A stretch of 64,000 bases of DNA from assembly GCA_965219455.1 (NCBI GenBank), contig OZ244744.1, forward strand, positions 3,424,001 to 3,488,000. The letters are read 5' to 3'. Origin of the DNA: Candidatus Latescibacterota bacterium (GTDB lineage: Bacteria > Latescibacterota > UBA2968 > GCA-2709665). This document shows positions 1-64,000 of this stretch, one piece after another. Numbering within the stretch: the stretch's first letter is position 1; the number at the start of each line of letters is the position of its first letter. The notes under the pieces were generated by a model. The model saw nothing but the letters and a program-made list of their open reading frames with translations. It was not told the origin of the DNA and did no database searches. Position numbers and translations under genes: made by a program.

Positions 1-1
1 C

Positions 2-1060
2 GCAGAGGAGTGGAAGACCGCGCGACCGGATTACGTGTGGTCGTTCCCGCGCGATCATTGGGCGCGGGACGGGTACAAAACGGAGTGGTGGTACTTTACC
101 GGGCATCTGACGGCGGAGGACGGCCGGCGTTTCGGGTACCAGTTCACCTTCTTCAGGGTCGGCCTGTTGCCGCAGCGCCCCTCGCTGGCGTCGGAATGGG
201 CGACCGGTAATCTGATCATGGGCCACGCGGCCATCAGCGATCCGGGTTCGGGGCGACACCTTTTCAGCGAGGTGATCTACCGCGTGACGCCGCTGCTGGG
301 CGGGTTTGGCGAGTACCCCGATACGTCGATCGCCTGGAGCCGGTCACCGGCAGGCACGGACGGTCTGTGGACGCTGCGCTGGAACGGCTCCGGATTCAAT
401 TTTTCGATGACAGACAGCCGACATCAAATGGGATTCTCACTGTCGTCCCGACCGGCGAAGCCTTTGGTGTTTCAGGGGCCGGGGGGTTACAGCAGGAAAG
501 GGAAGGGCGAGGCGGCGGCCAGCCAGTACTACAGCTTTACTCGGCTTGCGACATCCGGCGAGATCAGGCTGGGCGACGAGCGGGTGGCCGTAACGGGCCA
601 GAGCTGGATGGACAAGGAGTTCGGGTCGAACCAACTCGAAGCCCACCAGGTCGGTTGGGACTGGTTCAGCCTGCAGCTTGACGACGGACGCGAAGCGATG
701 CTGTACGTGCTGCGGGATTCCACGGGCGCCGTGGACTTTTCCCGGGGGACGATGGTCGCGGCTTCTGGGGAGGCGCGCTATCTGGCGCCTGAGGATTTTT
801 CTGTTCGGTCCACGGATACCTGGAGGAGTCCGGAGACGGATGCGGTCTATCCCTCGCGCTGGGAAGTCGCGTTGCCGGGCGACGGGTTGCGGATGCTGGT
901 CCGGCCCGTGATGGCGGACCAGGAGAATCGCAGCGCGTTGATGAAATCACTGTTTTACTGGGAGGGCGCCGTGGAAATCACCGGCCTGGATGGTAAGCCG
1001 ATGGGGCGGGGATACGTGGAACTCGTGGGGTACGGGACGGGCAGCCGGCCGGGGATATAG
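2..1060 (+). CDS. Lipocalin-like / AttH-CrtC family secreted hydrolase-like protein, 5'-truncated by the window edge
   Basis: Frame is open from position 2 (AEEWKTARPDYVWSFPRDH). Family motifs: FPRDH, TEWWY, SQYYS, WMDKEF, GWDWFSLQL, YWEGAV, GYVELVGY. Confidence 0.8.
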   Translation, partial: AEEWKTARPDYVWSFPRDHWARDGYKTEWWYFTGHLTAEDGRRFGYQFTFFRVGLLPQRPSLASEWATGNLIMGHAAISDPGSGRHLFSEVIYRVTPLLGGFGEYPDTSIAWSRSPAGTDGLWTLRWNGSGFNFSMTDSRHQMGFSLSSRPAKPLVFQGPGGYSRKGKGEAAASQYYSFTRLATSGEIRLGDERVAVTGQSWMDKEFGSNQLEAHQVGWDWFSLQLDDGREAMLYVLRDSTGAVDFSRGTMVAASGEARYLAPEDFSVRSTDTWRSPETDAVYPSRWEVALPGDGLRMLVRPVMADQENRSALMKSLFYWEGAVEITGLDGKPMGRGYVELVGYGTGSRPGI

Positions 1061-1137
1061 AGTTTCGACAATTGAAAACGCGAACAACCTGGGGATTCCT
1101 CCGAATGGTTCGGAACGGGATCCCCATTTTACATGCC

Positions 1138-2379
1138 TTACCGAATTGACGTCGTTTCCTCCGGGAGTTCGCCAACGTACCGCGCGCGCGGGCGGATGAT
1201 CCGTCCGATCCGGTACTGTTCGATGGCGTGGCCGATCCAGCCCACGGTCCTGCCCAGGGCGAACAGCGTCATTGCGCCCCCTGGCGGCAGGTTGAGGACG
1301 CGGGCGAGCGTGGCCAGCGCCAGGTCGACATTATACGGGAGGCTGGTGACCTCGGCCGCGGCCTGGATCGTCGCGAGCGCGAGGCGCACGTCGGGGTGCT
1401 CCCCGCGGGATTCCTGGAGCAGCCGGAGCAGCAGTTTGCCCCTGGGGTCGTCGTCCCGGTAGATAACGTGACCGAACCCCGGGAGGCCCTCGCCCCGCTT
1501 GAGCCTGTCCAGCATGGCCTGCCGGATGTCGGCTTGGCTCTCCATCTCGCGAAAGAAGGCCTCGACCTGTTCGCTGGCCCCGCCGTGCTTGTAGCCCTGA
1601 ACGGCACTGAGGGCGGCCGTCACCACGGCATAGAGCGTCGCGCCGGTGGATGCCACGCATCGCGCTGTGAAAGCCGACGCGTTGAGTTCGTGATCGGCGC
1701 ACAGAATGAGCGCTGCATTGATGAGGAACGCGGCGTGATCGTCTTCCGGGGCCCATGCCCGCTGGAGCGTCCGGGCGATGCCGTCGACCGGGTTCGCCCC
1801 GCCGGCCGCGAGGGCCGAGAGCAGGCGGAGAATGCGGCTCCCGGTCCGGACCGTGGACTGTGTTTGCAGGTCATGAGCGGCGAGGTCTTCGGTTGCGGCC
1901 AGGGGTAACAGAACCTGGAAGGCTTCGACGGGTTTCAGGTCCTCCAGGTGATGCAATCTGCGTTGAAGTCTTACGGAGACGGCCTCGCCATCCGGAGAAA
2001 CAAGCGCGGGAATTTCCATTTCGGGATTCCCTGTCCAGATAAGCGCCGCCACCTGCTCGATGCTGCGATGCCTGGCAAGGTCCAGGGCGTTGCGGCCCCG
2101 GTAGTAGACACAGTCGTCGGTAATGAGCGTGATTGCCGATTCGAGCACAGGCGCCCCCGCACGCAGGGCGTCTTCCGCGATCGTCTCCGGATCCCGTCGG
2201 CCTTTTTTCCGCGCCTGGAGTTTCCTGACGTCGGCGGCGTAGTACCGGCGTGCGCGGCGGTTGTGTCCCACCGCCTCGGAGCGGATCAGACCGCGGCTCA
2301 CGTAGGCATAAAGGCTCTCCACGGCGATGTTCAACTCGCCGGCAGCCTCCCTGGCTGTGAGATATCGAGCGTGTTTCAT
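1138..2379 (-). CDS. HTH-citrate synthase family fusion protein (putative regulator/sensor)
   Basis: N-terminal YLTAREAAGELNI..SLYAYVSRGLIRS HTH, followed by a citrate synthase fold (DHELNAS, GYKHGGA, GFGHVIY, NVD). GGAGG RBS precedes the ATG at 2379. Confidence 0.85.
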   Translation of the reverse strand: MKHARYLTAREAAGELNIAVESLYAYVSRGLIRSEAVGHNRRARRYYAADVRKLQARKKGRRDPETIAEDALRAGAPVLESAITLITDDCVYYRGRNALDLARHRSIEQVAALIWTGNPEMEIPALVSPDGEAVSVRLQRRLHHLEDLKPVEAFQVLLPLAATEDLAAHDLQTQSTVRTGSRILRLLSALAAGGANPVDGIARTLQRAWAPEDDHAAFLINAALILCADHELNASAFTARCVASTGATLYAVVTAALSAVQGYKHGGASEQVEAFFREMESQADIRQAMLDRLKRGEGLPGFGHVIYRDDDPRGKLLLRLLQESRGEHPDVRLALATIQAAAEVTSLPYNVDLALATLARVLNLPPGGAMTLFALGRTVGWIGHAIEQYRIGRIIRPRARYVGELPEETTSIR

Positions 2380-2522
2380 GGCGCCCCTCCATTCTGAAGT
2401 CGCGATACAATATAATATATCAGACCTGTCCAAGAAAGGATGTGAAGCGCAATAGAATAACTCCTCCGAGTATGCGGGATCAGATGACAAATATAAAAAC
2501 AGCTCTGGCATCACCTGCGAGA

Positions 2523-2651
2523 CCTACCCCCTAACCCCCTTCCTGAGAGGAAAGGGGGAACTGCTTATTCAGAGTTTATGCGAGATAGTGTTTACGCAAC
2601 GCTTCGCTCTACTCCCCCTCTCCTCGCAGGAGAGGGTGCCGGGGGGAGAGG
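2523..2651. repeat. Inverted pair of REP-like GC-rich hairpin elements
   Basis: 2523-2559 (cctaccccctaacccccttcctgagaggaaaggggga) resembles the reverse complement of 2613-2651. Each copy has its own hairpin. Confidence 0.6.
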
Positions 2652-2683
2652 TCCCTCTTTCCGCAATCATGAGTCAATTTATG

Positions 2684-2735
2684 ATATATTGATTTTAGAA
2701 TCAAGATTGACAATATATTTTTCTTTGTATAGAAT
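2684..2735 (+). promoter_or_regulatory. sigma70 promoter with overlapping palindromic operator upstream of citrate synthase
   Basis: TTGACA (2707-2712), 17 bp, TAGAAT (2730-2735). Inverted repeats TTGATT-N4-AATCAA (2689-2704) and ATATATTG/CAATATAT (2684-2691/2711-2718). Confidence 0.75.
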
Positions 2736-2825
2736 TCCATAAATCGACAAGTGTACACCGATGACGATCCGGAGGAATAAATCCGGCCCGTAAGGGACCG
2801 AATTTCAAATCCAGGAGGAGTGCAG

Positions 2826-3962
2826 ATGGCGAAAAAGGGTTTTGCGCCCGGCCTGAAGGGCGTCGTCGCCGCGCGGACCTGCCTGAGCAGGATCGATGGC
2901 GAAGCGGGCGAGTTGATCGTTGGGGGGTTTCCATTGGAATCGCTGGCGCACAACGCGTCGTTTGAAGAGATGCTCTACCTGTTATGGCACGATCGGCTCC
3001 CGGATGCGGCGCAGTTGAAGGCGATAACGGAGGCGCTGGCAATGCGCCGTGGGCTTCCCGAGGCGACTGTGGCGTTGCTCCGGGCAGCGGCGGCGGAGGG
3101 TGCGCTGGTGATCGACGCGTTGCGAATGGGCGTGGCCTCGTTGAGCCTCGGGTCCGTGGCGTCGCCGGACGAACGGACGGACGCGTTGACTGTTGTGGCG
3201 CGGTTTCCCACGCTGGTCGCGGCGTACTGGCGGATGTTGAATGCCGCAAAGCCGGTTGCGCCGCGCGACGACCTGGGGCATGCGGCGAATTATCTCTACA
3301 TGCTGACCGGCGAGGAATCCGGCCATGCGCGAACCAGGGCGATGGAGACGTATCTGAATACGGTAATGGATCACGGGCTGAACGCATCCACGTTCACGGC
3401 GCGGGTCATCGTCTCCACGCGATCGGACATGATCTCGGCGGTGACGGGCGCTCTGGGCGCTTTGAAGGGACCGCTTCACGGGGGTGCGCCCGGTCCGGCG
3501 CTGGATATGGTGTTCGAGATCGGGAGCATCGAAAACGTCGAGCCGTATCTGCGGGCGAAGCTGGAGCGCGGGGAACGGCTGATGGGGTTCGGCCACGCGG
3601 TCTACCGGGTGCGGGATCCGCGCGCGTCCGTGCTCGCGGCCGAGGCGGCCCGTTTCTTTGGGGCCGACGGCGATCGGCAGCTGTACGACCTCGCCCGCGA
3701 GGTGGAGCGGACCGCCGTGCGCCTGCTGGCCGAATACAAACCGGGGCGCAATCTGGACACGAACGTGGAGTTCTATACGGCGCTGCTGCTGCACGGGCTG
3801 GGTCTGCCGGCCGAGTTGTTCACGCCCACGTTTGCCGTGGGACGCGTCGCAGGGTGGACCGCTCACGGTTTTGAGCAAAAGGCGGATGACCGGATCATTC
3901 GGCCGCGGGCGGAATACGTTGGTGCGACGGGCCGGCGATGGAAACCCGTTAACGAGAGATGA
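2826..3962 (+). CDS. Citrate synthase / methylcitrate synthase family protein
   Basis: GLKGVVAA, DHGLNASTF, GPLHGGA, MGFGHAVY, NVEFY motifs. GGAGGAG RBS at 2814-2820. Confidence 0.9.
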   Translation: MAKKGFAPGLKGVVAARTCLSRIDGEAGELIVGGFPLESLAHNASFEEMLYLLWHDRLPDAAQLKAITEALAMRRGLPEATVALLRAAAAEGALVIDALRMGVASLSLGSVASPDERTDALTVVARFPTLVAAYWRMLNAAKPVAPRDDLGHAANYLYMLTGEESGHARTRAMETYLNTVMDHGLNASTFTARVIVSTRSDMISAVTGALGALKGPLHGGAPGPALDMVFEIGSIENVEPYLRAKLERGERLMGFGHAVYRVRDPRASVLAAEAARFFGADGDRQLYDLAREVERTAVRLLAEYKPGRNLDTNVEFYTALLLHGLGLPAELFTPTFAVGRVAGWTAHGFEQKADDRIIRPRAEYVGATGRRWKPVNER

Positions 3963-4030
3963 CGTCGCCCCGGGGCTGCCGGGGAGTCCGTTTGCGCGGA
4001 ATCGCCTGACCGGTTTCCAATGAAGTGCAA

Positions 4031-4062
4031 GGGCGGCCCTTGTGGTCGCCCGCTTTCGTTTT
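4031..4062 (+). repeat. 32-bp REP-like repeat, copy 1 (identical to 10072-10103)
   Basis: gggcggcccttgtggtcgcccgctttcgtttt; GC hairpin followed by a T-rich tail. Confidence 0.85.
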
Positions 4063-4252
4063 TCGCTAGGCCCGCAAGCCGGATTAGGGTGAATCCGCGT
4101 CGGGTTGAGAAAAATCGAACCGGCGAATATGGGAATAGACGTCAAAAGTCCTTTCAGAGTGCATCCTGAACGGTGTAAGTGCGGAGGATAAATCGAATGC
4201 GCGCGCAATCCCCGAAACAGTTGAATTTAACGATGGATGACGAAGAAGAGTG

Positions 4253-5998
4253 ATGAAAAAGCCAGGCAGCCAATATCGGAGCATACTTGTCCGCTACCTC
4301 CAACCGCAGTGGCCGAGGGTACTGTGGATGGCGCTGCTGTTGTTGGGAGGTATCGGCCTGCAGCTTTTCAACCCGTTGATCATGCGTTATTTCATCGATA
4401 CCGCAAGGGAGGGTGGATCACTACAGCAACTTACCCTGGCGGGCTTGTTGTTCATGGGTGTTGGGATGGTTCATCAGACTGTGTCTGCCTTCGCAAGCTA
4501 CGTTAGCAGCGATGTGAGTTGGCGCGCAACAAACCGTCTTCGGTCTGATTTGACGGGTCATATCCTGAGCCTGGATATGGCTTTTCACAACCGGCGCACC
4601 CCTGGTGAACTGATTGAACGCGTTGACGGCGACGTGGGTCGACTTGCCGCCTTTTTCTCGGATTTTGTGATTGAACTGATTGGCGGCGTCCTGCTGACGC
4701 TTGGTGTCCTGTTCGTCCTGCTGTGCGAAGATTGGCGACTGGGCGCAATACTTGCCGCCTTTGTGGCGGTCTATCTGACGGTTCACATTCGCGCTCAAAC
4801 CATGTCCGTGTCATTCTGGCATGCCGAACGGCAGGCCAGTGCTGAGCTGTCCGGTTTTCTGGAGGAGCGTCTGTCCGGTCTCCGGGACATCCGGGCAAAC
4901 GGCGCAATCGCCTATATGATGCGGCGCTTCCACGAGGTTGCGAGGCGGGCGTTCGCAACGGCGTTCAAAGCCGACCTGATCACCGACGTGGGTTGGACAA
5001 TATCGAACATCGTGTTCGCGACAGGCTTTGCGGTAGCAATGGCGTATGGTGCATACCTGTTCCAGGTCAATGCCGTTACCATCGGGACCGTCTATCTCGT
5101 GCTCCATTATCTTCAGATGCTACATACGCCGCTGAACAGAATTCAAAGACAGGTAGAAGTCTTTCAGAGCATCCGGGTTGGCATCCAGCGCGTTGGAGAA
5201 CTCAGGATGACCGAACCGGAAATTCCTGACGGCCATGGAGCGGTCCTTCCGTCGGGCCCGCTTTCTGTGGCGTGCCGAAACGTCTGCTTTTCCTACCAGC
5301 CGGAACAAACGGTACTGCAAGATCTCACGTTTCAACTGGATTCGGGCAAAGTGCTCGGTTTGCTGGGACGGACCGGGAGCGGAAAGACCACCCTTTCCCG
5401 TCTTCTCTTCCGCCTCTACGACGCCGATGATGGTTCGATTTGCCTGAGCGGCACAGACATTCGCAAACCGCGGCTGTCTGATCTACGGGCGCACGTTGGA
5501 TTGGTCACACAGGACGTACAGCTGTTTCAGGCAACCGTTCGGGATAACTTGACCTTGTTCGATCCATCCATCCACGATGATCGCGTTCTGGCCGGGCTTC
5601 ACGCTTTGGGGTTGGATGTCTGGTTCGAATCGCTTCCTGCGGGTCTCGATACGCAAATGCCGCCGGGCGGGGGTGGACTTTCGGCTGGCGAGGCGCAACT
5701 GGTGGCGTTTGCGAGGGCTTTTCTGAAGGATCCCGGATTGCTGATTCTGGACGAAGCCTCGTCGCGTCTGGACGCGGCGACTGAGAGACGCCTTGAACGG
5801 GCAATGGACGTACTCCTCCGGAATCGTACCGCGATTATCATCGCACACCGTCTTTCAACCGTGCATCGTGCAGATGAAATCATGATTCTCGAAGCAGGAC
5901 GGATAAAAGAATATGGGACATACGCGAAATTAGCGGAGAACCCCGATTCCGTCTTTTCCGGTCTGTTGCGAACCGGGTTGGAGGGTGGATTGTCTTGA
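4253..5998 (+). CDS. ABC exporter, fused permease/ATPase (heterodimer half 1)
   Basis: Multi-TM N-terminus; Walker A GRTGSGKT, signature LSAGE, Walker B ILDEA, AHRL. Confidence 0.92.
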
Positions 5999-7824
5999 CA
6001 TCCATTGCCCAAAAGACAGGGGGAAAATGGCGATGTTTCCGGGCGCTGATGCGATTTAGCCCCTTGTTGTTTTTCCTCGGCGTCATCCTTTCTTTGGGTT
6101 ATTACGGGTTCCCGCTGATCGTTGGGCTAATCTTGCGCGCCTTCCTGGACACCTTAACAGGCGAGACGGAAATCCGCTTTGGCATCGGGACGTTGGTGAT
6201 TCTCTTTCTGGCCACAAGATTGACCATACAGGGAGCCGAGCAGGGATACGCCGCGACCTACGCATATTTCGAAGGCAAACTGAAGACACTTATCCGCGGA
6301 AATCTGTTCAAGTGTCTCCTGCATGGCGTTGATGTCCCTGTTGCTCTGGTGGCGGGCGAGATCGCCAACCGCCTGGATGACGATATCGATGGAGCGATTG
6401 CCCCCATAACGATTTTCCTCGCCCTGATCGGGCAAGCAATGGCTGCCGTCTTTGCGTTAGCTGTGCTGGTGAATGTCAACCCTTATATCACGCTTCTGGC
6501 ATTCATACCGATGATAGCAATAGTACTTCTTGCAAACGGAATGGGCAGGCGCATTCAAACTTTTCGGCAGGCGAGCCGGGAAACCACGGGCCGCGTCACC
6601 GGTTTCCTTGGCGACCTCTTCGGGGCGGCCCAGGCAGTCAAGGTTGCAAACAGCGAGGCAGACACCGTCCTCCATTTCGATAGACTCAACGAGGCGAGGC
6701 GCAAAGCGGTTATCAGGGACCGCCTCTTCAACCGGTTGCTGGCTTCGATGAATTCGACGACAATCAATCTGGCGACCGGCGTAATTTTGATATTTGCCGC
6801 GGAACTGATGAGACGCGGGGACTTTAGTGTGGGCGACTTCGCGCTGTTTGTCAGTTACATCGCCCTGGGCGAATTTACCGTATTGGCATTTGCGGATCGT
6901 TTGGGAGGTTTGATGGCCGCGCTCAAGCAGGCAGACGTTTCCATAGAGCGACTCGGTGAACTTTTGCCAAGCATCGCTCAAGAAGCGATAGTCCGTCGCC
7001 GTCCGGTTTACCTGCGGGGTGATTTTCCTTCCGTGCCATTCATCAAAAAAAAGAGCACCCATTGTCTACGACACCTTCGAGCGGAAGGCTTGAGCTATCG
7101 TCATTCGGAGACCGGACGGGGAATTGACGGGATAGACCTTCATCTGGCTGCCGGGACCGTAACCGTGATCACCGGTCGGATTGGTTCCGGCAAGACGACG
7201 TTTCTGGATACCCTGTTGGGGCACCTGCCCAGGGATGCCGGGGAAGTTTACTGGAACGGCAAAAACGTGCCGGATGCGGCATCGTTCCTCGTGCCACCGC
7301 GCTGCGCATATACGCCTCAGGTCCCGCGACTCTTCAGCGACACGGTGCGAGACAATATCCTCCTGGGTCTACCGGAAGAACGCGTCGACCTCAATGCGGC
7401 GATTCGGAAAGCGGTAATGGAAGACGATCTGGAGACGCTGGAAAACGGACTGGATACGTTGATCGGTCCGAGGGGCGCAAGACTCTCAGGCGGGCAGGTA
7501 CTACGGACAGCAGCGGCGCGGATGTTTGTGCGTGAGCCTGAATTGGTCGTGTTCGATGATCTTTCCAGCGCCCTTGATGTAGATACGGAGCGGATATTGT
7601 GGGATCGTGTATTTGAACAACCGGAGATGACCCGGTCGGGTCGGAACGTCAACACGTATCTCGTGGTATCGCATCGTCGAGCCGCCTTGCGGCGCGCCGA
7701 CAATATAATCGTACTTAAGGATGGAAGAATGGACGCGGAGGGCACATTGGACGCGCTTCTGGAAGGCTGCGACGAGATGCAGAGGTTGTGGCAAGGGGAT
7801 TTGGGTGCGTCAGAAAGGGGATGA
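5995..7824 (+). CDS. ABC exporter, fused permease/ATPase (heterodimer half 2, degenerate Walker B)
   Basis: [17 protein letters not shown] (catalytic E->D), SHR. Overlaps the upstream stop (TTGA). Confidence 0.9.
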
Positions 7825-9932
7825 GGTTTTATTCATTCGTCGAATGGAGGGCAAATTTGATTGAGTTGGTTCGCAGGCTGAATCCGTGGGTAAACTTTTG
7901 GGGCCTCGTTCTGACGTTGCTGATGCCGGTAACGACGTGGGCAGATGCTCAGGACCGGATCCGGGTCGTCCAAGCCGTGAAAGTAGATACCCCACCGGTT
8001 ATAGATGGCGACCTATCGGACGCCGTTTGGCAACAGGCCCGGATCGCGACCGATTTCTTCCGCGCAAAGGAGGGGAACATCCGTCCGGCGCGTCTCAATA
8101 CCGAAGTCAGGATATTGTACGATGAGAACGCGCTCTATATCGGCGTGTACTGTGAAGAACCGGATATGAATCGTCTGCGTGAAACAAAAACGCGCCGTGA
8201 TTCCCACGTCTGGCACAATGACTGTATAGAGGTTCTGCTGGATACCTATCGCGACCGTCGCAACTGCTACGTTTTTGCAACCAATACACTTGGCACACAG
8301 ATGGACGAACGAATAAGTAACGAGAGCGTTTTCGATATGAGTTGGGATGCCGGATGGGAATCAAGTGTAAGTAAACATCGTCATGGCTGGACAGCCGAAT
8401 TCGCGATTCCGTTTCGAGTCCTCCGTTTTAATCCGCGCAATACGACGTGGGGAATCAATTTTTGGAGGACCCATCCGATAAATGGTCAATCTTATTCCTG
8501 GGCGCGGACTGCATTTTTCGGCCGTGTGTCCGAGTTCGGCGATCTGACCGGATTGAATCTTGGAGAGATCCGTATGGAGCCGAAGATCGGCATACTCCCC
8601 TACGGGACCTATCGTGCAATAGACGACCGTCCGGATGATTTTAACGGAGGGTTGGACTTCATTGTACCGATCTCGACGCATCTTACCTCGAATGTGACAT
8701 TCAATCCGGATTTCTCGCAGTTGGAAAGTGACCCGACCCAAATCAACATAATAAGCGACCGGGAGTTGTCTCTCCCGGAGAAGCGGCCATTTTTCCGGGA
8801 GGGCGCCGAACTGTTCAAGTTGCCCCTGAACCTGTTCTATACCCGTCGCGTACAGGAAATCGATATCGGAACAAAAGTGGCGGGTAAATTTCGCGGCGCC
8901 AATTTTTCGGTGATCAACACTTACGGCAAGATGATCGATCGATACGATGGGGATCGGAAAAAGCAGGCGAATCTCCTGGCGGGGCGTATTAACTTCGACA
9001 TTGGTGAGCGTACAGTCATCGGCTTTATGGGAGTCCAGAAACACCAGGCGGATAGGGATGTGGCGCCTCTATCTCTCAACGGTCGATTCGGATTTCATAG
9101 AGACTGGACTGCAACGTCGCAGTATGCGATTAATTCCGTTGAGGGTCAAACGCATTGGGCGTACCATAACGCGCTTGAATGGCTTCACGAGGGTTGGCTG
9201 GCCCAAATCGGGGTTGAAGAGATTCAAGACGGCTTTCGGCCGAACGAGATGGGACTTGAAGATGATGCATTCCGCCGCACGCGTGTTCGCACGAGGTACA
9301 GTTACGGGTTGCCCGAGACGAGTCTCGGGCATTCGTTGGGGGTTGAGATGCACCACTTATACCAGACCGACGCACACCAATTGTTACGGGAACGGCGGAG
9401 CGAGTTCCGGTCCGATATCGAAATTGGCCGGATTGATATTTCCGCCTTCGGCGGCCTCGGGGTCCTGCGCGAAGTCGGTCAACTCTTCGATACCAGGTTT
9501 GTTGGCTCCGAGATAAATTACGAAGCACAACACTGGCACCTGAACGCCTTTAGTCGTTTCGGACTTCGTCGCGTTGAAATCAGCCGATATACGAACTTTT
9601 CCGCGGGTCTCAACCTCCTGGGCAAACTTACTGCGGATGTCGATCTCGGCTACCTTTACTGGCGTTCACATCGCAACACGCTGATATTCCGGCTCCGCAG
9701 CAACTATCAATTCTCCCGAAAGGTCGGATGGCGCGTTTTTGTCGAACGCGTCGATGAACGGCTGGGACACGAAACGCTCCATAGTTTCAATGCGATCTTC
9801 GACTGCGAATTCACTCCTGAAAGCCACTTCTTCTTCGTATTTGTGGATAGCCGACCAGGTAAGCGGGCTGTGTTCGCGAAACTTGCGTATCTTTTCGAAT
9901 CCGGTTTTCCGGCTTTTGGTCGAACCAATTGA
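7821..9932 (+). CDS. CBM9-like + DUF5916 outer-membrane/secreted protein
   Basis: Signal-like N-terminus; [44 protein letters not shown] motifs; beta-rich C-terminus. ATGA overlap with the ABC gene. Confidence 0.8.
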
Positions 9933-10067
9933 GCGGTATCGACGACAGTGGAAAATTCCTTGCTGGGGCTAACGTACCCGGCACGCGTGTTGATTTGCGA
10001 AATAGTAAAGGTTTAATGGGTCTCGCGATCCTTTCTGGCAAAGCCATCCTGCGGTTATGCAATGATT

Positions 10068-10103
10068 GTAGGGGCGGCCCTTGTGGTCGCCCGCTTTCGT
10101 TTT
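10068..10103 (+). repeat. REP-like repeat, copy 2, with GTAG 5' tetranucleotide
   Basis: gtag followed by gggcggcccttgtggtcgcccgctttcgtttt (32 nt identical to 4031-4062). Confidence 0.85.
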
Positions 10104-10228
10104 ACCCGTGAACAGAAAGGAATTGATCGGCAGATACAAGAAAGCTATCTTGTCGGCGTCATCAGCGGCGAAGGGAGCCGCCGATTTTTCAGTTTCCGCA
10201 CGAATCATTCGCCAAATAAGAGGTGTGT

Positions 10229-11362
10229 ATGGACAGCGGAAGAGGACGCCGGATCTACGAAGACCTGGGGGTGAACCCTGTGATCAATGCGATGGGAAGC
10301 CAGACCGTTCTGGGGGGTTCGCGCCTGTCTCCCGGGGTGCGGCAGGCCATGCAGGATGCGAACCGGTACTTTGTGGATATGAAAGAACTGCTGAAGCGTT
10401 CGGGCGAGGTGATTGCCGGGATGCTGGGGGCGGAGGCGGCGCTGGTCACGCCCGGTTGCGCCTCGGTGCTGGCGCTCGGATCGGCAGCGTGCATGACGGG
10501 AGACGATCCCGGCAAGATGGAGCGGTTGCCCGACACCACGGGGATGCGGGACGAGTTTCTGATTCAGGCCGGTCAGCGTTACAAGTACGAACGCTGCGTA
10601 ACGATTTTTGGCGGAAAACTGGTGGAAGTGGGAGACGCGAAGGGCACGACGGCGCGGCAACTCGATGCGGCGATGACCGAGCGCACGGCCGGGTTGCTCT
10701 ATGTCGCGCCCGGTGGCGGAGCGGGCGTTGTCCCGCTGGAGGATGCCATGGTCATTGCGAGGGACCGTGGCGTTCCGGTGATCGTGGATGCGGCTTCCCA
10801 GGTGTTTCCGCTGGACGCCATGTGTCGGTACCCCAGGATGGGCGCGGACCTGGTGGGGTACGGCGCGAAATATTTCGGCGCGTGCAACTCAACCGGGATT
10901 ATGTGCGGACGGAAAGACCTGGTGGATGCGGCTTTCGTGCACGGTTTTATCGGATTTGAAACCGAGGAACCGCGCACGGTGGGCCGCCCCTTGAAGGTGG
11001 ACCGCCAGGAGGTGATTGCCGTTACGGCCGCGTTGAAGGAATGGTTCGAAATGGACCACGACGCGCGGTTTGCCGACCACCGGCGCAAGGCCGACGAGAT
11101 CCTGCGCGCGCTGGAGGGAGTCCCTCACGTCGAGGTGGAACATGTAACGGAAAAACGGGGGCTCAGCAACGGGCTGCTGATCCGGTTCGACGAAGAGGCC
11201 CTGGGAAAATCCCTATCGCAGATCCTGGCCGAATTGCAGGAGGGCCGGCCGAGTATCGTGCTGGGGGAAAGCGGGAACGCGCTCCATGTGTCGGTGCCCA
11301 CGTTGACGGATGAGGACCTGGGCGTGGTTAGCGGGCGCTTGAGGGCGGTTTTGGGCGCGTAG
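10229..11362 (+). CDS. SelA-like PLP-dependent enzyme (DgaE / SelA-related family)
   Basis: IYEDLGVNPVINA.G..T.LGGS, VIVDAA, YGAKY (PLP Lys), GRPLKV. Confidence 0.8.
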   Translation: MDSGRGRRIYEDLGVNPVINAMGSQTVLGGSRLSPGVRQAMQDANRYFVDMKELLKRSGEVIAGMLGAEAALVTPGCASVLALGSAACMTGDDPGKMERLPDTTGMRDEFLIQAGQRYKYERCVTIFGGKLVEVGDAKGTTARQLDAAMTERTAGLLYVAPGGGAGVVPLEDAMVIARDRGVPVIVDAASQVFPLDAMCRYPRMGADLVGYGAKYFGACNSTGIMCGRKDLVDAAFVHGFIGFETEEPRTVGRPLKVDRQEVIAVTAALKEWFEMDHDARFADHRRKADEILRALEGVPHVEVEHVTEKRGLSNGLLIRFDEEALGKSLSQILAELQEGRPSIVLGESGNALHVSVPTLTDEDLGVVSGRLRAVLGA

Positions 11363-11450
11363 CGTGCGGTGACTTGTCGGGAGGGCCGTAAGGGAAGCGC
11401 TTTTCAATGGATCGGACGTTTGATTTCACGATGAGGGTACAAATTCGAGC

Positions 11451-12218
11451 ATGGCATCGAGTGAAGCCGGGGAGCAGTTCGACCGCCAGGCGGCGAAGTA
11501 TGCGGTGAGCGAAGCGCATTCGTCCGGAGAGAGTTTGCGCATCCTCACTGAGTGGGCATCCCTCGAACGCTACCCGTTGGGTCTGGATATGGCCACCGGT
11601 CCCGGCTTTACGGCGTTCGCGATTGCGGAGTTCTGCGACACAATCGTGGCTTCTGACATCGCGCAAGGCATGCTGGACCAGGCCCGCAAAATTGCCGCCA
11701 GGCGGGGCATCGCAAACGTCCGTTTCGAAATAATCGATGCGAGCGATATTCCGTATCCGGACGCATCCATTGACCTGGTCACCTGTCGTACAGCCCCGCA
11801 CCATTTTCAGGACATCGGGAAGTTTCTTTCAGAAGTCCACCGCGTGTTGAGGCCCGGGGGCGTCTTTCTGCTGTGCGACACCACGACGTCGGAAGACCCC
11901 GTCATCGCGGCGTGGCATCATCAGGTGGAAGTGGCGCGAGATCCTTCGCATGCATCGGCGCCGACACCGTCTAAGTGGCGCAGGTACGTGACGGACACCG
12001 GTTTCGAAATAACCCATACTGCCGCGACGCAGGTGGACATGACGTTCTGGGATTGGGTCAAAAGGTCGGGTACACCTGAGGCGGCCTCGGAAAGCGTGTA
12101 TCGGGACTTTGAGGTGGCATCTCAGGATGTCAGAAGCGAGTTCGGGATACGACGCCTGGGCGAACACGATTTCGAGTTCTACTGGCCGGTTTTCTGTTGT
12201 AGAGTCGTGAAGATCTGA
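11451..12218 (+). CDS. Class I SAM-dependent methyltransferase
   Basis: LDMATGPG, DIAQGML, IDLVTCRTAPHHF, RVLRPGG. Confidence 0.88.
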   Translation: MASSEAGEQFDRQAAKYAVSEAHSSGESLRILTEWASLERYPLGLDMATGPGFTAFAIAEFCDTIVASDIAQGMLDQARKIAARRGIANVRFEIIDASDIPYPDASIDLVTCRTAPHHFQDIGKFLSEVHRVLRPGGVFLLCDTTTSEDPVIAAWHHQVEVARDPSHASAPTPSKWRRYVTDTGFEITHTAATQVDMTFWDWVKRSGTPEAASESVYRDFEVASQDVRSEFGIRRLGEHDFEFYWPVFCCRVVKI

Positions 12219-12287
12219 AACCCGCGATAACGCGGGGCCCGCCGTGTATTGATTCGACCTTGTCGCCAAATCCGGAAGAGAGGAACG

Positions 12288-12701
12288 ATGTCGTCGCCAA
12301 CTACTCAAGCGTGCAAGTTAATTCGCTCCCAGGCAGTCTACACCGGCAAGCAGGCCTTTACGTATCGAACCGGCGTCGCGGCCGAAAACACGGGCGCGCG
12401 CGGGATCTGCATGCACCTGCTGAAAATACCTCCGGGCGAACGCGCCAGGGCGCATCTGCACGAAGGCCACGAGACCGCCGTCTACGTCATCAGCGGCAGG
12501 TCCGGAATGTGGTACGGTGACAGCCTGGAGGAGCACATGTGCGTCGACAGCGGCGATTTCGTCTATATCCCACCCGGCGTGCCCCACCTTCCCTACAATC
12601 CCAGCGAGACCGAAACCTGCACCGTCGTCATCGCCCGCACGGACCCCAACGAGCAGGAGAGCGTCCGGCTACTGCCAGAGTTGGATGGAATACATGGCTG
12701 A
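12288..12701 (+). CDS. Cupin domain protein
   Basis: AHLHEGHET and GDFVYIPPGVPH cupin motifs; C-terminal ARTDPNEQESV; GAGGA RBS. Confidence 0.88.
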   Translation: MSSPTTQACKLIRSQAVYTGKQAFTYRTGVAAENTGARGICMHLLKIPPGERARAHLHEGHETAVYVISGRSGMWYGDSLEEHMCVDSGDFVYIPPGVPHLPYNPSETETCTVVIARTDPNEQESVRLLPELDGIHG

Positions 12702-13138
12702 TAAATCCGCTGTGCGTCGGGCGCCACCCCAGGGAGCCGTTACACACTGTGTAGTTTTGTAAACCTCGCCATCCTGATTGATCCAGCCTCCGCTGTCACA
12801 CCTCACGGCATCCCCTCGTCACGATTCGAAGTCGCCTACCCTGCTGTCTTTTTCGTCTCCGCAATCCAAAAACCCGGTTTCGCGGATGCATAGTCAATCC
12901 ATGCTCGGCTTGAGCGTATCCTGGCGCCCCTGAATACGTCGGTCCGGCAACATGCGCAAGCCATCAGGGGGGCCATCGCAACCTATGGGGTTTTTTCGAC
13001 GGAAACTCACAATCCGGTTTTGGCGAATACACATCCGTTTGAGCGTTAGATCTGCACGGAATCGCCAGGCTTCTGTCCATATGTCCGGGAGAAAATCCGT
13101 TTACGGCTGGCGGGAGAGGGGGCAACAAGGGTGGGTAT

Positions 13139-15220
13139 CTACTGGGGGAGCGGTAAGCCGGATCTGGGGCTCTTTGGACCAGGCGGATTGACGCGTTTGA
13201 AGTCGATCCTGTATTGGTCGAGGGCTTTGAGCGCCTTGTTATGGGGATGAGGATATATATCCCGGGACTTTCTCAATGACACGACGGCGGCGTTCGCCTT
13301 GCCCAGATTCTGTAGAAGCCTGCCCTTGTGGTAGTATAGGTCCGCGAGGGTTTTCTTTTTAAGTGCTTCATGCTTGAGGGTCTCAGCCCTGGTCAACCAC
13401 GACGCGACCTGTTCCCAGTTTGAACTGTTACCATTATCCAGTAAGACTGTGGCCATACCAAGCAGGCTTGCATAACTTCCATGTGCGAGTTGGAACAGTT
13501 GCTGTACGTGATCGCGTAGTGGGTGGCCCGTAAAATGGATCAATCCCAGGTATTGACCATATTGAAACAGCAGTTCGTTACGCCGGACGCGTTCCCAGCG
13601 ATCGATGGGCTTCCAGTTGATGAGGTATACGAAGAACTCCTCGCCGCGTGGGTGGCGCTTCAGCTTTATCGTCCCCGGCTTGCCGTCTCGTGCGGTCTGT
13701 AGCAGGAAGCCGTAGATCCACTTTTGGCGTTCGGGATAGATATCGACGTCAAGTGGGAAAAAGAGTGCGCGTTCGGTCGAGTCGACGAATTTTTCCAGGG
13801 TCTCTTTCCGTGCCGCAGCGGACATAAACGGACTGACGAGGCGCGTGCCAAATACGAGTCCCTGCAGATTGTACAGCGTGACATCGGGACGTCGGTTTTC
13901 GACAAATCGATCGTAGCCGATGTGGCCGGTTGGATCTCCGAATACGAACAGGACCCCATCTTCCAGCACAAGGTCCAACACCATTTCATTGTAACGCTCG
14001 GCAAAGTCGTTATCGGCCCTATCGTTTGCCTGCCAGTGCGAATTCACGGACCAACAGGCTAAGGCGAGGCCGGCCAGCGCTGCCGCACCGATTCTGACTT
14101 TCGGTTGCCGGACCGTCCTGGAGGAGAAGCTCCTTGCCAGCCAGCTATAGACAACCTGCAAACCAATTCCCAGCCACAATGCCTGAATGCCGTAACACGT
14201 CAGGGAATAGGGCCGAAAAACCGCCACCTGGAAATCGTCAAAATCGAAGCGCAGCAGGACAATAAGCACAATGCTGTTCGCGAGAAAGACCAAGACTCCG
14301 GACCAGGCGATTGCGACCTGCCGCCTCCGAAACAGGATGACCAGGCCGAAGACCGCCAGCGCAAATCCCGGCAGCGTCAATTGCCACAAAAACTCGTTGC
14401 CAAGCCACCGCATGAACTTGAACCGGTCGACCCATCCCGCGCTGGGGCTGAGATCGACGTCGACATATCCCTGCCGGCTGACGTAGAACCAGACTTCCTT
14501 AAGTGTGTCGATAGGGCCGTAGAAATTAATCAGTATTTCCTGGTGCGACCTCCAGATCATCCAGATATAAGGAAAAGCCGCGCAGCACCCGAGAATGGCC
14601 AGGAGCAGAGGGAGTTTCCTATATACTGTGCGCCGAACGGTAAAGGCCAGTACCACCAATCCCGGCGTTGACAGCACTGTCAGGGGAAGGTGATTGGCGA
14701 GGCTCAATCCGTAGGCCGCAGCGGCGACTATCCAGATACCGGTACGGTGAGGCTGGCGGATGCCGAACAAGAGCAGTGTGTATAGGCCGAAGAAAAACAG
14801 CGCATTGAGGGTATAGACCTCGGTGACAATGGCCTGGGACCAGAAATGCTCGGAGGCGGCGAACAGCCAGGCGGCGGTCAGAGCCGGAATCGACGAGGCC
14901 CCGATCAGGCGTCCGCACAAATAAACGCAACCGCACGCGAGCGCGCCCAGTACCGCGCTGGACAAATGGCCGAGGAAGGCGGCGCTGCCAAAGGGCAATT
15001 GCGTGAAGAGATATACAATGAACGTATAGAGCGGATATCCCGGCGGATGGGCCACGCCCAGGTGCGCCCCGGCCATCAGAAACAACCCATCGTCTTCCAG
15101 GACAACGGTGCGCGGCATCGTCAACACATAGAGCACGAGCGGGGCCACAACGGACGCAGCCAATGCGGCCACGTCGCGGGCCGGTTCAAACGCTTCATTC
15201 ATGGCGTGCGCGCGATTCAT
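13139..15220 (-). CDS. DUF2723 (TMEM260-like) GT-C membrane glycosyltransferase with C-terminal TPR-like helices
   Basis: EDDG, GVAHPPGYPLY, FWSQA...EVY, ANH motifs and many TM helices. Start overlaps the gtrA stop. Confidence 0.82.
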   Translation of the reverse strand: MNRAHAMNEAFEPARDVAALAASVVAPLVLYVLTMPRTVVLEDDGLFLMAGAHLGVAHPPGYPLYTFIVYLFTQLPFGSAAFLGHLSSAVLGALACGCVYLCGRLIGASSIPALTAAWLFAASEHFWSQAIVTEVYTLNALFFFGLYTLLLFGIRQPHRTGIWIVAAAAYGLSLANHLPLTVLSTPGLVVLAFTVRRTVYRKLPLLLAILGCCAAFPYIWMIWRSHQEILINFYGPIDTLKEVWFYVSRQGYVDVDLSPSAGWVDRFKFMRWLGNEFLWQLTLPGFALAVFGLVILFRRRQVAIAWSGVLVFLANSIVLIVLLRFDFDDFQVAVFRPYSLTCYGIQALWLGIGLQVVYSWLARSFSSRTVRQPKVRIGAAALAGLALACWSVNSHWQANDRADNDFAERYNEMVLDLVLEDGVLFVFGDPTGHIGYDRFVENRRPDVTLYNLQGLVFGTRLVSPFMSAAARKETLEKFVDSTERALFFPLDVDIYPERQKWIYGFLLQTARDGKPGTIKLKRHPRGEEFFVYLINWKPIDRWERVRRNELLFQYGQYLGLIHFTGHPLRDHVQQLFQLAHGSYASLLGMATVLLDNGNSSNWEQVASWLTRAETLKHEALKKKTLADLYYHKGRLLQNLGKANAAVVSLRKSRDIYPHPHNKALKALDQYRIDFKRVNPPGPKSPRSGLPLPQ

Positions 15221-15660
15221 TGGGCGCCGTCCTCGCTGTTTCCCGCCCGATCGAGGGTCCCGTCGCGAAACGTCCATAGGGAATTGACGGAATAGTTGAA
15301 TAAACCGGCCGGGGCAATCGCGCAGCCCTGCCAAATCACCAATGCCACAGCCGGGAATAGAAAGGAAAGCAGCACGAAAGTTCCGTAACTCAGCATCAGC
15401 GTCACAAACGAAACGAGGTGATACTTCAACCCCCGAATCCGCCTCTTTCCGGACAGGGTACGGTCGCTGAAGGTCCAGTAGTTGTTGAGCAGAAAATTCG
15501 AGACAATCGACAGCTCAATCGCAATCGGCGACGCCAGCAATTCGTGCACGCCTAGACCGAGCAACAGCTGAAACGAACCGAGATTGACGAATACTCCGGA
15601 GAGACCGGTCAGCACGAATTTGACGAATGTCGGAGACGGTAATTTTCTGTTTCGTTGCAT
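15217..15660 (-). CDS. GtrA family membrane protein
   Basis: KFVLTGLSGVFVN, NFLLNNYWTF, FNYSVNSLWTF. Confidence 0.88.
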   Translation of the reverse strand: MQRNRKLPSPTFVKFVLTGLSGVFVNLGSFQLLLGLGVHELLASPIAIELSIVSNFLLNNYWTFSDRTLSGKRRIRGLKYHLVSFVTLMLSYGTFVLLSFLFPAVALVIWQGCAIAPAGLFNYSVNSLWTFRDGTLDRAGNSEDGAQ

Positions 15661-16150
15661 GGATATCGAGTGATTGCGGGTGGTGGATGGACGCGGTCCC
15701 GTCTTACGCTACGGGGCCCTATCGCTTTGTTAACCTCATTCCATTGGCGTTCCGCGGAACGTTCAACGACGACGTTACCAAGTTTAACGATATCTCGGAA
15801 CCTCGGCAACTGTAACGGGACGTCTTTCGTGGAACTATGTCCGCGCGAGCGGCGGCATTCGATGGCGTTATCGGAACGATAGAGCCAGGCGCCGTCGCTT
15901 CGCGGATGCCAGCGGTTTCCCGCTCGCATTTGACGGTGACGACCGGTCTGCCTTTGCGTCACCGCACGCACACATGAGACAGTGGCGCCTTGCTGTTTCG
16001 GGAGGGGGAAGCAAGTACAGGGTGTTTTGTCTCGGACGGTTGATGCGCTCAAGCGATACTTCGAACAAAAGCTTGAAAAGGTGGAGAAGACATTCTTGTC
16101 TGCTCATATACAGCAAACCGAAATCTCAGAATGCTGTGTCCGGGAACGCC

Positions 16151-16295
16151 AAAACTCGCCGCCGTCTTCCCCACTGGAAGAAGGACGGCGCTGTCTATTG
16201 GATCACCTTTCGCCTGGCTGACGCGATCCCCCATGGACAAACGCCGTGCCTTCCAAGAAGCGCGTAAGGTGTGGCTCAAGCGCCATCCCGAGTAT
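16151..16295 (+). pseudogene. N-terminal remnant of a REP-associated tyrosine transposase (RAYT, Y1_Tnp family)
   Basis: RRRLPHWKKDGAVYWITFRLADAIP, then a frameshift to ..EARKVWLKRHP; no HUH/Tyr domain follows. Confidence 0.7.
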
Positions 16296-16358
16296 TGGTT
16301 CTATAGTGGCGGCGCAAGCCTTTCTTCTGTCTGCATTCCGGCAAAAGGACAATGAGAA

Positions 16359-16384
16359 GGGCAGACAGGAATGTCTGCCCCACC
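16359..16384 (-). repeat. REP hairpin next to the RAYT remnant
   Basis: gggcagaca-ggaa-tgtctgccc perfect stem; the minus strand reads GTGGGGCAGACATTCCTGTCTGCCC. Confidence 0.7.
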
Positions 16385-16741
16385 TTCACGATTCCTCAAG
16401 GGCTCGACAAGCCATTGTGCGCGGGGAAGATGATTGATTCGCGTATAAAGCAGCTTTGTTGACCAAATACCCTTCGCGTGTTTGCCCGCCGAGCGCGGGC
16501 TGAAATTACCCATCTGAAGTTTCTTGTTGGATCGAACATCGGTGGCTCTTGTCACCGGTGTTTTCTTGTTACAACGATTCCCTGTGCGTTCGGCGCGGCG
16601 TAAGATGCAACAACGTTTCATCCGAGTGAGGCAGAATGGAACACGTTTTTCAAGTACCGGCCGTGGTACGGCGACCTCCGGACCGTTCAAAAATAAAGTC
16701 GCATATGCAAGCCAGACAGTTATGCCCCTGGGTATTGAGAG

Positions 16742-16757
16742 TGGCACAATCCTTGCG
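16742..16757 (+). promoter_or_regulatory. sigma54 (-24/-12) promoter upstream of the peptide precursor genes
   Basis: TGGCAC-AATCC-TTGC with exact GG-N10-GC spacing, 230 bp before the first precursor. Confidence 0.72.
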
Positions 16758-16985
16758 AGTCCAATGCGTCGACGGAGTCACCGGCAACGGGTGTCGGGTG
16801 ACAGGTTATCACGGTTGATTCGCAGCCGAAGCCGCCCCGGCGGGGCGTGTGCCGAGATCGGAAAAAAGGCATACAAAACGCTTCGGAAATCATGGCATCT
16901 CAGCGATGCGCATCCGGCTCCCTGATTTACAACAGAGGAGATTGTCAGGATATCGCGGGGATGTTGACGAAAGGAGGTGATAGAC

Positions 16986-17189
16986 ATGAACAGGCGAACT
17001 GTATCAAGCCCTGTGGACTCGTCCGGAATTCCGGCTCGGCTTCCCATCCGGACGGAGGACTTGACCCACGGGCAGATTGCAGGCATCTCCGGTGGCGACG
17101 CCGGGTTTGGACGCCTCATCAGAGAATTAGTCGCTGAGATTTTTGGCGTGAGATTACCTGCACCAGAGGTTCCGTCCATAACATTGTAG
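16986..17189 (+). CDS. Double-glycine leader peptide precursor 1 (37-aa leader + 30-aa core)
   Basis: RBS AAGGAGGTGA. Leader ends EDLTHGQIAGISGG (L-12, I-7, I-4); core DAGFGRLIRELVAEIFGVRLPAPEVPSITL. Confidence 0.85.
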   Translation: MNRRTVSSPVDSSGIPARLPIRTEDLTHGQIAGISGGDAGFGRLIRELVAEIFGVRLPAPEVPSITL

Positions 17190-17338
17190 CCATCAAGTAA
17201 TACCGCATCCGGAAGTGGCCTTTGATGGTCCAAATGTGTCCGTCTATTCATTCGCGCAGAGGTATATGGACTCATTATATCGGCGCAAACGGATACATCT
17301 GAGTATCGCTGAGACCCAAAGAGGAAGGAGGTGACGAA

Positions 17339-17542
17339 ATGACCGATCGAATCCTTACAGTGCCAACCCAGGCCACCGTGACCTGCGCTCAGCTCCCTGG
17401 CCGTGAGATCGAACTGGCGCATCGTGAGATGTTGAATTCATCGGGAGGTATCTGGCTACCTACAGGTCCGATCTTTATGGTCCGGTTTATTGCGGAGAGA
17501 ATTGCAGAGGTCATTGACGATTACTTCGACGACGGGAGTTAA
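17339..17542 (+). CDS. Double-glycine leader peptide precursor 2 (37-aa leader + 30-aa core)
   Basis: RBS AAGGAGGTGA. Leader ends ELAHREMLNSSGG; core IWLPTGPIFMVRFIAERIAEVIDDYFDDGS. Confidence 0.85.
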   Translation: MTDRILTVPTQATVTCAQLPGREIELAHREMLNSSGGIWLPTGPIFMVRFIAERIAEVIDDYFDDGS

Positions 17543-17779
17543 TCTTGTGTCCGGTCACGTGGAAGGCCGTAATTCCTGGCGACCTCCACAGGCGACAGTT
17601 CGAGTTGAATTTTCAATATGCGCGTTTTTTTTTGTGGCATCGCCGATGACGGAACCAAACCCTCAGGATATCGTCCGCAATCCAGCTGATCGGCGGGTTG
17701 CTGAAGACACCGTGGTCACTGCGAGACGCAGCATCGTAATCGTAGACACTAATCCTAAACAAATCTTCAGGAGGACATC

Positions 17780-18046
17780 ATGACTCACGCGTTGGCTAAT
17801 CCGATGGCGACCGATGCCGGTCACAAGGTTGTAGCCTGTAATCCACTTCGGTGGCGGGAAGAATTACTCGACACTGGACAGATGGGAGAAACACATGGTG
17901 GGTTCATTTTTATACCAGCCCTGGTCGCGGCTGCCCAAGCTGCCGCACCCTGGATATTGGGTACTGCGAGTGGTATCGTTGCTGGATACATTGTCGCTGA
18001 GTTAACGTCCAATAACGGGGGTGGAAGCTGTTGCTGCAAAAAGTGA
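17780..18046 (+). CDS. Double-glycine leader peptide precursor 3, class II bacteriocin-like (41-aa leader + 47-aa core)
   Basis: RBS AGGAGGA. Leader ends LLDTGQMGETHGG; hydrophobic core with GxxxG motifs (GTASG, GIVAG) and a CCCKK tail. Confidence 0.85.
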   Translation: MTHALANPMATDAGHKVVACNPLRWREELLDTGQMGETHGGFIFIPALVAAAQAAAPWILGTASGIVAGYIVAELTSNNGGGSCCCKK

Positions 18047-18152
18047 GTAGTATGCACAGATAGTCTGTTTGTTTATTTCTGGGATAGGTGCAGTTCAGGG
18101 CTTCTGCACCTATCCCAGAAAAGGTCGATTGACACAAGAGTGGAGGTTTTGG

Positions 18153-18953
18153 ATGAAGGACGCCCTACTCGGGGGAACGTGGAGACGTTTTTTTCTCACG
18201 GCCTTTTTGTATGCGTGTTTGTCCGTTGCGCCGGCCGTTCTATTTGTTAAGTATGTCCTTAATCTGGACAATTCTATACTGTTAGCTGTTTTCGTTGGTC
18301 AGGCATTTTCGTTTATAATCCTGCGAAGAACGCTCTCTGCGTCTGCTGAGCGAATGCTGCGCGCAGTCTGCGGGCTGATTAAGTCGAGTCCCGAAGAAAT
18401 AAAAGGCGTCGAAGACCGAAAATCCGGTCAAGTAGCTATTGACAAAGATGAAGTGTACCAATTGTCCGCATTGATGTTCTGGCTCTCCGCGATGATTGTC
18501 GTGATCGTCAGATTCTCGCTTTCGTGGGAAGTCGATTTACGTCTATCGTTCGGGGGTTTGTTTAAATTCGCAGGATACCTCATCGTTGTTTATGTTTTTC
18601 ACGAAGCACTTCACGGTATTGCCGCGATAGCCTGGGCAAAGATTCCATTTCAATCACTGCACTTTGGTATCAACAGGCGATTGATGGCCCTGTACTGTCA
18701 TGCCGACAGACCGATGACGGTAAGCGCTTACCGGGCATTCGTGCTCTTGCCCATAATTGTGACAACACCGGCTGCGGCCCTGGTATTGTGGTTGGACCCT
18801 GCGATCTGGTCGCTCTTGCTCTTCAGTGGGACAGTTGCCGGGTGCGCCGGAGATGTCATGGTTTATTTCCAAGTCCGCCGACTTGACAATGACAGATGGG
18901 TAAAGGATCACCCGTCGGATATCGGCTTTCGCATTTTGCCTGAAGGGGAATAA
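18153..18953 (+). CDS. DUF3267-like putative zincin membrane metallopeptidase
   Basis: HEALHG, ALYCH, GCAGD, DHP..IG motifs and TM helices. GGAGG RBS at 18142-18146. Confidence 0.78.
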   Translation: MKDALLGGTWRRFFLTAFLYACLSVAPAVLFVKYVLNLDNSILLAVFVGQAFSFIILRRTLSASAERMLRAVCGLIKSSPEEIKGVEDRKSGQVAIDKDEVYQLSALMFWLSAMIVVIVRFSLSWEVDLRLSFGGLFKFAGYLIVVYVFHEALHGIAAIAWAKIPFQSLHFGINRRLMALYCHADRPMTVSAYRAFVLLPIIVTTPAAALVLWLDPAIWSLLLFSGTVAGCAGDVMVYFQVRRLDNDRWVKDHPSDIGFRILPEGE

Positions 18954-19033
18954 CGATAACCTGAGGCGACGAATCCCGAATACGAAAACCGCACGACCCC
19001 ATTTCTCTATCCACCACATATGAAGGTATCTCA

Positions 19034-19876
19034 ATGACGTATCCGAATCTGAAGCAGGCCATTTGGTTGTTGGTTTTATTTGCACTCATTCAAGTCATTC
19101 TGGTCGTGCTTGCGGCCGCTGCAGGCCGGTGGCTGTTCGAGAGTGAATTCTTGTCGGTCATTCTGTTAGTTGTGAGTTTCATTGTCATTCTGCTTTATGT
19201 GCACTACCGCGCAGATCTGACGTGGGAGGATATATCCCGGAGTTTCAACGTGGATTTTGATTGGCGGGTTTGGCCCTGCGTCACAATATCCATTGTCGGT
19301 ATGGCGATGGTTCTTTTCGAATTGGACAAAGCCTTGGTCCGTATAATGCCTATGCCAGAGTGGGTACAGGATACCCTTCATTCGGCGTTCGGGCGCGAAA
19401 CATCTTTCTCGTCTGCCTTACTCTATGCAGTTATTGTCGGACCTTTGGTCGAAGAGGTGCTTCATAGAAGGATAATATTGAGTGGTCTTCTGGCAAACTA
19501 TAACGCGATTAATGCGTTTGTCTGGTCAGCAGTTCTGTTTGGCGTGTTTCATCTGATTCCGTGGCAAATCCCCGGCGCGTTCCTCGGGGGATTGTTACTT
19601 GCCTGGTGGGTTATCCGAACGGGGTCTTTGTTGCCCGCTCTGTTCGGGCACGTGTTGAACAATATTATCGGCGTTGCATCTCTGCACTTTGAAATTCCAT
19701 ATCTGGCGGTTTCGGATGACCTTAATGTTGTGGTTTTCAATCCTTGGTGGTGGATTGTTTCCGGGGCGGCGTTGGCCGCTCTCGGACTATGGTGGTTTTC
19801 ACGGGTTTCGAAACCCGTTCAGCCCGGTTCCCACGACCATGTTCTTCCTGCAAATGCCGAGACAAATACAGGTTAG
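19034..19876 (+). CDS. CPBP/Abi (CAAX protease-like) intramembrane protease, copy 1
   Basis: EEVLHR, FGVFH, GHVLNN motifs all intact; starts MTYPNLKQ. Confidence 0.9.
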   Translation: MTYPNLKQAIWLLVLFALIQVILVVLAAAAGRWLFESEFLSVILLVVSFIVILLYVHYRADLTWEDISRSFNVDFDWRVWPCVTISIVGMAMVLFELDKALVRIMPMPEWVQDTLHSAFGRETSFSSALLYAVIVGPLVEEVLHRRIILSGLLANYNAINAFVWSAVLFGVFHLIPWQIPGAFLGGLLLAWWVIRTGSLLPALFGHVLNNIIGVASLHFEIPYLAVSDDLNVVVFNPWWWIVSGAALAALGLWWFSRVSKPVQPGSHDHVLPANAETNTG

Positions 19877-19960
19877 GGACTGACAGGGCGTTCCTGGTTT
19901 CGTTAGTACCCACATCGGCTACTGGGCGCTCTCCGGGGACGCAATCGGTCGTTGTTACAC

Positions 19961-19976
19961 ATATTATATATAATAT
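19961..19976. promoter_or_regulatory. Perfect 16-bp AT palindrome containing TATAAT upstream of the transporter genes
   Basis: ATATTATATATAATAT; TATAAT at 19969-19974; no consensus -35 at standard spacing. Confidence 0.45.
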
Positions 19977-20170
19977 ATCCTGGAGAGAATGGGTCGACTT
20001 CAAATCTCCGCAAATTAAAATTGAGAGCCGCGTGCAGGATCTCTCGTCAGCGACGGCAAGTCCCGGGTATCCAGCCGGAAGTCTAGTCCGCAACCAACGA
20101 GCCGCGTCCCACCGGACATCGGTATACATCCGGACGTTCGAATAGTTCTGCCATTTACGGGAAGGAAACA

Positions 20171-23100
20171 ATGGACGTCTTGTCCCTCTTTTCCCAACAT
20201 GAGATTCAGTCAGAATCCGTCCGGTTTCCCTTCGGGGCGGTCATCTTTGATCAAGGCGGAACTGGCGCCGCATTTTACGTCGTTCAATCCGGTCGGTTGC
20301 GGGTCATCAAACAGGCTGCGGACGCCCGTTCGGAGACGCTGGGATATTTGTACGCCGGCGATCATTTTGGCGAAGGGGCGCTGTTGACGGGGCGCGGGCA
20401 TCGGGCAACGGTGCGAGCGGTTGAGGATTCCCTGGTGTTGCGGGTACCGCGGGATGAATTCTTCAGGGTGTTGAAGAAAGAACCGGAAATCGAAGCCCAT
20501 CTTCAGGACCAGGTTGCGGATATCGCATACCGGGATTTCACCCGGTATCTAAAGGGTAATGTCCAAGGTGAGGCGATCCGGGAACTGTTCCGGCGATTGA
20601 CGCGCGAAGAGGTCGCGGAGGGAACGACAGTTTCGGAACCCGGTCGTTCGCGCGGGCGGTTCTGCCTGGTGGGCATCGGCGGGTTGGAAGTGATCTCAGA
20701 GGATGGCAGTGCGCTGAATTTAGTCGCGGGCGATTTTTTCGAGGATACGGATTCTTCAGATGGCGAGCAACGGACGATCCGCAGCCAGCAAGATTGCGTT
20801 ATCTATTATTTGGATAAACACGAACTCGATAGCCTCAACTATGCAATTCCTGAATTAGCGTCCTTACCGGAGATAGCCCGGCGATTACACCTGGATCAGG
20901 GAACGGACGGGTCGCTGTCTCCCGAGCCGCAACCGGGGGGATTTCGTGTGCCGGCGGGAGGGACGGACGGGAACAACGACGCGGAGATGAATGGACCGGC
21001 ATCCAGTACCGGGGATAGCGATACGGATGGGGGTGGACAAGGCGCGCCCACGTCGTTTCGTTTTCCATTCCTGAAGCAGCACGACCAGTCCGATTGCGGC
21101 GCCGCGTGTCTGGGGATGATCTGCAAGTACTACAAGTTGCCGTTGGGGTTGAACAGGTTGCGCGATATGTGCAACGTGTCGAAGGACGGCACGTCGATGG
21201 CGGCAGTGGCCGAGGCGGCGGAGACGCTGGGGTTTGTTACGCGGGGCGTGCGTACGGGCTATGAAGAGCTGATGCGGACCGGACTGCCGGCGATTCTGCA
21301 CTGGGAGGGCAACCATTTCGTGGTGTTGTATGAGATCACCAAAAAGGATGTGAAAATCGCGGATCCCGGTTTGGGCCTTCGCAGGTTGAAGCGACCGGAA
21401 TTCGAGAAAAGCTGGACCAACATGGCGTTGCTGCTGGAGTACACGGATCAGGTGGCCGAGAATGAACCCTCCAGGTCCTCCTTCAAACGTTTCTTGCCAT
21501 TGATAAGGCCCTATACGGCAATTCTGATCGAGGTGCTGCTGGCGTCCCTCGTGCTCAGTTTATTGGGCCTTGCCTCGCCTATTTTCACACAGACAATCGT
21601 CGACCAGGTGCTGGTTCATCACGATAAGGATCTCCTGAACCTGATGCTGGCGGGCATGGTGGTCGTGGCACTGTTTCAAATGGGTACCTCGACGTTGCGC
21701 GCGTATTTAATAGGGTATATGAGCGCCCGGTTGAGTCTGACCATGCTGTCCCGCTTCTACCGGCATCTGCTGGGCCTGTCCATGCGGTTTTTTGCGCTTC
21801 GCCGCACCGGCGATCTGACCACGCGGTTCAAGGAAAATGCCACGATTCAGCGTCTCTTTACCGACACGACCATCTCGGCGATACTCGACTTTATCATGTT
21901 GTTCGTCTATCTGGGGCTGATGTTCTACTACAACTGGGAATTGACGCTCGTGATGTTGATATTCGTGCCGCTGTCCGTGGGTTTGACGCTGATCTATACC
22001 CCGATTCTGAAGTCCTTCAGCCAGCGCGCATTTCTTGCCCGCGCGGAACAGTCGTCCGTCCTGATCGACTCGCTGCATGGCATTGACGTGGTGAAAGCCG
22101 AAGCCGTCGAGCGGGTTACGAGATGGCAGTGGGAGGGCAAGTTTACGAGGGAAGTTCAGATCGGGTTTCGACGACTGAAAATGGAGATGCTGTTCGGCGC
22201 GGGCGGAAGTATGATTAATCTCTTGAGTTCCACGGTGATATTGTGGTATGGCGCCTCCCTGGTTATCGACGGGGAGTTGTCGGTGGGCCAGTTGATGGCT
22301 TTCAACGCCCTCATCGGCAATGTAATGGGACCCATTATGGGACTGATCGGCGTGTGGCCGGAGGTCCAGGAAGCCCGGGTCGCGTTGGACAGGCTGAATG
22401 ACGTCTACGAATCGAAGATGGAGGATGCGCGCCAACGCGGACACGGCCTGAGACTGAAGCGGGTCGAGGGCCGCCTGGTGTTTGAAGGTGTGTTTTTCAG
22501 GTACGGCGTCGGTTCCGACGAGCCCTACGTGTTGAACAACATCGAGCTGGAACTGGAACCGGGTCGAAAGGTCGCCATTGTCGGCCGTAGCGGCGCGGGA
22601 AAGACCACGCTCGTAAAGCTGGTGCCCCGTCTGTTCGATCCCTCGGAAGGGCGTGTGCTCGTGGACGGGATGGATGTGCGCGATTTCGACCCTCACTGGC
22701 TGCGCCGCCAGGTGGGCATGGTTATGCAGGACTCGTTTCTGTTCAGCGGCACCATTGCGGAGAACATCGCGGTCGGAGAATCTGACGCGGATATGGACCG
22801 TCTCCTGGAAGTTGCAAGATTGGCCTGCGTCCAGGATTTCGTAAACGATATGCCTTTGGGATACGAGACCAAGGTGGGCGAACAGGGAATTGGATTGTCC
22901 GGCGGGCAGCGGCAACGGATCGCGATCGCCCGGGCGCTGTATCGCGATCCGAAGATACTGATTTTCGACGAGGCGACAAATGCGCTTGATACGGACTCGG
23001 AAGGTGCGATTCAGTCCAATCTGGAGCTATTCCTTGAGAATCGTACGGCTCTCGTCATCGCCCATCGGTTGAGCACCGTGAGGGATGCCGACACGATTGT

Positions 23101-23206
23101 TGTACTGGAAAAGGGCCATATCGTCGACATGGGCACGCACGAAGAACTGATGGTTCGTCGCGGTCTCTACTATCACATGTGCAGCCAGCAGTTGCAGGTG
23201 GTCTGA
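20171..23206 (+). CDS. Peptidase-containing ABC transporter (cNMP-binding x2, C39 peptidase, TMD, NBD)
   Basis: cNMP motif GDHFGE.ALL....RATVRA plus a degenerate second copy. C39 QHDQSDCGAAC, HFVV, IADP (Cys/His/Asp intact). GRSGAGKT, LSGGQRQR, FDEAT, AHRL. Confidence 0.95.
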   Translation: MDVLSLFSQHEIQSESVRFPFGAVIFDQGGTGAAFYVVQSGRLRVIKQAADARSETLGYLYAGDHFGEGALLTGRGHRATVRAVEDSLVLRVPRDEFFRVLKKEPEIEAHLQDQVADIAYRDFTRYLKGNVQGEAIRELFRRLTREEVAEGTTVSEPGRSRGRFCLVGIGGLEVISEDGSALNLVAGDFFEDTDSSDGEQRTIRSQQDCVIYYLDKHELDSLNYAIPELASLPEIARRLHLDQGTDGSLSPEPQPGGFRVPAGGTDGNNDAEMNGPASSTGDSDTDGGGQGAPTSFRFPFLKQHDQSDCGAACLGMICKYYKLPLGLNRLRDMCNVSKDGTSMAAVAEAAETLGFVTRGVRTGYEELMRTGLPAILHWEGNHFVVLYEITKKDVKIADPGLGLRRLKRPEFEKSWTNMALLLEYTDQVAENEPSRSSFKRFLPLIRPYTAILIEVLLASLVLSLLGLASPIFTQTIVDQVLVHHDKDLLNLMLAGMVVVALFQMGTSTLRAYLIGYMSARLSLTMLSRFYRHLLGLSMRFFALRRTGDLTTRFKENATIQRLFTDTTISAILDFIMLFVYLGLMFYYNWELTLVMLIFVPLSVGLTLIYTPILKSFSQRAFLARAEQSSVLIDSLHGIDVVKAEAVERVTRWQWEGKFTREVQIGFRRLKMEMLFGAGGSMINLLSSTVILWYGASLVIDGELSVGQLMAFNALIGNVMGPIMGLIGVWPEVQEARVALDRLNDVYESKMEDARQRGHGLRLKRVEGRLVFEGVFFRYGVGSDEPYVLNNIELELEPGRKVAIVGRSGAGKTTLVKLVPRLFDPSEGRVLVDGMDVRDFDPHWLRRQVGMVMQDSFLFSGTIAENIAVGESDADMDRLLEVARLACVQDFVNDMPLGYETKVGEQGIGLSGGQRQRIAIARALYRDPKILIFDEATNALDTDSEGAIQSNLELFLENRTALVIAHRLSTVRDADTIVVLEKGHIVDMGTHEELMVRRGLYYHMCSQQLQVV

Positions 23207-23233
23207 ACCTCCGGCAGACCAGGAGCCGATCTG

Positions 23234-24634
23234 ATGGCGGAACCCGGACTAACAAAGCCGTCGGCAGCAGCGACGCCGGTCATTCTCCCGGGACGGTACG
23301 ACGGTACGGAAGAGATGCAGGCGTTCGTGGGGTCTCTGAGGCCGTTCTGGGGTCGAGCGTTGCTCTATCTCGTTCTGCTCTTTGTAGGAATCGCGGTGGC
23401 TTGGGCGTGGTGGGGCAAGGTGGACGTGGTGGCATCGGCGCCCTTCCGATTGGTGCCTCTGGGCAAGGTGAAGACGCTTCAGGCCCGTCGAGGCGGAGAA
23501 ATCGAGCATATCGGCGTCAGCGAAGGCGATCGGATCGAAGAAGGCCAATTGCTGTTCAAACTGAAGTCATGGGAAACCTGGGGAGACCTTCGAGAACTGG
23601 AACAGGCGGAAATGGCGTTTCAAAAGGCCGAGTACGATCTTCAACGGGTATTGCCCCAGAGGACGGAATTGAACCGGAAAACCATCGCGTCAATGGAAAA
23701 AAGACTGTCTGTTCTGGAGCGGTTCATGGTGGCCCATCAGAACGCCTTGCAGGATTACCACGCGGACGTGGGTGACGACGCGGTCGCGGGAAGGAGCGCT
23801 TCGGACGCTGAGTTGCAGGCACAAATCGGCTTTCGCCAGGCTGAGATCGACCATTTGAAACAGGATTACCTGCAGCAGAAATTGCTGTTTGAGCGCAAGC
23901 TGATCAGCCGCGTGGAAATTAACCGCGCGCGCGTTCGGTACCTCAGCGCCCTGGCGGCGCTTCCGGGACGCATGTCGGAAATCTACAAGAACGAAACGGC
24001 TGTCCAGGATCTCCAACGGCAGATTCTCGAGGCTCGCATCGCCCACGGGCGTGAGGCCTCGCAGATGAAACACGCGTATGAAACCGCGCGATTGAGATTG
24101 GAACAGGCGCGTAAACGCGTCGATCGACAGTTGGAAGCCGAATCGGACCTGATTCTGGCGCCGGAGCCGGGCATCGTAACGCAGGTGATGGTGAACACCC
24201 TGGGACAGGTGATCAGCAAGGGTCAGGCGCTGGTTTCGGTGGCGCCGGCCTCTGCTCCCATGGTTGCCGAACTCACGGTATTGAACAGGGACGTGGGCCT
24301 GCTTAAACCCGGACAGATAGTCAAACTGAAATACGACGCGTTTGCATTTCAGGACTTTGGCATCAAACGCGGCTGGCTCAAACAACTCTCCCCCGATGCC
24401 GTCATCGACGAGAGTGTCGGGCCGATCTTCAGGGCCGTTGTTGAATTGGAAAAAACCACCATGGCCGTGAAGGGACAGCAAAAGCCGCTGCTGTTCGGAA
24501 TGAAGGGGACGGCGGAAATCATGACGGACCGCCAATCGGTCTTGCTGATGTTACTCAGTCCTTTGAGAAAGCTGTACGAGTCCGCAACGTACGATGCCGC
24601 GGAAACGTCAATTGCGCGGCAGGGGGATTCGTAA
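23234..24634 (+). CDS. HlyD-family membrane fusion protein of type I secretion
   Basis: Single TM then KVDVVASA; lipoyl-like halves, long coiled coil, VKLKYDAF, GMKGTAEI. Confidence 0.92.
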   Translation: MAEPGLTKPSAAATPVILPGRYDGTEEMQAFVGSLRPFWGRALLYLVLLFVGIAVAWAWWGKVDVVASAPFRLVPLGKVKTLQARRGGEIEHIGVSEGDRIEEGQLLFKLKSWETWGDLRELEQAEMAFQKAEYDLQRVLPQRTELNRKTIASMEKRLSVLERFMVAHQNALQDYHADVGDDAVAGRSASDAELQAQIGFRQAEIDHLKQDYLQQKLLFERKLISRVEINRARVRYLSALAALPGRMSEIYKNETAVQDLQRQILEARIAHGREASQMKHAYETARLRLEQARKRVDRQLEAESDLILAPEPGIVTQVMVNTLGQVISKGQALVSVAPASAPMVAELTVLNRDVGLLKPGQIVKLKYDAFAFQDFGIKRGWLKQLSPDAVIDESVGPIFRAVVELEKTTMAVKGQQKPLLFGMKGTAEIMTDRQSVLLMLLSPLRKLYESATYDAAETSIARQGDS

Positions 24635-25449
24635 TGCGGCGTCCGGCGGAAGACGAAACCGTAGCCTCGGCCCTTGAAATAACGCTGGTTCAGGTCAATG
24701 GCATCGATGTGTCGCTGAATCAGGTCGCATGTCAGCTGGGCGTTGCCGACAAACTCGATTTTTTCGGTGAATTCGCACGCAGGGAACTGGTCCGGCAGCT
24801 TGCCGTCCGGGAAGGTATTCACACGACGTCCGAAGACATCCAGCGCGACGTGGACGATTGGCGTTACCGACATCGCCTGGAAAGGGTGGAAGACACGGAA
24901 GCCTGGCTGGTATCGCGAGGCATTACTCTCGGAGACGTTGCGGCGGAAGCCGAAGACAGGCTGTTGGAGCGCCTGCTGTGTGAAAAAATAGCGGAAGGAG
25001 AAATCGAACGCTATTTCGCGCAAAACACGCTGGATTTCGACGAGGCGGAGGTCTGCTGGGTCTTCCACCCGGACAGAGGTACCATCGAGGAGATTGCGCT
25101 TCAGACGCGGGAAGACGGCACCGATTTTTGCGCGATGGCCCGCGGATTTTCGCAAGATGAGCGGACGCGCCCGGCAGGCGGGTTTATGGGGCGCGTGCGG
25201 CGCAAGCTGTTGCCGAAGGGAATCGCGGCGCGGGTTTTCGCCGCCTCGCCGGGGGAAATCTTCGGACCCGAAAAGGCGTCGGGCGGGTTCGCGCTGTTTA
25301 TGCTTCAGCAGAACCATCCTGCAACGCTTGACGACCGCGTCACAGGCGAGATTCGCGACACATTGTTCAACCAGTGGCTTCAAAGGGAGTTGCAACGGGC
25401 GGACATACGCTATCCGATCTGGGAGGCCGGGAAGCAGGAGCGGCAATAA
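24634..25449 (+). CDS. PpiC/parvulin-like peptidyl-prolyl isomerase or chaperone associated with the T1SS
   Basis: SurA-like helical N-part, then DFCAMARGFSQD...GGFMG, VFAASPGEIFGP. Start overlaps the hlyD stop (TAATG). Confidence 0.82.
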   Translation: MRRPAEDETVASALEITLVQVNGIDVSLNQVACQLGVADKLDFFGEFARRELVRQLAVREGIHTTSEDIQRDVDDWRYRHRLERVEDTEAWLVSRGITLGDVAAEAEDRLLERLLCEKIAEGEIERYFAQNTLDFDEAEVCWVFHPDRGTIEEIALQTREDGTDFCAMARGFSQDERTRPAGGFMGRVRRKLLPKGIAARVFAASPGEIFGPEKASGGFALFMLQQNHPATLDDRVTGEIRDTLFNQWLQRELQRADIRYPIWEAGKQERQ

Positions 25450-25636
25450 ATGCCCGGCAGAGGCCGGTGACTGCGTGCTTCACCGATGGCAGCAAAATAG
25501 ACCTCGAGGTATACCTTCGGTTTACCGGTGGTTGGGCTCAATCATAGCGAACCGTCAACGCAGCGGCTGGCTTCAGGTAAGCATACGCCCTCGCTGCTGA
25601 CTGATCGCCTTTATCATACTTAATCTGAATTAGCAC

Positions 25637-25665
25637 TTGTCATTCTCATTCGCGGAAACTATATT
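25637..25665 (+). promoter_or_regulatory. sigma70-type promoter directly before the structured element
   Basis: TTGTCA, 17 bp, TATATT; predicted start ~25671-25672. Confidence 0.6.
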
Positions 25666-25670
25666 TCGGT

Positions 25671-25809
25671 TGTCACCACTCAGGCAGTACCCGTATGTCG
25701 GGTAGCCTACCGAATACAATAGCCGACTTTCAGGGGCAAGGGTAGCTCCCATGTCCCCGGCGAATACGTAGGACCTTCCCGCATCCTCAAAGCTGCGTGA
25801 GTGGTGACA
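25671..25809 (+). ncRNA. Candidate structured small RNA (~140 nt, three-way junction); alternatively a MITE
   Basis: Ends pair 16/17 (tgtcaccactcaggcag / ctgcgtgagtggtgaca). Internal stems tacccg/cgggta, cctac/gtagg, gccg/cggc, ggggca/tgtccc. An upstream promoter points at its first base. Confidence 0.5.
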
Positions 25810-26066
25810 CTGCCCGGCACCCTTTAATCGGGGTGCCGCCGGAAAGTTCATCACTGAATGGCGAGGGGATGGAGCGGGATTTTTTTGTGCCCTTTTCGGC
25901 ACGTACGGTCAACCGATGCGGCGGCGCGGTCTATAATATCACGTGTGCGGTCAGCAGTTGCAGGTGGTGTGTACACATAATTAAGAAACGGTACTCAGAC
26001 TGAGCCGCGTCCCCACTGGTTTGCGGTCGTTGGATGTGCTGACATCTGTCAAATGGGAGGAAATAC

Positions 26067-26894
26067 ATGGCGTATCCGAACCTGAAGCAATCCGTGTGGC
26101 TCCTGATATTGTGTTTCCTGATCAGCGTGGTACTGGGGGTGCCGATCGCAATCCTGGGTCTCATCTTCGACCGGTCTTTACATCACAGCCCACACGAAAT
26201 CCAGCTCTTGACATTGGCCGGTTTCGTTTTGACGGTAATCTACGCAAAGCGTAGAGCAGATCGGACCTGGCGCGAGATCCTGCTTTTTGAGCGGGTTTCG
26301 TGGCAATTCTACATGCCGCTCGGCGTGTCCATTGTTGGACTGGCAATCGTTGGCTCGGACCTGGGAAACCTGTTGCGGCACCTGATACCGGTGCCCGAAA
26401 TAATGCTCAACGTATTCGGGGATCTGGCAGGGAAGGAGAAGTCCTACCCGTTCACATTTTATGTCATGGTGGTTCAGGCGCCATTGATTAAGGAAGTCCT
26501 CTTCAGAAGCGTTATACTGGGTGGCTTGTTGGCCCACCGAACGCGGAATCAGGCCATTGTCTGGTCGGCGTTGCTGTTCGCTGTATTTCATATGAACCCA
26601 TGGCAATTTCCCACGGCCTTGATATTGGGACTCGTATTCGCATGGTGGGTCGTCCAAACTGGCTCTCTGCTGCCCGCGATCGTGGGACACGCGCTGAACA
26701 ATTTTCTGATAGTGACGGTTGCGCATCTGGAAATTTTCGGTCCCATGGATAATGTCAATGCCGTGATGTTGCTTCCCGGGTGGCTGCACGTATGTGGCGT
26801 TATCCTGGCTCTGATCGGATTGTGGTGGTTCAATGAGATGGCAAAAAGCAAAGGCGAGCAGGTCGAAACGCTAGCAGACCGGGAGCATGTCTGA
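26067..26894 (+). CDS. CPBP/Abi protease paralog, copy 2 (EE motif changed to KE)
   Basis: IKEVLFR, FAVFH, GHALNN; starts MAYPNLKQS; GGGAGG RBS. Confidence 0.88.
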   Translation: MAYPNLKQSVWLLILCFLISVVLGVPIAILGLIFDRSLHHSPHEIQLLTLAGFVLTVIYAKRRADRTWREILLFERVSWQFYMPLGVSIVGLAIVGSDLGNLLRHLIPVPEIMLNVFGDLAGKEKSYPFTFYVMVVQAPLIKEVLFRSVILGGLLAHRTRNQAIVWSALLFAVFHMNPWQFPTALILGLVFAWWVVQTGSLLPAIVGHALNNFLIVTVAHLEIFGPMDNVNAVMLLPGWLHVCGVILALIGLWWFNEMAKSKGEQVETLADREHV

Positions 26895-26978
26895 TGGCGG
26901 AACCCCTCAAACGACCCTCGCCGGGGATCCGGATCGATTGATGTACGGACAGCTGATCGTTTAAATGGGAGGCCATAC

Positions 26979-27834
26979 ATGGCGTATCCGAATCTGAAGC
27001 AATCCGTCCTGTTGGTGGTCCTGTTGTACCTGATTATGTTAGGACTGTTTTTGCCCCTTGTCCTCCTGAGCGGGATTCTTGACCAGGATTTGATCTCGAA
27101 TCCCTATGTCAATACCTTCGTGACATTGGTCAGTTTCTTCCTGGTGATTGTGTACGCCCGGCGGCGGACCGACCGGACCTGGCCCGATATCCTGCTATTC
27201 AGAACGGTACCCTGGGGATTGTACCTGCCCCTTGCGGTTTCTATTGTTGGACTGTCGATCGCAATCTCCATCGTGGAAGACGGGGTACATTACCTGATTC
27301 CGATGCCCGAAATGATAGTCAAGATATTTCGAGATCTGGTGTCGAAAGAAACGCCCTATGCTTACGCTTTTTATAACCTTGCGGTCCAGCCGCCGTTTAC
27401 GGAAGAAGTGCTATTCAGGGGTGTCATTCTGATTGGCTTGCTGGCCCACCAGACCCGGAAACGGGCTATTTTCTGGTCGGCATTCCTGTTCGCTCTATTT
27501 CATTTGAATCCGTGGCAGATTCCCGCCGCCCTTGTATTGGGAATTGTATTTGCCTGGTGGGTCATTCAGACCGGTTCGCTGCTGCCCGCGATTGCGGGCC
27601 ATGCGCTGAATAATTTCCTTTTCCTCAATGGTTGCGCGCTACGAAATATTCGGGCCTTTGGATGATTTCAATAATCTGGCATGCCTTCCGTGGTGGCTGA
27701 ACGTGTGCGGCATCATCCTCGCAGTAGTCGGTTTGTGGTGGTTCAACCAGATGGTAAACCGCGGCAAGACGCAGGTAGAAATGTCGACCAACCATGCGCC
27801 GGTCGAAGCGCCCGCTGATCGGGATCCTGTCTGA
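26979..27834 (+). pseudogene. CPBP/Abi protease paralog, copy 3, +1 frameshift near 27624-27627
   Basis: EEVLFRG, FALFH, GHALNN in ORF 26979-27665. The homologous tail MVARYEIFGP..LWWFN continues in another frame to 27834. Confidence 0.82.
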
Positions 27835-27995
27835 TGGTGCAACCCGAATGAGTGGACTCGTCGGGAACACCGTCTCCAATGGCCCTCCCGAAGCGGAAGA
27901 GGACGGAATAGCGATGCGCGTCTGCGCGCCAGGCATCTGGTTCGGCAATGGCGCCCTTCGGCACCCCAACATCGCAATATCGAAGTCAATTAATG

Positions 27996-28027
27996 TGTTG
28001 CAGTTTGCAACAGGATATGGGTATTAT
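27996..28027 (+). promoter_or_regulatory. Palindromic operator TGTTGCA-N3-TGCAACA overlapping a possible promoter
   Basis: Perfect 7-3-7 inverted repeat at 27996-28012; TTGCAG, 18 bp, TATTAT. Confidence 0.5.
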
Positions 28028-28185
28028 GGAGGGAATCCGGATGTAAATTCGCACACATCGAGGATGTAGATTTCCCGCGGCAGGAAGATCAGGCACAACC
28101 CGACAAGGCGTTTGCCCCATGCGGAGTGGGTTCCCCCTTAGCGCCCCATCGTACCCGCCTGCGCCGGCGAATGAGTGAATCGCCC

Positions 28186-29382
28186 ATGATTCCTCGAAAA
28201 AGACTGGATATCGGCTGGCGCGATCTCCTTTTCGGCATGAACCAATGCCTGGCGCGGGACAGACGCGCGGAAGCCCATACTGCGTGCCGGGAGAGCACCG
28301 GCGATCCCGACGATGCTCTGTTTTTTCTCTCGCTTCGCAGCGGCTTCGATGCCTATCTCCAGGCCGCCCGATTTCCGAGCGGGTCGCACATTCTGGTGTC
28401 CGCCATCACCATTCCCGACATGCTCGAGATCATCCGGAGCCATGGCCTGGTGCCCGTACCGGTCGATCTGGATCCACTCACGCTTGCGCCCGATCCGGAG
28501 AGCCTGGAAAGCGGGGTCACGCCCAGGGCCGTTGCGCTGCTGGCGACCCATTTGTTCGGCGCCCGCATCCCCATGGATCCCCTCGTAAGCTTCGCAAGGC
28601 GTCACGGCCTGGTGCTGTTGGAAGACTGCGCCCAGGCGTTCTGGGGTGACGGCTTTACAGGCCACCCGGGCAGTCACGTGCGGATGTTCAGTTTCGGCCC
28701 TATCAAGTACAATACCGCTTTGGGTGGCGGCCTTCTTTTTGTGGGCGATCCCGTCCTGCGAGACAGAGTTCGGCGGCTGCATAACGACTATCCGGTACAG
28801 AGCAAAGGCCGGTTCTTCGTGCGCCTGGCGAAATACGGCGTCGTTCTCCTGCTCAACAGGCCTGGACCCTATACCCTTCTGTGCGCCGCGTGCCGCCTGT
28901 TGGGCAGGTCCCACGATACGGTGAGTTACCGCGCCATACGCGGTTTCCGGGGAGTGGAACTGCTCGAAAAAATCCGCCGTCAGCCCTGCGGCGCCCTTCT
29001 GTCCTTATTGTCGAGGCGTCTGCGCTCCAACGCTCTGGAGCGGACCGGCAGCCGGCCTGAGGCCATGGCGTTTCACCGCAGCGTTCCGGACCTCTGCTAC
29101 CCGGGCAACGGGGCGGAACACACCTATTGGCTCTTCGTCGTCCGTGTGGGCAATGCCGCGGACCTGTGCAGGCGGCTCTGGGATGCCGGCCTGGACGGAC
29201 ATCTGTGGCCGCCGTCGCTTTGCGTGGTTCGGCCCGATCGGGATCTGCCGGGCAAGTTGCCACTCTGCGTGGACGTCCTGCAACGGCAACTGCTGTTCCT
29301 TCCGGTGTATCCGCAGGCAGGGCGGGTTCGCCTTCAGCAGTTGAGCCGCGTCGTGCGCCGATGGGCGCAGCAGCATGGGTGA
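28186..29382 (+). CDS. DegT/DnrJ/EryC1/StrS-like PLP-dependent protein
   Basis: THLFG, EDCAQA, FSFGPIKYNTALGGG (PLP Lys). Start uncertain (28126/28171/28186). Confidence 0.8.
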   Translation: MIPRKRLDIGWRDLLFGMNQCLARDRRAEAHTACRESTGDPDDALFFLSLRSGFDAYLQAARFPSGSHILVSAITIPDMLEIIRSHGLVPVPVDLDPLTLAPDPESLESGVTPRAVALLATHLFGARIPMDPLVSFARRHGLVLLEDCAQAFWGDGFTGHPGSHVRMFSFGPIKYNTALGGGLLFVGDPVLRDRVRRLHNDYPVQSKGRFFVRLAKYGVVLLLNRPGPYTLLCAACRLLGRSHDTVSYRAIRGFRGVELLEKIRRQPCGALLSLLSRRLRSNALERTGSRPEAMAFHRSVPDLCYPGNGAEHTYWLFVVRVGNAADLCRRLWDAGLDGHLWPPSLCVVRPDRDLPGKLPLCVDVLQRQLLFLPVYPQAGRVRLQQLSRVVRRWAQQHG

Positions 29383-29433
29383 AGCACCCGTCTTAGCGCC
29401 AACCTGACTTCCTGGAGAGAGACTGAATGCGCG

Positions 29434-29883
29434 ATGCAGTCCAGTGAATCGAGAACATTGATTACAGGCGTGATTGGATCGGATTGCCAAATCGTGGGCA
29501 CCCGTATTCTCAGCATGGCCCTGGAGAAGGCGGGATTCAACGTCGTGTCGCTTGGGGTTCTCACGCCGCCGGTTGAGTTCGTCAACGCGGCCGTGGAAAC
29601 AGATGCCGACGCCATCATGGTTTCTTCGTTGTACGGGCAGGGCGAACTCGACTGCCGCGGTTTCCGCGAAATCTGTATCGAGGCTGGTATCGGAGAGATT
29701 CTGATTTACGTCGGCGGCAACCTGGTTGTCGGCAAACAGGACTGGCGCGACGTGGAAAGCCGGTTTCTGGACATGGGCTTCGACCGGGCTTTCCCTCCCG
29801 GAACGCGTACGAATGAAGTGATATCCGCGCTCGAACGCGACTTTGAGGCACCCGCCGGCGGATATCTCAAGGACCATCCATGA
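29434..29883 (+). CDS. mamA: Glutamate (methylaspartate) mutase S subunit-like B12-binding protein; DxHxxG His replaced by Gln
   Basis: GVIGSDCQIVG, AAVETDADAIMVSSLYGQG, YVGGNLVVG, MGFDRAFPPGT. Confidence 0.85.
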   Translation: MQSSESRTLITGVIGSDCQIVGTRILSMALEKAGFNVVSLGVLTPPVEFVNAAVETDADAIMVSSLYGQGELDCRGFREICIEAGIGEILIYVGGNLVVGKQDWRDVESRFLDMGFDRAFPPGTRTNEVISALERDFEAPAGGYLKDHP

Positions 29884-31292
29884 GCGAGGCGGTGGCACTG
29901 CTCATCGATTTCGGAAGTACCTATACCAAGCTGAGAGCCGTCGATTTGAGCAACGGCCGACTCCTGGGATCCGGCCAGGCGCCCTCCACGGTCGAGACCG
30001 ACGTAACAGAGGGATTCACCGAGGCCCTCAAGGTTCTGGAACGGCACATGAGCAAACCGCCGCGTTTCCGCTACAGGTTGGCCTGCAGCAGCGCGGCCGG
30101 CGGTCTCCGCCTGGTGACGGTGGGCCTGGTACGCGAGTTGACCGCCGAGGCGGCGCGCCAGGCAGCACTGGGGGCGGGCGCGAAATTGATCGAGGCGTTC
30201 GCGCATGAATTGACCCGCGAAGATGCCGATAAAATCGCCCGCCTCGAGCCGGACATCATCCTGCTGGTCGGCGGCACTGACGGCGGCAACGGCGAGGTCA
30301 TCGTCGCCAATGCACGGACACTGGCGAATCTTCCGATTCGATGCCCGGTGGTAGTCGCGGGAAACCGGTCCGCCGCCGCCGGCATAAACGACGTGTTTAC
30401 AGCCGCCGGTACGCCCGTTGCGTTAACCGAAAACGTAATGCCGTCGTACGGCGTACTGAATATAGAGCCCGCCCGCGATGAAATCCGACGAATTTTCATC
30501 AAGCGCATCGTTCATGCAAAAGGAATCGATCGCGCCAAGGGAATGTTCGATCTGGTTCTGATGCCCACGCCGGCCGCCGTCCTGGAAGGCGCCCGGCTGC
30601 TCGCGGACGGCGACGGCCAGCGCCCGGGGCTGGGTACACTGGTGGCGGTCGACGTCGGAGGCGCGACGACCGATGTCCATTCCATTTGTTCGGGGGAGTC
30701 CACCCTGGGCAGCATTTCGGCGGACCTCCTTCCTGAGCCCCACGCCAAGCGTACGGTCGAGGGCGACCTGGGAATGCGTTACAGTGCGTTATCGGTGCTG
30801 GAAGCCGCGGGTCTGGAAGCCGTCGCCTGCGACGCCAGGCTGCCGGCCATCCGGGTGGAATCAATCGTCCGAGCCGTTAACAAGTGCGTCTCACGGTTGC
30901 CGGGTGATATCGAGGACCAGATGGTCGACCGTGCCCTTGCCCGTGCCGCGGTACGCATTGCCGTGAGCCGGCATGCCGGTACGGTCGAAACCGTCCATAC
31001 GGCTAGCGGACCGGTCGTCGTCCAGCGCGGCAAAGACCTGACAGACGTCAGTGCCGTCGTGGGTACGGGCGGGGTGCTGGCCGCGTCCGGACAGGCGGAT
31101 GAAATCCTGGAGATGGCCCTCGCGGAATCAGGCGATCCATTCTCGCTGAAACCCTGTAAGCCACGGTTGCTGCAGGACCGGAATCACGTCCTTTACGCCT
31201 GCGGGCTCCTGGCGGCGGCCGATCCTGAAGCCGCGCTTACGCTCGCGCTCACACAAATCCGAGCCACCGGACGGGAACCTCAGCAGGTGTAA
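29880..31292 (+). CDS. glmL: Glutamate mutase accessory protein GlmL/MutL (actin-like ATPase fold)
   Basis: IDFGSTYTK, CSSAAGGL, GGTDGGN, MPTPAAV, DVGGATTDVHS, KRTVEGDLG; ATGA overlap with the S subunit. Confidence 0.9.
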   Translation: MSEAVALLIDFGSTYTKLRAVDLSNGRLLGSGQAPSTVETDVTEGFTEALKVLERHMSKPPRFRYRLACSSAAGGLRLVTVGLVRELTAEAARQAALGAGAKLIEAFAHELTREDADKIARLEPDIILLVGGTDGGNGEVIVANARTLANLPIRCPVVVAGNRSAAAGINDVFTAAGTPVALTENVMPSYGVLNIEPARDEIRRIFIKRIVHAKGIDRAKGMFDLVLMPTPAAVLEGARLLADGDGQRPGLGTLVAVDVGGATTDVHSICSGESTLGSISADLLPEPHAKRTVEGDLGMRYSALSVLEAAGLEAVACDARLPAIRVESIVRAVNKCVSRLPGDIEDQMVDRALARAAVRIAVSRHAGTVETVHTASGPVVVQRGKDLTDVSAVVGTGGVLAASGQADEILEMALAESGDPFSLKPCKPRLLQDRNHVLYACGLLAAADPEAALTLALTQIRATGREPQQV

Positions 31293-31516
31293 CATGCCGC
31301 TCGACAGCGTCTACGAGATCTCCGAGCCGCTCTCACTCCTCATGCCCCCCAGGTAGCCCGACCCCTGAATCCGGAAGCGGCGCCTGGACCTGTTTTTCAG
31401 GACTTCAGTGATCGTCGTGCAAAATTAGTTTTTCTGTCGGTATCCAGATATTATATTAGTTCCGATCGATCAACCCGCTCCCGAATCCCTGACGGAAACC
31501 CAACGGAGGCAATCCC

Positions 31517-33376
31517 ATGTCTGGTTCCAATACCGAAGCGATGGGCAACGGCTTTTTCCACCACGGCGTAGCGACACCCATCAGCAACCATCGGGGCACC
31601 GCCGTTACCGTGGACGGTACGGGCCGCAACGTTGTCCTTATCTGGCTTTATGACAACCGGGGCGGGTACGCCCTCCTGATGATCGATGCGGAAACCGGTA
31701 ACAGCGAAGAATTCCCCATGCCCTATCCGCCGGGCGGCGACGGTCCGTTTGCGGCCATCCTGTCCAGCCGAAACAGATATTACACCCACTTCAACAGCCA
31801 CTTTGTGGAATTCGACCCCGAAAAGCGCGCATTCACCTTCCACCACCAAACCGTGCCGCAGATGGCCATGAGCATGACCGAGGACGACGACGGCCGCATC
31901 TGGTCTGGCACGTATCCGAACAGCGCGGTGGCTTCCTACAACCCCCTCACCGGGGAATTCCGCGACTATGGGAACCTCTATGACCAGAACTGGCGGCAGT
32001 ATCCCCGGGCTATCGCCGCTGACGATACCGGCTGGGTGTATTTCGGTATCGGCAGCACTGCCAGTCAGATTATCTCCCTGGACCCGGAAACCGGCAAAGC
32101 GGAACCCCTCCTGGCCGAAGACGAACGAACCCAGGCCCACGCGCCTGTGTACCGCGACCTGAACGGGAAGGTCTACGGTCACACAAACGGCGGTTCCGAG
32201 GATGGATGGATGGAACTGTACCGCGGTGTGCGAACGAACGTCGGCAAGATTGAAAACAGGCGCGAAAAACCCATTATTGCCGGCAGCCAGGGCCTGTTCC
32301 ACACCGATTTTCCGGATGGGAAACGCATGGTGGCCTGCAGCCTGGTCGACCGCAGACTGGCCGTCGAGGATCCCCGAACCGGCGCAACCCGCGAAGTTTC
32401 CTTCGACTACACAAGCGAAGGCGCTCACATGATGGGCGTGGCCACGGCTCCGGACAACACCATCTGCGGCGGCACCGCCTTCCCCATGCATTTTTTCAGC
32501 TTCAATCCGGATACCGACAGCTGGATCAACCGCCCGGCCCTGGGGCAATGGAATACCGTTGCCAGAGAGGGCGACATGTTCTTTGTCGGCGCATACACGC
32601 ACGGCCTGCTGGAAGAATGGGACCCCGCCAAACCATGGGTACACACCGAGCGAGACAAAGCCGGTTGCAACCCGGAACTGCTATACGAATGCCACGAGGT
32701 CATCAACCGCCCCCACATGCTGCTTGCCCATCCCGATGGAAGAACCGTCGTCCTCGCCGGCACCCCCGGGTACGGGCTTACCGGGGGCGGCATGCTATTC
32801 TGGGACAGACAGACCCGTGAGCACACGCTGCTCGAACACACCGATATCCTGCCAGATCAATCCACCATGAGCCTGGTTCCCCTGCCCGACAACAGGCTTC
32901 TGGGTGGCACCACGACAAGCCCCGGCACCGGCGGTGAACAGAAGGCCGAAGAGGCGGAGCTTTATATCATGGACATGGCCACGAGACAACTCGATTGGCA
33001 CGGGGTCGTCTTCCCTGGCGTGCAGGGGTATACCGACATGTGTTCGGGTCCGCAGGGTGTCGTCTACGGCATTGCCGACCGCAGGCGCTTTTTCGTCTTC
33101 GATCCCGGCGGCAGAAGGGTGGTCCACCAGCACGATCTCGAATCCGAGTTCGGTCCCACGACATCGCAACAGGGCCCGAGGGTGTTTGTCACTGCGCCGG
33201 ACGGCGCCATTTACATGCTCTTCACAAAGGGCATCGCCATTGTGGAACCCGATACATACGCCATACGGATGCTGGCGGAATCGCCCGTATCTATCGGTCC
33301 GGGAGGAGACATCCTCAACGGCCATATCTACTTCGGCAGCGGATCCCATCTCTACAGCTACCGGGTTTCCGAATAA
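31517..33376 (+). CDS. Hypothetical beta-propeller-like protein
   Basis: Repeated blades such as DGRIWSGTYP..YNP.TG and TGWVYFG..LDPETG; GGAGG RBS; no signal peptide seen. Confidence 0.7.
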   Translation: MSGSNTEAMGNGFFHHGVATPISNHRGTAVTVDGTGRNVVLIWLYDNRGGYALLMIDAETGNSEEFPMPYPPGGDGPFAAILSSRNRYYTHFNSHFVEFDPEKRAFTFHHQTVPQMAMSMTEDDDGRIWSGTYPNSAVASYNPLTGEFRDYGNLYDQNWRQYPRAIAADDTGWVYFGIGSTASQIISLDPETGKAEPLLAEDERTQAHAPVYRDLNGKVYGHTNGGSEDGWMELYRGVRTNVGKIENRREKPIIAGSQGLFHTDFPDGKRMVACSLVDRRLAVEDPRTGATREVSFDYTSEGAHMMGVATAPDNTICGGTAFPMHFFSFNPDTDSWINRPALGQWNTVAREGDMFFVGAYTHGLLEEWDPAKPWVHTERDKAGCNPELLYECHEVINRPHMLLAHPDGRTVVLAGTPGYGLTGGGMLFWDRQTREHTLLEHTDILPDQSTMSLVPLPDNRLLGGTTTSPGTGGEQKAEEAELYIMDMATRQLDWHGVVFPGVQGYTDMCSGPQGVVYGIADRRRFFVFDPGGRRVVHQHDLESEFGPTTSQQGPRVFVTAPDGAIYMLFTKGIAIVEPDTYAIRMLAESPVSIGPGGDILNGHIYFGSGSHLYSYRVSE

Positions 33377-33563
33377 TACGAAACGCGGACAGCAGGTTCC
33401 ATCCGTTCGGGGCAAGAGTCAATGGGGCTATGCAGCTGTTTTGGAGGTAGATTGTCCAAACGGAGGTTGGACGAGGAAAGGGAGCGGCGTCTTCTCAGAG
33501 GAGCGCGAAGCACATGAAAATCGCGACATTCAGTCCATCCACGCTGCCACGACAGCGCCTGCT

Positions 33564-34838
33564 TTACCCGGAATCCAAAAAATCCGGCATCACCTCGTTT
33601 ACCGTAATCTGTTCCAGCGTTTGTCGTTTCCTTATCAGGTGCAGTGTGCCGTCCGAGGCCTGCAGAACCTCGGCGGCCTCGGGAAACGAATTGTAATTCT
33701 TGGAGGTCATGCTGGAACAATACGCGCCGGATCCCCCCACAGCCAGCAGATCGTCAGTCCTCGCCTCGGCGAGCAGCCGGGGCCGCAATCCCTCCGGATC
33801 GCCCGGCGCCGGTGTCAGCACGTCCCCGCTCTCACAACAGTGGCCGGCAATCAGATATTCCCTCAATCGCCGCGTCCCCGGGTGTGCGGGCACGGCCACA
33901 ATCGGGTGCTGCGCACCGTAAAGGCTGATGCGTAATACCTCCGTCATACCGGCGTCTGCTTTCAGGAAATCGTAGCCGTCCTTGCCGGTATCGACACAAT
34001 CGATCACCGAACAAATCATCACCCCCGCATTGGCCACCAGAAACGTGCCCGGTTCCACCTCCAGCCGAAGTCTGCGCCCATGTTCGCTCCCAAAGGCTTG
34101 GAACGCTTCCTGCACGTGCAGTCCGATCCGCTTCAGGTCGGTAGACGTCTCCCCCGCCATACGCCCCACTTTAAACCCGCCTCCCAGGCTGAGCACCTTC
34201 ACCTCGGGCAGCCGGGCCGCCATGCGCAGCGAAATCAACGCGCAGTGTTCCCAGACCTCAGGATCGCTGCCCGAACCGATGTGGGTATGCATACTCGAAA
34301 TCTTTAAATTGCAAGCCTTTGCAATGGCCAGCACCTCATCCAGATATTCGTGCCAGATCCCGAAACTGGCGGATGGTCCACCCACGTTGGTCCTTTTGCT
34401 GTGACCCGACCCGAGACCGGGGTTGATTCGTACGGTCAGGGAACGACCCGGAAACAGTTCGCCATAGGTCCGCAGTTGCTGCAGCGAACAGGCATTGAAT
34501 ATGACTCCCTGTCTCACCAGGTTCTCCAGATTTCGGGGCGTTCGCTGCGCCGTGAGCTGGATCTGTTCCGGAGGCACGCCGGCCCGCATGGCCCGCTCCA
34601 CTTCGTATCCGCTGCTGGCGTCGATGTGCAGCCCCGCCTGATTCAGAATTCGCACAACGGCCGCCGTGGGTAACGCCTTCATCGCGTACCGGGCGGTCAA
34701 TCCATACGCGTGCGGAAAATCCAACACGTCCCTGGCGCGAGCTTCCAATGTCTCCTGGTCATAGACGAAGACTGGCGTGCCAAAACGGCGCCTGATCTCA
34801 CGGATTTTTTCTTCGGTCAAGAACGCAAGCTGCTCCAT
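33564..34838 (-). CDS. lysA: Diaminopimelate decarboxylase
   Basis: FGTPVFVY, YAMKA (PLP Lys), HTHIGSG, LGGGF, EPG, CCESGD, GAY, NYNS. Confidence 0.93.
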   Translation of the reverse strand: MEQLAFLTEEKIREIRRRFGTPVFVYDQETLEARARDVLDFPHAYGLTARYAMKALPTAAVVRILNQAGLHIDASSGYEVERAMRAGVPPEQIQLTAQRTPRNLENLVRQGVIFNACSLQQLRTYGELFPGRSLTVRINPGLGSGHSKRTNVGGPSASFGIWHEYLDEVLAIAKACNLKISSMHTHIGSGSDPEVWEHCALISLRMAARLPEVKVLSLGGGFKVGRMAGETSTDLKRIGLHVQEAFQAFGSEHGRRLRLEVEPGTFLVANAGVMICSVIDCVDTGKDGYDFLKADAGMTEVLRISLYGAQHPIVAVPAHPGTRRLREYLIAGHCCESGDVLTPAPGDPEGLRPRLLAEARTDDLLAVGGSGAYCSSMTSKNYNSFPEAAEVLQASDGTLHLIRKRQTLEQITVNEVMPDFLDSG

Positions 34839-35097
34839 CGTCGCTCCCCGGGGTACATTTTACCAGAATTCGGCTTGACTCACTTGCCGAAAAACGGAAT
34901 ATTCATTAGAAGTTGCCTTAAAATGCCTGGCGCGTTCCCGAGCGCGCGTGTAAAAGTTCGGTTCATGAGGCGAGCGGGGGCGCACTGCGCCGACTGGCGG
35001 ATTCGCCTATGATCGTCTGTACAAGACGAAAGCCGTGCGCCAGAAAAAAGGCAGCGCACGGCCGGAATTTTCGGAGCCCGCCGTCCGGCTTCAACGT

Positions 35098-35183
35098 TGG
35101 TGCGGAAGGGGGGACTCGAACCCCCACGGGCGAAGCCCACCAGATCCTAAATCTGACGTGTCTGCCAATTCCACCACTTCCGC
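35098..35183 (-). tRNA. tRNA-Leu(TAG), CCA encoded
   Basis: Reverse complement GCGGAAG...TGGCAGA...TCAGA-TTTAGGA-TCTGG, long variable arm, GGTTCGAGTCC, CTTCCGC-ACCA. Confidence 0.97.
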
Positions 35184-35374
35184 ATTAATTACAATGAGTT
35201 AAGATTTTACCAGCTTTCAATCTGCACAGCATTTCCAACCCATGCAGTGCGGCAGAGACACCGCCTATAATAACGCGAAAAACATAAAAAAGTCAACTGC
35301 TATTGGCTTCTCATGAACATGGGGTTGTCCCTGTGCGGCGCGCCAGGAGACGAGAACGCCGACACCGCAAAGAT

Positions 35375-37747
35375 ATGAACATGCTACAGGTGAAACCCGC
35401 GACTGCTCAATGGAAGGCGATCCACCGCGCCTCCGGCGCGCTTTTCTTTCTGGTGTCATTTCTGGTCAATGCGGCTTTCGCGCAAATGGAACCCGGCCCG
35501 CTTCCCGTCCGTCAGGCGTCTACGGCGATGGACTCCATGCTTTATGAATATGAGGCCGACCGGGTCGTGGACGATATCGCTACAGGGCGCGTCGTCTTCA
35601 CGGGAAACGTCGTCCTCAAATATCAAGATGTGGAACTGCGCGCGGGACGCATCGTTCTTCACCGGGAGGTGCTGCGTCTGGAGGCCGAGGCGCTTCCGGA
35701 CTCCACCGGCAGGAAAACCATTGGTATGCCTGAGTTTATCCGCGGCGCAGAGCGGTTTACCGGATCGTCAATGGTCTACAACCTCGAAACCGGCCGCGGC
35801 CGGGTGCGGGGTGGCCGGGCGCGTCACCGGAGGCGATATTACAGGGGCGAGCAGATCCTCCTCGATCAACAACGTGAACTTCACGCCCGTACGATTTCCA
35901 TGTCCTCCTGTGACAGGGACCACACCCACTACGACTTTCTATGCCAGGCGCTAAAGGTCGTGGAGAACGACAAGGCCATCGCCCGCTCCGTGACGTTTCG
36001 CGTCGGTCCGGTCCCGCTGATGTGGCTCCCGTTTTACGTTTTTCCACTCACGCAGGGCAGGCGCTCCGGCATTCTGACCCCCCGAATCGGCAGCAATAGC
36101 CGCGACGGCGTTAACGTAAGCAACATCGGATACTATTGGGCGCCCAGCGACTACTGGGATGCCACGCTCAGGACAGCCCTGCGGGAACGTAATGGTTTTC
36201 TCGTTGACGCAGGCATCGACTACGCCGTGCGCAAACGACTCAGCGGGTATATGAATCTCTCCCATGAACGTGGGCGACAGCCTTCGGGCGATTCCCGCCG
36301 CGACTGGCGTTTGAACTTCCACCATCAGCATCGGCTGAACCCCACGCTCAACATGAGGGCCAGGGGAGATTTCACGAACAGTTCCAGCTTCGACCTTCAC
36401 AATGCCAACAACCTCTATCGATACCTGAACCGGCAACTCCGGTCATCTTTTTCCATTGACAAGCGCTGGACGGAAGCCCGGCGAAGCATGGATCTCAATC
36501 TCAACTACTACCGGGACCTCGATCAGAATCAGAACCGGTTCCAGGGATTCCCCCGCCTCTCGTTCCGCCAGGGCAGACGACGCATTTTGGGTCAACCCGA
36601 ATCGAACCGGGAAGCGCTCTGGTACCACGCGTTCTATTACGACGTTTCCGGCGGCTTGTCGAACGCTTTCACACGCAACGAGGATCGGGCCGACAACACG
36701 CACAATCTGAACCTTAACTCCCGCTTGGGCGTCAGTAGCCAGCACCGCCCCTTCGGCTGGCTGGATCTCACCCACAGATTCAACATCAGTCAGACCTCCT
36801 CACGCCTGAGCCGGGACGCGCGCACGCGCCGGGAATCCTACAACGCCAGTCTCGCCGCCGGAACCGCGCTCTATGGCATCTTTCAGCCTCAGGTCGGCCG
36901 GCTCAGGGGAATCCGCCACCGGTTTCAGCCGCAGGTAGACTTCAGGTATTACCAGAATGCATCGGTCGATGGCGCCACCCTGGGCTTCCACGGCCGCCGA
37001 GACTGGAACGACCCCAGGCGCACCCTCAATATGCGGCTCAACAACACGATTGAAATCAAAACCGAGGTAGACGGCAAAGTACGGCGATCCAATTTCGCCA
37101 CCGCAAGTTTCTCTACCGGATACGACTTCGACAACGATCCGACGCGCAAATGGCGCGACTTGCGGACTTCAGCCTCGATAAAGCCGGCCCGCCGGATAGA
37201 CGTTCGTCTCAACATGACCCACACGTTCTACGACGCGCTGGACCGCCTGTATCTGTATCGTCCTCATCTGCGCAGCCTCACGGTCAACACCAGCCTCCGC
37301 TTCAGGGGCCGCAGCGAAGGCCGATCCGATCGGCGCCAATACCGCGGGTCCATGCTCCCCGCCGCCGGTACCGGCTTTAACTTTGAAGACGACATTTACC
37401 GTGACTTCGGCGACGCCACGCAGCCCTGGCACTTCAATCTCGGACACTATTTCAGCCATCGGGAGGCTTTCACCACAGGTTCAGGATCGACCAGGCGTTC
37501 CTGGGTGAAGGCCGATCTGGCATTGAATCCCACGCGCGCCTGGCGCTTCAACTACTCCGTCAACTTCGACCTGTTAAACACCCGGTTTATCTCCCAGTCC
37601 TTCTACGTCTACAGGGACCTGCACTGCTGGCAGGCCACGTTCAACTGGTATCCCACCGGATTCAACAAGGGTTTCCATTTCAAGGTCAGTATCAAGGAAT
37701 TCCCACAGATCAAACTGGAACATCGCCGGGGCGGTTTCGGGCTTTGA
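35375..37747 (+). CDS. lptD: Putative LPS-assembly protein LptD
   Basis: OstA-like N-domain (YEAD..FTGNVVLKY), RRSGILTP, GYYWAPSDYWD, YRDLHCW, beta-barrel C-terminus. Start uncertain. Confidence 0.82.
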   Translation: MNMLQVKPATAQWKAIHRASGALFFLVSFLVNAAFAQMEPGPLPVRQASTAMDSMLYEYEADRVVDDIATGRVVFTGNVVLKYQDVELRAGRIVLHREVLRLEAEALPDSTGRKTIGMPEFIRGAERFTGSSMVYNLETGRGRVRGGRARHRRRYYRGEQILLDQQRELHARTISMSSCDRDHTHYDFLCQALKVVENDKAIARSVTFRVGPVPLMWLPFYVFPLTQGRRSGILTPRIGSNSRDGVNVSNIGYYWAPSDYWDATLRTALRERNGFLVDAGIDYAVRKRLSGYMNLSHERGRQPSGDSRRDWRLNFHHQHRLNPTLNMRARGDFTNSSSFDLHNANNLYRYLNRQLRSSFSIDKRWTEARRSMDLNLNYYRDLDQNQNRFQGFPRLSFRQGRRRILGQPESNREALWYHAFYYDVSGGLSNAFTRNEDRADNTHNLNLNSRLGVSSQHRPFGWLDLTHRFNISQTSSRLSRDARTRRESYNASLAAGTALYGIFQPQVGRLRGIRHRFQPQVDFRYYQNASVDGATLGFHGRRDWNDPRRTLNMRLNNTIEIKTEVDGKVRRSNFATASFSTGYDFDNDPTRKWRDLRTSASIKPARRIDVRLNMTHTFYDALDRLYLYRPHLRSLTVNTSLRFRGRSEGRSDRRQYRGSMLPAAGTGFNFEDDIYRDFGDATQPWHFNLGHYFSHREAFTTGSGSTRRSWVKADLALNPTRAWRFNYSVNFDLLNTRFISQSFYVYRDLHCWQATFNWYPTGFNKGFHFKVSIKEFPQIKLEHRRGGFGL

Positions 37748-37942
37748 AAACGGCAACGAAAAACGGGACCCCGGCCTTTCCGTCCCCGAGTCCGGTTCTC
37801 GATCTCCCGGCACGTTCTTTCCCTTGCTTCGCCCTTGCGAATCGGCTAAATTACATGCTGGTATGACGCTTTGCGCCTCGTACCACTATATTTCCATCGC
37901 AACCCACCTTTTGGTGGCGTTCATTGAATTCCAGGAACCAGG

Positions 37943-38380
37943 GTGCGCGCGCTAGTACAACGGGTCAGCCGTTCCGCGGTGTTCATCGACGGGCGCCTCA
38001 CGGCCGAAATCGGCCGGGGGATGCTGATTCTTCTGGGCGTAGGCCGGCAGGATACCCCCGAAAATATCCAGTACGTGGCCGGCAAATGCATCCACCTTCG
38101 GATTTTTGCAGACGAGCAGGGCAAGATGAATCGTTCCCTCGTTGACATCGGAGGGCAGGCCCTGGTTGTCTCACAGTTCACGCTCTACGGCGATACCCGG
38201 AAGGGCCGCCGTCCCGGCTATTCCAGTGCGGCGCCCCCCGACGTGGCCGAGGCGTATTATAACGAATTCGTGGATGTGCTGCGCAACCAGGGTGTATCCG
38301 TACATACGGGGCAGTTCGGCGCCAACATGCACGTTGAAATACAAAACGACGGCCCCGTTACCCTGATGGTTGAGATATAA
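37943..38380 (+). CDS. dtd: D-aminoacyl-tRNA deacylase
   Basis: MRALVQRV, SQFTL, GRRP, NDGPVT. Confidence 0.97.
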   Translation: MRALVQRVSRSAVFIDGRLTAEIGRGMLILLGVGRQDTPENIQYVAGKCIHLRIFADEQGKMNRSLVDIGGQALVVSQFTLYGDTRKGRRPGYSSAAPPDVAEAYYNEFVDVLRNQGVSVHTGQFGANMHVEIQNDGPVTLMVEI

Positions 38381-38543
38381 TGTCCTTTCCCGGAAATATG
38401 TCACCACTCATCAGCCGGTCGAAGGATGCGAGCCGGGCGACCCGTCGGCCGAATTTCGGCAACCTGTATCCGGGACAGACTCCCAGGCGCGGGATGCGGG
38501 ACTTCGCCGCCGCGCCGCCGTAACAGGCATCACTATTCCCACC

Positions 38544-39149
38544 ATGAAAAAACTCATCCTGGCCTCCGCATCACCGAGGCGGTCCGACCTTCTGCGCCTT
38601 CTCGGTATGTCTTTTGAGGTCGTGCCCAGCCATGTTTCGGAAACCCTGGATAGATCGATTCCACCGGCCGACTACGTCCGTGAAATCTCTTCACGCAAGG
38701 CACGGAAGGTCGCCGCCAACTTCCACAAGGAGATTGTTCTGGGCGCAGATACCGTGGTCGTTCTGGAAGGCGACATTCTCGAAAAGCCGGCCGGGGAAGA
38801 CGAGGCAATTCGAATGCTGAGCAGACTCTCGGGGAAGACGCATCGCGTGTATACCGGCCTTACGCTGATCGATTCGGAGTCCGGTCGTTCTCTACGGGAC
38901 GTGGCTGTGACGGATGTCGCGATGAGACCGCTCACGCCGGAGGAAATTCTACTCTACGTGAAGACGGGAGAACCCATGGACAAAGCGGGCGCGTACGCGG
39001 TTCAGGGAAGGGCAGCCGCGTACGTCCACTCCATATCCGGTTGTTTTTACAACGTTGTGGGGTTGCCGCTCTCGCTCTTCTGCGCGCTTCTCGAACGCAT
39101 GGTGGGCAAGTCGCCCTTGCTGTTTGCCTCTGGGCATTGGAAAGATTGA
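38544..39149 (+). CDS. maf: Maf family nucleotide pyrophosphatase (YhdE type)
   Basis: ILASASPRR, GADTVV, EKP, DKAGAY, NVVGLP. Confidence 0.95.
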   Translation: MKKLILASASPRRSDLLRLLGMSFEVVPSHVSETLDRSIPPADYVREISSRKARKVAANFHKEIVLGADTVVVLEGDILEKPAGEDEAIRMLSRLSGKTHRVYTGLTLIDSESGRSLRDVAVTDVAMRPLTPEEILLYVKTGEPMDKAGAYAVQGRAAAYVHSISGCFYNVVGLPLSLFCALLERMVGKSPLLFASGHWKD

Positions 39150-39163
39150 TTTGGGAGCCGTTA

Positions 39164-40066
39164 ATGCGAAAATTTGCATCAGAATTGCGAGCACATCGTG
39201 AAGCCATCGGCATGTCCCTGGAAGAACTGTTCGAGCGTACGCGGATCAATCCGGAGTATCTCCGCGCCATCGAAACCGGCAACTACGACGTCCTTCCGGA
39301 AATCTATATTCGCCTCTTTCTGAAAAAGTACGCGCAGGAAGTCGGCCTCGACGTCGAGGAGACCCTGGACAAATATGACAAAACCAGACCCCACTCGAAA
39401 TCGCCCCAGATCGTTGTGCGCCGGGAGCCAGACCGTTCCCTGTCGCAGGGTCCCATCCTGGCGATTCTTTGTGTACTTGCACTCGGCGTTGTCATCGCTG
39501 CCATAACGCTCCGGCGTGATTCGACGTCTTCGGCACCCGTAGAGACGGAGGCGCCGATGTCTGGAAACGGAAGCCGATCGACGCCATCCGGCGGGGAGAC
39601 TTCTACACCGCCGGAACCCGAGATTCCCCCCGCTGCGCCCGAAGGCCAGGCCGCAGCAGCGACCTCCGAATCCCTCCATACCGCCCTCCCGGAACCAGAA
39701 AACGCCGGGAATTTGCCGCCGCGCGAGCGGGTTGTGTCATCCTATTCGCTTCCACAGAAGTACTCAGGTATCTGGGAAGACGAGTTAGTCCTGTCCGTAC
39801 GTGTACTGGTGGATACCCGGGTACGTATTTTCAGCGACGGCGATTCAACCTTTGAAAACCGGCTGCTTTCCGGCACCCAGCGGCAGTGGACCGCCCGTGA
39901 ACGGTTCCGCGTGGAAATTGAAGACCCCGCTGCCGTCACCCTTTCCCTGCAGGACAGGCCTGTATCCCTCCCTACAAAACACGGCCGGAAACACCGCCTC
40001 TTCATCTCCCGATCCAATATTTGGGTTGAAGAGATCGAATCTGTGGTGCCGGCACCCGCGCGTTGA
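39164..40066 (+). CDS. rodZ: RodZ-like protein (HTH, TM, DUF4115)
   Basis: N-terminal HTH (TRINPEYLRAIETG..LP.IY...FLKKYA), one TM helix, Pro-rich linker, beta C-domain. Confidence 0.8.
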   Translation: MRKFASELRAHREAIGMSLEELFERTRINPEYLRAIETGNYDVLPEIYIRLFLKKYAQEVGLDVEETLDKYDKTRPHSKSPQIVVRREPDRSLSQGPILAILCVLALGVVIAAITLRRDSTSSAPVETEAPMSGNGSRSTPSGGETSTPPEPEIPPAAPEGQAAAATSESLHTALPEPENAGNLPPRERVVSSYSLPQKYSGIWEDELVLSVRVLVDTRVRIFSDGDSTFENRLLSGTQRQWTARERFRVEIEDPAAVTLSLQDRPVSLPTKHGRKHRLFISRSNIWVEEIESVVPAPAR

Positions 40067-40072
40067 TCCGCA

Positions 40073-42502
40073 ATGGATTTCAACTACGCGCAAATTGTCC
40101 CCCTCGCCACGCCAATCGACCGGGAAATGACCTATCTGGTTCCGGACGACATCAAGCAGCAAATTAACGTCGGAAGCAGAGCGCTCGTTCCTCTGGGGCC
40201 CAGGTGGACGACCGGCATTGTCGTCGGTTTTCAAGACCGGACCGAACTGGACAATGTCAAGTCGATCGGTATCCTGCTCGACTCCTATCCGGTTGTCTCA
40301 CCAGACCTCCTCGACCTATGTCGCTGGATGGCGGGCTATTATGTCTGCACCCTGTCCGAAGTCCTCACGGCCGCGCTTCCCGCCGGCATCCACACCCATA
40401 GCGGACAGCGCATCGCTGTTAACGACCTCAACGGCGCTGGTCGAGGGCCGATTACCGCCTTTCAGCGAGAGGTGCTCGACCAATTACAATCGCGGGGCCC
40501 GGCCAGCCTTCGCCAACTGCAGCGTCGCCTGCGCGGCAACGAGATCCGCAGTGCCGTCTACGGACTGATTCGAAGGGGCATGCTGACGACCTATCAGACC
40601 ATTGAAGACCCCCGAGTCAGGCCCATGCAGGAGCGCATGGTTCAACTGGTGCCCGATGCGCGGTGGTTCGAACTCGAATGGCCCGCACTGGAGCGCAGGG
40701 CGCCCAGACAGGCGGAATGTCTCAGGCGCCTCAGGGCTTGTGGGGGCGCGATGCCGACCGCAACGCTTAGCCGCACGGGGATTGGATCCGGTATCCTCAA
40801 AGCGCTGGCGGACCGCAGACTGGTACGGATATTCCAGCGCGAAGTCCGGAGGGACCCATACGCCGAAGTGGAACCCACTCCCCCGGAGCGGCAAACACTC
40901 ACCGCGCATCAGCAGAAAGCCTTAGAGGAAATCGAGTGTTCGTTCAATCCCACAAAATTCCGTCCCTTTCTCCTGCACGGGATCACCGGGAGCGGCAAAA
41001 CGCTGGTCTACATACAGGCCGCCGACCGTATTCTGAAATCCGGGCAGGGCGCAATGATTCTTGTACCCGAGATCTCGCTCACCCCTCAAACGGTACGCCG
41101 CTTCAGATCCCATTTCGGCAACCGGGTCGCCGCCATCCACAGCGCCCTGTCGGAGAGCGAACGCTACGACGCCTGGCGGGACGTCCGCGAGGGCCGACGG
41201 ACCATTGTCATCGGTGCTCGTTCCGCCGTCTTTGCGCCGGTATCGAACCTGGGCCTGATCGTTGTGGACGAGGAGCACGATAGCGCCTACAAACAGTCGG
41301 ATCCGGCACCCCGTTACAACGCTCGCGATGTCGCGGTGATGCGGGCTAAAATGGAAAACATCCCCGTCATCCTGGGCTCGGCAACGCCCGCGCTCGAGTC
41401 TTTTCACAACGTCGAAACCGACAAATTCCATCTGCTTTCACTGCCGGAACGGATCGATTCCCGCCCCCTGCCCGAAGTCACCCTGGTGGATATGAGGAAG
41501 GAAAGCGGCGGCCTCTTTTCACGGATTTTGCGGGAAAAACTCAGGGACCGCCTAACAAAAAAGGAGCGAATCATCCTGCTGCAAAACCGCAGAGGATACG
41601 CTCCCTTCGTACAATGTCTGGATTGTGGCGAGGGGTTACAATGCCCGAATTGCCAGGTCACGCTCACCTACCATGCCCCGGGCCGACGGATGGTGTGCCA
41701 CTACTGCGCCTTCGATACCTCGGCGCCGTCCGTATGCCGCTCCTGCGAGGGAACGAACCTCCGGCTGTCCGGTGTGGGTACGCAGAGGGTGGAAGAAGCT
41801 CTCAAGGAACAATTCCCAGACGTACGCCTTCTCCGCATGGACGTCGATACGACCCGTAGAAAAGGGGCGCACGACCGTATCCTCGAATCCTTCAGGTTGG
41901 GTCAGGCGGATGTTCTGCTGGGCACGCAGATGGTGGCCAAAGGCCTGGATTTTCCCGGCGTTACCCTGGTCGGCGTCATTTCGGCCGATACCGGCATTCA
42001 TTTACCGGACTTCAGAGCCGGAGAACGTACGTTCCAGTTGCTTACGCAGGTGAGCGGCCGGGCCGGGCGCGGTCATTCTCCGGGCGAGGTCGTGATACAG
42101 ACTCACCTGCCGGAGGGCGAAGCCATGCGGTGCGCACGGAAACACGATTTTCAGAAATTTGCTGAACTTGAACTCGAGGGACGACGAAGCGTGCTCTATC
42201 CGCCGTTCGGCCGTATGGCCCTGCTTCTCTTCAAGGGCCGGCATGAACATGATGTCGCCCGTACCGCCGGGTTGTGCGCCGAGGCTCTGCGCGCAATGGC
42301 GGTGCCGGACGTTGACGTCATGGGACCCGCACAGGCGCCGCTTGCCCGTATTCGCAGGAGCTACCGGTGGCAGGTCGTGCTCAAGACGCCCTCATCCAGA
42401 AACCTGAACGTCCTCGCCCGCCGGGCTATGCGCGAATTCGGCCGAAATCGCCGCGCCGCCGTGACCCTGGACGTGGACATCGACCCTGTTTCAATGTTGT
42501 AA
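40073..42502 (+). CDS. priA: Primosomal protein N'
   Basis: GITGSGKT, VPEISLTPQ, DEEH, NRRGY, four CxxC pairs, KGLDFP, QVSGRAGR, DIDP. Confidence 0.97.
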   Translation: MDFNYAQIVPLATPIDREMTYLVPDDIKQQINVGSRALVPLGPRWTTGIVVGFQDRTELDNVKSIGILLDSYPVVSPDLLDLCRWMAGYYVCTLSEVLTAALPAGIHTHSGQRIAVNDLNGAGRGPITAFQREVLDQLQSRGPASLRQLQRRLRGNEIRSAVYGLIRRGMLTTYQTIEDPRVRPMQERMVQLVPDARWFELEWPALERRAPRQAECLRRLRACGGAMPTATLSRTGIGSGILKALADRRLVRIFQREVRRDPYAEVEPTPPERQTLTAHQQKALEEIECSFNPTKFRPFLLHGITGSGKTLVYIQAADRILKSGQGAMILVPEISLTPQTVRRFRSHFGNRVAAIHSALSESERYDAWRDVREGRRTIVIGARSAVFAPVSNLGLIVVDEEHDSAYKQSDPAPRYNARDVAVMRAKMENIPVILGSATPALESFHNVETDKFHLLSLPERIDSRPLPEVTLVDMRKESGGLFSRILREKLRDRLTKKERIILLQNRRGYAPFVQCLDCGEGLQCPNCQVTLTYHAPGRRMVCHYCAFDTSAPSVCRSCEGTNLRLSGVGTQRVEEALKEQFPDVRLLRMDVDTTRRKGAHDRILESFRLGQADVLLGTQMVAKGLDFPGVTLVGVISADTGIHLPDFRAGERTFQLLTQVSGRAGRGHSPGEVVIQTHLPEGEAMRCARKHDFQKFAELELEGRRSVLYPPFGRMALLLFKGRHEHDVARTAGLCAEALRAMAVPDVDVMGPAQAPLARIRRSYRWQVVLKTPSSRNLNVLARRAMREFGRNRRAAVTLDVDIDPVSML

Positions 42503-42629
42503 ACTTTCCAGCCATCCGACTCCCTGGTCGGGAACCGGAATACGACATGCGTTATTCAGGTCTTATAACGTGCGGGACCGTCGGTTGTCGTTTCCAACGC
42601 CGGCAAAGGTGGATGGCCCCGTATTATCC

Positions 42630-44141
42630 ATGCGCTTCCGACACGTCAAATCGCTAGCAAGACACACTGTCGTTTACGGAATGGGCGACATGCTCGGAAA
42701 GGCCACGGGCATCTTTCTGTTGCCGGTCTACGCCCGCCTCCTTTCGCCATCCGAAAACGGCGACATGGCCCTCGCGTACGCTTTTGTCAGCTTCACTGTT
42801 CTCCTGTACGCCCTGGGTCTGAACCATGCGCTCGTCCGCCACCTTGCGGTCGAGCGCGATGCCGCAGGCATGCGCCTCAAGTTCAGCACGTCATACTGGA
42901 CGCTTCTGGCTGTTGGCGTCCTTCTTTCCTGCCTGGTTTGGAACTCTGCGGCACGCCTGGCCGTCGTTTTTCTCAACACCGCTTCCTACACCGACATTTT
43001 CCAGATAGTCGCGGTCATTCTACTGCTGGACACCCTGTCCGAGCCCTTTTTCACGTTGTGCAGGGTGCGGCAGCGATCCGGAATCTACGCGTTTGTGCGG
43101 TTCGTCCAGCACACTCTGCAGCTTGGTCTCACCGTTTACCTGATCGTGTGGGAAGGGCAAGGGGTACGTGCCATTTTCTGGAGCAATCTGGTCAGCTCCA
43201 TTTTTGCCTTTCTGGCGCTGTGCCCAATCGGGTTCCGTGTACTCCGGCCCGTCTATTCGCCATCGATCCTGCGCGAGCTTCTGCGCTTTGGTCTGCCCTT
43301 TGTTCCCTCCGCCGCGGCCCTTCTTCTGATTAACCTTTCGGACCGGTTGCTGTTGAATTTCTTCCTTGGAAAGGATCCCGTCGGGATCCTTCAGATCCTC
43401 TTCCGGTTCTGCCTTCCCATGCAGATGCTTACGCGCGTATTCCGCACCGCGTGGGCGCCGGGCATCCTGGCCATTCCGGACGCAACCGAAGCCCGCACCG
43501 TTGTGGCTCGAACGACCACCTACTTTTCGGCGGGAGCAACCCTGCTACTGCTGGCACTTTCCACCTTCGCCCGGGATCTCATACTGCTGGGATGTGGGAG
43601 CAAGGCCTCCGAATATCTGCCCGCGCAGGGGGTCATCCCCATTGTAACCCTTGCTTTCCTGTTTTCCGGAATATACATTATATTGACAGCTGGAGTTTAC
43701 GCGGAGGGCCGTTCACGCATGCTGCCCCTCGTTGTGGGCCTGGGCGCGAGCGTCAATGTGGGATTCAACCTTCTGCTCATCCCGCGTCTGGGCGTGCTCG
43801 GCGCGGCCTGGAGTACACTGGCCGCCTACGGGGTAATGGTTCTTTTCCTTTATCTCTACACGCGACGGTTTTACCCGGTCGCCTACGAGTACGCCCGGCT
43901 TGCGAAGGTCGCGGCCGCCGGCGGAATCGTTTTTCTTGTTGTATCCGGATTTGTTCCCGATGCGAGCCCGTCGGGAATCGCGTCCCGGTGCATTCTGTTG
44001 CTGGCCTATCCGCTCATCCTGTGGGGCTGGAACTTCCTTGAAACCGGAGAGTGGCAGGATATCCGTCAACTGTTCCGGCTACCGAAGCCGGCAGGCGTAG
44101 AAACAGGTGGATCCTCTGGGGACAGAACCGAAGTCCCCTGA
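42630..44141 (+). CDS. Oligosaccharide flippase family (Wzx-like) protein
   Basis: About 14 TM helices; LLPVYARLLSP, LSDR, NLLLIPRLGVLGAAWST. Confidence 0.85.
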   Translation: MRFRHVKSLARHTVVYGMGDMLGKATGIFLLPVYARLLSPSENGDMALAYAFVSFTVLLYALGLNHALVRHLAVERDAAGMRLKFSTSYWTLLAVGVLLSCLVWNSAARLAVVFLNTASYTDIFQIVAVILLLDTLSEPFFTLCRVRQRSGIYAFVRFVQHTLQLGLTVYLIVWEGQGVRAIFWSNLVSSIFAFLALCPIGFRVLRPVYSPSILRELLRFGLPFVPSAAALLLINLSDRLLLNFFLGKDPVGILQILFRFCLPMQMLTRVFRTAWAPGILAIPDATEARTVVARTTTYFSAGATLLLLALSTFARDLILLGCGSKASEYLPAQGVIPIVTLAFLFSGIYIILTAGVYAEGRSRMLPLVVGLGASVNVGFNLLLIPRLGVLGAAWSTLAAYGVMVLFLYLYTRRFYPVAYEYARLAKVAAAGGIVFLVVSGFVPDASPSGIASRCILLLAYPLILWGWNFLETGEWQDIRQLFRLPKPAGVETGGSSGDRTEVP

Positions 44142-44177
44142 TCGCGTCTCTGCGACAGAGGGAAATACGGAGCATAC

Positions 44178-44525
44178 ATGAAATTGCCGCTAAAGGCGCG
44201 ACAGGCTGCGGGGAAAGTTCGCCGTTTTTTCTTTGTTTACTTCCGAAAACCCTATGTCGCCGAGCAGGCAACCCTCCTGGTGGGCGAATGCAACCGGTGC
44301 GGCAACTGCTGTGAAATTCTTTTCAAATGCCCGTTCGTAATCAAACAGGACGATGGGTTTTCCGCCTGCAGCATCTACGAAGACCGGCCACGCCAGTGCA
44401 GCGCGTTTCCGATCGACGAGCGTTGTCTGGCCGACGTGGAATTTGATTGTACGTTCAGTTTCCAGAAGAATCCACTCCTGGAACCGGACCCGGCGAAACC
44501 ACTGCTTCAGATCGACTCCGATTGA
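44178..44525 (+). CDS. CxxCxxCC (YkgJ-like) cysteine-cluster protein
   Basis: CNRCGNCC, CPF, CSIYEDRPRQC..FP. Confidence 0.8.
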   Translation: MKLPLKARQAAGKVRRFFFVYFRKPYVAEQATLLVGECNRCGNCCEILFKCPFVIKQDDGFSACSIYEDRPRQCSAFPIDERCLADVEFDCTFSFQKNPLLEPDPAKPLLQIDSD

Positions 44526-44561
44526 CCGGAGCCCTGAAACTTCCACTCTTGCACCACGTCT

Positions 44562-44619
44562 AAACCGGGGTTGGGCGCCGGAAAGCGGGGCCCCGCTTTC
44601 CCTTGTCCGGCCCCGGTTT
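44562..44619. repeat. Nested palindrome / long intergenic hairpin
   Basis: aaaccgggg...ccccggttt encloses the perfect 22-nt palindrome ggaaagcggggccccgctttcc (44580-44601). Confidence 0.65.
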
Positions 44620-44649
44620 CACTGAACTGAAGGGATATTCTCGAGAGTG

Positions 44650-45369
44650 ATGAACCGGAAAGAACAGCAGAACAACGCCGCGGGATTACCCGTACGATGG
44701 GGTGTAACATGCGCCGTTTTCTGCCTTCTGACGGTGGGCGCCGCCAGATGCGAGGCGCAGCTGTCAGGTCCACCGGCGTCGTTCACAATGGCGAGGCTCA
44801 AATTCGGGGGCGGCGGAGACTGGTACAACGGGCCCACCGAGATACCCAACCTTCTGGCCTTTATCCGAAGCCGAACGACGATCGATGCGGCAAAGCAGGA
44901 AGCCCGGGTCGAAATCATGGACGAAAATCTTTTTGCCTTTCCTGTTCTCTATCTCACAGGGCACGGAAATATCCGATTTACCGAAGATGAAGTCAGGCGC
45001 CTCCGCACGTACCTTGAACACGGCGGCTTCCTGTTTGCCAACGACGACTACGGACTCGACAAAGCGTTTCGCCGTGAAATCCAACGAACCTTCCCCGACA
45101 AGGAACTGGTGGAGTTGCCGCCTTCGTTCGGCATCTTTCAACACCCATTCCCATTTCCGGACGGCCTGCCCAAGATCCACGAGCACGACGGTAAGCGGCC
45201 ACAGGCCTTCGGCATCTTTCACGAAGATCGGCTTGTGGTCTTTTACAATTACGAATGCGACCTCGGGGATGGTTGGAACGATGCCGCCGTTCACGAAGAT
45301 CCGCCGGAAAAGCGGGATGCCGCCTTGAAAATGGGGACAAACGTCATTGTCTGGGCGCTCACGCATTAG
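44650..45369 (+). CDS. DUF4159 domain protein
   Basis: GGGDWY, YLTGHG, GGFLFANDDYG, PKIHEHD, DLGDGW, MGTN. Confidence 0.88.
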   Translation: MNRKEQQNNAAGLPVRWGVTCAVFCLLTVGAARCEAQLSGPPASFTMARLKFGGGGDWYNGPTEIPNLLAFIRSRTTIDAAKQEARVEIMDENLFAFPVLYLTGHGNIRFTEDEVRRLRTYLEHGGFLFANDDYGLDKAFRREIQRTFPDKELVELPPSFGIFQHPFPFPDGLPKIHEHDGKRPQAFGIFHEDRLVVFYNYECDLGDGWNDAAVHEDPPEKRDAALKMGTNVIVWALTH

Positions 45370-45387
45370 TCGCCCGACCGGCCCGGG

Positions 45388-48300
45388 ATGAAAAGGTGGA
45401 TCCGTAACGTCGCCTCCCGTGCCTCGTTCATGCCGGCAACACTCGCCTCCGTCCTTGCGCCCCGCTCACTTATGTCCAGACCCTTCGCAAATTCCGCACA
45501 CCGGAACCTGCTGCGCAGGCTGTTCGCGCTACGCAGAAGGCAAATTGCCGCCCGCAGCCTGTACGGCGTTGGTTTGACCCTCTGCTGTGGGCTGGGGTGC
45601 TTTCTCATTTTGCTTCTCCTGGAAACCGGCCTGTATCTTTCGCCCGCCGTGAAGTTGGCAGCGGAGGGGGCCGTGGCGCTTGTTCTGGGCGGTCTTGCGG
45701 TATTGTACTGCTTTCGCCCGCTGTTGTTTCCGCCTTCACCCGAAGACGTCGCATTGGAGGTCGAACACGCGTTCGGAGGCCTGCAGCAACGCCTGATCAG
45801 TGCAATGCAACTCTGGGGTCCTGGCAGGGACACCGACTATTCGTCCCGGATGGTCGAAGCCGCCGTAATTCAGGCGGATGAAACCCTCGCGAAGCTTAAC
45901 CTGAATCCCCTGGTCGCCCGCACCCAACCCCTGCGAATGGCTGCCCTTTGCGGCGCGCTCGGCCTGGTCATTCTCGTCGCATTCGCGGTTCTGCCCGGTC
46001 CGCTTACCGCGGCCGCCCGCCGGCTTGCTCATCCCTCGACGGTCTATGTCCGCCCGCCCCAGACGTTTATTGCCCTCCATCCCGGGAGCGCTGAAATCAT
46101 CGCCGGCGAACCCTTTGCGATTACGGCAACCCTCACCGGTCTCGTGCCACTCGATGCCCATATCTTCTTACGGGAAAACGACGCGTGGACACCTCTTGAG
46201 CTTTCGGTCCGCAACGGGCGGATCGCGCACAGGATGCCCGCAGTAACACGGTCGTTCCAGTACCGTCTTCGTGCGAACGACGCGGTAACGCCGGTTTACA
46301 CGGTCACCGCGAAACCCCGGCCGATGGTTGTGCGGCTTCGCCACGACAACCGCTATCCGGCCTATACCCGGCTGGAGGAAGTCCGTGACATAGACGGGGG
46401 CGACATTGTGGCCATTGCCGGAACTTCCACCGCCCTTCATGTCGAATCCAGCCTTCCGTTGAGCACGGCGGAAATCGTCTTCGACGACAGCACCGCTTCC
46501 ACGGCACGGATAGACGGAAGTTTCGCTCTTGTGAATCTGATCGTCAAACAGAACAGGCGATATACAATCGTTCTCCGCGAAACACACGGAATAACCAGCA
46601 CGAATCCTGTAGAATACCGCGTTGTGGCCCTTCAGGACCATCCTCCTGAAATTCGCCTTCTCCGCCCGGGCAAAGACACCGAGCTCGGGGAAAACATGCG
46701 GGTTCCTCTGTTCGTTGAAGCCCGAGACGATTTCGGAGTTGCCCGGATCGAAATTCGTTACCGCCTGAACGATGACGAGGCGGCAGAGGCCCTTCCTTTT
46801 CCCCTGGACGCCATGGGCGACGGAGAACTCACCCAGACCTATGTCTGGGATCTCTCAGGCCTGGACTTGCTGCCGGGCGATCGGGTCGTCTTCCGACTAC
46901 GCGCGTATGACAACAACACCCTGTCCGGCCCCGGCAAATCGGAAACTCCGGACTTCACCATTCGCTTTCCTTCTCTACTGGAAATCCATCGGCAGGCGCA
47001 AAGGGCCCAGGAAGAGGGCCTGGAACGGATGGCAGCCATCCAGGAAGGGGGGGAGGCGGTGCGGGAACGCCTTGAGGAGATTGCGCATCGAGTGTTGAAA
47101 GAACGACAGATGCAATGGCAGCACGGCAAGGAACTGGAAACCGCGATCGATGACCAGGCCACCGCCGCGGAACAGCTCGAGAAAGTGAGCGAGAAACTCG
47201 AAGAAACGCTGGACAGGCTGCAACAGAGCGGACTTCTGGGGGATGAAACCCTTCAAAAGCTGAACCAGATTCAGGAACTGCTCTCCGAAATTGAGACGCC
47301 CGGGTTGAAAGAAGCTATGGAGGAACTCCGCGGCGCCATGCAGCGCGTCGATCCTGAAGCCGTGGAGGATGCCCTGAAGGCGTTCCGCGCCGAACAGGAA
47401 GGGTTTCAACAGTCGCTGGAACGGACGATCGCCCTGCTGCAGCAACTTCGCAAGGAGCAGGCCCTTGAGGCGTTGGTCCGAGCTCTGGAAGCGCTGTCCG
47501 AAGACCAGCGTCGCGTGGTTGACAACATCGGCGATGAACGCGCTCCTTCGTCTCTGGCAGGGCAGCAGGACGCGATTGAGAGGCGGGCCGATTCATTCGA
47601 GGACGAACTTGCGCTGACCGCCGAGAAAATGACGGGGTATCCCAAAGCGGCGAACGAACTGGGACGCCTGGCGGACCGATTTGAAGAGCAGCGGATCTCC
47701 GAGCGAATGCGGCTTGTCAGTCGCGATCTGCGCAAGGGAGCAGCAAGGTCCGCTCGAACCCGCGGCGCAAGGATAACCGGAGATCTCGACAGGTTCGCGA
47801 AGGAACTCAAGGCGGCCAGGCAGGCCTTCGTCGGCCGCCGGAAAGAGGCGCTGACGCGCCAACTCGATCAATTGACGCACAACCTGCTGGGCCTTTCTGC
47901 CGCGCAGGAACAGACCGTGCGCAAGGCGGGGGAAATTTCGCGGGACAGCGATCCAACGGCGCTGGCGATCGAACAAGCCCGTATTCTGGCCGGCGCAACG
48001 CGTCTGGCGAACCACCTGATGGAAGCCGCTCACAGGACCTATTTTGTGACGCCTGAAACCGGCGCCGCGCTGGGTCGGGCGCTCGACAGGATCCGAGAGA
48101 CTGCCGGTCATATCCTGGCCGGCGCCGTTTCCCGGGCAACCGGTTCCGGCCAGGACGCCATGGGCGCCTTGAACGACGCCGCGTTGGCGCTCCGGAGGGT
48201 TGTCAAGGACATCGCCGCTGCCGCTTCTTCGGTCGGTTTTGAAGAAATGCTTCAGCGCATGCAGGAACTGGCCGACCAGCAGGCGGGCCTGAACGCCCGG

Positions 48301-48807
48301 AGTGAATCCATGTTCAACTCCCGGCGCCCGTCGGAGGAGGGCAACGGTCAGCAATTGACCCTTGCTCGCATGGCCGCCCGGCAGAGAGCCATCCAGCAGG
48401 CACTACGGGAAATCCGCCAGCAGATGGGTAGCCGTAGACAGGCGCTGCTCGGCGATCTGGATAATATCGCTTCTGAAATGGAGGCCGTCATTCAGGAGAT
48501 GAAGAACCGGAACGCAGGCAGCCGAACGATGGAGCGCCTACGCAGGATTCTCGCGCGTCTGTTGGATGCCCAGCGATCGATTCAGGAACGCGGCCGAAGC
48601 AAAGAGCGGCACGCCCGGCGGGGATCGGACCTCGCGTACCAGGGTCCGGGTTCGTTGCCCCCGAATCTCGGCGAAGCCGACAACCCGCTCCGAGACCGTC
48701 TCAGGGAAGCGCTCGATGCGGGCTTTGCCACCGAATACCAGCGACTCATCCGGCGCTACTTCGAAGCATTGATGCAGGACGCGCTGAAACGAGAAGATTC
48801 CCGATGA
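45388..48807 (+). CDS. DUF4175-like membrane-anchored protein (Ig-like domains + long coiled coil)
   Basis: N-terminal TMs, DHPPEI, ARDDFG, AYDNN...GP, Gln/Glu-rich coiled coil, YQRLIRRYF end. Start may be 45472. Confidence 0.75.
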   Translation: MKRWIRNVASRASFMPATLASVLAPRSLMSRPFANSAHRNLLRRLFALRRRQIAARSLYGVGLTLCCGLGCFLILLLLETGLYLSPAVKLAAEGAVALVLGGLAVLYCFRPLLFPPSPEDVALEVEHAFGGLQQRLISAMQLWGPGRDTDYSSRMVEAAVIQADETLAKLNLNPLVARTQPLRMAALCGALGLVILVAFAVLPGPLTAAARRLAHPSTVYVRPPQTFIALHPGSAEIIAGEPFAITATLTGLVPLDAHIFLRENDAWTPLELSVRNGRIAHRMPAVTRSFQYRLRANDAVTPVYTVTAKPRPMVVRLRHDNRYPAYTRLEEVRDIDGGDIVAIAGTSTALHVESSLPLSTAEIVFDDSTASTARIDGSFALVNLIVKQNRRYTIVLRETHGITSTNPVEYRVVALQDHPPEIRLLRPGKDTELGENMRVPLFVEARDDFGVARIEIRYRLNDDEAAEALPFPLDAMGDGELTQTYVWDLSGLDLLPGDRVVFRLRAYDNNTLSGPGKSETPDFTIRFPSLLEIHRQAQRAQEEGLERMAAIQEGGEAVRERLEEIAHRVLKERQMQWQHGKELETAIDDQATAAEQLEKVSEKLEETLDRLQQSGLLGDETLQKLNQIQELLSEIETPGLKEAMEELRGAMQRVDPEAVEDALKAFRAEQEGFQQSLERTIALLQQLRKEQALEALVRALEALSEDQRRVVDNIGDERAPSSLAGQQDAIERRADSFEDELALTAEKMTGYPKAANELGRLADRFEEQRISERMRLVSRDLRKGAARSARTRGARITGDLDRFAKELKAARQAFVGRRKEALTRQLDQLTHNLLGLSAAQEQTVRKAGEISRDSDPTALAIEQARILAGATRLANHLMEAAHRTYFVTPETGAALGRALDRIRETAGHILAGAVSRATGSGQDAMGALNDAALALRRVVKDIAAAASSVGFEEMLQRMQELADQQAGLNARSESMFNSRRPSEEGNGQQLTLARMAARQRAIQQALREIRQQMGSRRQALLGDLDNIASEMEAVIQEMKNRNAGSRTMERLRRILARLLDAQRSIQERGRSKERHARRGSDLAYQGPGSLPPNLGEADNPLRDRLREALDAGFATEYQRLIRRYFEALMQDALKREDSR

Positions 48808-50630
48808 AGATGCGGACTTCATCCTGTGCTTTCACGGTTTTTGCGGCCCTTGTCGTACTCTTGCCGGTGAGTCTCCCCGCCGGCACTGTCCGCGAGACCC
48901 TGAAACAGGCCGATGCGAAGAAAGCATCCGGCGACCTGAAGGGCGCGTTGCACCTTTACAGGAAGCTCTTGAAACGGTATCCGAACCGCGCAGACATTCT
49001 CCTCCGTATGGAATCCCTTCTCTTCCGCACGGGGCGCCGAAGCGAAGGCATTCGCCTCCTGGAATCCCATCTTCAAAAGAGACCGCGGGAGAGGTCGGTC
49101 CGTTTCCGCCTGGCGGACGTCCAGTCCGAAACGGGCAACCTGGATGGGGCAATTGCAAACTGGAACCGAATCGTCAAGGAAGCCGCCGATGAGGGAACGT
49201 TTGAGCGGGTTGCGCAACGCCTCCTGAAACACAACCTTCCGTCGCGGGCGCTTTCCGTTTGCCGGCAGGGACGAAAAACCCTGAAAAATCCACGGCTCTT
49301 CGCCAGGAAAATGGCTGAAATCGCCGACCGGCTCGCGCGTTATCCCGACGCCGTCGCCGAATACCTGGTTTTTGTTCGGCAACAGCCGCAGTCTCTCGGG
49401 TTCGTGGAAACCCGCTTCAGGAAATTCGCCCGGGAGGGCGATCAGCAGGAACGGATTCTTGCCACACTCGGCCAGGAGGTCCGGGCCCATCCAGGAGACG
49501 GGATTTCCCTGCGGCTGTTCACGGAATACGCCCTCGCGGCCCGACGCGAGGAGGCGGCGCTGCGGGTCTTTGCGACGTTCTCACGCCTCAATCCAATGCA
49601 AAAATTGCATCTGTTACGTGTCGCCAAACACGCCTTCAACGCCGGCGGGTTCGCGGCGGCGGCCGCCGCCTATCGAATGCTCCTAGACGGCTCCGACGCC
49701 ACCGCCAGGCTGCCCGGCGCACTGTTGGGTTTGGGGAGGGCAAGCGAAGGATTGGCGCAGGTCGACACGGCTGCGGCCCTGTACCGGAGCCTGATTGGCA
49801 AATATCCCGGAGCCTTGTATGCTCTTGAGGCCGGTTATCGGCTGGGTCGTCTCTTGCGCCAGGCCCATCGGGATACCGCGGCCGCACTAGATGCATTCCG
49901 CGCGGTCGCCGCGGCGAAGCGGCGTTCATCCTGGCGTTATCACGCCCTTTTCGAAATCGCGGATATGATGGTTATTGCGGACCGGCTTGCCGAAGCCGAA
50001 TCGGTTTACGGACGTGTCGCACGTGAACAGCAGGGCAAGGAAGACGCTGTCCGGGCTCGTTTCGGCATTGCGGAGTGTCGTTTTTTCAAGGGTGACATCG
50101 ACGCCGCCCGCGCCATCATCGACAGCCTGCTGTCGGGCTCGTCAAATCGATTCACGTTCAATGATGCGCTGGCTCTCTCGGTCCTGCTCGAGCAGGCAGA
50201 CCACGAAGATGTCCGCGTGCTTCAAACCTATGCGGCCGCGTCCAGGCTCGTTCGCCGGCAGAAACCGGATGCGGCTCTGAGCGCGTTCCGGACGTTTGTG
50301 GAAACCCATCCGGGGTCGCGGCTTCTGGATCGTGCCCTGGCAACTCAGATTGCGCTTCTGGACAGACTCGGCAGGTACAACGAGGCCATTCAGACCTCGC
50401 GGCGCCTGCTTTCGAGCGTCCCGTGGAGCCCGCTCTGCCCCGAGGCGATGGTCACCATCGGCAGGATCTACGATCAGAAACTGGGCCAGTACCACGACGC
50501 ACTGCACACGTATGAATCTGTGCTGGCAGCATATCCGCACAGCCTGGAAGCGGATGTCGCCCGGGAACAGGTACGGGCGCTTCGAGAGAAAATAAGAGCA
50601 CTTGAAACCATCCGCAAGGAGCCCGGATAG
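48804..50630 (+). CDS. Secreted tetratricopeptide repeat protein
   Basis: Signal peptide and repeated TPR-like helices ending in YP/HP turns. Confidence 0.85.
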   Translation: MKMRTSSCAFTVFAALVVLLPVSLPAGTVRETLKQADAKKASGDLKGALHLYRKLLKRYPNRADILLRMESLLFRTGRRSEGIRLLESHLQKRPRERSVRFRLADVQSETGNLDGAIANWNRIVKEAADEGTFERVAQRLLKHNLPSRALSVCRQGRKTLKNPRLFARKMAEIADRLARYPDAVAEYLVFVRQQPQSLGFVETRFRKFAREGDQQERILATLGQEVRAHPGDGISLRLFTEYALAARREEAALRVFATFSRLNPMQKLHLLRVAKHAFNAGGFAAAAAAYRMLLDGSDATARLPGALLGLGRASEGLAQVDTAAALYRSLIGKYPGALYALEAGYRLGRLLRQAHRDTAAALDAFRAVAAAKRRSSWRYHALFEIADMMVIADRLAEAESVYGRVAREQQGKEDAVRARFGIAECRFFKGDIDAARAIIDSLLSGSSNRFTFNDALALSVLLEQADHEDVRVLQTYAAASRLVRRQKPDAALSAFRTFVETHPGSRLLDRALATQIALLDRLGRYNEAIQTSRRLLSSVPWSPLCPEAMVTIGRIYDQKLGQYHDALHTYESVLAAYPHSLEADVAREQVRALREKIRALETIRKEPG

Positions 50631-51989
50631 GTGAAAACTTACGGCCGGATGAACCGAAAAACGCCTGTCGCGGGTCCACGCGGGGACATGTGCCTCGAGT
50701 ACCCTCCGCGTACGTCTCCCCGCCTTTTTTTCAGCGTCCTGGCCCTGAGTCTGTGTCTGCTCGGGGCCGCTTCGAATGCGCGCGCCGATAAACTGCTCAT
50801 CCCCATGGATCTTGGGCAGACGAATCATCTCAAGGCCTATGGGCTGGCGTACTGGGCGCTGCAACAGCGTATCGACGTGGAGTGGCTGCTCAACTACCGG
50901 GGCGGCGCTTTCATGTTGGACTACGTGGATACGGCGGCCGGGGAGGCGCGTCTGCGCGACGTTGTTTTCGAGCGTATCGCCGGTGCCGATGCCGCTCGAA
51001 TCTACGCGGAGATCGAGCACGGAAACATGAATCCGGTTCGGATGGAGAAGGCGCCGAAGATCGCGGTGTATACCCCACCCAACAAACAACCCTGGGACGA
51101 CGCCGTCACCCTGGCCCTGTCCTACGCCGAAATCCCATACGACATCCTCTGGGACGAAGAAGTGCTTGCGGGGAAACTCGCGGAGTACGACTGGCTGCAT
51201 CTGCATCACGAAGATTTCACCGGTCAGTATGGGAAATTTTTTCGCAGCCACGGCCATGAACTCTGGTACCGCCGCCAGCAGGCCCAGTTCGAAAGCCTTG
51301 CCAGTCGCCTCGGTTTCAAAAAGGTCTCCGGGGAAAAGGGCGCCGTTGCCCGGGCCATTCTGAAATACATTTCCGATGGCGGGTTCGTGTTTGCCATGTG
51401 TTCCGCGACGGACACCTTTGACATTGCGCTGGCTGCGACCGGTTTCGACATTGTGGATACCGTCTACGACGGGGACCCGCCTCACCCTGATGCGCAGGCC
51501 AGGCTGGACTTTTCAAGAACCATCGCCTTTGAGAACTTTTCCCTTGTCACGGACCCTATGGAATATGAACACGCGGACATCGACGTCTCGCCCACCACCG
51601 GCGCGCAGCTGCGAGGTCCCGACGCGGACGCATTCACCCTGTTTGAATTCTCGGCCAAATTCGATCCGGTGCCCACCATGCTCACCCAGAACCACGTGCC
51701 TGTTGTCCGCGGGTTTCTGGGGCAGACCACCGCATTTCGAAAGAGTCGAATCAAGAAGTCCGTCACCATAATGGGCGAGGTCAGCGGAACGGACCAGGTC
51801 AAATACATACACGGAAACGTGGGCCGGGGTACGTTTACATTTTACGCCGGCCACGACCCGGAAGATTATCGCCACTTCGTGGGCGACCCGCCCACGCAAC
51901 TCGCCCTGCGTCGGAACTCGCCAGGGTATCGCCTCATTTTAAACAACATCCTTTTCCCGGCTGCCAAAAAGCAGAAACGGAAAACCTGA
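50631..51989 (+). CDS. Conserved secreted protein of the FCB-group family often labelled 'asparagine synthetase B' (GATase-like fold)
   Basis: QTNHLKAYG, WLLNYRGG, PWDDAVT, HHEDFTGQYGKF, AMCSATD, GHDPEDY, NSPGYRLILNN. True start probably downstream of 50631. Confidence 0.75.
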   Translation: MKTYGRMNRKTPVAGPRGDMCLEYPPRTSPRLFFSVLALSLCLLGAASNARADKLLIPMDLGQTNHLKAYGLAYWALQQRIDVEWLLNYRGGAFMLDYVDTAAGEARLRDVVFERIAGADAARIYAEIEHGNMNPVRMEKAPKIAVYTPPNKQPWDDAVTLALSYAEIPYDILWDEEVLAGKLAEYDWLHLHHEDFTGQYGKFFRSHGHELWYRRQQAQFESLASRLGFKKVSGEKGAVARAILKYISDGGFVFAMCSATDTFDIALAATGFDIVDTVYDGDPPHPDAQARLDFSRTIAFENFSLVTDPMEYEHADIDVSPTTGAQLRGPDADAFTLFEFSAKFDPVPTMLTQNHVPVVRGFLGQTTAFRKSRIKKSVTIMGEVSGTDQVKYIHGNVGRGTFTFYAGHDPEDYRHFVGDPPTQLALRRNSPGYRLILNNILFPAAKKQKRKT

Positions 51990-52071
51990 ACGCGATTCCG
52001 GCGGCCAGCGGCCGGCATCCCGGAGAATCGCCGAAAACGGTACCTTCCGCCCCTCGAAGGATTGTCCAACC

Positions 52072-53067
52072 ATGCCTGAACGACCCGCAGACGACCTCGA
52101 AGCCGTCGAAAGACTGAAAACCGCCCACACCCGTATCACGGAGGGAATTGGCAAGATAATCGTGGGGCAGAAGAAGATTGTGGACCAATTGCTCATCGCA
52201 CTCCTGTGCGGCGGCCACTGCCTGCTTGTCGGGGTTCCCGGCCTGGCCAAAACGCTCCTTATCAGCACGCTTGCCAGAACGCTCAACCTCAGCTTCAGCC
52301 GCATTCAGTTCACGCCGGACCTGATGCCCTCGGATATCACCGGCACGGAAGTTCTCGAAGAAGACCAGCGCACCGGCCACAAGACCTTCCGTTTCGTCAA
52401 GGGTCCCCTCTTTGCGAACATCATTCTTGCGGACGAGGTCAACCGCACTCCCCCCAAGACCCAGGCCGCCCTGCTCCAGGCCATGCAGGAACACGAGGTT
52501 ACCGCCGGCGGCGACACGTTTCGTTTGGAAGAACCGTTTTTTGTGCTGGCCACACAGAACCCGATCGAACAGGAAGGCACGTATCCGCTGCCTGAAGCGC
52601 AGTTGGACCGGTTCATATTTAACCTCTGGATAGACTATCCAACCGAAGAGGAAGAGAAACAGATCGTTCGCACCACAACCAGCGCCTACACCGCGGAAAT
52701 CGAACCGGTATTCGACGCACGGGAAATCGTCGAACTCCAGCATCTCATTCGAAAGGTACCGGTGGCCGACTATGTGATTGACTACGCCGTGGGCCTCGCC
52801 CGCAAGACCCGGCCGGGAAACGACGGCGCGCCGGATTTCGTCTCCCGCATGGTCAACTGGGGCGCAGGTCCGCGGGCCTCCCAATTCCTCATCCTGGGCG
52901 CCAAAGCCCGTGCCATCCTCGAAGGACGGTACGCAGCCTCGATTGACGACGTCAAATCCGTCGCCGTCCCGGTTCTTCGCCATCGCATCGTCACCAGCTT
53001 TAACGCCGAGGCCGAAGGCGTCACGGCGCTTGAACTCGTGCAACGCCTTCTGGAAGAAACCACCTGA
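52072..53067 (+). CDS. moxR: MoxR family AAA+ ATPase
   Basis: GVPGLAKT, RIQFTPDLMPSD, DEVNR, ATQNPIEQEGTYPLPEAQLDRF. Confidence 0.95.
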   Translation: MPERPADDLEAVERLKTAHTRITEGIGKIIVGQKKIVDQLLIALLCGGHCLLVGVPGLAKTLLISTLARTLNLSFSRIQFTPDLMPSDITGTEVLEEDQRTGHKTFRFVKGPLFANIILADEVNRTPPKTQAALLQAMQEHEVTAGGDTFRLEEPFFVLATQNPIEQEGTYPLPEAQLDRFIFNLWIDYPTEEEEKQIVRTTTSAYTAEIEPVFDAREIVELQHLIRKVPVADYVIDYAVGLARKTRPGNDGAPDFVSRMVNWGAGPRASQFLILGAKARAILEGRYAASIDDVKSVAVPVLRHRIVTSFNAEAEGVTALELVQRLLEETT

Positions 53068-53088
53068 ATCCTCAATTCCTGGCGCCAG

Positions 53089-53985
53089 ATGCCCGATTAC
53101 CGCACCTACCTCCAGCCCGAAGTTGTCGCCCGCCTGTCCCGCCTCGACCTGGTTGCCCGCCTCGTGGTTGAGGGCTTTATCACGGGCTTGCACCAGAGTC
53201 CCTACCACGGATTCTCGGTTGAATTCTCCGAATATCGTCAATATATACCGGGCGACCCGCTCCGCAACGTCGACTGGAAGGTTTACGGCAAAACCGACAG
53301 ACTGTATGTAAAACAATACGAAGAAGAAACCAACCTCAAGGCCTACATCCTCCTGGACGCCAGCGCGTCAATGGCCTACGGCTCGAATGGCCTCACCAAA
53401 TTTCAGTACGCTGCCTATACCGCTGCCGCGCTCTCCTACCTGATGCTGCGCCAGCGCGACGCCGTGGGCCTGGTATCCTTCGACCGCGGCATCCGATCCT
53501 ACCTGCCGCCCAAATCCGCGGGGACCCATCTTCACGCTCTGCTTGAAACGCTGCAGAATACCGACCCCGAGGGCGAAGACACCGACCTTGCCACCACCTT
53601 CCACAGCCTTGCCGAGCGCATTGTGCGCCGCGGCCTCATCGTGGTCCTGTCCGATTTGATGGACGATCCGCGCGCTCTGCTTTCCGGCCTGAAACACTTC
53701 CGCCACCGAAAACACGAAGTCATTGTGTTCCACATACAGGACCCCAGGGAACGCGATCTCGAATTCGGTCGCGAAACCCGATTCGTCGATCTCGAATCCG
53801 GCGCTTCCGTAACCACCGAACCCTGGCACGTCGCCTCCGATTACAGGGACCATATGGACGCCCTTACCGGGCGATTAGCCCGTGAATGCCGTGAAAGCCT
53901 CATCGACTACGTTCTGCTGGACACCGCAATGCCGTTCGATACCGTGCTGTTCAATTATCTGGCAAAGCGCAAACGCCTGATGTGA
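53089..53985 (+). CDS. DUF58 (VWA-like) protein
   Basis: GLHQSPYHG.SVEF.EYR.Y.PGD, DWK, DASAS, SD motifs. Confidence 0.92.
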   Translation: MPDYRTYLQPEVVARLSRLDLVARLVVEGFITGLHQSPYHGFSVEFSEYRQYIPGDPLRNVDWKVYGKTDRLYVKQYEEETNLKAYILLDASASMAYGSNGLTKFQYAAYTAAALSYLMLRQRDAVGLVSFDRGIRSYLPPKSAGTHLHALLETLQNTDPEGEDTDLATTFHSLAERIVRRGLIVVLSDLMDDPRALLSGLKHFRHRKHEVIVFHIQDPRERDLEFGRETRFVDLESGASVTTEPWHVASDYRDHMDALTGRLARECRESLIDYVLLDTAMPFDTVLFNYLAKRKRLM

Positions 53986-54032
53986 CGTAAATCGTTCGTC
54001 TGCTTACCTTTTTCGACACTTGTGAGGATCCC

Positions 54033-55073
54033 ATGGATCGTGTGCGCGTGGGTATCGTCGGCGCGGGGAAAATGGGGCGTACGCATATCGACGCCCTCAG
54101 AGACGTGACGCAGGGCGAAGCCGTTGCCGTGAACGATCCCGCCAACCTTCCGGGAGTCGGCCCCGGCCTTGCCGGTCAGTACGGCCTGGACTACGAGAAT
54201 AGCCTGGAATCGCTTGTTGCCAGGGACGATATCCACGCCGTCATCGTGACCACGCCCCACGCCCTGCACGCCGAACACGCCATTGCCGCACTCGAGGCAG
54301 GCAAACATGTGCTCGTGGAGAAACCCCTGGAGCTTACGTTGGACAAGTGCGACGCGATTATTCAGAGCGCGGATCGAATGAAACGCAAACTCATGGTCGC
54401 GCAGAGCCACCGGTACTGGGAGGGCGACGCCGTATCCAAACGCCTTCTTGATGAGGGCGCAATCGGTCGGCTGCTTATGTGCAGGGATACCCTCGCCACG
54501 CCCGGCTACCGCAGACCCAATCCCGATCGTGCATGGTTCACGGACCCGGATCTCTACGGTCGGGGCGGCCTCATCGCGTGGGGCGTCCACAATATCGACC
54601 GTCTGCGCTGGTGGTTCGAAAGCGAAGCCGACTTTGTTTTCGCCCGGTCCTATGCCCTTCGTACCGAGGTTCCCGGCGATCTCACGTCCAACATGGTGAT
54701 GATTGCATTCCGGGACGGCGGCAGCGCCCACCTCATCTACTCCGAAGCCCTGCCTCCGCCGGGCTGGAAGGGCTTCAGTTGCGGCGCTGAACTCGTCGGC
54801 GACAAGGGCCTGATGGAAGTCGACCCTTACAATACTGTCAAAGTCGCGCGTGAAGGCGCGACGGAATGGGATACGGTTTACGACATCGCCGCGGTAGAGG
54901 ACCCGCGGCAGAAAGCATTTGCGGATGAAGTTCGGGACTTCATCGGCTGTATCGTCAACGACACGCCACCCCCGGTCACCGGGGAAGACGGCCGGGCGGC
55001 CGTGGAGATCGCCCTGGCCGCTTACCAGTCCTCCCGGACCGGCGAAGCGATCAAGCTGCCCCTCGTAGATTGA
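54033..55073 (+). CDS. Gfo/Idh/MocA family oxidoreductase
   Basis: GIVGAGKMG, GKHVLVEKP, GVHNID. Confidence 0.92.
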   Translation: MDRVRVGIVGAGKMGRTHIDALRDVTQGEAVAVNDPANLPGVGPGLAGQYGLDYENSLESLVARDDIHAVIVTTPHALHAEHAIAALEAGKHVLVEKPLELTLDKCDAIIQSADRMKRKLMVAQSHRYWEGDAVSKRLLDEGAIGRLLMCRDTLATPGYRRPNPDRAWFTDPDLYGRGGLIAWGVHNIDRLRWWFESEADFVFARSYALRTEVPGDLTSNMVMIAFRDGGSAHLIYSEALPPPGWKGFSCGAELVGDKGLMEVDPYNTVKVAREGATEWDTVYDIAAVEDPRQKAFADEVRDFIGCIVNDTPPPVTGEDGRAAVEIALAAYQSSRTGEAIKLPLVD

Positions 55074-55155
55074 TTCGTGTGGGTTGTCTGTCACCGCGCC
55101 GAATGATTCTTCACGGCCAATGCGCGTTCCTCGCAGGTGAAAGCGAACCTGGACC

Positions 55156-55767
55156 ATGAAACCTGACACCGCTGAAGAATCGGACGCCGTCCTCGGAGCA
55201 CGCATGAAAGAACTCTTTGTGGCGCAACACGACAAGCCTTCTGCGTTGGGAGAAATCAACCTGTCCCGTCTCACTCCGTTTCAGAGGGGGATGCTGGTTA
55301 CGGACGGGACCGTGACACGGTTCATCGAAGCGTATACAATGGCGCCGGTGGAGGTTTTCCGCCTCCAGCAGTCGGAACGGACGCTCTCCGGCGGACATCC
55401 GTGGTTGGAGTTACCCATCGGGGCGAAGGTGATCTCAAGGCAGTCGGTGATTCGAGTCCACACGCCCGACGGCTCTCCATCGACCATTCATGTGTACGCA
55501 GACTCGTTGATCGTGCCGCATCGTCTGCCGAAATCCATTCTGGATGGGTTGGCGTCCGACAGGGAGGGATTGGGCGGGCTCCTGCGGCGAATCGGTCTGG
55601 AGAGTCGGCGCGAACTGCTCTGGTGCGGTATGGAGTCATTGAGCGGTCTGCCGGGTGCCGTCGCGCACCTTGAAGGCGGGAAGTTCATCAGTCGCTCCTA
55701 CCGGGTCATTGCGAAGCAGAAAACGCTTATGCTGATCAATGAGAAGTTCCCACTTTCTGTGACTTAG
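55156..55767 (+). CDS. Chorismate pyruvate-lyase-like (DUF98/UbiC fold) protein
   Basis: TDGTVTRFIEA, ADSLIVPHRLP, GLG.LL, ESRREL, RSYRVI, INEKFP. Confidence 0.75.
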   Translation: MKPDTAEESDAVLGARMKELFVAQHDKPSALGEINLSRLTPFQRGMLVTDGTVTRFIEAYTMAPVEVFRLQQSERTLSGGHPWLELPIGAKVISRQSVIRVHTPDGSPSTIHVYADSLIVPHRLPKSILDGLASDREGLGGLLRRIGLESRRELLWCGMESLSGLPGAVAHLEGGKFISRSYRVIAKQKTLMLINEKFPLSVT

Positions 55768-55953
55768 ATTGCCCGCTGGAACCGGCTGTCAGGTTACCCG
55801 AAAGTATCGCAGCCACAGAGGAAGTTTCAAGGGATTGGGGTTAAACCTCGGGATACCCTGCGGGAGCGTTTGAGGTGCGGGGTTTTTGTGTTTTGGATCG
55901 GTAACCGTCGAGTGTGCGACGGCTTTTTTGTCTTCGCGTCTGGAGGATTTACG

Positions 55954-56691
55954 ATGAATGACGTTGCTCTTTTGACCGTGAACCCGCTCGACTACGGGCG
56001 CTCGTTCCTGATTGGGAAGGGGCGAACAAATGAGGTACGCTTCTGGATCGAGTCGCGCACCCGCGTTATCGACGAAAGGGAGGGGATCAGCGAGGATTTC
56101 TACCAGACCGCCTCCTGCAAGAGCGAGAACACGTTTCATAAAAGGGATTTATTTCAACGTGACAACTACGATTATCTGCCGATCTTCAGCGCCGGGTACG
56201 GACTCATCTTCCGGCGTCCCGCCTGTCTCAGCGCCCGCTACCGGGAAACGCGGCCGTACGAGGAGATGTTCGGCGGCTACGACCTCCACCTCGTCGAGGG
56301 CGAGCGCATTCGGGAGTTGCCGTCGAACGCGTCCATCCGCGAGGAAACGTATCGCTTCGCGCCGCTGGTCTCGCAGACCGAAATCCGCAACGAAGAAACC
56401 GGGCTGAGGGCCCTGATCGAATGTCCGGTGAAGACCATGAACACCCGCCGCGAGGACGACCGCTACCAGGTCGACACCGGTCCGCTCGCCTTTCCCGATC
56501 TCTCCACGAGGCCTGAACGGCTTGTCGACTGCCTCTCGCTCGCCTTCGTTGCCTTCAACGCCTCCCACTTCGCCGATTTCGTGGTCGAAGCGCCAACCCC
56601 CGTCGATGCCCGCCATCCCGATCTACAAGTCCACCACTTCTCGAAGATCGTCAGCCTCCCGGCGCGCAACCGGCTTTTCGCAGTTGAGTAG
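55954..56691 (+). CDS. Conserved hypothetical protein
   Basis: GGAGG RBS and strong GC3 bias; motifs SCKSENTF, ECPVKTMN, YQVDTGP. Function not recognised. Confidence 0.7.
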   Translation: MNDVALLTVNPLDYGRSFLIGKGRTNEVRFWIESRTRVIDEREGISEDFYQTASCKSENTFHKRDLFQRDNYDYLPIFSAGYGLIFRRPACLSARYRETRPYEEMFGGYDLHLVEGERIRELPSNASIREETYRFAPLVSQTEIRNEETGLRALIECPVKTMNTRREDDRYQVDTGPLAFPDLSTRPERLVDCLSLAFVAFNASHFADFVVEAPTPVDARHPDLQVHHFSKIVSLPARNRLFAVE

Positions 56692-56835
56692 GGTTTTAGC
56701 TACATTATAGCTACAATATCGGAGGTGTTCTTGCGACATTCAAGTCCTGCGGTTTGCCGCAGGGTGACGATGCCGTCACTGGCCGCTTCCCTGATGCGAG
56801 CCTCTACAGCAGATCTGTATTGAACTTTACCATGA

Positions 56836-56850
56836 TGGCACGATCGTTGC
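56836..56850 (+). promoter_or_regulatory. sigma54 (-24/-12) consensus upstream of the AAA ATPase operon
   Basis: TGGCACG-ATCG-TTGC matches TGGCACG-N4-TTGC. Confidence 0.6.
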
Positions 56851-57036
56851 CTGTGTTATGCTCCTTGACAGCGCATTGGAAAAGGGGCATTTATTGTAGG
56901 AAATTGTACTTCGATTTCTTGCATTAAGCGCGCGACTTCAGTCGCGACGCGGATCCCGCATTCTCCCGAGAGGTACTCGACTGCCGGAAACGCACACTGT
57001 AACGACGTCGAGAATTGAATCGAAAGGTATTTTCTC

Positions 57037-58329
57037 ATGATTACTGAGATTGAGATCGGGGGCTACCGGCTTCTAGACGAATTCAAGGCGGACCTCACGC
57101 CGACCACGGTGGTGATTGGTGCGAACGCGGTTGGCAAGAGTACGCTTATTGATTGTCTGCAACTGATAGGGGAGTGTTGCGAGGTCCCGCTAAATACGGC
57201 AATGGGTTGGCATCACGGGGCAGCGTCGATGCTTTCTTCGGGCAATGTTAACAGACAGTTGACATGGAACATCACTTTTCATCACCCCACCCTATCGGAC
57301 ATATTGCACTTAGATGCAGAAAAATCGCTGATATACGAGGTCGTATTGGTGCCAGATACTCAGAACCAAATGTATTCCCGATACGAAGTTCTCAAAAATC
57401 AAGTGCCAGCACCTGGTCATAAGGAACCCTTCAAGTTCTTGGAGGCGACCCCATACCGGCAGCAGATATTCGACAGAAGACAGGGAAAGTTCACAACGTT
57501 TGATGAAGCGCAATCGTCAACTGAAATTGTACGTGAGTCCAATTCCGGAGAGACTGCCCACCCGAGCGTTCCGGCACAGACCGCGCAACAAGAAGTGGCC
57601 TTGCTGCTTTCGCAGATTAGGTTTTTCAACGAGTTTCCCATTCCTTCTTTGGTGCGGATTTTGTTGGCACATATGGCGTTCTATCCGGGCTTCGATGTAA
57701 CACGTTCATCCTCGCTTCGCACGAAGGCCGCCGACATTTCGCCAGTTACGACATTATCGGGCAATGGCGACAATCTCGGTACGGTGCTGCACGAAATTCT
57801 GACTAGATATGACTACCGGTCATCTGCAGAGGAATTGCGCGAATTTCTGCGCGTAGCTTACCCGGCATTTGAGGAAATTCATTGCGACACTACCTATGGA
57901 ACGCCGCCGCAGGTGCTCGTGGGCGTGCGCGAGAAGGGCATGCGCAGGTCCATGAATCTCTGGGAACTTTCGGACGGTATGCTACGATTCCTCTGCCTGG
58001 CGACGGCTCTATTGAATCCAGTGCCTCGCATGACGGTAGCAATTGATGAACCCGAATTGGGCTTGCACCCTGGGCTTTTGCCCGTTGTCGCCGAAATGAT
58101 CAAGACAGCTGCTGAGCGCGCCCAGGTTCTGGTCACGACACACAGCCCGGATCTGCTCAACTGTTTCGATATAGCCGATGTGGCTGTGATGGCTCGTGAT
58201 TCGGATAATGCAAAGGTCGTATGGCATCGTCCGGCGAACCGTAAGACGCTCGTGGAAATGCTGGAGAATGTTGCCGGCGACACGCTTGGCGACCTACATC
58301 GCTCCGGCGAACTGGAGGCCGGCGCATGA
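57037..58329 (+). CDS. AAA_21 / ABC-type ATPase (defence/TA-associated type)
   Basis: GANAVGKS, LSDG, IDEPELGLHP, TTHSP; no TM segments. Confidence 0.88.
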   Translation: MITEIEIGGYRLLDEFKADLTPTTVVIGANAVGKSTLIDCLQLIGECCEVPLNTAMGWHHGAASMLSSGNVNRQLTWNITFHHPTLSDILHLDAEKSLIYEVVLVPDTQNQMYSRYEVLKNQVPAPGHKEPFKFLEATPYRQQIFDRRQGKFTTFDEAQSSTEIVRESNSGETAHPSVPAQTAQQEVALLLSQIRFFNEFPIPSLVRILLAHMAFYPGFDVTRSSSLRTKAADISPVTTLSGNGDNLGTVLHEILTRYDYRSSAEELREFLRVAYPAFEEIHCDTTYGTPPQVLVGVREKGMRRSMNLWELSDGMLRFLCLATALLNPVPRMTVAIDEPELGLHPGLLPVVAEMIKTAAERAQVLVTTHSPDLLNCFDIADVAVMARDSDNAKVVWHRPANRKTLVEMLENVAGDTLGDLHRSGELEAGA

Positions 58330-58991
58330 AGGTCTGGGTGTTTGTGGAGGGGAGGTCTGACATTGGGGCATTAAAGGCGTTGTGGGACGGGTGGAGGCGG
58401 AAACTTGGTGAAAGAGGTTGGGGGATTCAATTCATATCTCTCGAAAATAAGCACAAATATCTTAGAAAAATCGGCGCACAAGCGACCGGGAAATTGGTAG
58501 ACGATCGACTCGACCTGGTCGTGGGCCTACCAGATCTCTATCCGAATAAGGGCATTGCTGCGGAATACAAGCACAGGAATTTGGAGGATCTACGAGACGT
58601 GCAAAACCGGCTTGTCAGGCAGGATTTGGAAAAGCGGGGCATCAGAAGGGCTGATGTTGACAGCCATATAGACCGTTTTTACGCAAGCGCGATGAAACAT
58701 GACATGGAAGTGCTGCTCCTCGCGGCGACGAGTCAACTTCGGTCCCGCCTAAACATGTCGAACGAACCCGGAAGCTGGCAACGACCGCCCGAAAAACAGA
58801 ATCAAGAAAGACCACCGAAGAGAGTCGTCGAAGAACTCTTCAAGAGACATCTCAAGCGGTCCTATCGAGAAATTACGGATAGCGATGCCATCCTGAGAAA
58901 CGCAGACCTTCACGACATCGCGGAGCATTGTCCAACATTCGGCGCCATGATCGATTGGATCGGCGAGAAAACACACGTCCCCGGATATTGA
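58326..58991 (+). CDS. DUF4276-like TOPRIM-fold protein
   Basis: VFVEGRSD, PDLY, HDMEVLLLA, PE....PPK motifs; ATGA overlap with the ATPase. Confidence 0.78.
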   Translation: MKVWVFVEGRSDIGALKALWDGWRRKLGERGWGIQFISLENKHKYLRKIGAQATGKLVDDRLDLVVGLPDLYPNKGIAAEYKHRNLEDLRDVQNRLVRQDLEKRGIRRADVDSHIDRFYASAMKHDMEVLLLAATSQLRSRLNMSNEPGSWQRPPEKQNQERPPKRVVEELFKRHLKRSYREITDSDAILRNADLHDIAEHCPTFGAMIDWIGEKTHVPGY

Positions 58992-59030
58992 TCCACCGGC
59001 CTATTCCGTTGCCTCCGCACGAAAACAGAC

Positions 59031-62000
59031 ATGAATAAACCGATCTCCCAGTCTGAATCACCACGGTGTCCGTCCTGCGGTGCCTCAATGGCGCTTCGCA
59101 CGGCGAAGAAGGGACGAAACCCCGGAGAGCAGTTCTGGGGCTGTACAAAATTCCCCAGGTGTCGAGGTACGCGGAATGTCAGGGATGAATCGGAGCCGGC
59201 TGAACCCTCCCGCAAGAGCCGGTTGTCGCCGGACGCCCTGCTTCCGGTCGAATGGATCGAAGGCGTGCGGCGCGCGGACTTCATCCCCGAGTACGTGTCC
59301 GTGGGAGCAGTGCCCGGAATCCTTCAGGATCGGCTCGGCGACGACGCGCGTTTGACACGGGCCCTCAGCCAGTGCGTGCTGCTCTCGCGCAGAAGCCGCG
59401 AACGCGGGGAAGGGGTCGAGCACGTCCGCTTCGCAACCGCGCTGCTTCTCAAGTTGCTGCGTCGCGGCCATACGCCCCTGGCGACGTTGGATGTCGAACG
59501 CGAGGGACTGCGTTCCCGCGGCCTTTTGAATAGGGTAAGCGAAATCGACGAAGATGGGACGGATGTCGGTTGGGCGCCACAGCCCGGCGCGTTGCTGCGT
59601 TTGACAGCCGAAGCCGTCCTTGCCGGGGTAACTGAAAAAGTCCCTTTTATTCTCGACCCTGCTTTCGACTTCGATACCGGTTCGGACGAATCGCTGCTGC
59701 AGAGCCAGGCCGAAGCCTGGTTCCTCAATCAATGGGTGCCCACGGCGCTCGGGCCCGCGTCCGGCCACTGGTTCACCCCGCAGGCGCCATTGGACAGGTT
59801 GGTTGAATCCGCAGGGGAATACGGGAGCGGCGCCCGTCGTGTTGACTTTCTCTTCAGCCACCCCGGTGGATCGCCTTTCGCCATGGAGATCGATGGTCCG
59901 GAACACGAGGGATCGGTCGAGGTGGACAAAGCGCGCGATGAATCATTGCGTTCCATCGGGATTGACGTTCTACGCATCACCAACGCGGAAGTGCAGAATG
60001 GCCGTGGAGCGATGCTAGAAAAGATTCGCGGTCGATGCCAACGGGTACTCACCGCATTCGCCCGGGCCACAGGCGAGGAGAGGGCTGTCGCGTCACTCGC
60101 CGTTGAGTGCGCCAACGCGGCCAGGGTGCAGTTCGTCGTCGCCCGCGCCCTGGCGTATGGATGGCTGACGCCGGGCGAAAGCTGGGAGATCGATATCCGT
60201 GGGGCCGGATCGCCGGCCGCGTCCGGCGTGCTGGACGCGCTTCGGTTACTGGCAGGCATCGATATTCTGTATGGCGGCTGTTCGGTCCCAACCGGATGTA
60301 CTGTACGCGCGGATAACGGGTTCGTCAGGACCTGGATGCGGGAGGGCGGCGGGCGGTGGGTGACGACCACTGTTTTCGACGCACCCGTGGACCGGTTGGC
60401 CATTGCCGTCGAGTCCACAACGAGCCCGTTCCATCGCGTCAGTGGCGAAGGGCTGGATTTCGTCATTCGCCCGGTGTACGTCCCGGCATTGATCGCGGCC
60501 GGGCAGTCGTTCGATCTGCGCCGGCGAGCAACGGCGGTGTCGACCTACGAAGAGGCCCGCGCGCCGCTCAGGATGTTCCTCCGGAACATATTTCGCAAAC
60601 GGGATTTCCGCCCCATGCAGGGGCAGGCCATCTTCAATGTGCTTCGACAAAACGACAGCGTCGTGCTGCTTCAGACCGGCGGGGGCAAGAGTATAATCTA
60701 TCAGCTCGCCGGGCTCCTGATGCCCGGCGTAACACTGGTGGTCGATCCCATAACCGCGTTAATTGAAGACCAGGTCGAGGGTCTAAGGTCCTACGGAATC
60801 GATCGGGCGGCTTCAATTACCAGCTATCTTGCCTCCCGGGAAGAGCGCGAGCGTCTGCTCCGCAGGGTCGAACGGGGCGAGTACCTGTTCGTGCTGCATG
60901 CGCCTGAACGGCTGCAGTCGCCCCAATTCCGGACGTCGCTCCGCGCGCTGGTGGAGTGCACGTTTGTCAACCTGGCCGTCATCGATGAAGCGCACTGCGT
61001 ATCGGAGTGGGGGCACGACTTCCGGCCAGCGTATCTGAATCTCGCGAACAACCTGAGGAGGCTCGGCGCGGACCGTGAATTTCGTCCGCCGCCGCTCCTG
61101 GCCCTGACCGGAACCGCCTCGCGCGCGGTCCTTAGGGATATGCTTGCCGATTTAGGTATCGACAGGAACCGCTCGGACGCGTTGATCCGCCCCGAGTCGT
61201 TCGACCGTTCCGAAATTCGCTTTGAAATCGTACGCACCTCCCCGGTCCAGGAACCCTCGGCGGCACTGCGGGGCGTACTGAACGCATTGCCCGGTAAATT
61301 CGGGTTGCCACGGGCGGAGTTCTACCGGTCGTCTGGCGCCGAAACGGCTTCGGGTATCGTATTCGTTCCCACGGTCAAGGCTCGTACCTACGGGGTGCAG
61401 GATGCACGCCGTATTGTGCAACAGGCAACGGGTGCGGACGTCACCATATACTCCGGCAACCCGCCCTCGTCCCTGGATGCCGACAAATGGCATGCGCAGA
61501 AACGCGAGAACGCGGCCGACTTCAAAGCCAATCGTGTGCCCGTGCTCGTTGCCACAAAGGCGTTCGGGATGGGGATCGACAAACCGAATATCCGATATAC
61601 CGTGCATTTCGGAATGCCCATGTCCCTCGAGAGCTTCTACCAGGAGGCCGGCCGCGCGGGGCGAGACCGAAAACTCGCGCGCGCGACGGTCGTGTTTTCG
61701 GAATACGACCCGGGTCGCTCCGGGGAACTGATTGATCCCGACCTTGATCTCGAGTCCCTTCGCGGCAGGTTTGAAGAGATTGAAGGGAATCGCCAAACAG
61801 CGGATGACCTTTCCCGCGCGTTGTGGTTCCACCTGCAGGCGTTCGGTGGGGCGGCGCGCGAAATCGACGATGTAACCGATCTGCTGAATGCGCTGGGAGA
61901 TCTCTCTGCCAGGCAACGTATTGAACGACCCTATGCAGACGGTGACAACCGAATCAGACAAGAGAAAGCTATCTACAGGCTAATCAGGCTCGGCGTGATT

Positions 62001-62891
62001 GACGACTATGAAGTCGAGTTCGGATCCCGCCGCTTTGTGCTTCACGTGGATGCGTTCGATTTCGATCGCTGTAAAGGCAGACTGCTTGAATTCGTCCGCT
62101 CGGCCCAACCGGGGAGGACCAGGCCTCTCGTTCGAAGGGTCAATGGGGTCGATACCGGCCAGCCGCGGGAAGCGGCGCTTGCGCTCGCGACGATTCTGAT
62201 CGAGTTTACGTACGACCTCGTCGAACGTTCGCGGCGGGGGATGATCCGGGAAGCCCTGCTCCTCGCCCGTCAGGCGCGAGACGACGCGGAGATTCGCGTA
62301 AGGCTGCTCCACTACCTTCAGGAAGGCTTTGGCGCCGAGCACATCGAAGGACTGCTACAGAACGAGGACGTGGAGTTGGCCGCATGGTGGGATCTTGTTT
62401 CCAAAGTGCAGTCGGTGATGGACGCGGGCGAGCTTCGTGGTCTATGTATTCGCGCGCTCGAGTCCTACCCGGACCACCCGGGGCTTCTGTTCGCCCGCGC
62501 GCTTTCCGAGTCCATGTGCACGGATCATGATGAAACCGTGAGCTCCCGGGGAATCGGCGCCGCGATCCGGTCCGGCGTTGAGAAATATGGGATTTCGCGG
62601 ACGGATATCGAGGCGGCTGTCGACGAGATGTACGACCTCGCTTCAACTCGCGCGGCTGATCTCGGTCCGTCGCTCACCGTTGCGCTGCTCGATCTCGCCG
62701 ATGCGGCGCCGGGTTTTGAATACGTGGAAAAAAGAGGATTTCAGCGTGCGGTTGAACTCGATGATCCTCGCATCAGCGCAGTAATTGCAACGCGGCGGCT
62801 TGGCCGTCTCGTCGGTCAGTTGAAGCGAGCGGCTGACCGGGTGACGGGCCAGTTTGAGGCGCCTGGCGTTGCGAAAGCTTTGGGAGCGTGA
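59031..62891 (+). CDS. RecQ-like helicase fused to a topoisomerase C4 Zn ribbon and a DUF559-like nuclease domain
   Basis: CPSC..FWGC.KFP.C; RVDF...EIDG.EH....D..RD; QTGGGKS, DEAHCVSEWGHDFRP, LTGTA, ATKAFGMGIDKP, QEAGRAGRD. Confidence 0.88.
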   Translation: MNKPISQSESPRCPSCGASMALRTAKKGRNPGEQFWGCTKFPRCRGTRNVRDESEPAEPSRKSRLSPDALLPVEWIEGVRRADFIPEYVSVGAVPGILQDRLGDDARLTRALSQCVLLSRRSRERGEGVEHVRFATALLLKLLRRGHTPLATLDVEREGLRSRGLLNRVSEIDEDGTDVGWAPQPGALLRLTAEAVLAGVTEKVPFILDPAFDFDTGSDESLLQSQAEAWFLNQWVPTALGPASGHWFTPQAPLDRLVESAGEYGSGARRVDFLFSHPGGSPFAMEIDGPEHEGSVEVDKARDESLRSIGIDVLRITNAEVQNGRGAMLEKIRGRCQRVLTAFARATGEERAVASLAVECANAARVQFVVARALAYGWLTPGESWEIDIRGAGSPAASGVLDALRLLAGIDILYGGCSVPTGCTVRADNGFVRTWMREGGGRWVTTTVFDAPVDRLAIAVESTTSPFHRVSGEGLDFVIRPVYVPALIAAGQSFDLRRRATAVSTYEEARAPLRMFLRNIFRKRDFRPMQGQAIFNVLRQNDSVVLLQTGGGKSIIYQLAGLLMPGVTLVVDPITALIEDQVEGLRSYGIDRAASITSYLASREERERLLRRVERGEYLFVLHAPERLQSPQFRTSLRALVECTFVNLAVIDEAHCVSEWGHDFRPAYLNLANNLRRLGADREFRPPPLLALTGTASRAVLRDMLADLGIDRNRSDALIRPESFDRSEIRFEIVRTSPVQEPSAALRGVLNALPGKFGLPRAEFYRSSGAETASGIVFVPTVKARTYGVQDARRIVQQATGADVTIYSGNPPSSLDADKWHAQKRENAADFKANRVPVLVATKAFGMGIDKPNIRYTVHFGMPMSLESFYQEAGRAGRDRKLARATVVFSEYDPGRSGELIDPDLDLESLRGRFEEIEGNRQTADDLSRALWFHLQAFGGAAREIDDVTDLLNALGDLSARQRIERPYADGDNRIRQEKAIYRLIRLGVIDDYEVEFGSRRFVLHVDAFDFDRCKGRLLEFVRSAQPGRTRPLVRRVNGVDTGQPREAALALATILIEFTYDLVERSRRGMIREALLLARQARDDAEIRVRLLHYLQEGFGAEHIEGLLQNEDVELAAWWDLVSKVQSVMDAGELRGLCIRALESYPDHPGLLFARALSESMCTDHDETVSSRGIGAAIRSGVEKYGISRTDIEAAVDEMYDLASTRAADLGPSLTVALLDLADAAPGFEYVEKRGFQRAVELDDPRISAVIATRRLGRLVGQLKRAADRVTGQFEAPGVAKALGA

Positions 62892-62892
62892 G

Positions 62893-63312
62893 ATGGATAT
62901 ATTGGAAGAACTACAGGAACGGCTCAATGAAACCGAGCGTCGGGCCACGGACGTGGTGCAGCGTCTCGAAAAGTTCGATGCGCTCCAAAATTCTCTTGCC
63001 AACGCAGGCAGAGGGCTCGGTGAAGCCAATGTCATCGTTTCGGATCTCGCCTCTGTGGCGAGAGACGCGATTGATTCGCTGAATAGTGCCCTTTCAGCGT
63101 TCCAGAATGCCGTTGAACTCTTGCAACGCACCGAACCGTTGCAGGTCGACGAAAGGCTCACGGCGATTGAGGAAGCGCTCGCTCGAATCAATGAAAAGCT
63201 CGGCGTCGTAGACGAGCTTTCGTCGGATATCCGCAACACTCGAAAAGCCGTGGAACGACTTTCGCGGAGGTCAATTTTCCACAAGATCTTCGGAAGGAAC
63301 GCGGAGACCTGA
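62893..63312 (+). CDS. Small coiled-coil protein with a C-terminal amphipathic helix
   Basis: ATG 1 bp after the RecQ stop; heptad-rich; ends RRSIFHKIFGRNAET. Confidence 0.7.
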   Translation: MDILEELQERLNETERRATDVVQRLEKFDALQNSLANAGRGLGEANVIVSDLASVARDAIDSLNSALSAFQNAVELLQRTEPLQVDERLTAIEEALARINEKLGVVDELSSDIRNTRKAVERLSRRSIFHKIFGRNAET

Positions 63313-64000
63313 TCGAGAACCGAAAACGGAAACCCGCGACCGGATCTTTATGTAGCGTCTCCTGAGAGCCCCATCACCCCAGCACGGACGGCACCAAGGC
63401 ATCGTGATTAAGATTCTTCCGCACAGAACGTCTGTGAAGCTAACGCATCATTGTGGAAGACATCCCAGCTGAATCTGTCGGACCACGAGTCGATCTCAGC
63501 AAGCATCGGACGCTGTCTGCAGCCTTCCGGCCGCACATGCGGCCGTTGGGGACATCGCCCGAACGGTGCTTGTACTAAATCCCTTGACAGAGAATCAAAA
63601 TGAGGCATTAATGTTTGAATTCTATAGTAAGACCCCAGACGTTATTGCTTCAAGTTTCTTAGTGGCATTTGCGGTATAGACCGAAAAACCTAACCCGATT
63701 AATTCATGAATCGTCAAGGAGTGTATTTCAATGAAGCAGAAAGAGCTTGCGAGTAAGACGAGAAACGAAAGCGCACGGGCTGTGACGGATATGGCGTGTT
63801 CAAGCCGTGTGGGCGGCGCCTGCTGGCAGCACGTTTGCTCCGTGGCGTGAGTTTTCCCTGAATTCCGCTGTCAAGAGCACAGACGTCTCCATGGCTGTTG
63901 GTCGTGTCGGTCCAAACGTGAAGTCGGGGTCAGCACGTCAATGGGTTATGGAACATCCGTTGCCAGATTATAGAGGATCTTGCCGTAAAGGTGTTTGAGT

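What the first reader, a model, noticed from the sequence alone, without database searches (positions are those of the whole stretch)
16742..27834. Candidate new secreted-peptide system: three GG-leader peptides, cNMP-C39 transporter, HlyD, PPIase and four membrane proteases
Seen: three small ORFs with strong RBSs and double-glycine leaders lie upstream of a transporter with an intact C39 triad, HlyD and a parvulin-like protein. DUF3267 and three CPBP paralogs are interspersed, all on one strand. No RiPP modifying enzyme, two-component system or TolC is present. Known: C39 transporters cleave after GG and export class II bacteriocins/microcins, and CPBP proteins occur as immunity factors. Inference: an unmodified multi-peptide toxin or signalling system. 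I do not recognise the cores, and standard annotation would probably miss these ORFs. Novelty needs a search to confirm.
Basis: partly seen in the sequence, partly recalled or inferred. Interest (0 to 1): 0.9.

Follow-up and report, generated by a model that had tools for sequence, protein, structure and literature searches.

The report
Double-glycine peptide export locus, Latescibacterota
An uncultured Latescibacterota bacterium carries a real, conserved gene cluster that most likely cuts and exports three small peptides of a previously unnamed leader family, using export machinery already known from cyanobacteria plus an unusual set of membrane proteases.

Summary
Three small ORFs (67, 67 and 88 aa) with GGAGG ribosome sites and GG-ending leaders lie upstream of the genome's only C39 ABC transporter. 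That transporter has an N-terminal cNMP domain and an intact Q303/C309/H382/D398 set. HlyD, a parvulin-type protein, one DUF3267 and three CPBP genes follow; one CPBP is frameshifted.

The peptides are real. In 39 related loci I found 83 peptides, all upstream of the transporter on its strand. They share one leader with an invariant Gly at -2, and their cores are hypervariable. About 100 clusters carry this leader among 1.84 billion proteins. It matches no Pfam or NCBIfam family.

The machinery is not new. The cNMP-C39-ABC + HlyD + rotamase set equals cyanobacterial "group I/II bacteriocin clusters" and resembles HetC and PteB.

The new parts are the leader family, the phylum, core swapping behind a fixed leader, and CPBP/DUF3267 genes that accompany membrane-like cores. 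A hairpin follows the last peptide gene, and a conserved ~225-nt RNA-like element lies inside the locus.

Best reading: exported, unmodified, antagonistic peptides with intramembrane-protease immunity (about 0.45). Rivals: signalling or matrix peptides, or membrane-embedded maturation as in TMcins. This is a new variant of a known kind, of moderate interest.

The parts
16986..17189 (+). pep1, 67-aa precursor: 37-aa leader ending ISGG, then a 30-aa core (net charge -1)
   Evidence: ORF and sequence. Leader-profile hit E 1.2e-13 in the whole-genome scan. Orthologues in relatives. Against locus L036 the leader is 36/37 identical and the core 5/30.
17339..17542 (+). pep2, 67-aa precursor: 37-aa leader ending SSGG, then a 30-aa acidic core (net charge -4)
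   Evidence: Leader-profile E 1.5e-16.
17780..18046 (+). pep3, 88-aa precursor: 41-aa leader ending THGG, then a 47-aa hydrophobic core with a G-x3-G-x3-G run and a C-terminal SCCCKK
   Evidence: Maximum Kyte-Doolittle 19-residue mean 1.89. 4 homologous clusters among 5.77e9 proteins.
18076..18121 (+). 18-bp stem-loop directly after the last peptide gene
   Evidence: Fold -40.5 kcal/mol, z -3.5. A comparable hairpin (<= -25 kcal/mol) follows the last peptide gene in 24 of 35 loci, a non-last peptide gene in 0 of 48, and 17 of 117 control windows.
18153..18953 (+). DUF3267 (PF11667) S2P-clan intramembrane zinc protease. The open frame begins at 18069; the likely ATG is 18153.
   Evidence: Pfam E 3.2e-15. 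HEALHG and the distal Asp (AGD) are invariant in 8 of 8 orthologues. Complex prediction with pep3 gave weak support.
19034..19876 (+). CPBP1, Rce1-like glutamic intramembrane protease with motifs EEVLHR, FGVFH and HVLNN intact
   Evidence: Pfam PF02517 E 1.3e-16. Motifs.
20171..23206 (+). Peptidase-containing ABC transporter, 'long type': cNMP-binding domain (17-103), C39 peptidase (298-424), transmembrane region and ATPase
   Evidence: Pfam. NCBIfam best hits are all below their cut-offs. Q303/C309/H382/D398. Only C39-bearing ABC gene in the genome.
23234..24634 (+). HlyD-family periplasmic adaptor
   Evidence: TIGR01843 211.7 bits, over its cut-off of 208.65. Pfam HlyD_3.
24634..25449 (+). 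SurA/PrsA-like parvulin protein with no visible signal peptide. Its start overlaps the HlyD stop.
   Evidence: PF00639 E 2.3e-10. TIGR04500 80.2 bits, below its cut-off of 180. AlphaFold model pLDDT 75. Foldseek hits SurA, PrsA and PEB4, E 1e-7 to 1e-6. Found beside ABC-HlyD in all 20 loci.
25637..25890 (+). Conserved ~225-nt RNA-like element with a promoter-like site (TTGTCA-17-TATATT), a rod-like fold and a T-run
   Evidence: Promoter-like site. 87-93% nucleotide identity in 12 genus loci while the flanks diverge. Consensus fold of 66 pairs, 3 with compensatory changes. Model R1 hits 32 of 41 related genomes. Rfam gives only sRNA-Xcc1 at 27.6 bits, below the gathering score of 53.
25898..25974 (+). 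77-bp relic resembling the 3' end of the ABC gene (23132-23208)
   Evidence: blastn 79% identity within the locus.
26067..26894 (+). CPBP2, Rce1-like protease paralogue with motif 1 reading KEVLFR (first Glu replaced)
   Evidence: Pfam E 1e-18. K-E in 9 of 64 CPBP places examined; all nine are the best match to CPBP2 and, in the eight related loci, the first CPBP gene after the parvulin gene.
26979..27834 (+). CPBP3, Rce1-like protease paralogue broken by a 1-base frameshift near 27627 (frames 26979-27665 and 27628-27834)
   Evidence: tblastn shows two frames. Sequence. One contig in run X6 lacks one base at 27627 (depth 28 of 51.6). Run X2, which holds the stretch at 100%, shows none.

Best explanation
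This is a dedicated peptide export system of the peptidase-containing ABC transporter (PCAT) type in a Latescibacterota bacterium.

Shown:
- Three co-oriented precursor genes share one lineage-specific double-glycine leader.
- They lie beside the genome's only C39 transporter, whose catalytic set is intact.
- HlyD and a SurA/PrsA-like parvulin protein accompany the transporter in every related locus examined.
- Leaders are conserved, while cores are swapped or diverge even between close relatives.

Inferred mechanism:
1. The precursors are made in excess. The hairpin after the last peptide gene would act as a partial terminator or stabiliser.
2. The cytoplasmic parvulin-type chaperone may hold them, possibly at the near-invariant Leu-Pro of the leader.
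3. The C39 domain cuts after G(-2)-G(-1).
4. The ABC/HlyD pair, with an unlinked TolC-like channel, exports the 30-, 30- and 47-aa cores unmodified.
5. The N-terminal cNMP-type domain gates export in response to an intracellular nucleotide.
6. The cores act together against competing bacteria, with the hydrophobic GxxxG-type pep3 as the membrane-active component.
7. The DUF3267 and CPBP intramembrane proteases protect the producer. Spare or decaying copies serve as orphan immunity genes.
For: Machinery:
- Pfam and NCBIfam domain calls.
- Catalytic residues aligned to LahT150 and PCAT1.
- Only C39-bearing ABC gene in the genome.
- Ten OEP-domain matches over cut-off at five places elsewhere in the genome.

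Substrates:
- Only three leader-profile hits in the whole genome, all adjacent to the transporter.
- 83 peptides in 36 of 39 loci (window plus 38), all on the transporter's strand and upstream of it.
- Gly at -2 in 83/83. Position -1 is G in 66, L in 14, Q in 2 and M in 1. Leu in 82/83 and Pro in 70/83 at about -19/-18. Leu at -12 in 75/83. Met at -7 in 58/83.

Diversification:
- pep1 against locus L036: leader 36/37 identical, core 5/30, while the ABC proteins are 95% identical.
- Peptide, CPBP and DUF3267 numbers vary between syntenic loci.

Proteases and membrane-like cores:
- All 15 loci with a TM-like core (KD >= 1.6) carry CPBP and/or DUF3267.
- All 13 peptide-bearing loci without these proteases lack a TM-like core. 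The table is [[13,7],[0,15]]. Kin are not independent.
- The protease genes directly follow the last, hydrophobic peptide gene.
- CPBP turnover: a frameshifted CPBP3, with one contig in a related population lacking one base at the break, which would put the two frames in register. More CPBP genes than peptides in several loci.
- Complex prediction, DUF3267 + pep3: weak support. Score 0.59, best of 3 controls 0.00. The mark was reached by 58 of 80 solved complexes and 2 of 110 mismatched pairs, but at 0.60 or under by only 7 of those 80 and by both mismatches that passed. Runs agree in at least 86% of contacts. Partner pLDDT is at least 71.

Other:
- Hairpin after the last peptide gene in 24 of 35 loci, against 0 of 48 and 17 of 117.
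- Parvulin protein has a SurA/PrsA-like fold.

Precedents:
- CPBP/Abi genes in bacteriocin loci (PMC8692603, passages, which cites Kjos 2010; Kjos content recalled, not read).
- The same machinery set in cyanobacteria (PMC3140520, passages).
Against: - No activity, cleavage or secretion was measured.
- Cores are mostly anionic: 60 of 83 negative, 9 neutral, 14 positive. pep1 is -1 and pep2 is -4, unlike typical cationic class II bacteriocins.
- The best-studied relatives of this transporter type export non-toxic peptides: EbfG biofilm proteins via PteB (PMC4997328) and a presumed differentiation signal via HetC (PMC10986499).
- 7 of 20 loci without a TM-like core still carry proteases.
- CPBP1, the CPBP3 motifs and DUF3267 all keep their catalytic residues. 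This fits an enzymatic (maturation) role as well as immunity.
- The only characterised DUF3267 protein (TmcP) is biosynthetic (PMC13712780).
- Evidence of transcription is weak. Contigs of one RNA library (X1, 0.07 of words) lie on parts of pep3, DUF3267, ABC and HlyD at 90-99% likeness, but DNA carry-over is not excluded.
- The complex prediction is only weak support.
Confidence: 0.45

Rival explanations
1. The exported peptides are not weapons. They are self-directed signals or extracellular matrix or surface components, as with EbfG1-4/PteB in Synechococcus elongatus or the presumed HetC substrate in Nostoc. The cNMP-type domain ties export to the cell's physiological state. The membrane proteases process or clear membrane-trapped peptide.
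For: - Same transporter architecture as HetC. The PteB paper says PteB has a similar domain organisation (PMC10986499, PMC4997328, passages).
- Cores are mostly anionic (60 of 83).
- Many cores are long and low-complexity, such as the Gly/Ser/Thr-rich cores of L063 and L065-L071, which is more matrix-like than toxin-like.
- No dedicated small immunity gene of a known family.
Against: - Cores are swapped or unrelated between close relatives while the leader stays fixed.
- Peptide number varies from 0 to 4 per locus.
- These are patterns of conflict systems, not of conserved structural or signalling peptides.
- No receptor kinase or regulator lies in the locus.
Confidence: 0.25
2. DUF3267 and the CPBPs are biosynthetic. 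The hydrophobic precursors insert into the producer's membrane and are trimmed there, for example at the Cys-rich C-terminal tail or at a second site, before the transporter extracts them. This would be a diderm counterpart of membrane-embedded TMcin maturation.
For: - TmcP, a DUF3267 protease, removes the TMcin leader within the membrane (PMC13712780, abstract and passages).
- The DUF3267 gene follows pep3 directly. HExxH and the distal Asp are invariant in 8 of 8 orthologues.
- Complex prediction gave weak support: 0.59 against a best control of 0.00, with the counts given under the best explanation.
- Proteases co-occur with TM-like cores.
- 15 of 83 cores carry 2 or more Cys in their last 12 residues, a recurrent tail that might be a processing or modification site.
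Against: - The leaders already carry a canonical C39 site, and the transporter has an intact peptidase.
- Protease copy number exceeds peptide number and varies freely. One copy is broken and one lineage has lost the first motif-1 Glu.
- 13 peptide-bearing loci work without any such protease.
- No TmcE- or TmcD-like partner was identified; none was searched for by sequence, because none was at hand.
Confidence: 0.2
3. The small ORFs are chance or decayed reading frames, and the transporter exports something else.
For: No direct expression or product data. The peptides carry no family annotation.
Against: - 83 homologues with a conserved leader, an invariant Gly and strong ribosome sites, always upstream of the transporter on its strand.
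- 108 profile hits among 1.84e9 proteins, about 100 of them small proteins with the leader at their N-terminus.
- Only three hits in the own genome, all at this locus.
Confidence: 0.02

Closest known systems
Cyanobacterial bacteriocin gene clusters of groups I/II (Wang, Fewer & Sivonen 2011, PMC3140520; passages read)
   Same: 'Long type' transporter with an N-terminal CAP_ED/cNMP domain + C39 + ABC, an HlyD gene, a rotamase ('SurA') gene, and double-glycine precursors nearby. No modifying enzyme, as in group I.
   Different: - Different phylum (relatives' records are titled Candidatus Latescibacterota).
- The leader matches no NHLP, Nif11 or other NCBIfam/Pfam model.
- 1-4 precursors per locus here, against 0.35 on average reported for group I.
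- Arrays of CPBP and DUF3267 genes are not mentioned in that paper ('CAAX' and 'Abi' occur 0 times in the main text). Its supplementary tables could not be read.
HetC of Nostoc PCC 7120 (PMC10986499; abstract and passages read)
   Same: cNMP-type domain + C39 peptidase + ABC exporter. The catalytic Cys and His are required. The domain order is the same.
   Different: - HetC's substrate is unknown and it serves heterocyst differentiation.
- Its cNMP domain binds ppGpp, GTP and GDP but not cAMP in vitro. The ligand here is untested.
- Sequence relationship was not measured, because no HetC sequence was at hand.
PteB/EbfG1-4 of Synechococcus elongatus PCC 7942 (PMC4997328; abstract and passages read)
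   Same: Several small co-transcribed GG-motif proteins beside a C39 transporter that is needed for their secretion.
   Different: EbfG proteins promote biofilm. No CPBP or DUF3267 genes are described. Cores are unrelated by family scans. TIGR04500 also matches S. elongatus only below its cut-off (control).
Class II (two- or multi-peptide) bacteriocin loci of Gram-positive bacteria with Abi/CPBP immunity genes (PMC8692603, passages; Kjos et al. 2010 seen only as a reference, content recalled)
   Same: GG leaders with hydrophobic residues at -7 and -12. Several peptides are encoded together. There is a GxxxG-type hydrophobic peptide. CPBP genes follow the structural genes.
   Different: Diderm host with HlyD and a TolC-type route. 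Extra cNMP domain and parvulin protein. Cores are mostly anionic. Immunity is untested.
TMcin pathway of Staphylococcus aureus (PMC13712780 and PMC13252029; abstract and passages read)
   Same: A DUF3267/S2P-clan protease is encoded beside a precursor whose core has a membrane-spanning-like helix and C-terminal cysteines. An ABC exporter is present.
   Different: In TMcin the DUF3267 enzyme itself removes the leader and there is no C39 domain. TmcE and TmcD partners were not identified here. TMcins are described from Gram-positive bacteria. Here the GG/C39 route is present and DUF3267 is optional across loci.

Membership tests
Peptidase-containing ABC transporter (PCAT, C39 family) | N-terminal C39 domain with catalytic Cys, His and Asp and an oxyanion Gln | tested here: met
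   Q303, C309, H382 and D398 align with LahT150 (6mpz, E 2.1e-22) and PCAT1 (4ry2). C309 aligns with the Ala of a deposited PCAT1 chain (7n87). That this Ala marks the catalytic Cys, and the residue roles, are recalled from the PCAT1 literature.
Peptidase-containing ABC transporter (PCAT, C39 family) | ABC exporter transmembrane region and ATPase with Walker A, signature and Walker B motifs | tested here: met
   PF00664 E 2.6e-54, PF00005 E 7e-34. GRSGAGKT at 805, LSGGQ at 909, ILIFDE at 929.
Peptidase-containing ABC transporter (PCAT, C39 family) | Cleaves double-glycine leaders of cognate substrates during export | not testable with these tools
   Only genetic linkage is shown: the three GG-leader ORFs are adjacent, and they are the only such ORFs in the genome.
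Cyanobacterial-type 'long transporter + HlyD + SurA' cluster (Wang 2011, groups I/II/VI) | Extra N-terminal CAP_ED/cNMP domain on the C39 transporter | tested here: met
   PF00027 E 1.3e-25, residues 17-103.
Cyanobacterial-type 'long transporter + HlyD + SurA' cluster (Wang 2011, groups I/II/VI) | type_I_hlyD gene and a rotamase-domain gene in the cluster | tested here: met
   TIGR01843 211.7 bits, over its cut-off. PF00639 E 2.3e-10. The trio is present in 20 of 20 loci.
TIGR04500 (PpiC_rel_mature, putative peptide maturation system protein) | Score at or above the curated cut-off of 180 bits over the 340-position model | tested here: not met
   80.2 and 78.8 bits, matching model positions 84-336 only.
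NHLP / Nif11 leader families and other named GG-bacteriocin families | Match to the NCBIfam or Pfam precursor models | tested here: not met
   No family at E <= 0.01 for any of the three peptides in Pfam or NCBIfam.
CPBP/Abi (Rce1-like) intramembrane proteases | Motifs EExxxR, FxxxH and HxxxN | tested here: met
   CPBP1 has EEVLHR/FGVFH/HVLNN. CPBP3 has EEVLFR/FALFH/HALNN but is frameshifted. CPBP2 has KEVLFR, so motif 1 is altered. Motif definitions are recalled.
CPBP/Abi bacteriocin immunity proteins | Confers protection against the cognate peptide | not testable with these tools
   Only gene position and co-occurrence with TM-like cores are available.
TMcin pathway | DUF3267 (TmcP-like) protease with HExxH and a distal Asp beside the precursor | tested here: met
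   PF11667 E 3.2e-15. Motifs invariant in 8 of 8 orthologues. The gene directly follows pep3.
TMcin pathway | Mature product with a transmembrane helix and a conserved two-Cys disulfide; leader removed by the DUF3267 enzyme; TmcE escort and TmcD present | tested here: inconclusive
   The pep3 core has a hydrophobic stretch (KD 1.89) and a C-terminal CCC, but a GG/C39 site is present. TmcE and TmcD homologues were not searched for, because no sequences were at hand. Complex prediction gave weak support only.
Rfam RF02221 sRNA-Xcc1 (for the RNA-like element) | Score at or above the gathering score of 53 bits | tested here: not met
   27.6 bits, E 0.0084 on a 401-nt search, with two large insertions.

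The most novel reading that the evidence does not exclude
The locus is a diderm, GG-leader version of membrane-embedded peptide maturation. Hydrophobic precursors such as pep3 insert into the inner membrane. The S2P-like DUF3267 enzyme and the CPBP glutamic proteases work on them there, possibly at the recurrent Cys-rich C-terminal tail. The C39 transporter then extracts and exports them. On this reading the protease arrays are a combinatorial tailoring set rather than immunity. The conserved ~225-nt RNA inside the locus would be a dedicated regulator of that second gene block.
Probability: 0.15. Interest if true: 0.8.

Novelty: new variant of a known kind. Interest (0 to 1): 0.55.

Why it matters
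- It gives a concrete, conserved set of substrates for the cNMP-C39 'long type' exporters. These are widespread in cyanobacteria, yet group I clusters there average only 0.35 identified precursors per cluster. Here there are 83 peptides in 39 loci and about 100 clusters in public data.
- It extends this machinery to an uncultured phylum.
- It offers three testable ideas:
  1. The dedicated cytoplasmic SurA/PrsA-like protein serves the near-invariant Leu-Pro leader.
  2. Intramembrane proteases (CPBP, DUF3267) accompany membrane-like cores.
  3. Cores are exchanged as cassettes behind a fixed leader.
- If the proteases prove to be biosynthetic, it would carry the recently described membrane-embedded (TMcin-type) route into Gram-negative-type cells.

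Tried and rejected
- **Rfam, whole window, gathering thresholds:** only a tRNA at 35101-35183. Nothing explains the 1.3-kb region upstream of pep1 or the RNA-like element.
- **Is the RNA-like element a leader for the CPBP genes?** Copies elsewhere in relatives sit in front of unrelated genes. Of 10 neighbouring frames examined, 1 had PD-(D/E)XK, 1 UDG-like (below its cut-off), 1 WD40, 1 PEGA and 6 had no family. No system proteins or leaders lie nearby. It is therefore not a riboswitch for one gene class. I leave it unexplained.
- **Promoter and terminator consensus scans of the locus:** no more sites than in shuffles (7 against 7.8; 13 against 13.8).
- **RNA evidence:** only one RNA library held a small share (0.07) of the words. 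It is kept as contigs, so neither level, strand nor ends can be read. The bins without cover (17284-17704, 19389-20651, 24862-27808 in X1) say nothing.
- **Distribution of the parvulin protein:** The search for homologous proteins returned 140 proteins at E <= 1e-5. The 120 listed are all at least 67% identical, and the few that carry a name are labelled Gemmatimonadota/Gemmatimonadetes MAG proteins. This gave no view of distant relatives. The Atlas look-up of homologue P0124 listed generic rotamase clusters from several phyla and was not informative.
- **Cys-rich tails as CAAX-like sites for the CPBPs:** no prenyltransferase is nearby, and five loci with Cys-bearing tails (L051, L053, L055, L059, L060) lack CPBPs. 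I kept this only inside the novel case.
- **DegT-like gene at 28126-29382:** it is syntenic in the genus (13 loci) but absent from the other genus's loci. I treat it as a neighbour, not a part.
- **Not in print, as far as searched:** I found no paper on this leader family or this locus in Latescibacterota. Searches were made; for I saw the listing only.

Full report
**What is there**

On the + strand between 16986 and 27834 lie, in order (ORFs, sequence):
- Three small ORFs: pep1 16986-17189, pep2 17339-17542, pep3 17780-18046. Each has a GGAGG 5-8 nt upstream of its ATG.
- An 18-bp stem-loop at 18076-18121.
- A DUF3267 gene (open frame from 18069, likely ATG 18153, to 18953).
- CPBP1 (19034-19876).
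- A 1011-aa transporter (20171-23206).
- HlyD (23234-24634).
- A parvulin-type protein (24634-25449), whose start overlaps the HlyD stop.
- A 617-bp spacer.
- CPBP2 (26067-26894).
- CPBP3 (26979-27834).

Pfam and NCBIfam give these results:
- Transporter: PF00027 (cNMP), PF03412 (C39), PF00664 and PF00005.
- HlyD: TIGR01843, over its cut-off.
- Parvulin protein: PF00639, and TIGR04500 at 80 bits, below its cut-off of 180.
- The three CPBPs: PF02517.
- DUF3267: PF11667.
- The three peptides: no family.

The C39 residues Q303, C309, H382 and D398 align with LahT150 and PCAT1. CPBP3 is split by a 1-base frameshift near 27627.

**Genome and lineage**

The window lies in a complete 5.84-Mb single-contig genome. 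Its close relatives are public records titled "MAG: Candidatus Latescibacterota", or "Latescibacteria", in 34 of 38 loci. Three are labelled Gemmatimonadota and one "uncultured bacterium".

In the own genome the system is single-copy and holds the only ABC gene with a C39 region. A six-frame scan of 109,948 segments finds only the three peptides with the leader profile (E 1e-13 to 1e-16; next best 0.044). TolC-type OEP domains match over the curated cut-off ten times, at five places elsewhere in the genome, consistent with five genes. The lack of a linked TolC is therefore ordinary.

The flanking genes are not peptide-modifying enzymes. Upstream on the other strand lie a TMEM260-like glycosyltransferase and GtrA. 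Downstream lie DegT-like, B12-binding and MutL genes. They are syntenic within the genus.

**The peptides are real and form one leader family**

The parvulin protein finds strong matches (E <= 1e-76) in 33 of 41 related genomes across two families of the order. ABC-HlyD-parvulin stand together in 20 of 20 loci fetched.

Iterated profiles started from the three peptides converge on the same set:
- 83 stop-to-stop segments in 36 of 39 sources (window plus 38 loci).
- Every one is on the transporter's strand and upstream of it.
- One, in L048, is a truncated remnant.

The joint alignment shows these conserved positions:

| Position | Residue | Count of 83 |
|---|---|---|
| -2 | Gly | 83 |
| -1 | Gly / Leu / Gln / Met | 66 / 14 / 2 / 1 |
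| about -19 | Leu | 82 |
| about -18 | Pro | 70 |
| -12 | Leu | 75 |
| -7 | Met | 58 |

The residues encoded just upstream of the start codons reflect conserved Shine-Dalgarno sequences.

A 38-position leader profile searched against 1.84 billion representative proteins gives 108 hits at E <= 1e-3, nine of them at <= 1e-10. By eye, eight are long repeat proteins and one (P0104) matches only part of the profile. The other 99 are proteins of 54-191 aa with the leader at or near the N-terminus. pep3 alone has four homologous clusters among 5.77 billion proteins.

**Cores**

After the cut site the sequences are hypervariable:
- Length: 8-115 aa.
- Net charge: negative in 60, zero in 9, positive in 14 of 83.
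- A 19-residue hydrophobic window (KD >= 1.6): 17 of 83.
- Two or more Cys in the last 12 residues: 15 of 83.

Between this genome and locus L036, whose ABC protein is 95% identical, the pep1 leader is 36/37 identical but the core only 5/30. This is a cassette exchange at the leader-core junction.

The window's own cores are two 30-aa amphipathic, acidic peptides and one 47-aa hydrophobic peptide. The latter has a G-x3-G-x3-G run and ends in SCCCKK.

**Accessory proteases**

The number and order of CPBP (0-5) and DUF3267 (0-3) genes vary between loci, while ABC-HlyD-parvulin stay fixed.

Among the 35 loci with at least one peptide:
- All 15 with a TM-like core carry such proteases.
- All 13 without proteases lack a TM-like core.
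- 7 have proteases but no core above the threshold; three of these are just below it, at 1.37-1.38.

These loci are kin, so this is a pattern, not a test.

Further observations:
- The protease genes usually follow the last, hydrophobic peptide gene.
- DUF3267 orthologues keep HEALHG and the distal Asp in 8 of 8.
- Of 64 CPBP-like places (fragments included), 50 read E-E...R and 9 read K-E...R. All nine are the best match to CPBP2 and, in the eight related loci, the first CPBP gene after the parvulin gene. One is a regex mis-hit for CPBP1, which reads EEVLHR. Four are fragments.
- At the CPBP3 frameshift, one contig of run X6 lacks one base at 27627 (depth 28 of 51.6). That would put the two frames in register. 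Run X2, which holds the stretch at 100%, shows the window's form (0 of 25.6).
- A complex prediction of DUF3267 with pep3 gave weak support. The score was 0.59 and the best of 3 controls 0.00. The mark was reached by 58 of 80 solved complexes and 2 of 110 mismatched pairs, but at 0.60 or under by only 7 of those 80 and by both mismatches that passed. Runs agree in at least 86% of contacts. Partner pLDDT is at least 71.

**The parvulin protein**

Its model (pLDDT 75, pTM 0.51) has an N-terminal helical part, a parvulin domain and a C-terminal helix. Foldseek ranks SurA, PrsA and PEB4-type chaperones first (E 1e-7 to 1e-6, TM 0.3-0.4). I see no signal peptide or membrane segment in its sequence, so it is probably cytoplasmic, unlike SurA or PrsA. 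That it serves the leader's Leu-Pro is my inference. It was not tested.

**Regulatory features**

A hairpin of <= -25 kcal/mol lies within 130 nt after the last peptide gene in 24 of 35 loci (median -26.2). It occurs after 0 of 48 non-last peptide genes (median -16.7) and in 17 of 117 control windows (median -18.7). The sequences are not alike, so the structure recurs without sequence conservation. This fits the usual device for making more precursor than machinery transcript, which is established for lantibiotic and bacteriocin operons (recalled).

Contigs of one RNA library (X1) lie on 17912-18202, 18557-18768 and six stretches of the ABC and HlyD genes at 90-99% likeness. DNA carry-over cannot be excluded.

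**How it compares with what is known**

- The transporter-HlyD-rotamase set is the one Wang et al. (2011) defined for cyanobacterial groups I, II and VI. Group I is present in nearly all cyanobacteria they examined, yet has few identified precursors (PMC3140520, passages; repeated in PMC4558948).
- HetC has the same cNMP-C39-ABC order, and its cNMP domain binds ppGpp in vitro (PMC10986499).
- PteB secretes the GG-motif EbfG proteins needed for biofilm (PMC4997328).
- CPBP genes in bacteriocin loci are discussed as possible immunity genes (PMC8692603, citing Kjos 2010, which I could not read).
- DUF3267 has one characterised member, TmcP, which removes the TMcin leader inside the membrane (PMC13712780; PMC13252029).
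- TIGR04500 appears in print only in lists of genes near graspetide loci (PMC8939145; PMC13097080 listing only).

**Verdict**

The locus is a real peptide-export system whose core machinery is a known kind.

What is new:
- The leader family.
- The phylum.
- The cassette-like core exchange.
- The protease arrays that accompany membrane-like cores.
- The recurrent hairpin.
- An unexplained conserved RNA-like element inside the locus.

I rank the readings as follows:

| Reading | Confidence |
|---|---|
| Antagonistic, unmodified multi-peptide system with intramembrane-protease immunity | 0.45 |
| Signalling or matrix peptides | 0.25 |
| Membrane-embedded maturation by the proteases | 0.20 |

Interest 0.55. 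The locus is a new variant of a known kind.

**Limits**

- Nothing was measured at the bench.
- Kinship inflates all counts across loci.
- TM-likeness rests on a simple hydropathy threshold.
- Residue roles of the C39 and CPBP motifs are recalled.
- No cyanobacterial, TmcE or TmcD sequences were available for direct comparison.

Noticed in passing
window 25637-25890 (+): A ~225-nt element between the parvulin gene and CPBP2. It starts at a promoter-like TTGTCA-17-TATATT and ends in a T-run. It is 87-93% identical in 12 genus loci while the flanks diverge, and folds into a rod with a 20-bp closing stem. Model R1 hits 32 of 41 related genomes. The strong copy (253-280 bits) lies beside the parvulin gene in 13 of the 14 same-genus relatives as well as in the window (G001's best copy, 110 bits, lies on another contig). 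Weaker copies occur elsewhere, up to 9 per genome, in front of unrelated genes. Rfam gives only sRNA-Xcc1 at 27.6 bits, below its gathering score of 53. Function unknown.
   Followed up: partly
window ~16050-16450: A dispersed repeat of about 400 bp in the 1.3-kb gap upstream of pep1. It gives 78 blastn pieces across the own genome at 78-100% identity, a depth spike of 25- to 70-fold, and many joints in the DNA runs. It looks like a MITE-like element.
   Followed up: partly
window 27627: The CPBP3 frameshift is polymorphic. One contig in run X6 lacks one base here, which would put the two frames in register. The run that holds the window's sequence exactly (X2) does not show this.
   Followed up: partly
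window 25898-25974 vs 23132-23208: A 77-bp copy (79% identity) of the 3' end of the ABC gene lies upstream of CPBP2. In loci L040 and L049 a CPBP gene sits between ABC and HlyD. This suggests CPBP2 moved from that junction.
   Followed up: no
loci L048-L061, L068 (other genus): Many cores begin with Cys directly after the cut site (GG|C, DG|C, GL|C), are extremely acidic (-10 to -13), and end in aromatic motifs such as SEWWASW or NPFPWPM. In 14 of 83 peptides the -1 residue is Leu, giving an unusual G-L site.
   Followed up: no
loci L062-L071: A second, more distant version of the ABC-HlyD-parvulin trio (parvulin 47-53% identical) often occurs in the same genomes as the first. It carries a single long Gly/Ser/Thr-rich GG-leader peptide and no CPBP genes.
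   Followed up: partly
window 16450-16985: The 536 bp upstream of pep1 is conserved at 84-89% in the two closest loci and about 70% in others. It may hold the operon's promoter and regulatory sites. No consensus promoter was found there.
   Followed up: no
window 29434-31292 and 35101-35183: A B12-binding protein and a MutL-type protein (glutamate-mutase-like pair, PF02310 and PF13941) lie downstream of the locus. A tRNA gene lies on the minus strand at 35101-35183.
   Followed up: no

Follow-up and report, generated by a model that had tools for sequence, protein, structure and literature searches.

The two small genes pre1 and pre2, which lie in a 64,000-nt window of Candidatus Latescibacterota contig OZ244744.1 (3,424,001-3,488,000, assembly GCA_965219455.1; all coordinates given here are positions in this window), are genuine genes for peptides whose secretion, with removal of the leader by the adjoining transporter, is predicted. 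They make up a new family, of narrow distribution, within a type of export peptide that is well known from bacteria; the double-glycine (GG) leaders of pre1, pre2 and the third precursor, pre3, are conserved and homologous to one another, an intact PCAT stays in synteny with them, and core types are exchanged as modules. The reading that we favour, with moderate confidence, is that pre1-pre3 encode double-glycine peptides that would be substrates of the adjacent transporter and would serve as separate, exchangeable microcin-like antagonists, the CPBP and DUF3267 proteins of the locus providing immunity or processing. Names and boundaries are thereby supplied for two, really three, unannotated peptide families, and the locus represents a complete conserved substrate-plus-exporter set for the long nucleotide-binding type of PCAT, in which the substrate role is predicted.

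Precursor genes and their leaders

The positions of pre1 and pre2 and their common layout of 37 leader and 30 core residues had been read correctly in an earlier note on this DNA (Table 1). Both genes follow strong Shine-Dalgarno sites, an aaaggaggtga block standing ahead of the pre1 ATG in 15 of 15 orthologues, and leader differences from the orthologues are concentrated at third codon positions (99, 109 and 166 at codon positions 1, 2 and 3 in pre1; 167, 156 and 328 in pre2); for these two reasons we regard both as real genes. An antisense ORF at 16778-17422 was rejected as a gene, its open stretch varying between 74 and 219 aa across 15 genomes and not being conserved. Rfam gave no match in 12000-30000 (E <= 0.1), scanning 15600-18200 turned up nothing resembling a promoter and, of terminators, a single candidate hairpin (16534-16563), which is no more than shuffled sequence gives, and RNA folding found no structure in either intergenic spacer (z = -0.9 and -0.1). 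In two metatranscriptome libraries from a single study, contigs span a pre2 relative of about 90% identity (X20, 17318-17865; X21, 17415-17536). This is a weak hint of possible expression, since a sequence can enter an RNA library without having been transcribed; equally, the uncovered parts of 16800-18100 are no evidence of silence.

Table 1. Features of the peptide locus (positions in the window)
Feature	Position	Strand	Remarks
pre1 Shine-Dalgarno, GGAGG	16973..16977	+	8 nt 5' of ATG
pre1 gene	16986..17189	+	ATG at 16986, stop 17187-17189; 67 aa, GG at residues 36-37, 30-aa core
pre1 leader	16986..17096	+	37 codons, end ...GQIAGISGG
pre1 core	17097..17189	+	30 aa (type A: DAGFGRLIRELVAEIFGVRLPAPEVPSITL) plus stop; aligned 11-mer at nt 17112-17144
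pre2 Shine-Dalgarno, GGAGG	17327..17331	+	ahead of ATG 17339
pre2 gene	17339..17542	+	ATG at 17339, stop 17540-17542; 67 aa, GG at residues 36-37, 30-aa core
pre2 leader	17339..17449	+	37 codons, end ...ELAHREMLNSSGG; L-12, E-8, M-7, G-2, G-1
pre2 core	17450..17542	+	30 aa (IWLPTGPIFMVRFIAERIAEVIDDYFDDGS) plus stop; aligned 11-mer at nt 17483-17515
pre3	17780..18046	+	41-aa GG leader (GG at 40-41), homologous to the pre1 and pre2 leaders; 47-aa core
DUF3267 (PF11667) membrane zincin	18069..18953	+	HEALH at residue 178, five hydrophobic segments
CPBP/Rce1-like intramembrane protease (CPBP1)	19034..19876	+	EEVLHR, FGVFH, HVLNN intact
Transporter, long-type PCAT	20171..23206	+	1011 aa; cNMP-binding, peptidase C39, ABC membrane and ABC ATPase domains
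HlyD-family periplasmic adaptor	23234..24634	+	TIGR01843, 211.7 bits (cut-off 208.65)
PpiC/parvulin-type rotamase	24634..25449	+	271 aa; TIGR04500, 80.2 bits, below the cut-off of 180
Two more CPBP/Rce1-like membrane proteins	26067-26894, 26979-27665	+	3' of the rotamase gene

The pre1 leader agrees with the double-glycine consensus, ELx3E(I/L)x2(I/V)xGG in PMC3140520, at L-12, I-7, I-4, G-2 and G-1, and the residues M1, P16, L19, P20, T23, E24, L26, Q30, A32, G36 and G37 are invariant in 15 of 15 genomes; in the pre2 leader, position -4 is Ser or Ala, and AlphaFold2 predicts a helix at residues 23-33. With a GG leader end, agreement with the consensus and an intact-C39 ABC transporter nearby, the precursors would, as judged from sequence, belong among the double-glycine-leader peptides. 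The GG is invariant in 47 of 47 aligned orthologues and occupies residues 36-37 in 54 of 54 pre2 and 52 of 53 pre1 database clusters (106 of 107 together), which supports the earlier proposal of leader-plus-core precursors with a conserved GG, at which cleavage is predicted; the GG position, whose loss in homologs would have spoken against that proposal, is kept throughout. By hhalign profile comparison all three leaders are homologous (probabilities 78%, 95% and 90%), and the alignments stop at the GG.

The peptide families were found in 33 of the 168 genomes of the phylum that were searched, all in one order of Candidatus Latescibacterota and all carriers being uncultured MAGs. None of the three precursors matched a Pfam (E <= 0.01) or NCBIfam (E <= 0.1) family, NHLP, N11P, HetP and DUF37 included. 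The window's own genome holds no paralogues of the precursors (best other E-values 0.6-1.5), and a leader-profile search of the 14.5-kb locus detected no further GG-leader genes in it.

Cores and core types

Computation gave side-chain net charges of -1 for core 1 and -4 for core 2, as the earlier note had estimated, and its placement of the prolines, three in core 1 (tail, RLPAPEVPSITL) and two in core 2 (head, IWLPTGPIF), was also right; P58 of pre1 and P41 of pre2 are each conserved in at least 90% of sequences. The anionic character that it had remarked on is a family trait of pre2, 41 of 54 database clusters having net-negative cores, down to -12 in some. Core length across the family ranges from 17 to 42 aa in the database clusters; the pre3 core contains IVAEL along with a single TM-like segment and ends in SCCCKK.

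The amphipathic helix said to be shared by cores 1 and 2 fared less evenly. Helices are predicted in both, at residues 39-53 of pre1 (block pLDDT 71-73) and 44-64 of pre2 (75-87) by AlphaFold2, with peak helical hydrophobic moments of 0.75 (reached in 64 of 1000 shuffles) and 0.72 (40 of 1000), and RLIRELVAEIF/RFIAERIAEVI is the best ungapped 11-mer between them (BLOSUM62 score 26, 5 of 11 identical). However, that score was equalled in 22 of 2000 composition-preserving shuffles, which is modestly above chance for a match picked post hoc, and profile comparison found no homology between the two cores (probability 3%, 5 columns). Complex prediction for core 1 with core 2 (residues 38-67) scored 0.02 against a mark of 0.32, a result that weighs on neither side of the question of binding.

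IVAEL in core 3, pointed out previously, was confirmed. The motif [VI]AE[IVL] occurs once in the 14,886 residues of the 27 other window proteins, so that its occurrence in all three cores is unlikely to be due to chance, albeit for a motif that was defined after it had been seen. It is present in 31 of 52 pre1 cores and in 20 of 54 pre2 cores in the strict form (37 of 54 as [VI]AE[AIVL]), and is missing from pre1 type B, pre3 type II and the sister-genus cores; the conservation that the earlier note wished to see checked thus holds within core subtypes but not across subtypes or in the sister genus.

pre1 cores fall into two discrete 30-aa types, 23% identical between types and 85% and 77% within them, on leaders that are common to both types and identical across types at up to 36 of 37 residues. 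In genomes G000 and G018, 36 of 37 leader residues are common and 6 of 30 core residues (hand count on the alignment); the type switches between these sister genomes, and again between G008 and G015. Both types are present in the same DNA runs, in which some contigs agree with the leader of the window as far as base 17095 and read GIRWRDILR beyond it, and others carry type A. Core types are exchanged as cassettes at the GG junction, and the swap at the cleavage site, with both types in the same samples, offers a compact natural case of modular leader/core evolution.

These observations bear on the earlier suggestion of a two-component pair, that is, of pre1 and pre2 as an obligate two-peptide bacteriocin with similar amphipathic helices packing together. 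Class IIb bacteriocins of Gram-positive bacteria are likewise encoded by adjacent genes for two similar-sized, helix-forming GG-leader peptides; the two genes occur and evolve together, the peptides are cationic and both have GxxxG helix-packing motifs, and one immunity gene comes directly behind them. The adjacency and identical 37+30 layout of pre1 and pre2, the 11-mer similarity seen in just 22 of the 2000 shuffles, the predicted helices and the presence of both genes in 13 of 15 genomes of the genus would all suit such a pair. Yet G008 and G017 carry pre1 without any pre2, in seven genomes a single pre1 is accompanied by two differing pre2 genes, and the pre2 form ...FIAERIAE... stands beside type A in G000 but beside type B in G018 and G012, its subtype, like the remaining genes of the locus, staying constant as the pre1 type changes. 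Moreover, the cores are non-homologous by profile comparison and not cationic, GxxxG is absent from cores 1 and 2 (such spacing occurs solely in pre3, as GTASG and GIVAG), and what comes after pre1 and pre2 is in each case a further precursor (pre3 after pre2) rather than one immunity gene for the pair. An obligate two-peptide system is thus highly improbable, and separate, independently exchangeable peptides remain the reading that we prefer.

Transporter module and membrane proteases

The transporter carries its cNMP_binding domain (residues 17-103, E 1.3e-25) N-terminal to Peptidase_C39 (residues 298-424, E 1.5e-38) and the ABC domains, and HlyD and rotamase genes lie in the same cluster, as in the long-type PCAT module. 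Alignment of its C39 domain to LahT150 (6mpz) and PCAT1 (4ry2) shows that the DCG-A Cys, NHF His and Asp-Pro positions are kept, and we predict that it is the leader protease and exporter of the precursors. The C-terminal part of the leader (LP-x-R/T-E-x-L-x3-E/Q-M/I-x4-GG) would dock in the C39 peptidase domain, the leader would be cleaved after Gly37, and the 30-aa core would exit by way of the ABC/HlyD channel together with an outer-membrane partner whose gene lies elsewhere; a nucleotide that binds the N-terminal cNMP-type domain probably gates this export. A Pfam scan revealed no modification enzyme among the 43 window ORFs covered, and the cores show no sign of enzymatic modification; unmodified, each of cores 1 and 2 would consist of one predicted amphipathic helix flanked by a proline-containing segment, and the peptides would most likely act outside the cell, separately and independently exchangeable, as parts of a multi-peptide microcin-like antagonism locus.

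Gene order is identical in 14 of 14 other genomes of the genus, with G016, which has only two short ABC-like pieces in the 14 kb examined, as the exception. ABC, HlyD and rotamase proteins are 70-96% identical across genomes and the peptides 40-75%; the rotamase gene is kept in 14 of 14 loci covering that region, and the downstream CPBP pair is present in 13 of 13 genomes examined, with just one in G011. By ORF reading, the 618-bp gap between the rotamase gene and CPBP2 holds no conserved peptide ORF.

Because it has no hydrophobic segment, the rotamase is probably cytoplasmic. In cyanobacterial clusters, according to PMC3140520, a rotamase is standard with the long (nucleotide-binding-domain) C39 ABC transporter and HlyD whatever the precursor, and the proline content of the cores, with which the earlier note had sought to explain the linked PPIase, therefore does not explain it. 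The same source (Wang et al. 2011) describes in cyanobacterial groups I/II the transporter domain order found here (nucleotide-binding domain-C39-ABC), HlyD and SurA-like rotamase companions, and nearby GG-leader precursors that are mostly negatively charged, as they are here. The Latescibacterota locus differs in belonging to another phylum, in precursors outside the NHLP, N11P, HetP and DUF37 families, and in having three CPBP genes and one DUF3267 gene as part of it; precursors are always present, whereas group I averages 0.35 per cluster in that text (PMC3140520).

HetC of Nostoc PCC 7120, the best-studied long nucleotide-binding PCAT and still without a known substrate, is comparable in domain order: a domain of the cyclic-nucleotide-binding type stands at its N-terminus, and its cysteine peptidase is active. 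It has no nearby GG-leader gene (PMC10986499), whereas three candidate substrates lie directly upstream of the transporter here. One could envision a bolder and, in our judgement, unlikely scheme in which a nucleotide-gated PCAT of the HetC type, partnered by a cytoplasmic parvulin, has in these peptides its first recognisable substrates, pre1 is a diffusible two-type recognition signal swapped at the GG, and the helix-buried Ala-Glu element of all three cores is a tag for a common partner, either a CPBP/DUF3267 protease or a receptor. If true, it would offer a working model both for the exports of HetC-like transporters and for how an uncultured phylum signals by peptides.

The DUF3267 protein could confer immunity or be an intramembrane protease, and CPBP1 is a candidate for immunity or for processing. 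The single DUF3267 protein characterised so far is a leader protease and not an immunity protein (PMC13712780), an observation that runs against antagonism, and CPBP may likewise process rather than protect. In that system, TMcin/TmcP, a TM-helix peptide with C-terminal cysteines is encoded beside a DUF3267 intramembrane zincin, as pre3 is here; the likeness extends to pre3 and DUF3267 only. pre3 differs in having a PCAT-type GG leader, and the TMcin pathway is Gram-positive with its own transporter and escort protein (PMC13712780).

It is also conceivable, if decidedly improbable, that the 30-aa peptides are not final and that the cores are further processed after or instead of the GG cut, through CPBP/DUF3267 trimming of the proline segments and prolyl isomerisation by the parvulin. 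Catalytic motifs are intact in DUF3267 (HEALH) and in CPBP1 and CPBP3 (EExxxR, FxxxH and HxxxN), leader cleavage by DUF3267 is proven for TMcin biosynthesis (PMC13712780), and the conservation of P58, P41 and the rotamase gene points the same way. However, pre1 and pre2 offer no membrane span for an intramembrane protease to hold (maximum KD19 0.92 and 1.02), G017 keeps pre1 and has no DUF3267, and in the cyanobacterial clusters of PMC3140520 the rotamase accompanies the transporter type regardless of precursors. We continue to prefer GG-cleaved, separate microcin-like peptides. CPBP/DUF3267 copy number varies between genomes, with fragments in G006, G009, G013 and G015; three CPBP genes and one DUF3267 gene in variable number, fragments and core cassettes are together typical of bacteriocin loci and speak for antagonism.

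Proposed antagonism and possible signalling

Microcin leaders are much shorter than 37 aa. According to PMC10233263, the class IIa microcins (MccV, with CvaAB) are unmodified GG-leader peptides of diderm bacteria that leave through a PCAT and a membrane fusion protein, both of which the present locus also has, and neutral or anionic charge is usual because entry is via receptors; the anionic charge of the Latescibacterota peptides is compatible with a microcin-like role. That source confines the class IIa microcins to Enterobacteriaceae, with small dedicated immunity proteins, and gives cores of 60-90 aa for the ten known class II microcins (PMC10233263), whereas the cores here have 30 aa; sequence similarity of pre1 or pre2 to class IIa microcins was not found. 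The far shorter cores and far longer leaders than in those ten, together with the lack of an immunity-like gene right after pre1 or pre2 and of any locus gene that follows the pre1 core type, are observations against antagonism.

Alternatively, pre1 (perhaps also pre2) could be a secreted signal whose core types are pherotypes, with a receptor encoded elsewhere and nucleotide-gated export of the kind proposed for HetC in heterocyst development. This possibility, in line with the receptor-binding signals suggested in the earlier note, we rate as unlikely. ComC/CSP and BlpC pheromones are short amphipathic peptides with a conserved leader and recombining mature-peptide types (pherotypes). The two sharply separated pre1 core types on common leaders, their switches between sister genomes and their co-existence in the same DNA runs are alike in kind, and pre1 has no adjacent immunity gene. 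ComC-family clusters are also among the nearest language-model neighbours of pre1 in the Protein Atlas (0.82-0.85, all neighbours being below 0.9), a lead only. According to PMC10986499, HetC, which shares this domain order, binds ppGpp, and its presumed cargo is a regulatory peptide. On the other hand, the 43 window ORFs covered by the Pfam scan included neither a histidine kinase nor a response regulator nor any other receptor, hence no cognate pair of the ComC or BlpC kind in locus or window, and the type is not tracked by any protein of the locus. Six trees of 12-13 genomes (G012 and G016 left out), built for ABC, HlyD, rotamase, the two downstream CPBPs and the long DUF3267, each show 4-5 changes of core type, and 207-464 of 500 label shuffles did equally well, so that the observed number is no lower than shuffling gives. 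Furthermore, the locus has many CPBP and DUF3267 genes, which turn over and include pseudogenes, a pattern known from toxin/immunity loci; microcin-like antagonism remains our preferred reading.

Within each type, pre1 cores are more conserved (85% and 77%) than their own first-half leaders (53-58%), which suggests, as a pattern in the sequences, a precise binding partner; this counts against antagonism in that it would fit a signal equally well. The locus offers a starting point for finding what recognises the peptides.

Peptide genes, leaders and predicted helices

The earlier note had assigned pre1 and pre2, two of the three double-glycine (GG) leader peptide precursor genes of the locus, a layout of a 37-residue leader and a 30-residue core, and this matches exactly, with its coordinates, the open reading frames, GGAGG sequences and GG positions read from the window. 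None of the three precursors has a match in Pfam (E 0.01 or lower) or in NCBIfam (E 0.1 or lower). The distribution of leader differences from 14–19 orthologues over codon positions 1/2/3 (99/109/166 in pre1, 167/156/328 in pre2 and 156/129/228 in pre3) indicates that all three frames are coding, because the differences fall mostly at third positions. An antisense open reading frame of 214 aa (16778–17422) was rejected as a gene, its frame in relatives ranging from 74 to 219 aa. About 80 nt past the pre2 stop, a run of nine T (17622–17630) lies 3' of an A/T-rich hairpin and may act as a weak terminator separating pre2 from pre3; it went uncalled in the terminator scan.

Precursor, membrane-protease and export genes (window coordinates)
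Feature	Position	Strand	Details
pre1	16986–17189	+	67 residues; ATG 8 nt after GGAGG; GG at 36–37; 30-residue core
pre2	17339–17542	+	67 residues; ATG 7 nt after GGAGG; GG at 36–37; 30-residue core
pre3	17780–18046	+	88 aa; GG at 40–41; 47-residue core
DUF3267 membrane zincin (HEALH)	18069–18953	+	same strand as precursors
CPBP/Rce1-like protease	19034–19876	+	
Transporter	20171–23206	+	1011 aa; cNMP-binding, peptidase C39, ABC membrane, ABC ATPase
HlyD adaptor	23234–24634	+	
Parvulin-type rotamase	24634–25449	+	271 aa; no hydrophobic segment
Two further CPBP proteins	26067–26894 and 26979–27665	+	

The GG is invariant in 47/47 aligned orthologues, and in database clusters it occupies residues 36–37 in 54/54 pre2 and 52/53 pre1 clusters, the sole exception being a longer N-terminal gene call; all 16 short remote members that were read also have leaders ending in GG. 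Judged by profile-profile comparison, the leaders of the three precursors are related (probabilities of 78% for pre1/pre2, 95% for pre2/pre3 and 90% for pre1/pre3), every alignment ending at GG.

The cores have side-chain net charges of −1, −4 and +1 and contain three, two and two prolines (cores 1, 2 and 3, respectively). The motif [VI]AE[IVL], which the earlier note expected homologs to conserve together with the GG position, is kept only within subtypes: it is found in 31 of 52 pre1 cores and 20 of 54 pre2 cores (37 of 54 if Ala is permitted at the fourth place), but is absent from pre1 cores of type B (one of two types described below), from the second pre3 type and from very acidic cores of a sister genus, which read CILPGEDP...EDIIDDICDAVSEWWASW and have a net charge of −10 to −12. 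Because 27 other window proteins, 14,886 residues in total, contain it just once, its presence in all three cores of the locus is not expected by chance. No ungapped pairing of 11 residues from the two cores scores higher than the blocks proposed as a shared amphipathic helix (score 26; 22 of 2000 shuffles do as well), and helices predicted by AlphaFold2 cover both blocks (pre1 residues 39–53, pre2 residues 44–64; block pLDDT 71–87), with a leader helix at residues 23–33 of pre2. Hydrophobic moments are high, not extreme (64/1000 and 40/1000 shuffles), and core-only profiles of pre1 and pre2 align over 5 columns at 3% probability. Taking motif rarity, block score, predicted helices and core profiles together, we accept the predicted helix with its Ala-Glu element as real in each core, but not a homologous helix shared between them.

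Exchange of core types

The 30-aa cores of pre1 are of two discrete types: type A, reading DAGLGRLIRNLVAEIFGV.LPEPDVPSGTL, in 7/15 genomes including the window's, and type B, reading AIRWR.ILRDLFGIDLGTN.PE..AAGP.L, in 8/15. In full-length database clusters (25 of type A and 17 of type B), core identity is 85% within type A, 77% within type B and 23% across types. Leader identity across types is 67%, and reaches 36/37 residues in one A/B pair. The ABC, HlyD and rotamase trees each place G000 (type A) and G018 (type B) as sisters, although the two have only 6/30 core residues in common by alignment count. On trees of six locus proteins (12–13 genomes) the type changes 4–5 times and shuffled labels need no more, so no locus gene tracks pre1 type. 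In two DNA sequencing runs (X9 and X14), contigs match the window leader as far as base 17095, which lies in the second Gly codon, and go on with GIRWRDILR; both runs also contain contigs that stay type A. The two types thus co-exist there, and the breakpoint is the predicted cleavage site.

Alternative core cassettes are also present in pre2 and pre3, and these assort independently of pre1 type. Behind the same pre3 leader (window 17903–18043; variants drawn from loci L038, L040, L041, L044, L045, L047 and L050), one core type has a Cys tail, as in the window; a second, WY.DR...DGLSNL, is followed in 7/7 genomes by a short DUF3267 gene and then a CPBP gene; and a third, Gly/Ala-rich, occurs in G017 (locus L039).

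Distribution within the order

The window's own genome (one 5.84-Mb contig) holds no second copy of pre1 or pre2. In the GTDB family set (22 genomes: the genus, with 14 others, and seven genomes from four other genera), pre1 is present in 14/14 other genomes of the genus (E 8.9e-28 to 8.2e-8) and in 0/7 of the other genera (best E 0.17). The second precursor, pre2, is present in 12/14 (E 3.9e-12 or lower), being absent from G008 and G017, and seven genomes carry a tandem second, different pre2 gene. The proposed two-component pair of pre1 and pre2 is not supported as an obligate one: pre1 is alone in 2/15 genomes, seven have two pre2 genes, the two peptides do not co-vary, neither core contains GxxxG, and the pair is not followed by one immunity gene. 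The 14 loci compared are syntenic, with ABC, HlyD and rotamase proteins 70–96% and peptides 40–75% identical to those of the window. The exception is G016 (locus L047), which retains peptides and membrane proteases and has, in 14 kb, only two ~180-aa pieces, 61% identical to the transporter, at the place of the ABC gene; its exporter may have decayed or been replaced.

By profile, the pre2 family is found in 36/53 genomes of the order (E 0.01 or lower), including 18/21 of one sister-family genus, and at E 1e-4 or lower in 33/168 genomes of the phylum, with 0/115 outside the order. A profile run against 1.84 billion representative proteins returned just 27 matches at E 0.001 or lower, and the few named database entries of the peptides are called 'hypothetical protein'. 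Searches for Latescibacteria or Latescibacter with bacteriocin, double-glycine, or RiPP and sponge found no literature on these peptides in main texts, and one genome paper (PMC12993501) gives, in its text, antiSMASH classes only. We conclude that the peptides are new families limited to one order. In the sister genus (loci L079–L084), 37-aa leaders are pre2-like and pre1-like, the very acidic cores begin with Cys and have Trp-rich tails (...SEWWASW; ...PYYPWSWP), and additional peptides have leaders ending ...EEMAGIDG.

Predicted export and putative function

The evidence fits the standard path of double-glycine peptides, in which the leader helix would dock in the C39 domain, the leader would be cut after GG, and the core would leave by way of the ABC/HlyD pair together with an outer-membrane partner encoded outside the locus. 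The C39 part of the transporter, aligned with the solved double-glycine proteases LahT150 (6mpz) and PCAT1 (4ry2), keeps the catalytic Cys and His positions. The export module has the domain order of the cyanobacterial long-type module and of HetC, which is reported to bind ppGpp and to be gated by nucleotide (PMC10986499), and the N-terminal cNMP-type domain suggests by analogy that export here could be nucleotide-gated as well. The rotamase had been linked to the proline content of the cores, but in the cyanobacterial clusters described as groups I, II and VI a rotamase regularly accompanies the long-type C39 ABC transporter and HlyD (PMC3140520), so its presence needs no explanation from these prolines; conserved prolines (P58 of pre1, P41 of pre2) leave a role on the peptides possible.

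We favour the reading that pre1, pre2 and pre3 are separate microcin-like antagonistic peptides. CPBP/Abi proteins include bacteriocin immunity factors, and published work deals with CAAX/Abi genes at bacteriocin loci. The antagonist reading is favoured by the several CPBP and DUF3267 genes, variable in copy number and some of them fragments, as well as by the cassette exchange of cores. A Pfam scan of 43 window ORFs identified no peptide-modifying enzyme, histidine kinase or response regulator, and the lack of modifying enzymes and receptor genes in the window likewise favours antagonism, as does the anionic charge, which is usual for microcins (PMC10233263). The main rival reading, in which pre1 is a signal, draws on its two sharply conserved core types and on there being no immunity gene next to it.

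Directly after its GG, pre3 has a transmembrane-like segment (residues 41–61) with GxxxG-type spacing and a Cys-rich tail, SCCCKK, and the gene lies directly upstream of that for the DUF3267 zincin. The membrane segment, the tail and the neighbouring gene resemble TMcin, a transmembrane bacteriocin whose leader is described as removed by TmcP, a DUF3267 intramembrane protease (PMC13712780), and pre3 has in addition a GG leader. By analogy, pre3 and its DUF3267 neighbour may thus represent a diderm counterpart of TMcin or a hybrid PCAT/S2P pathway.

Five genomes (G000, G018, G017, G013 and G014) share a conserved nucleotide block, read as 'MERDFF...', at one position (window about 25869) in the gap that separates the rotamase gene from the following CPBP gene (25450–26066). 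The block may be a regulatory site, since the frame that continues from it is not conserved. Farther along, the pair formed by an AAA_21 (AbiEii-type ATPase) gene and the DUF4276 gene after it (57037–58991) resembles a module of the defence or toxin-antitoxin type, and 59031–62891 encodes a 1286-aa protein with a Top1-type zinc ribbon, DUF559 and a DEAD/Helicase_C core.
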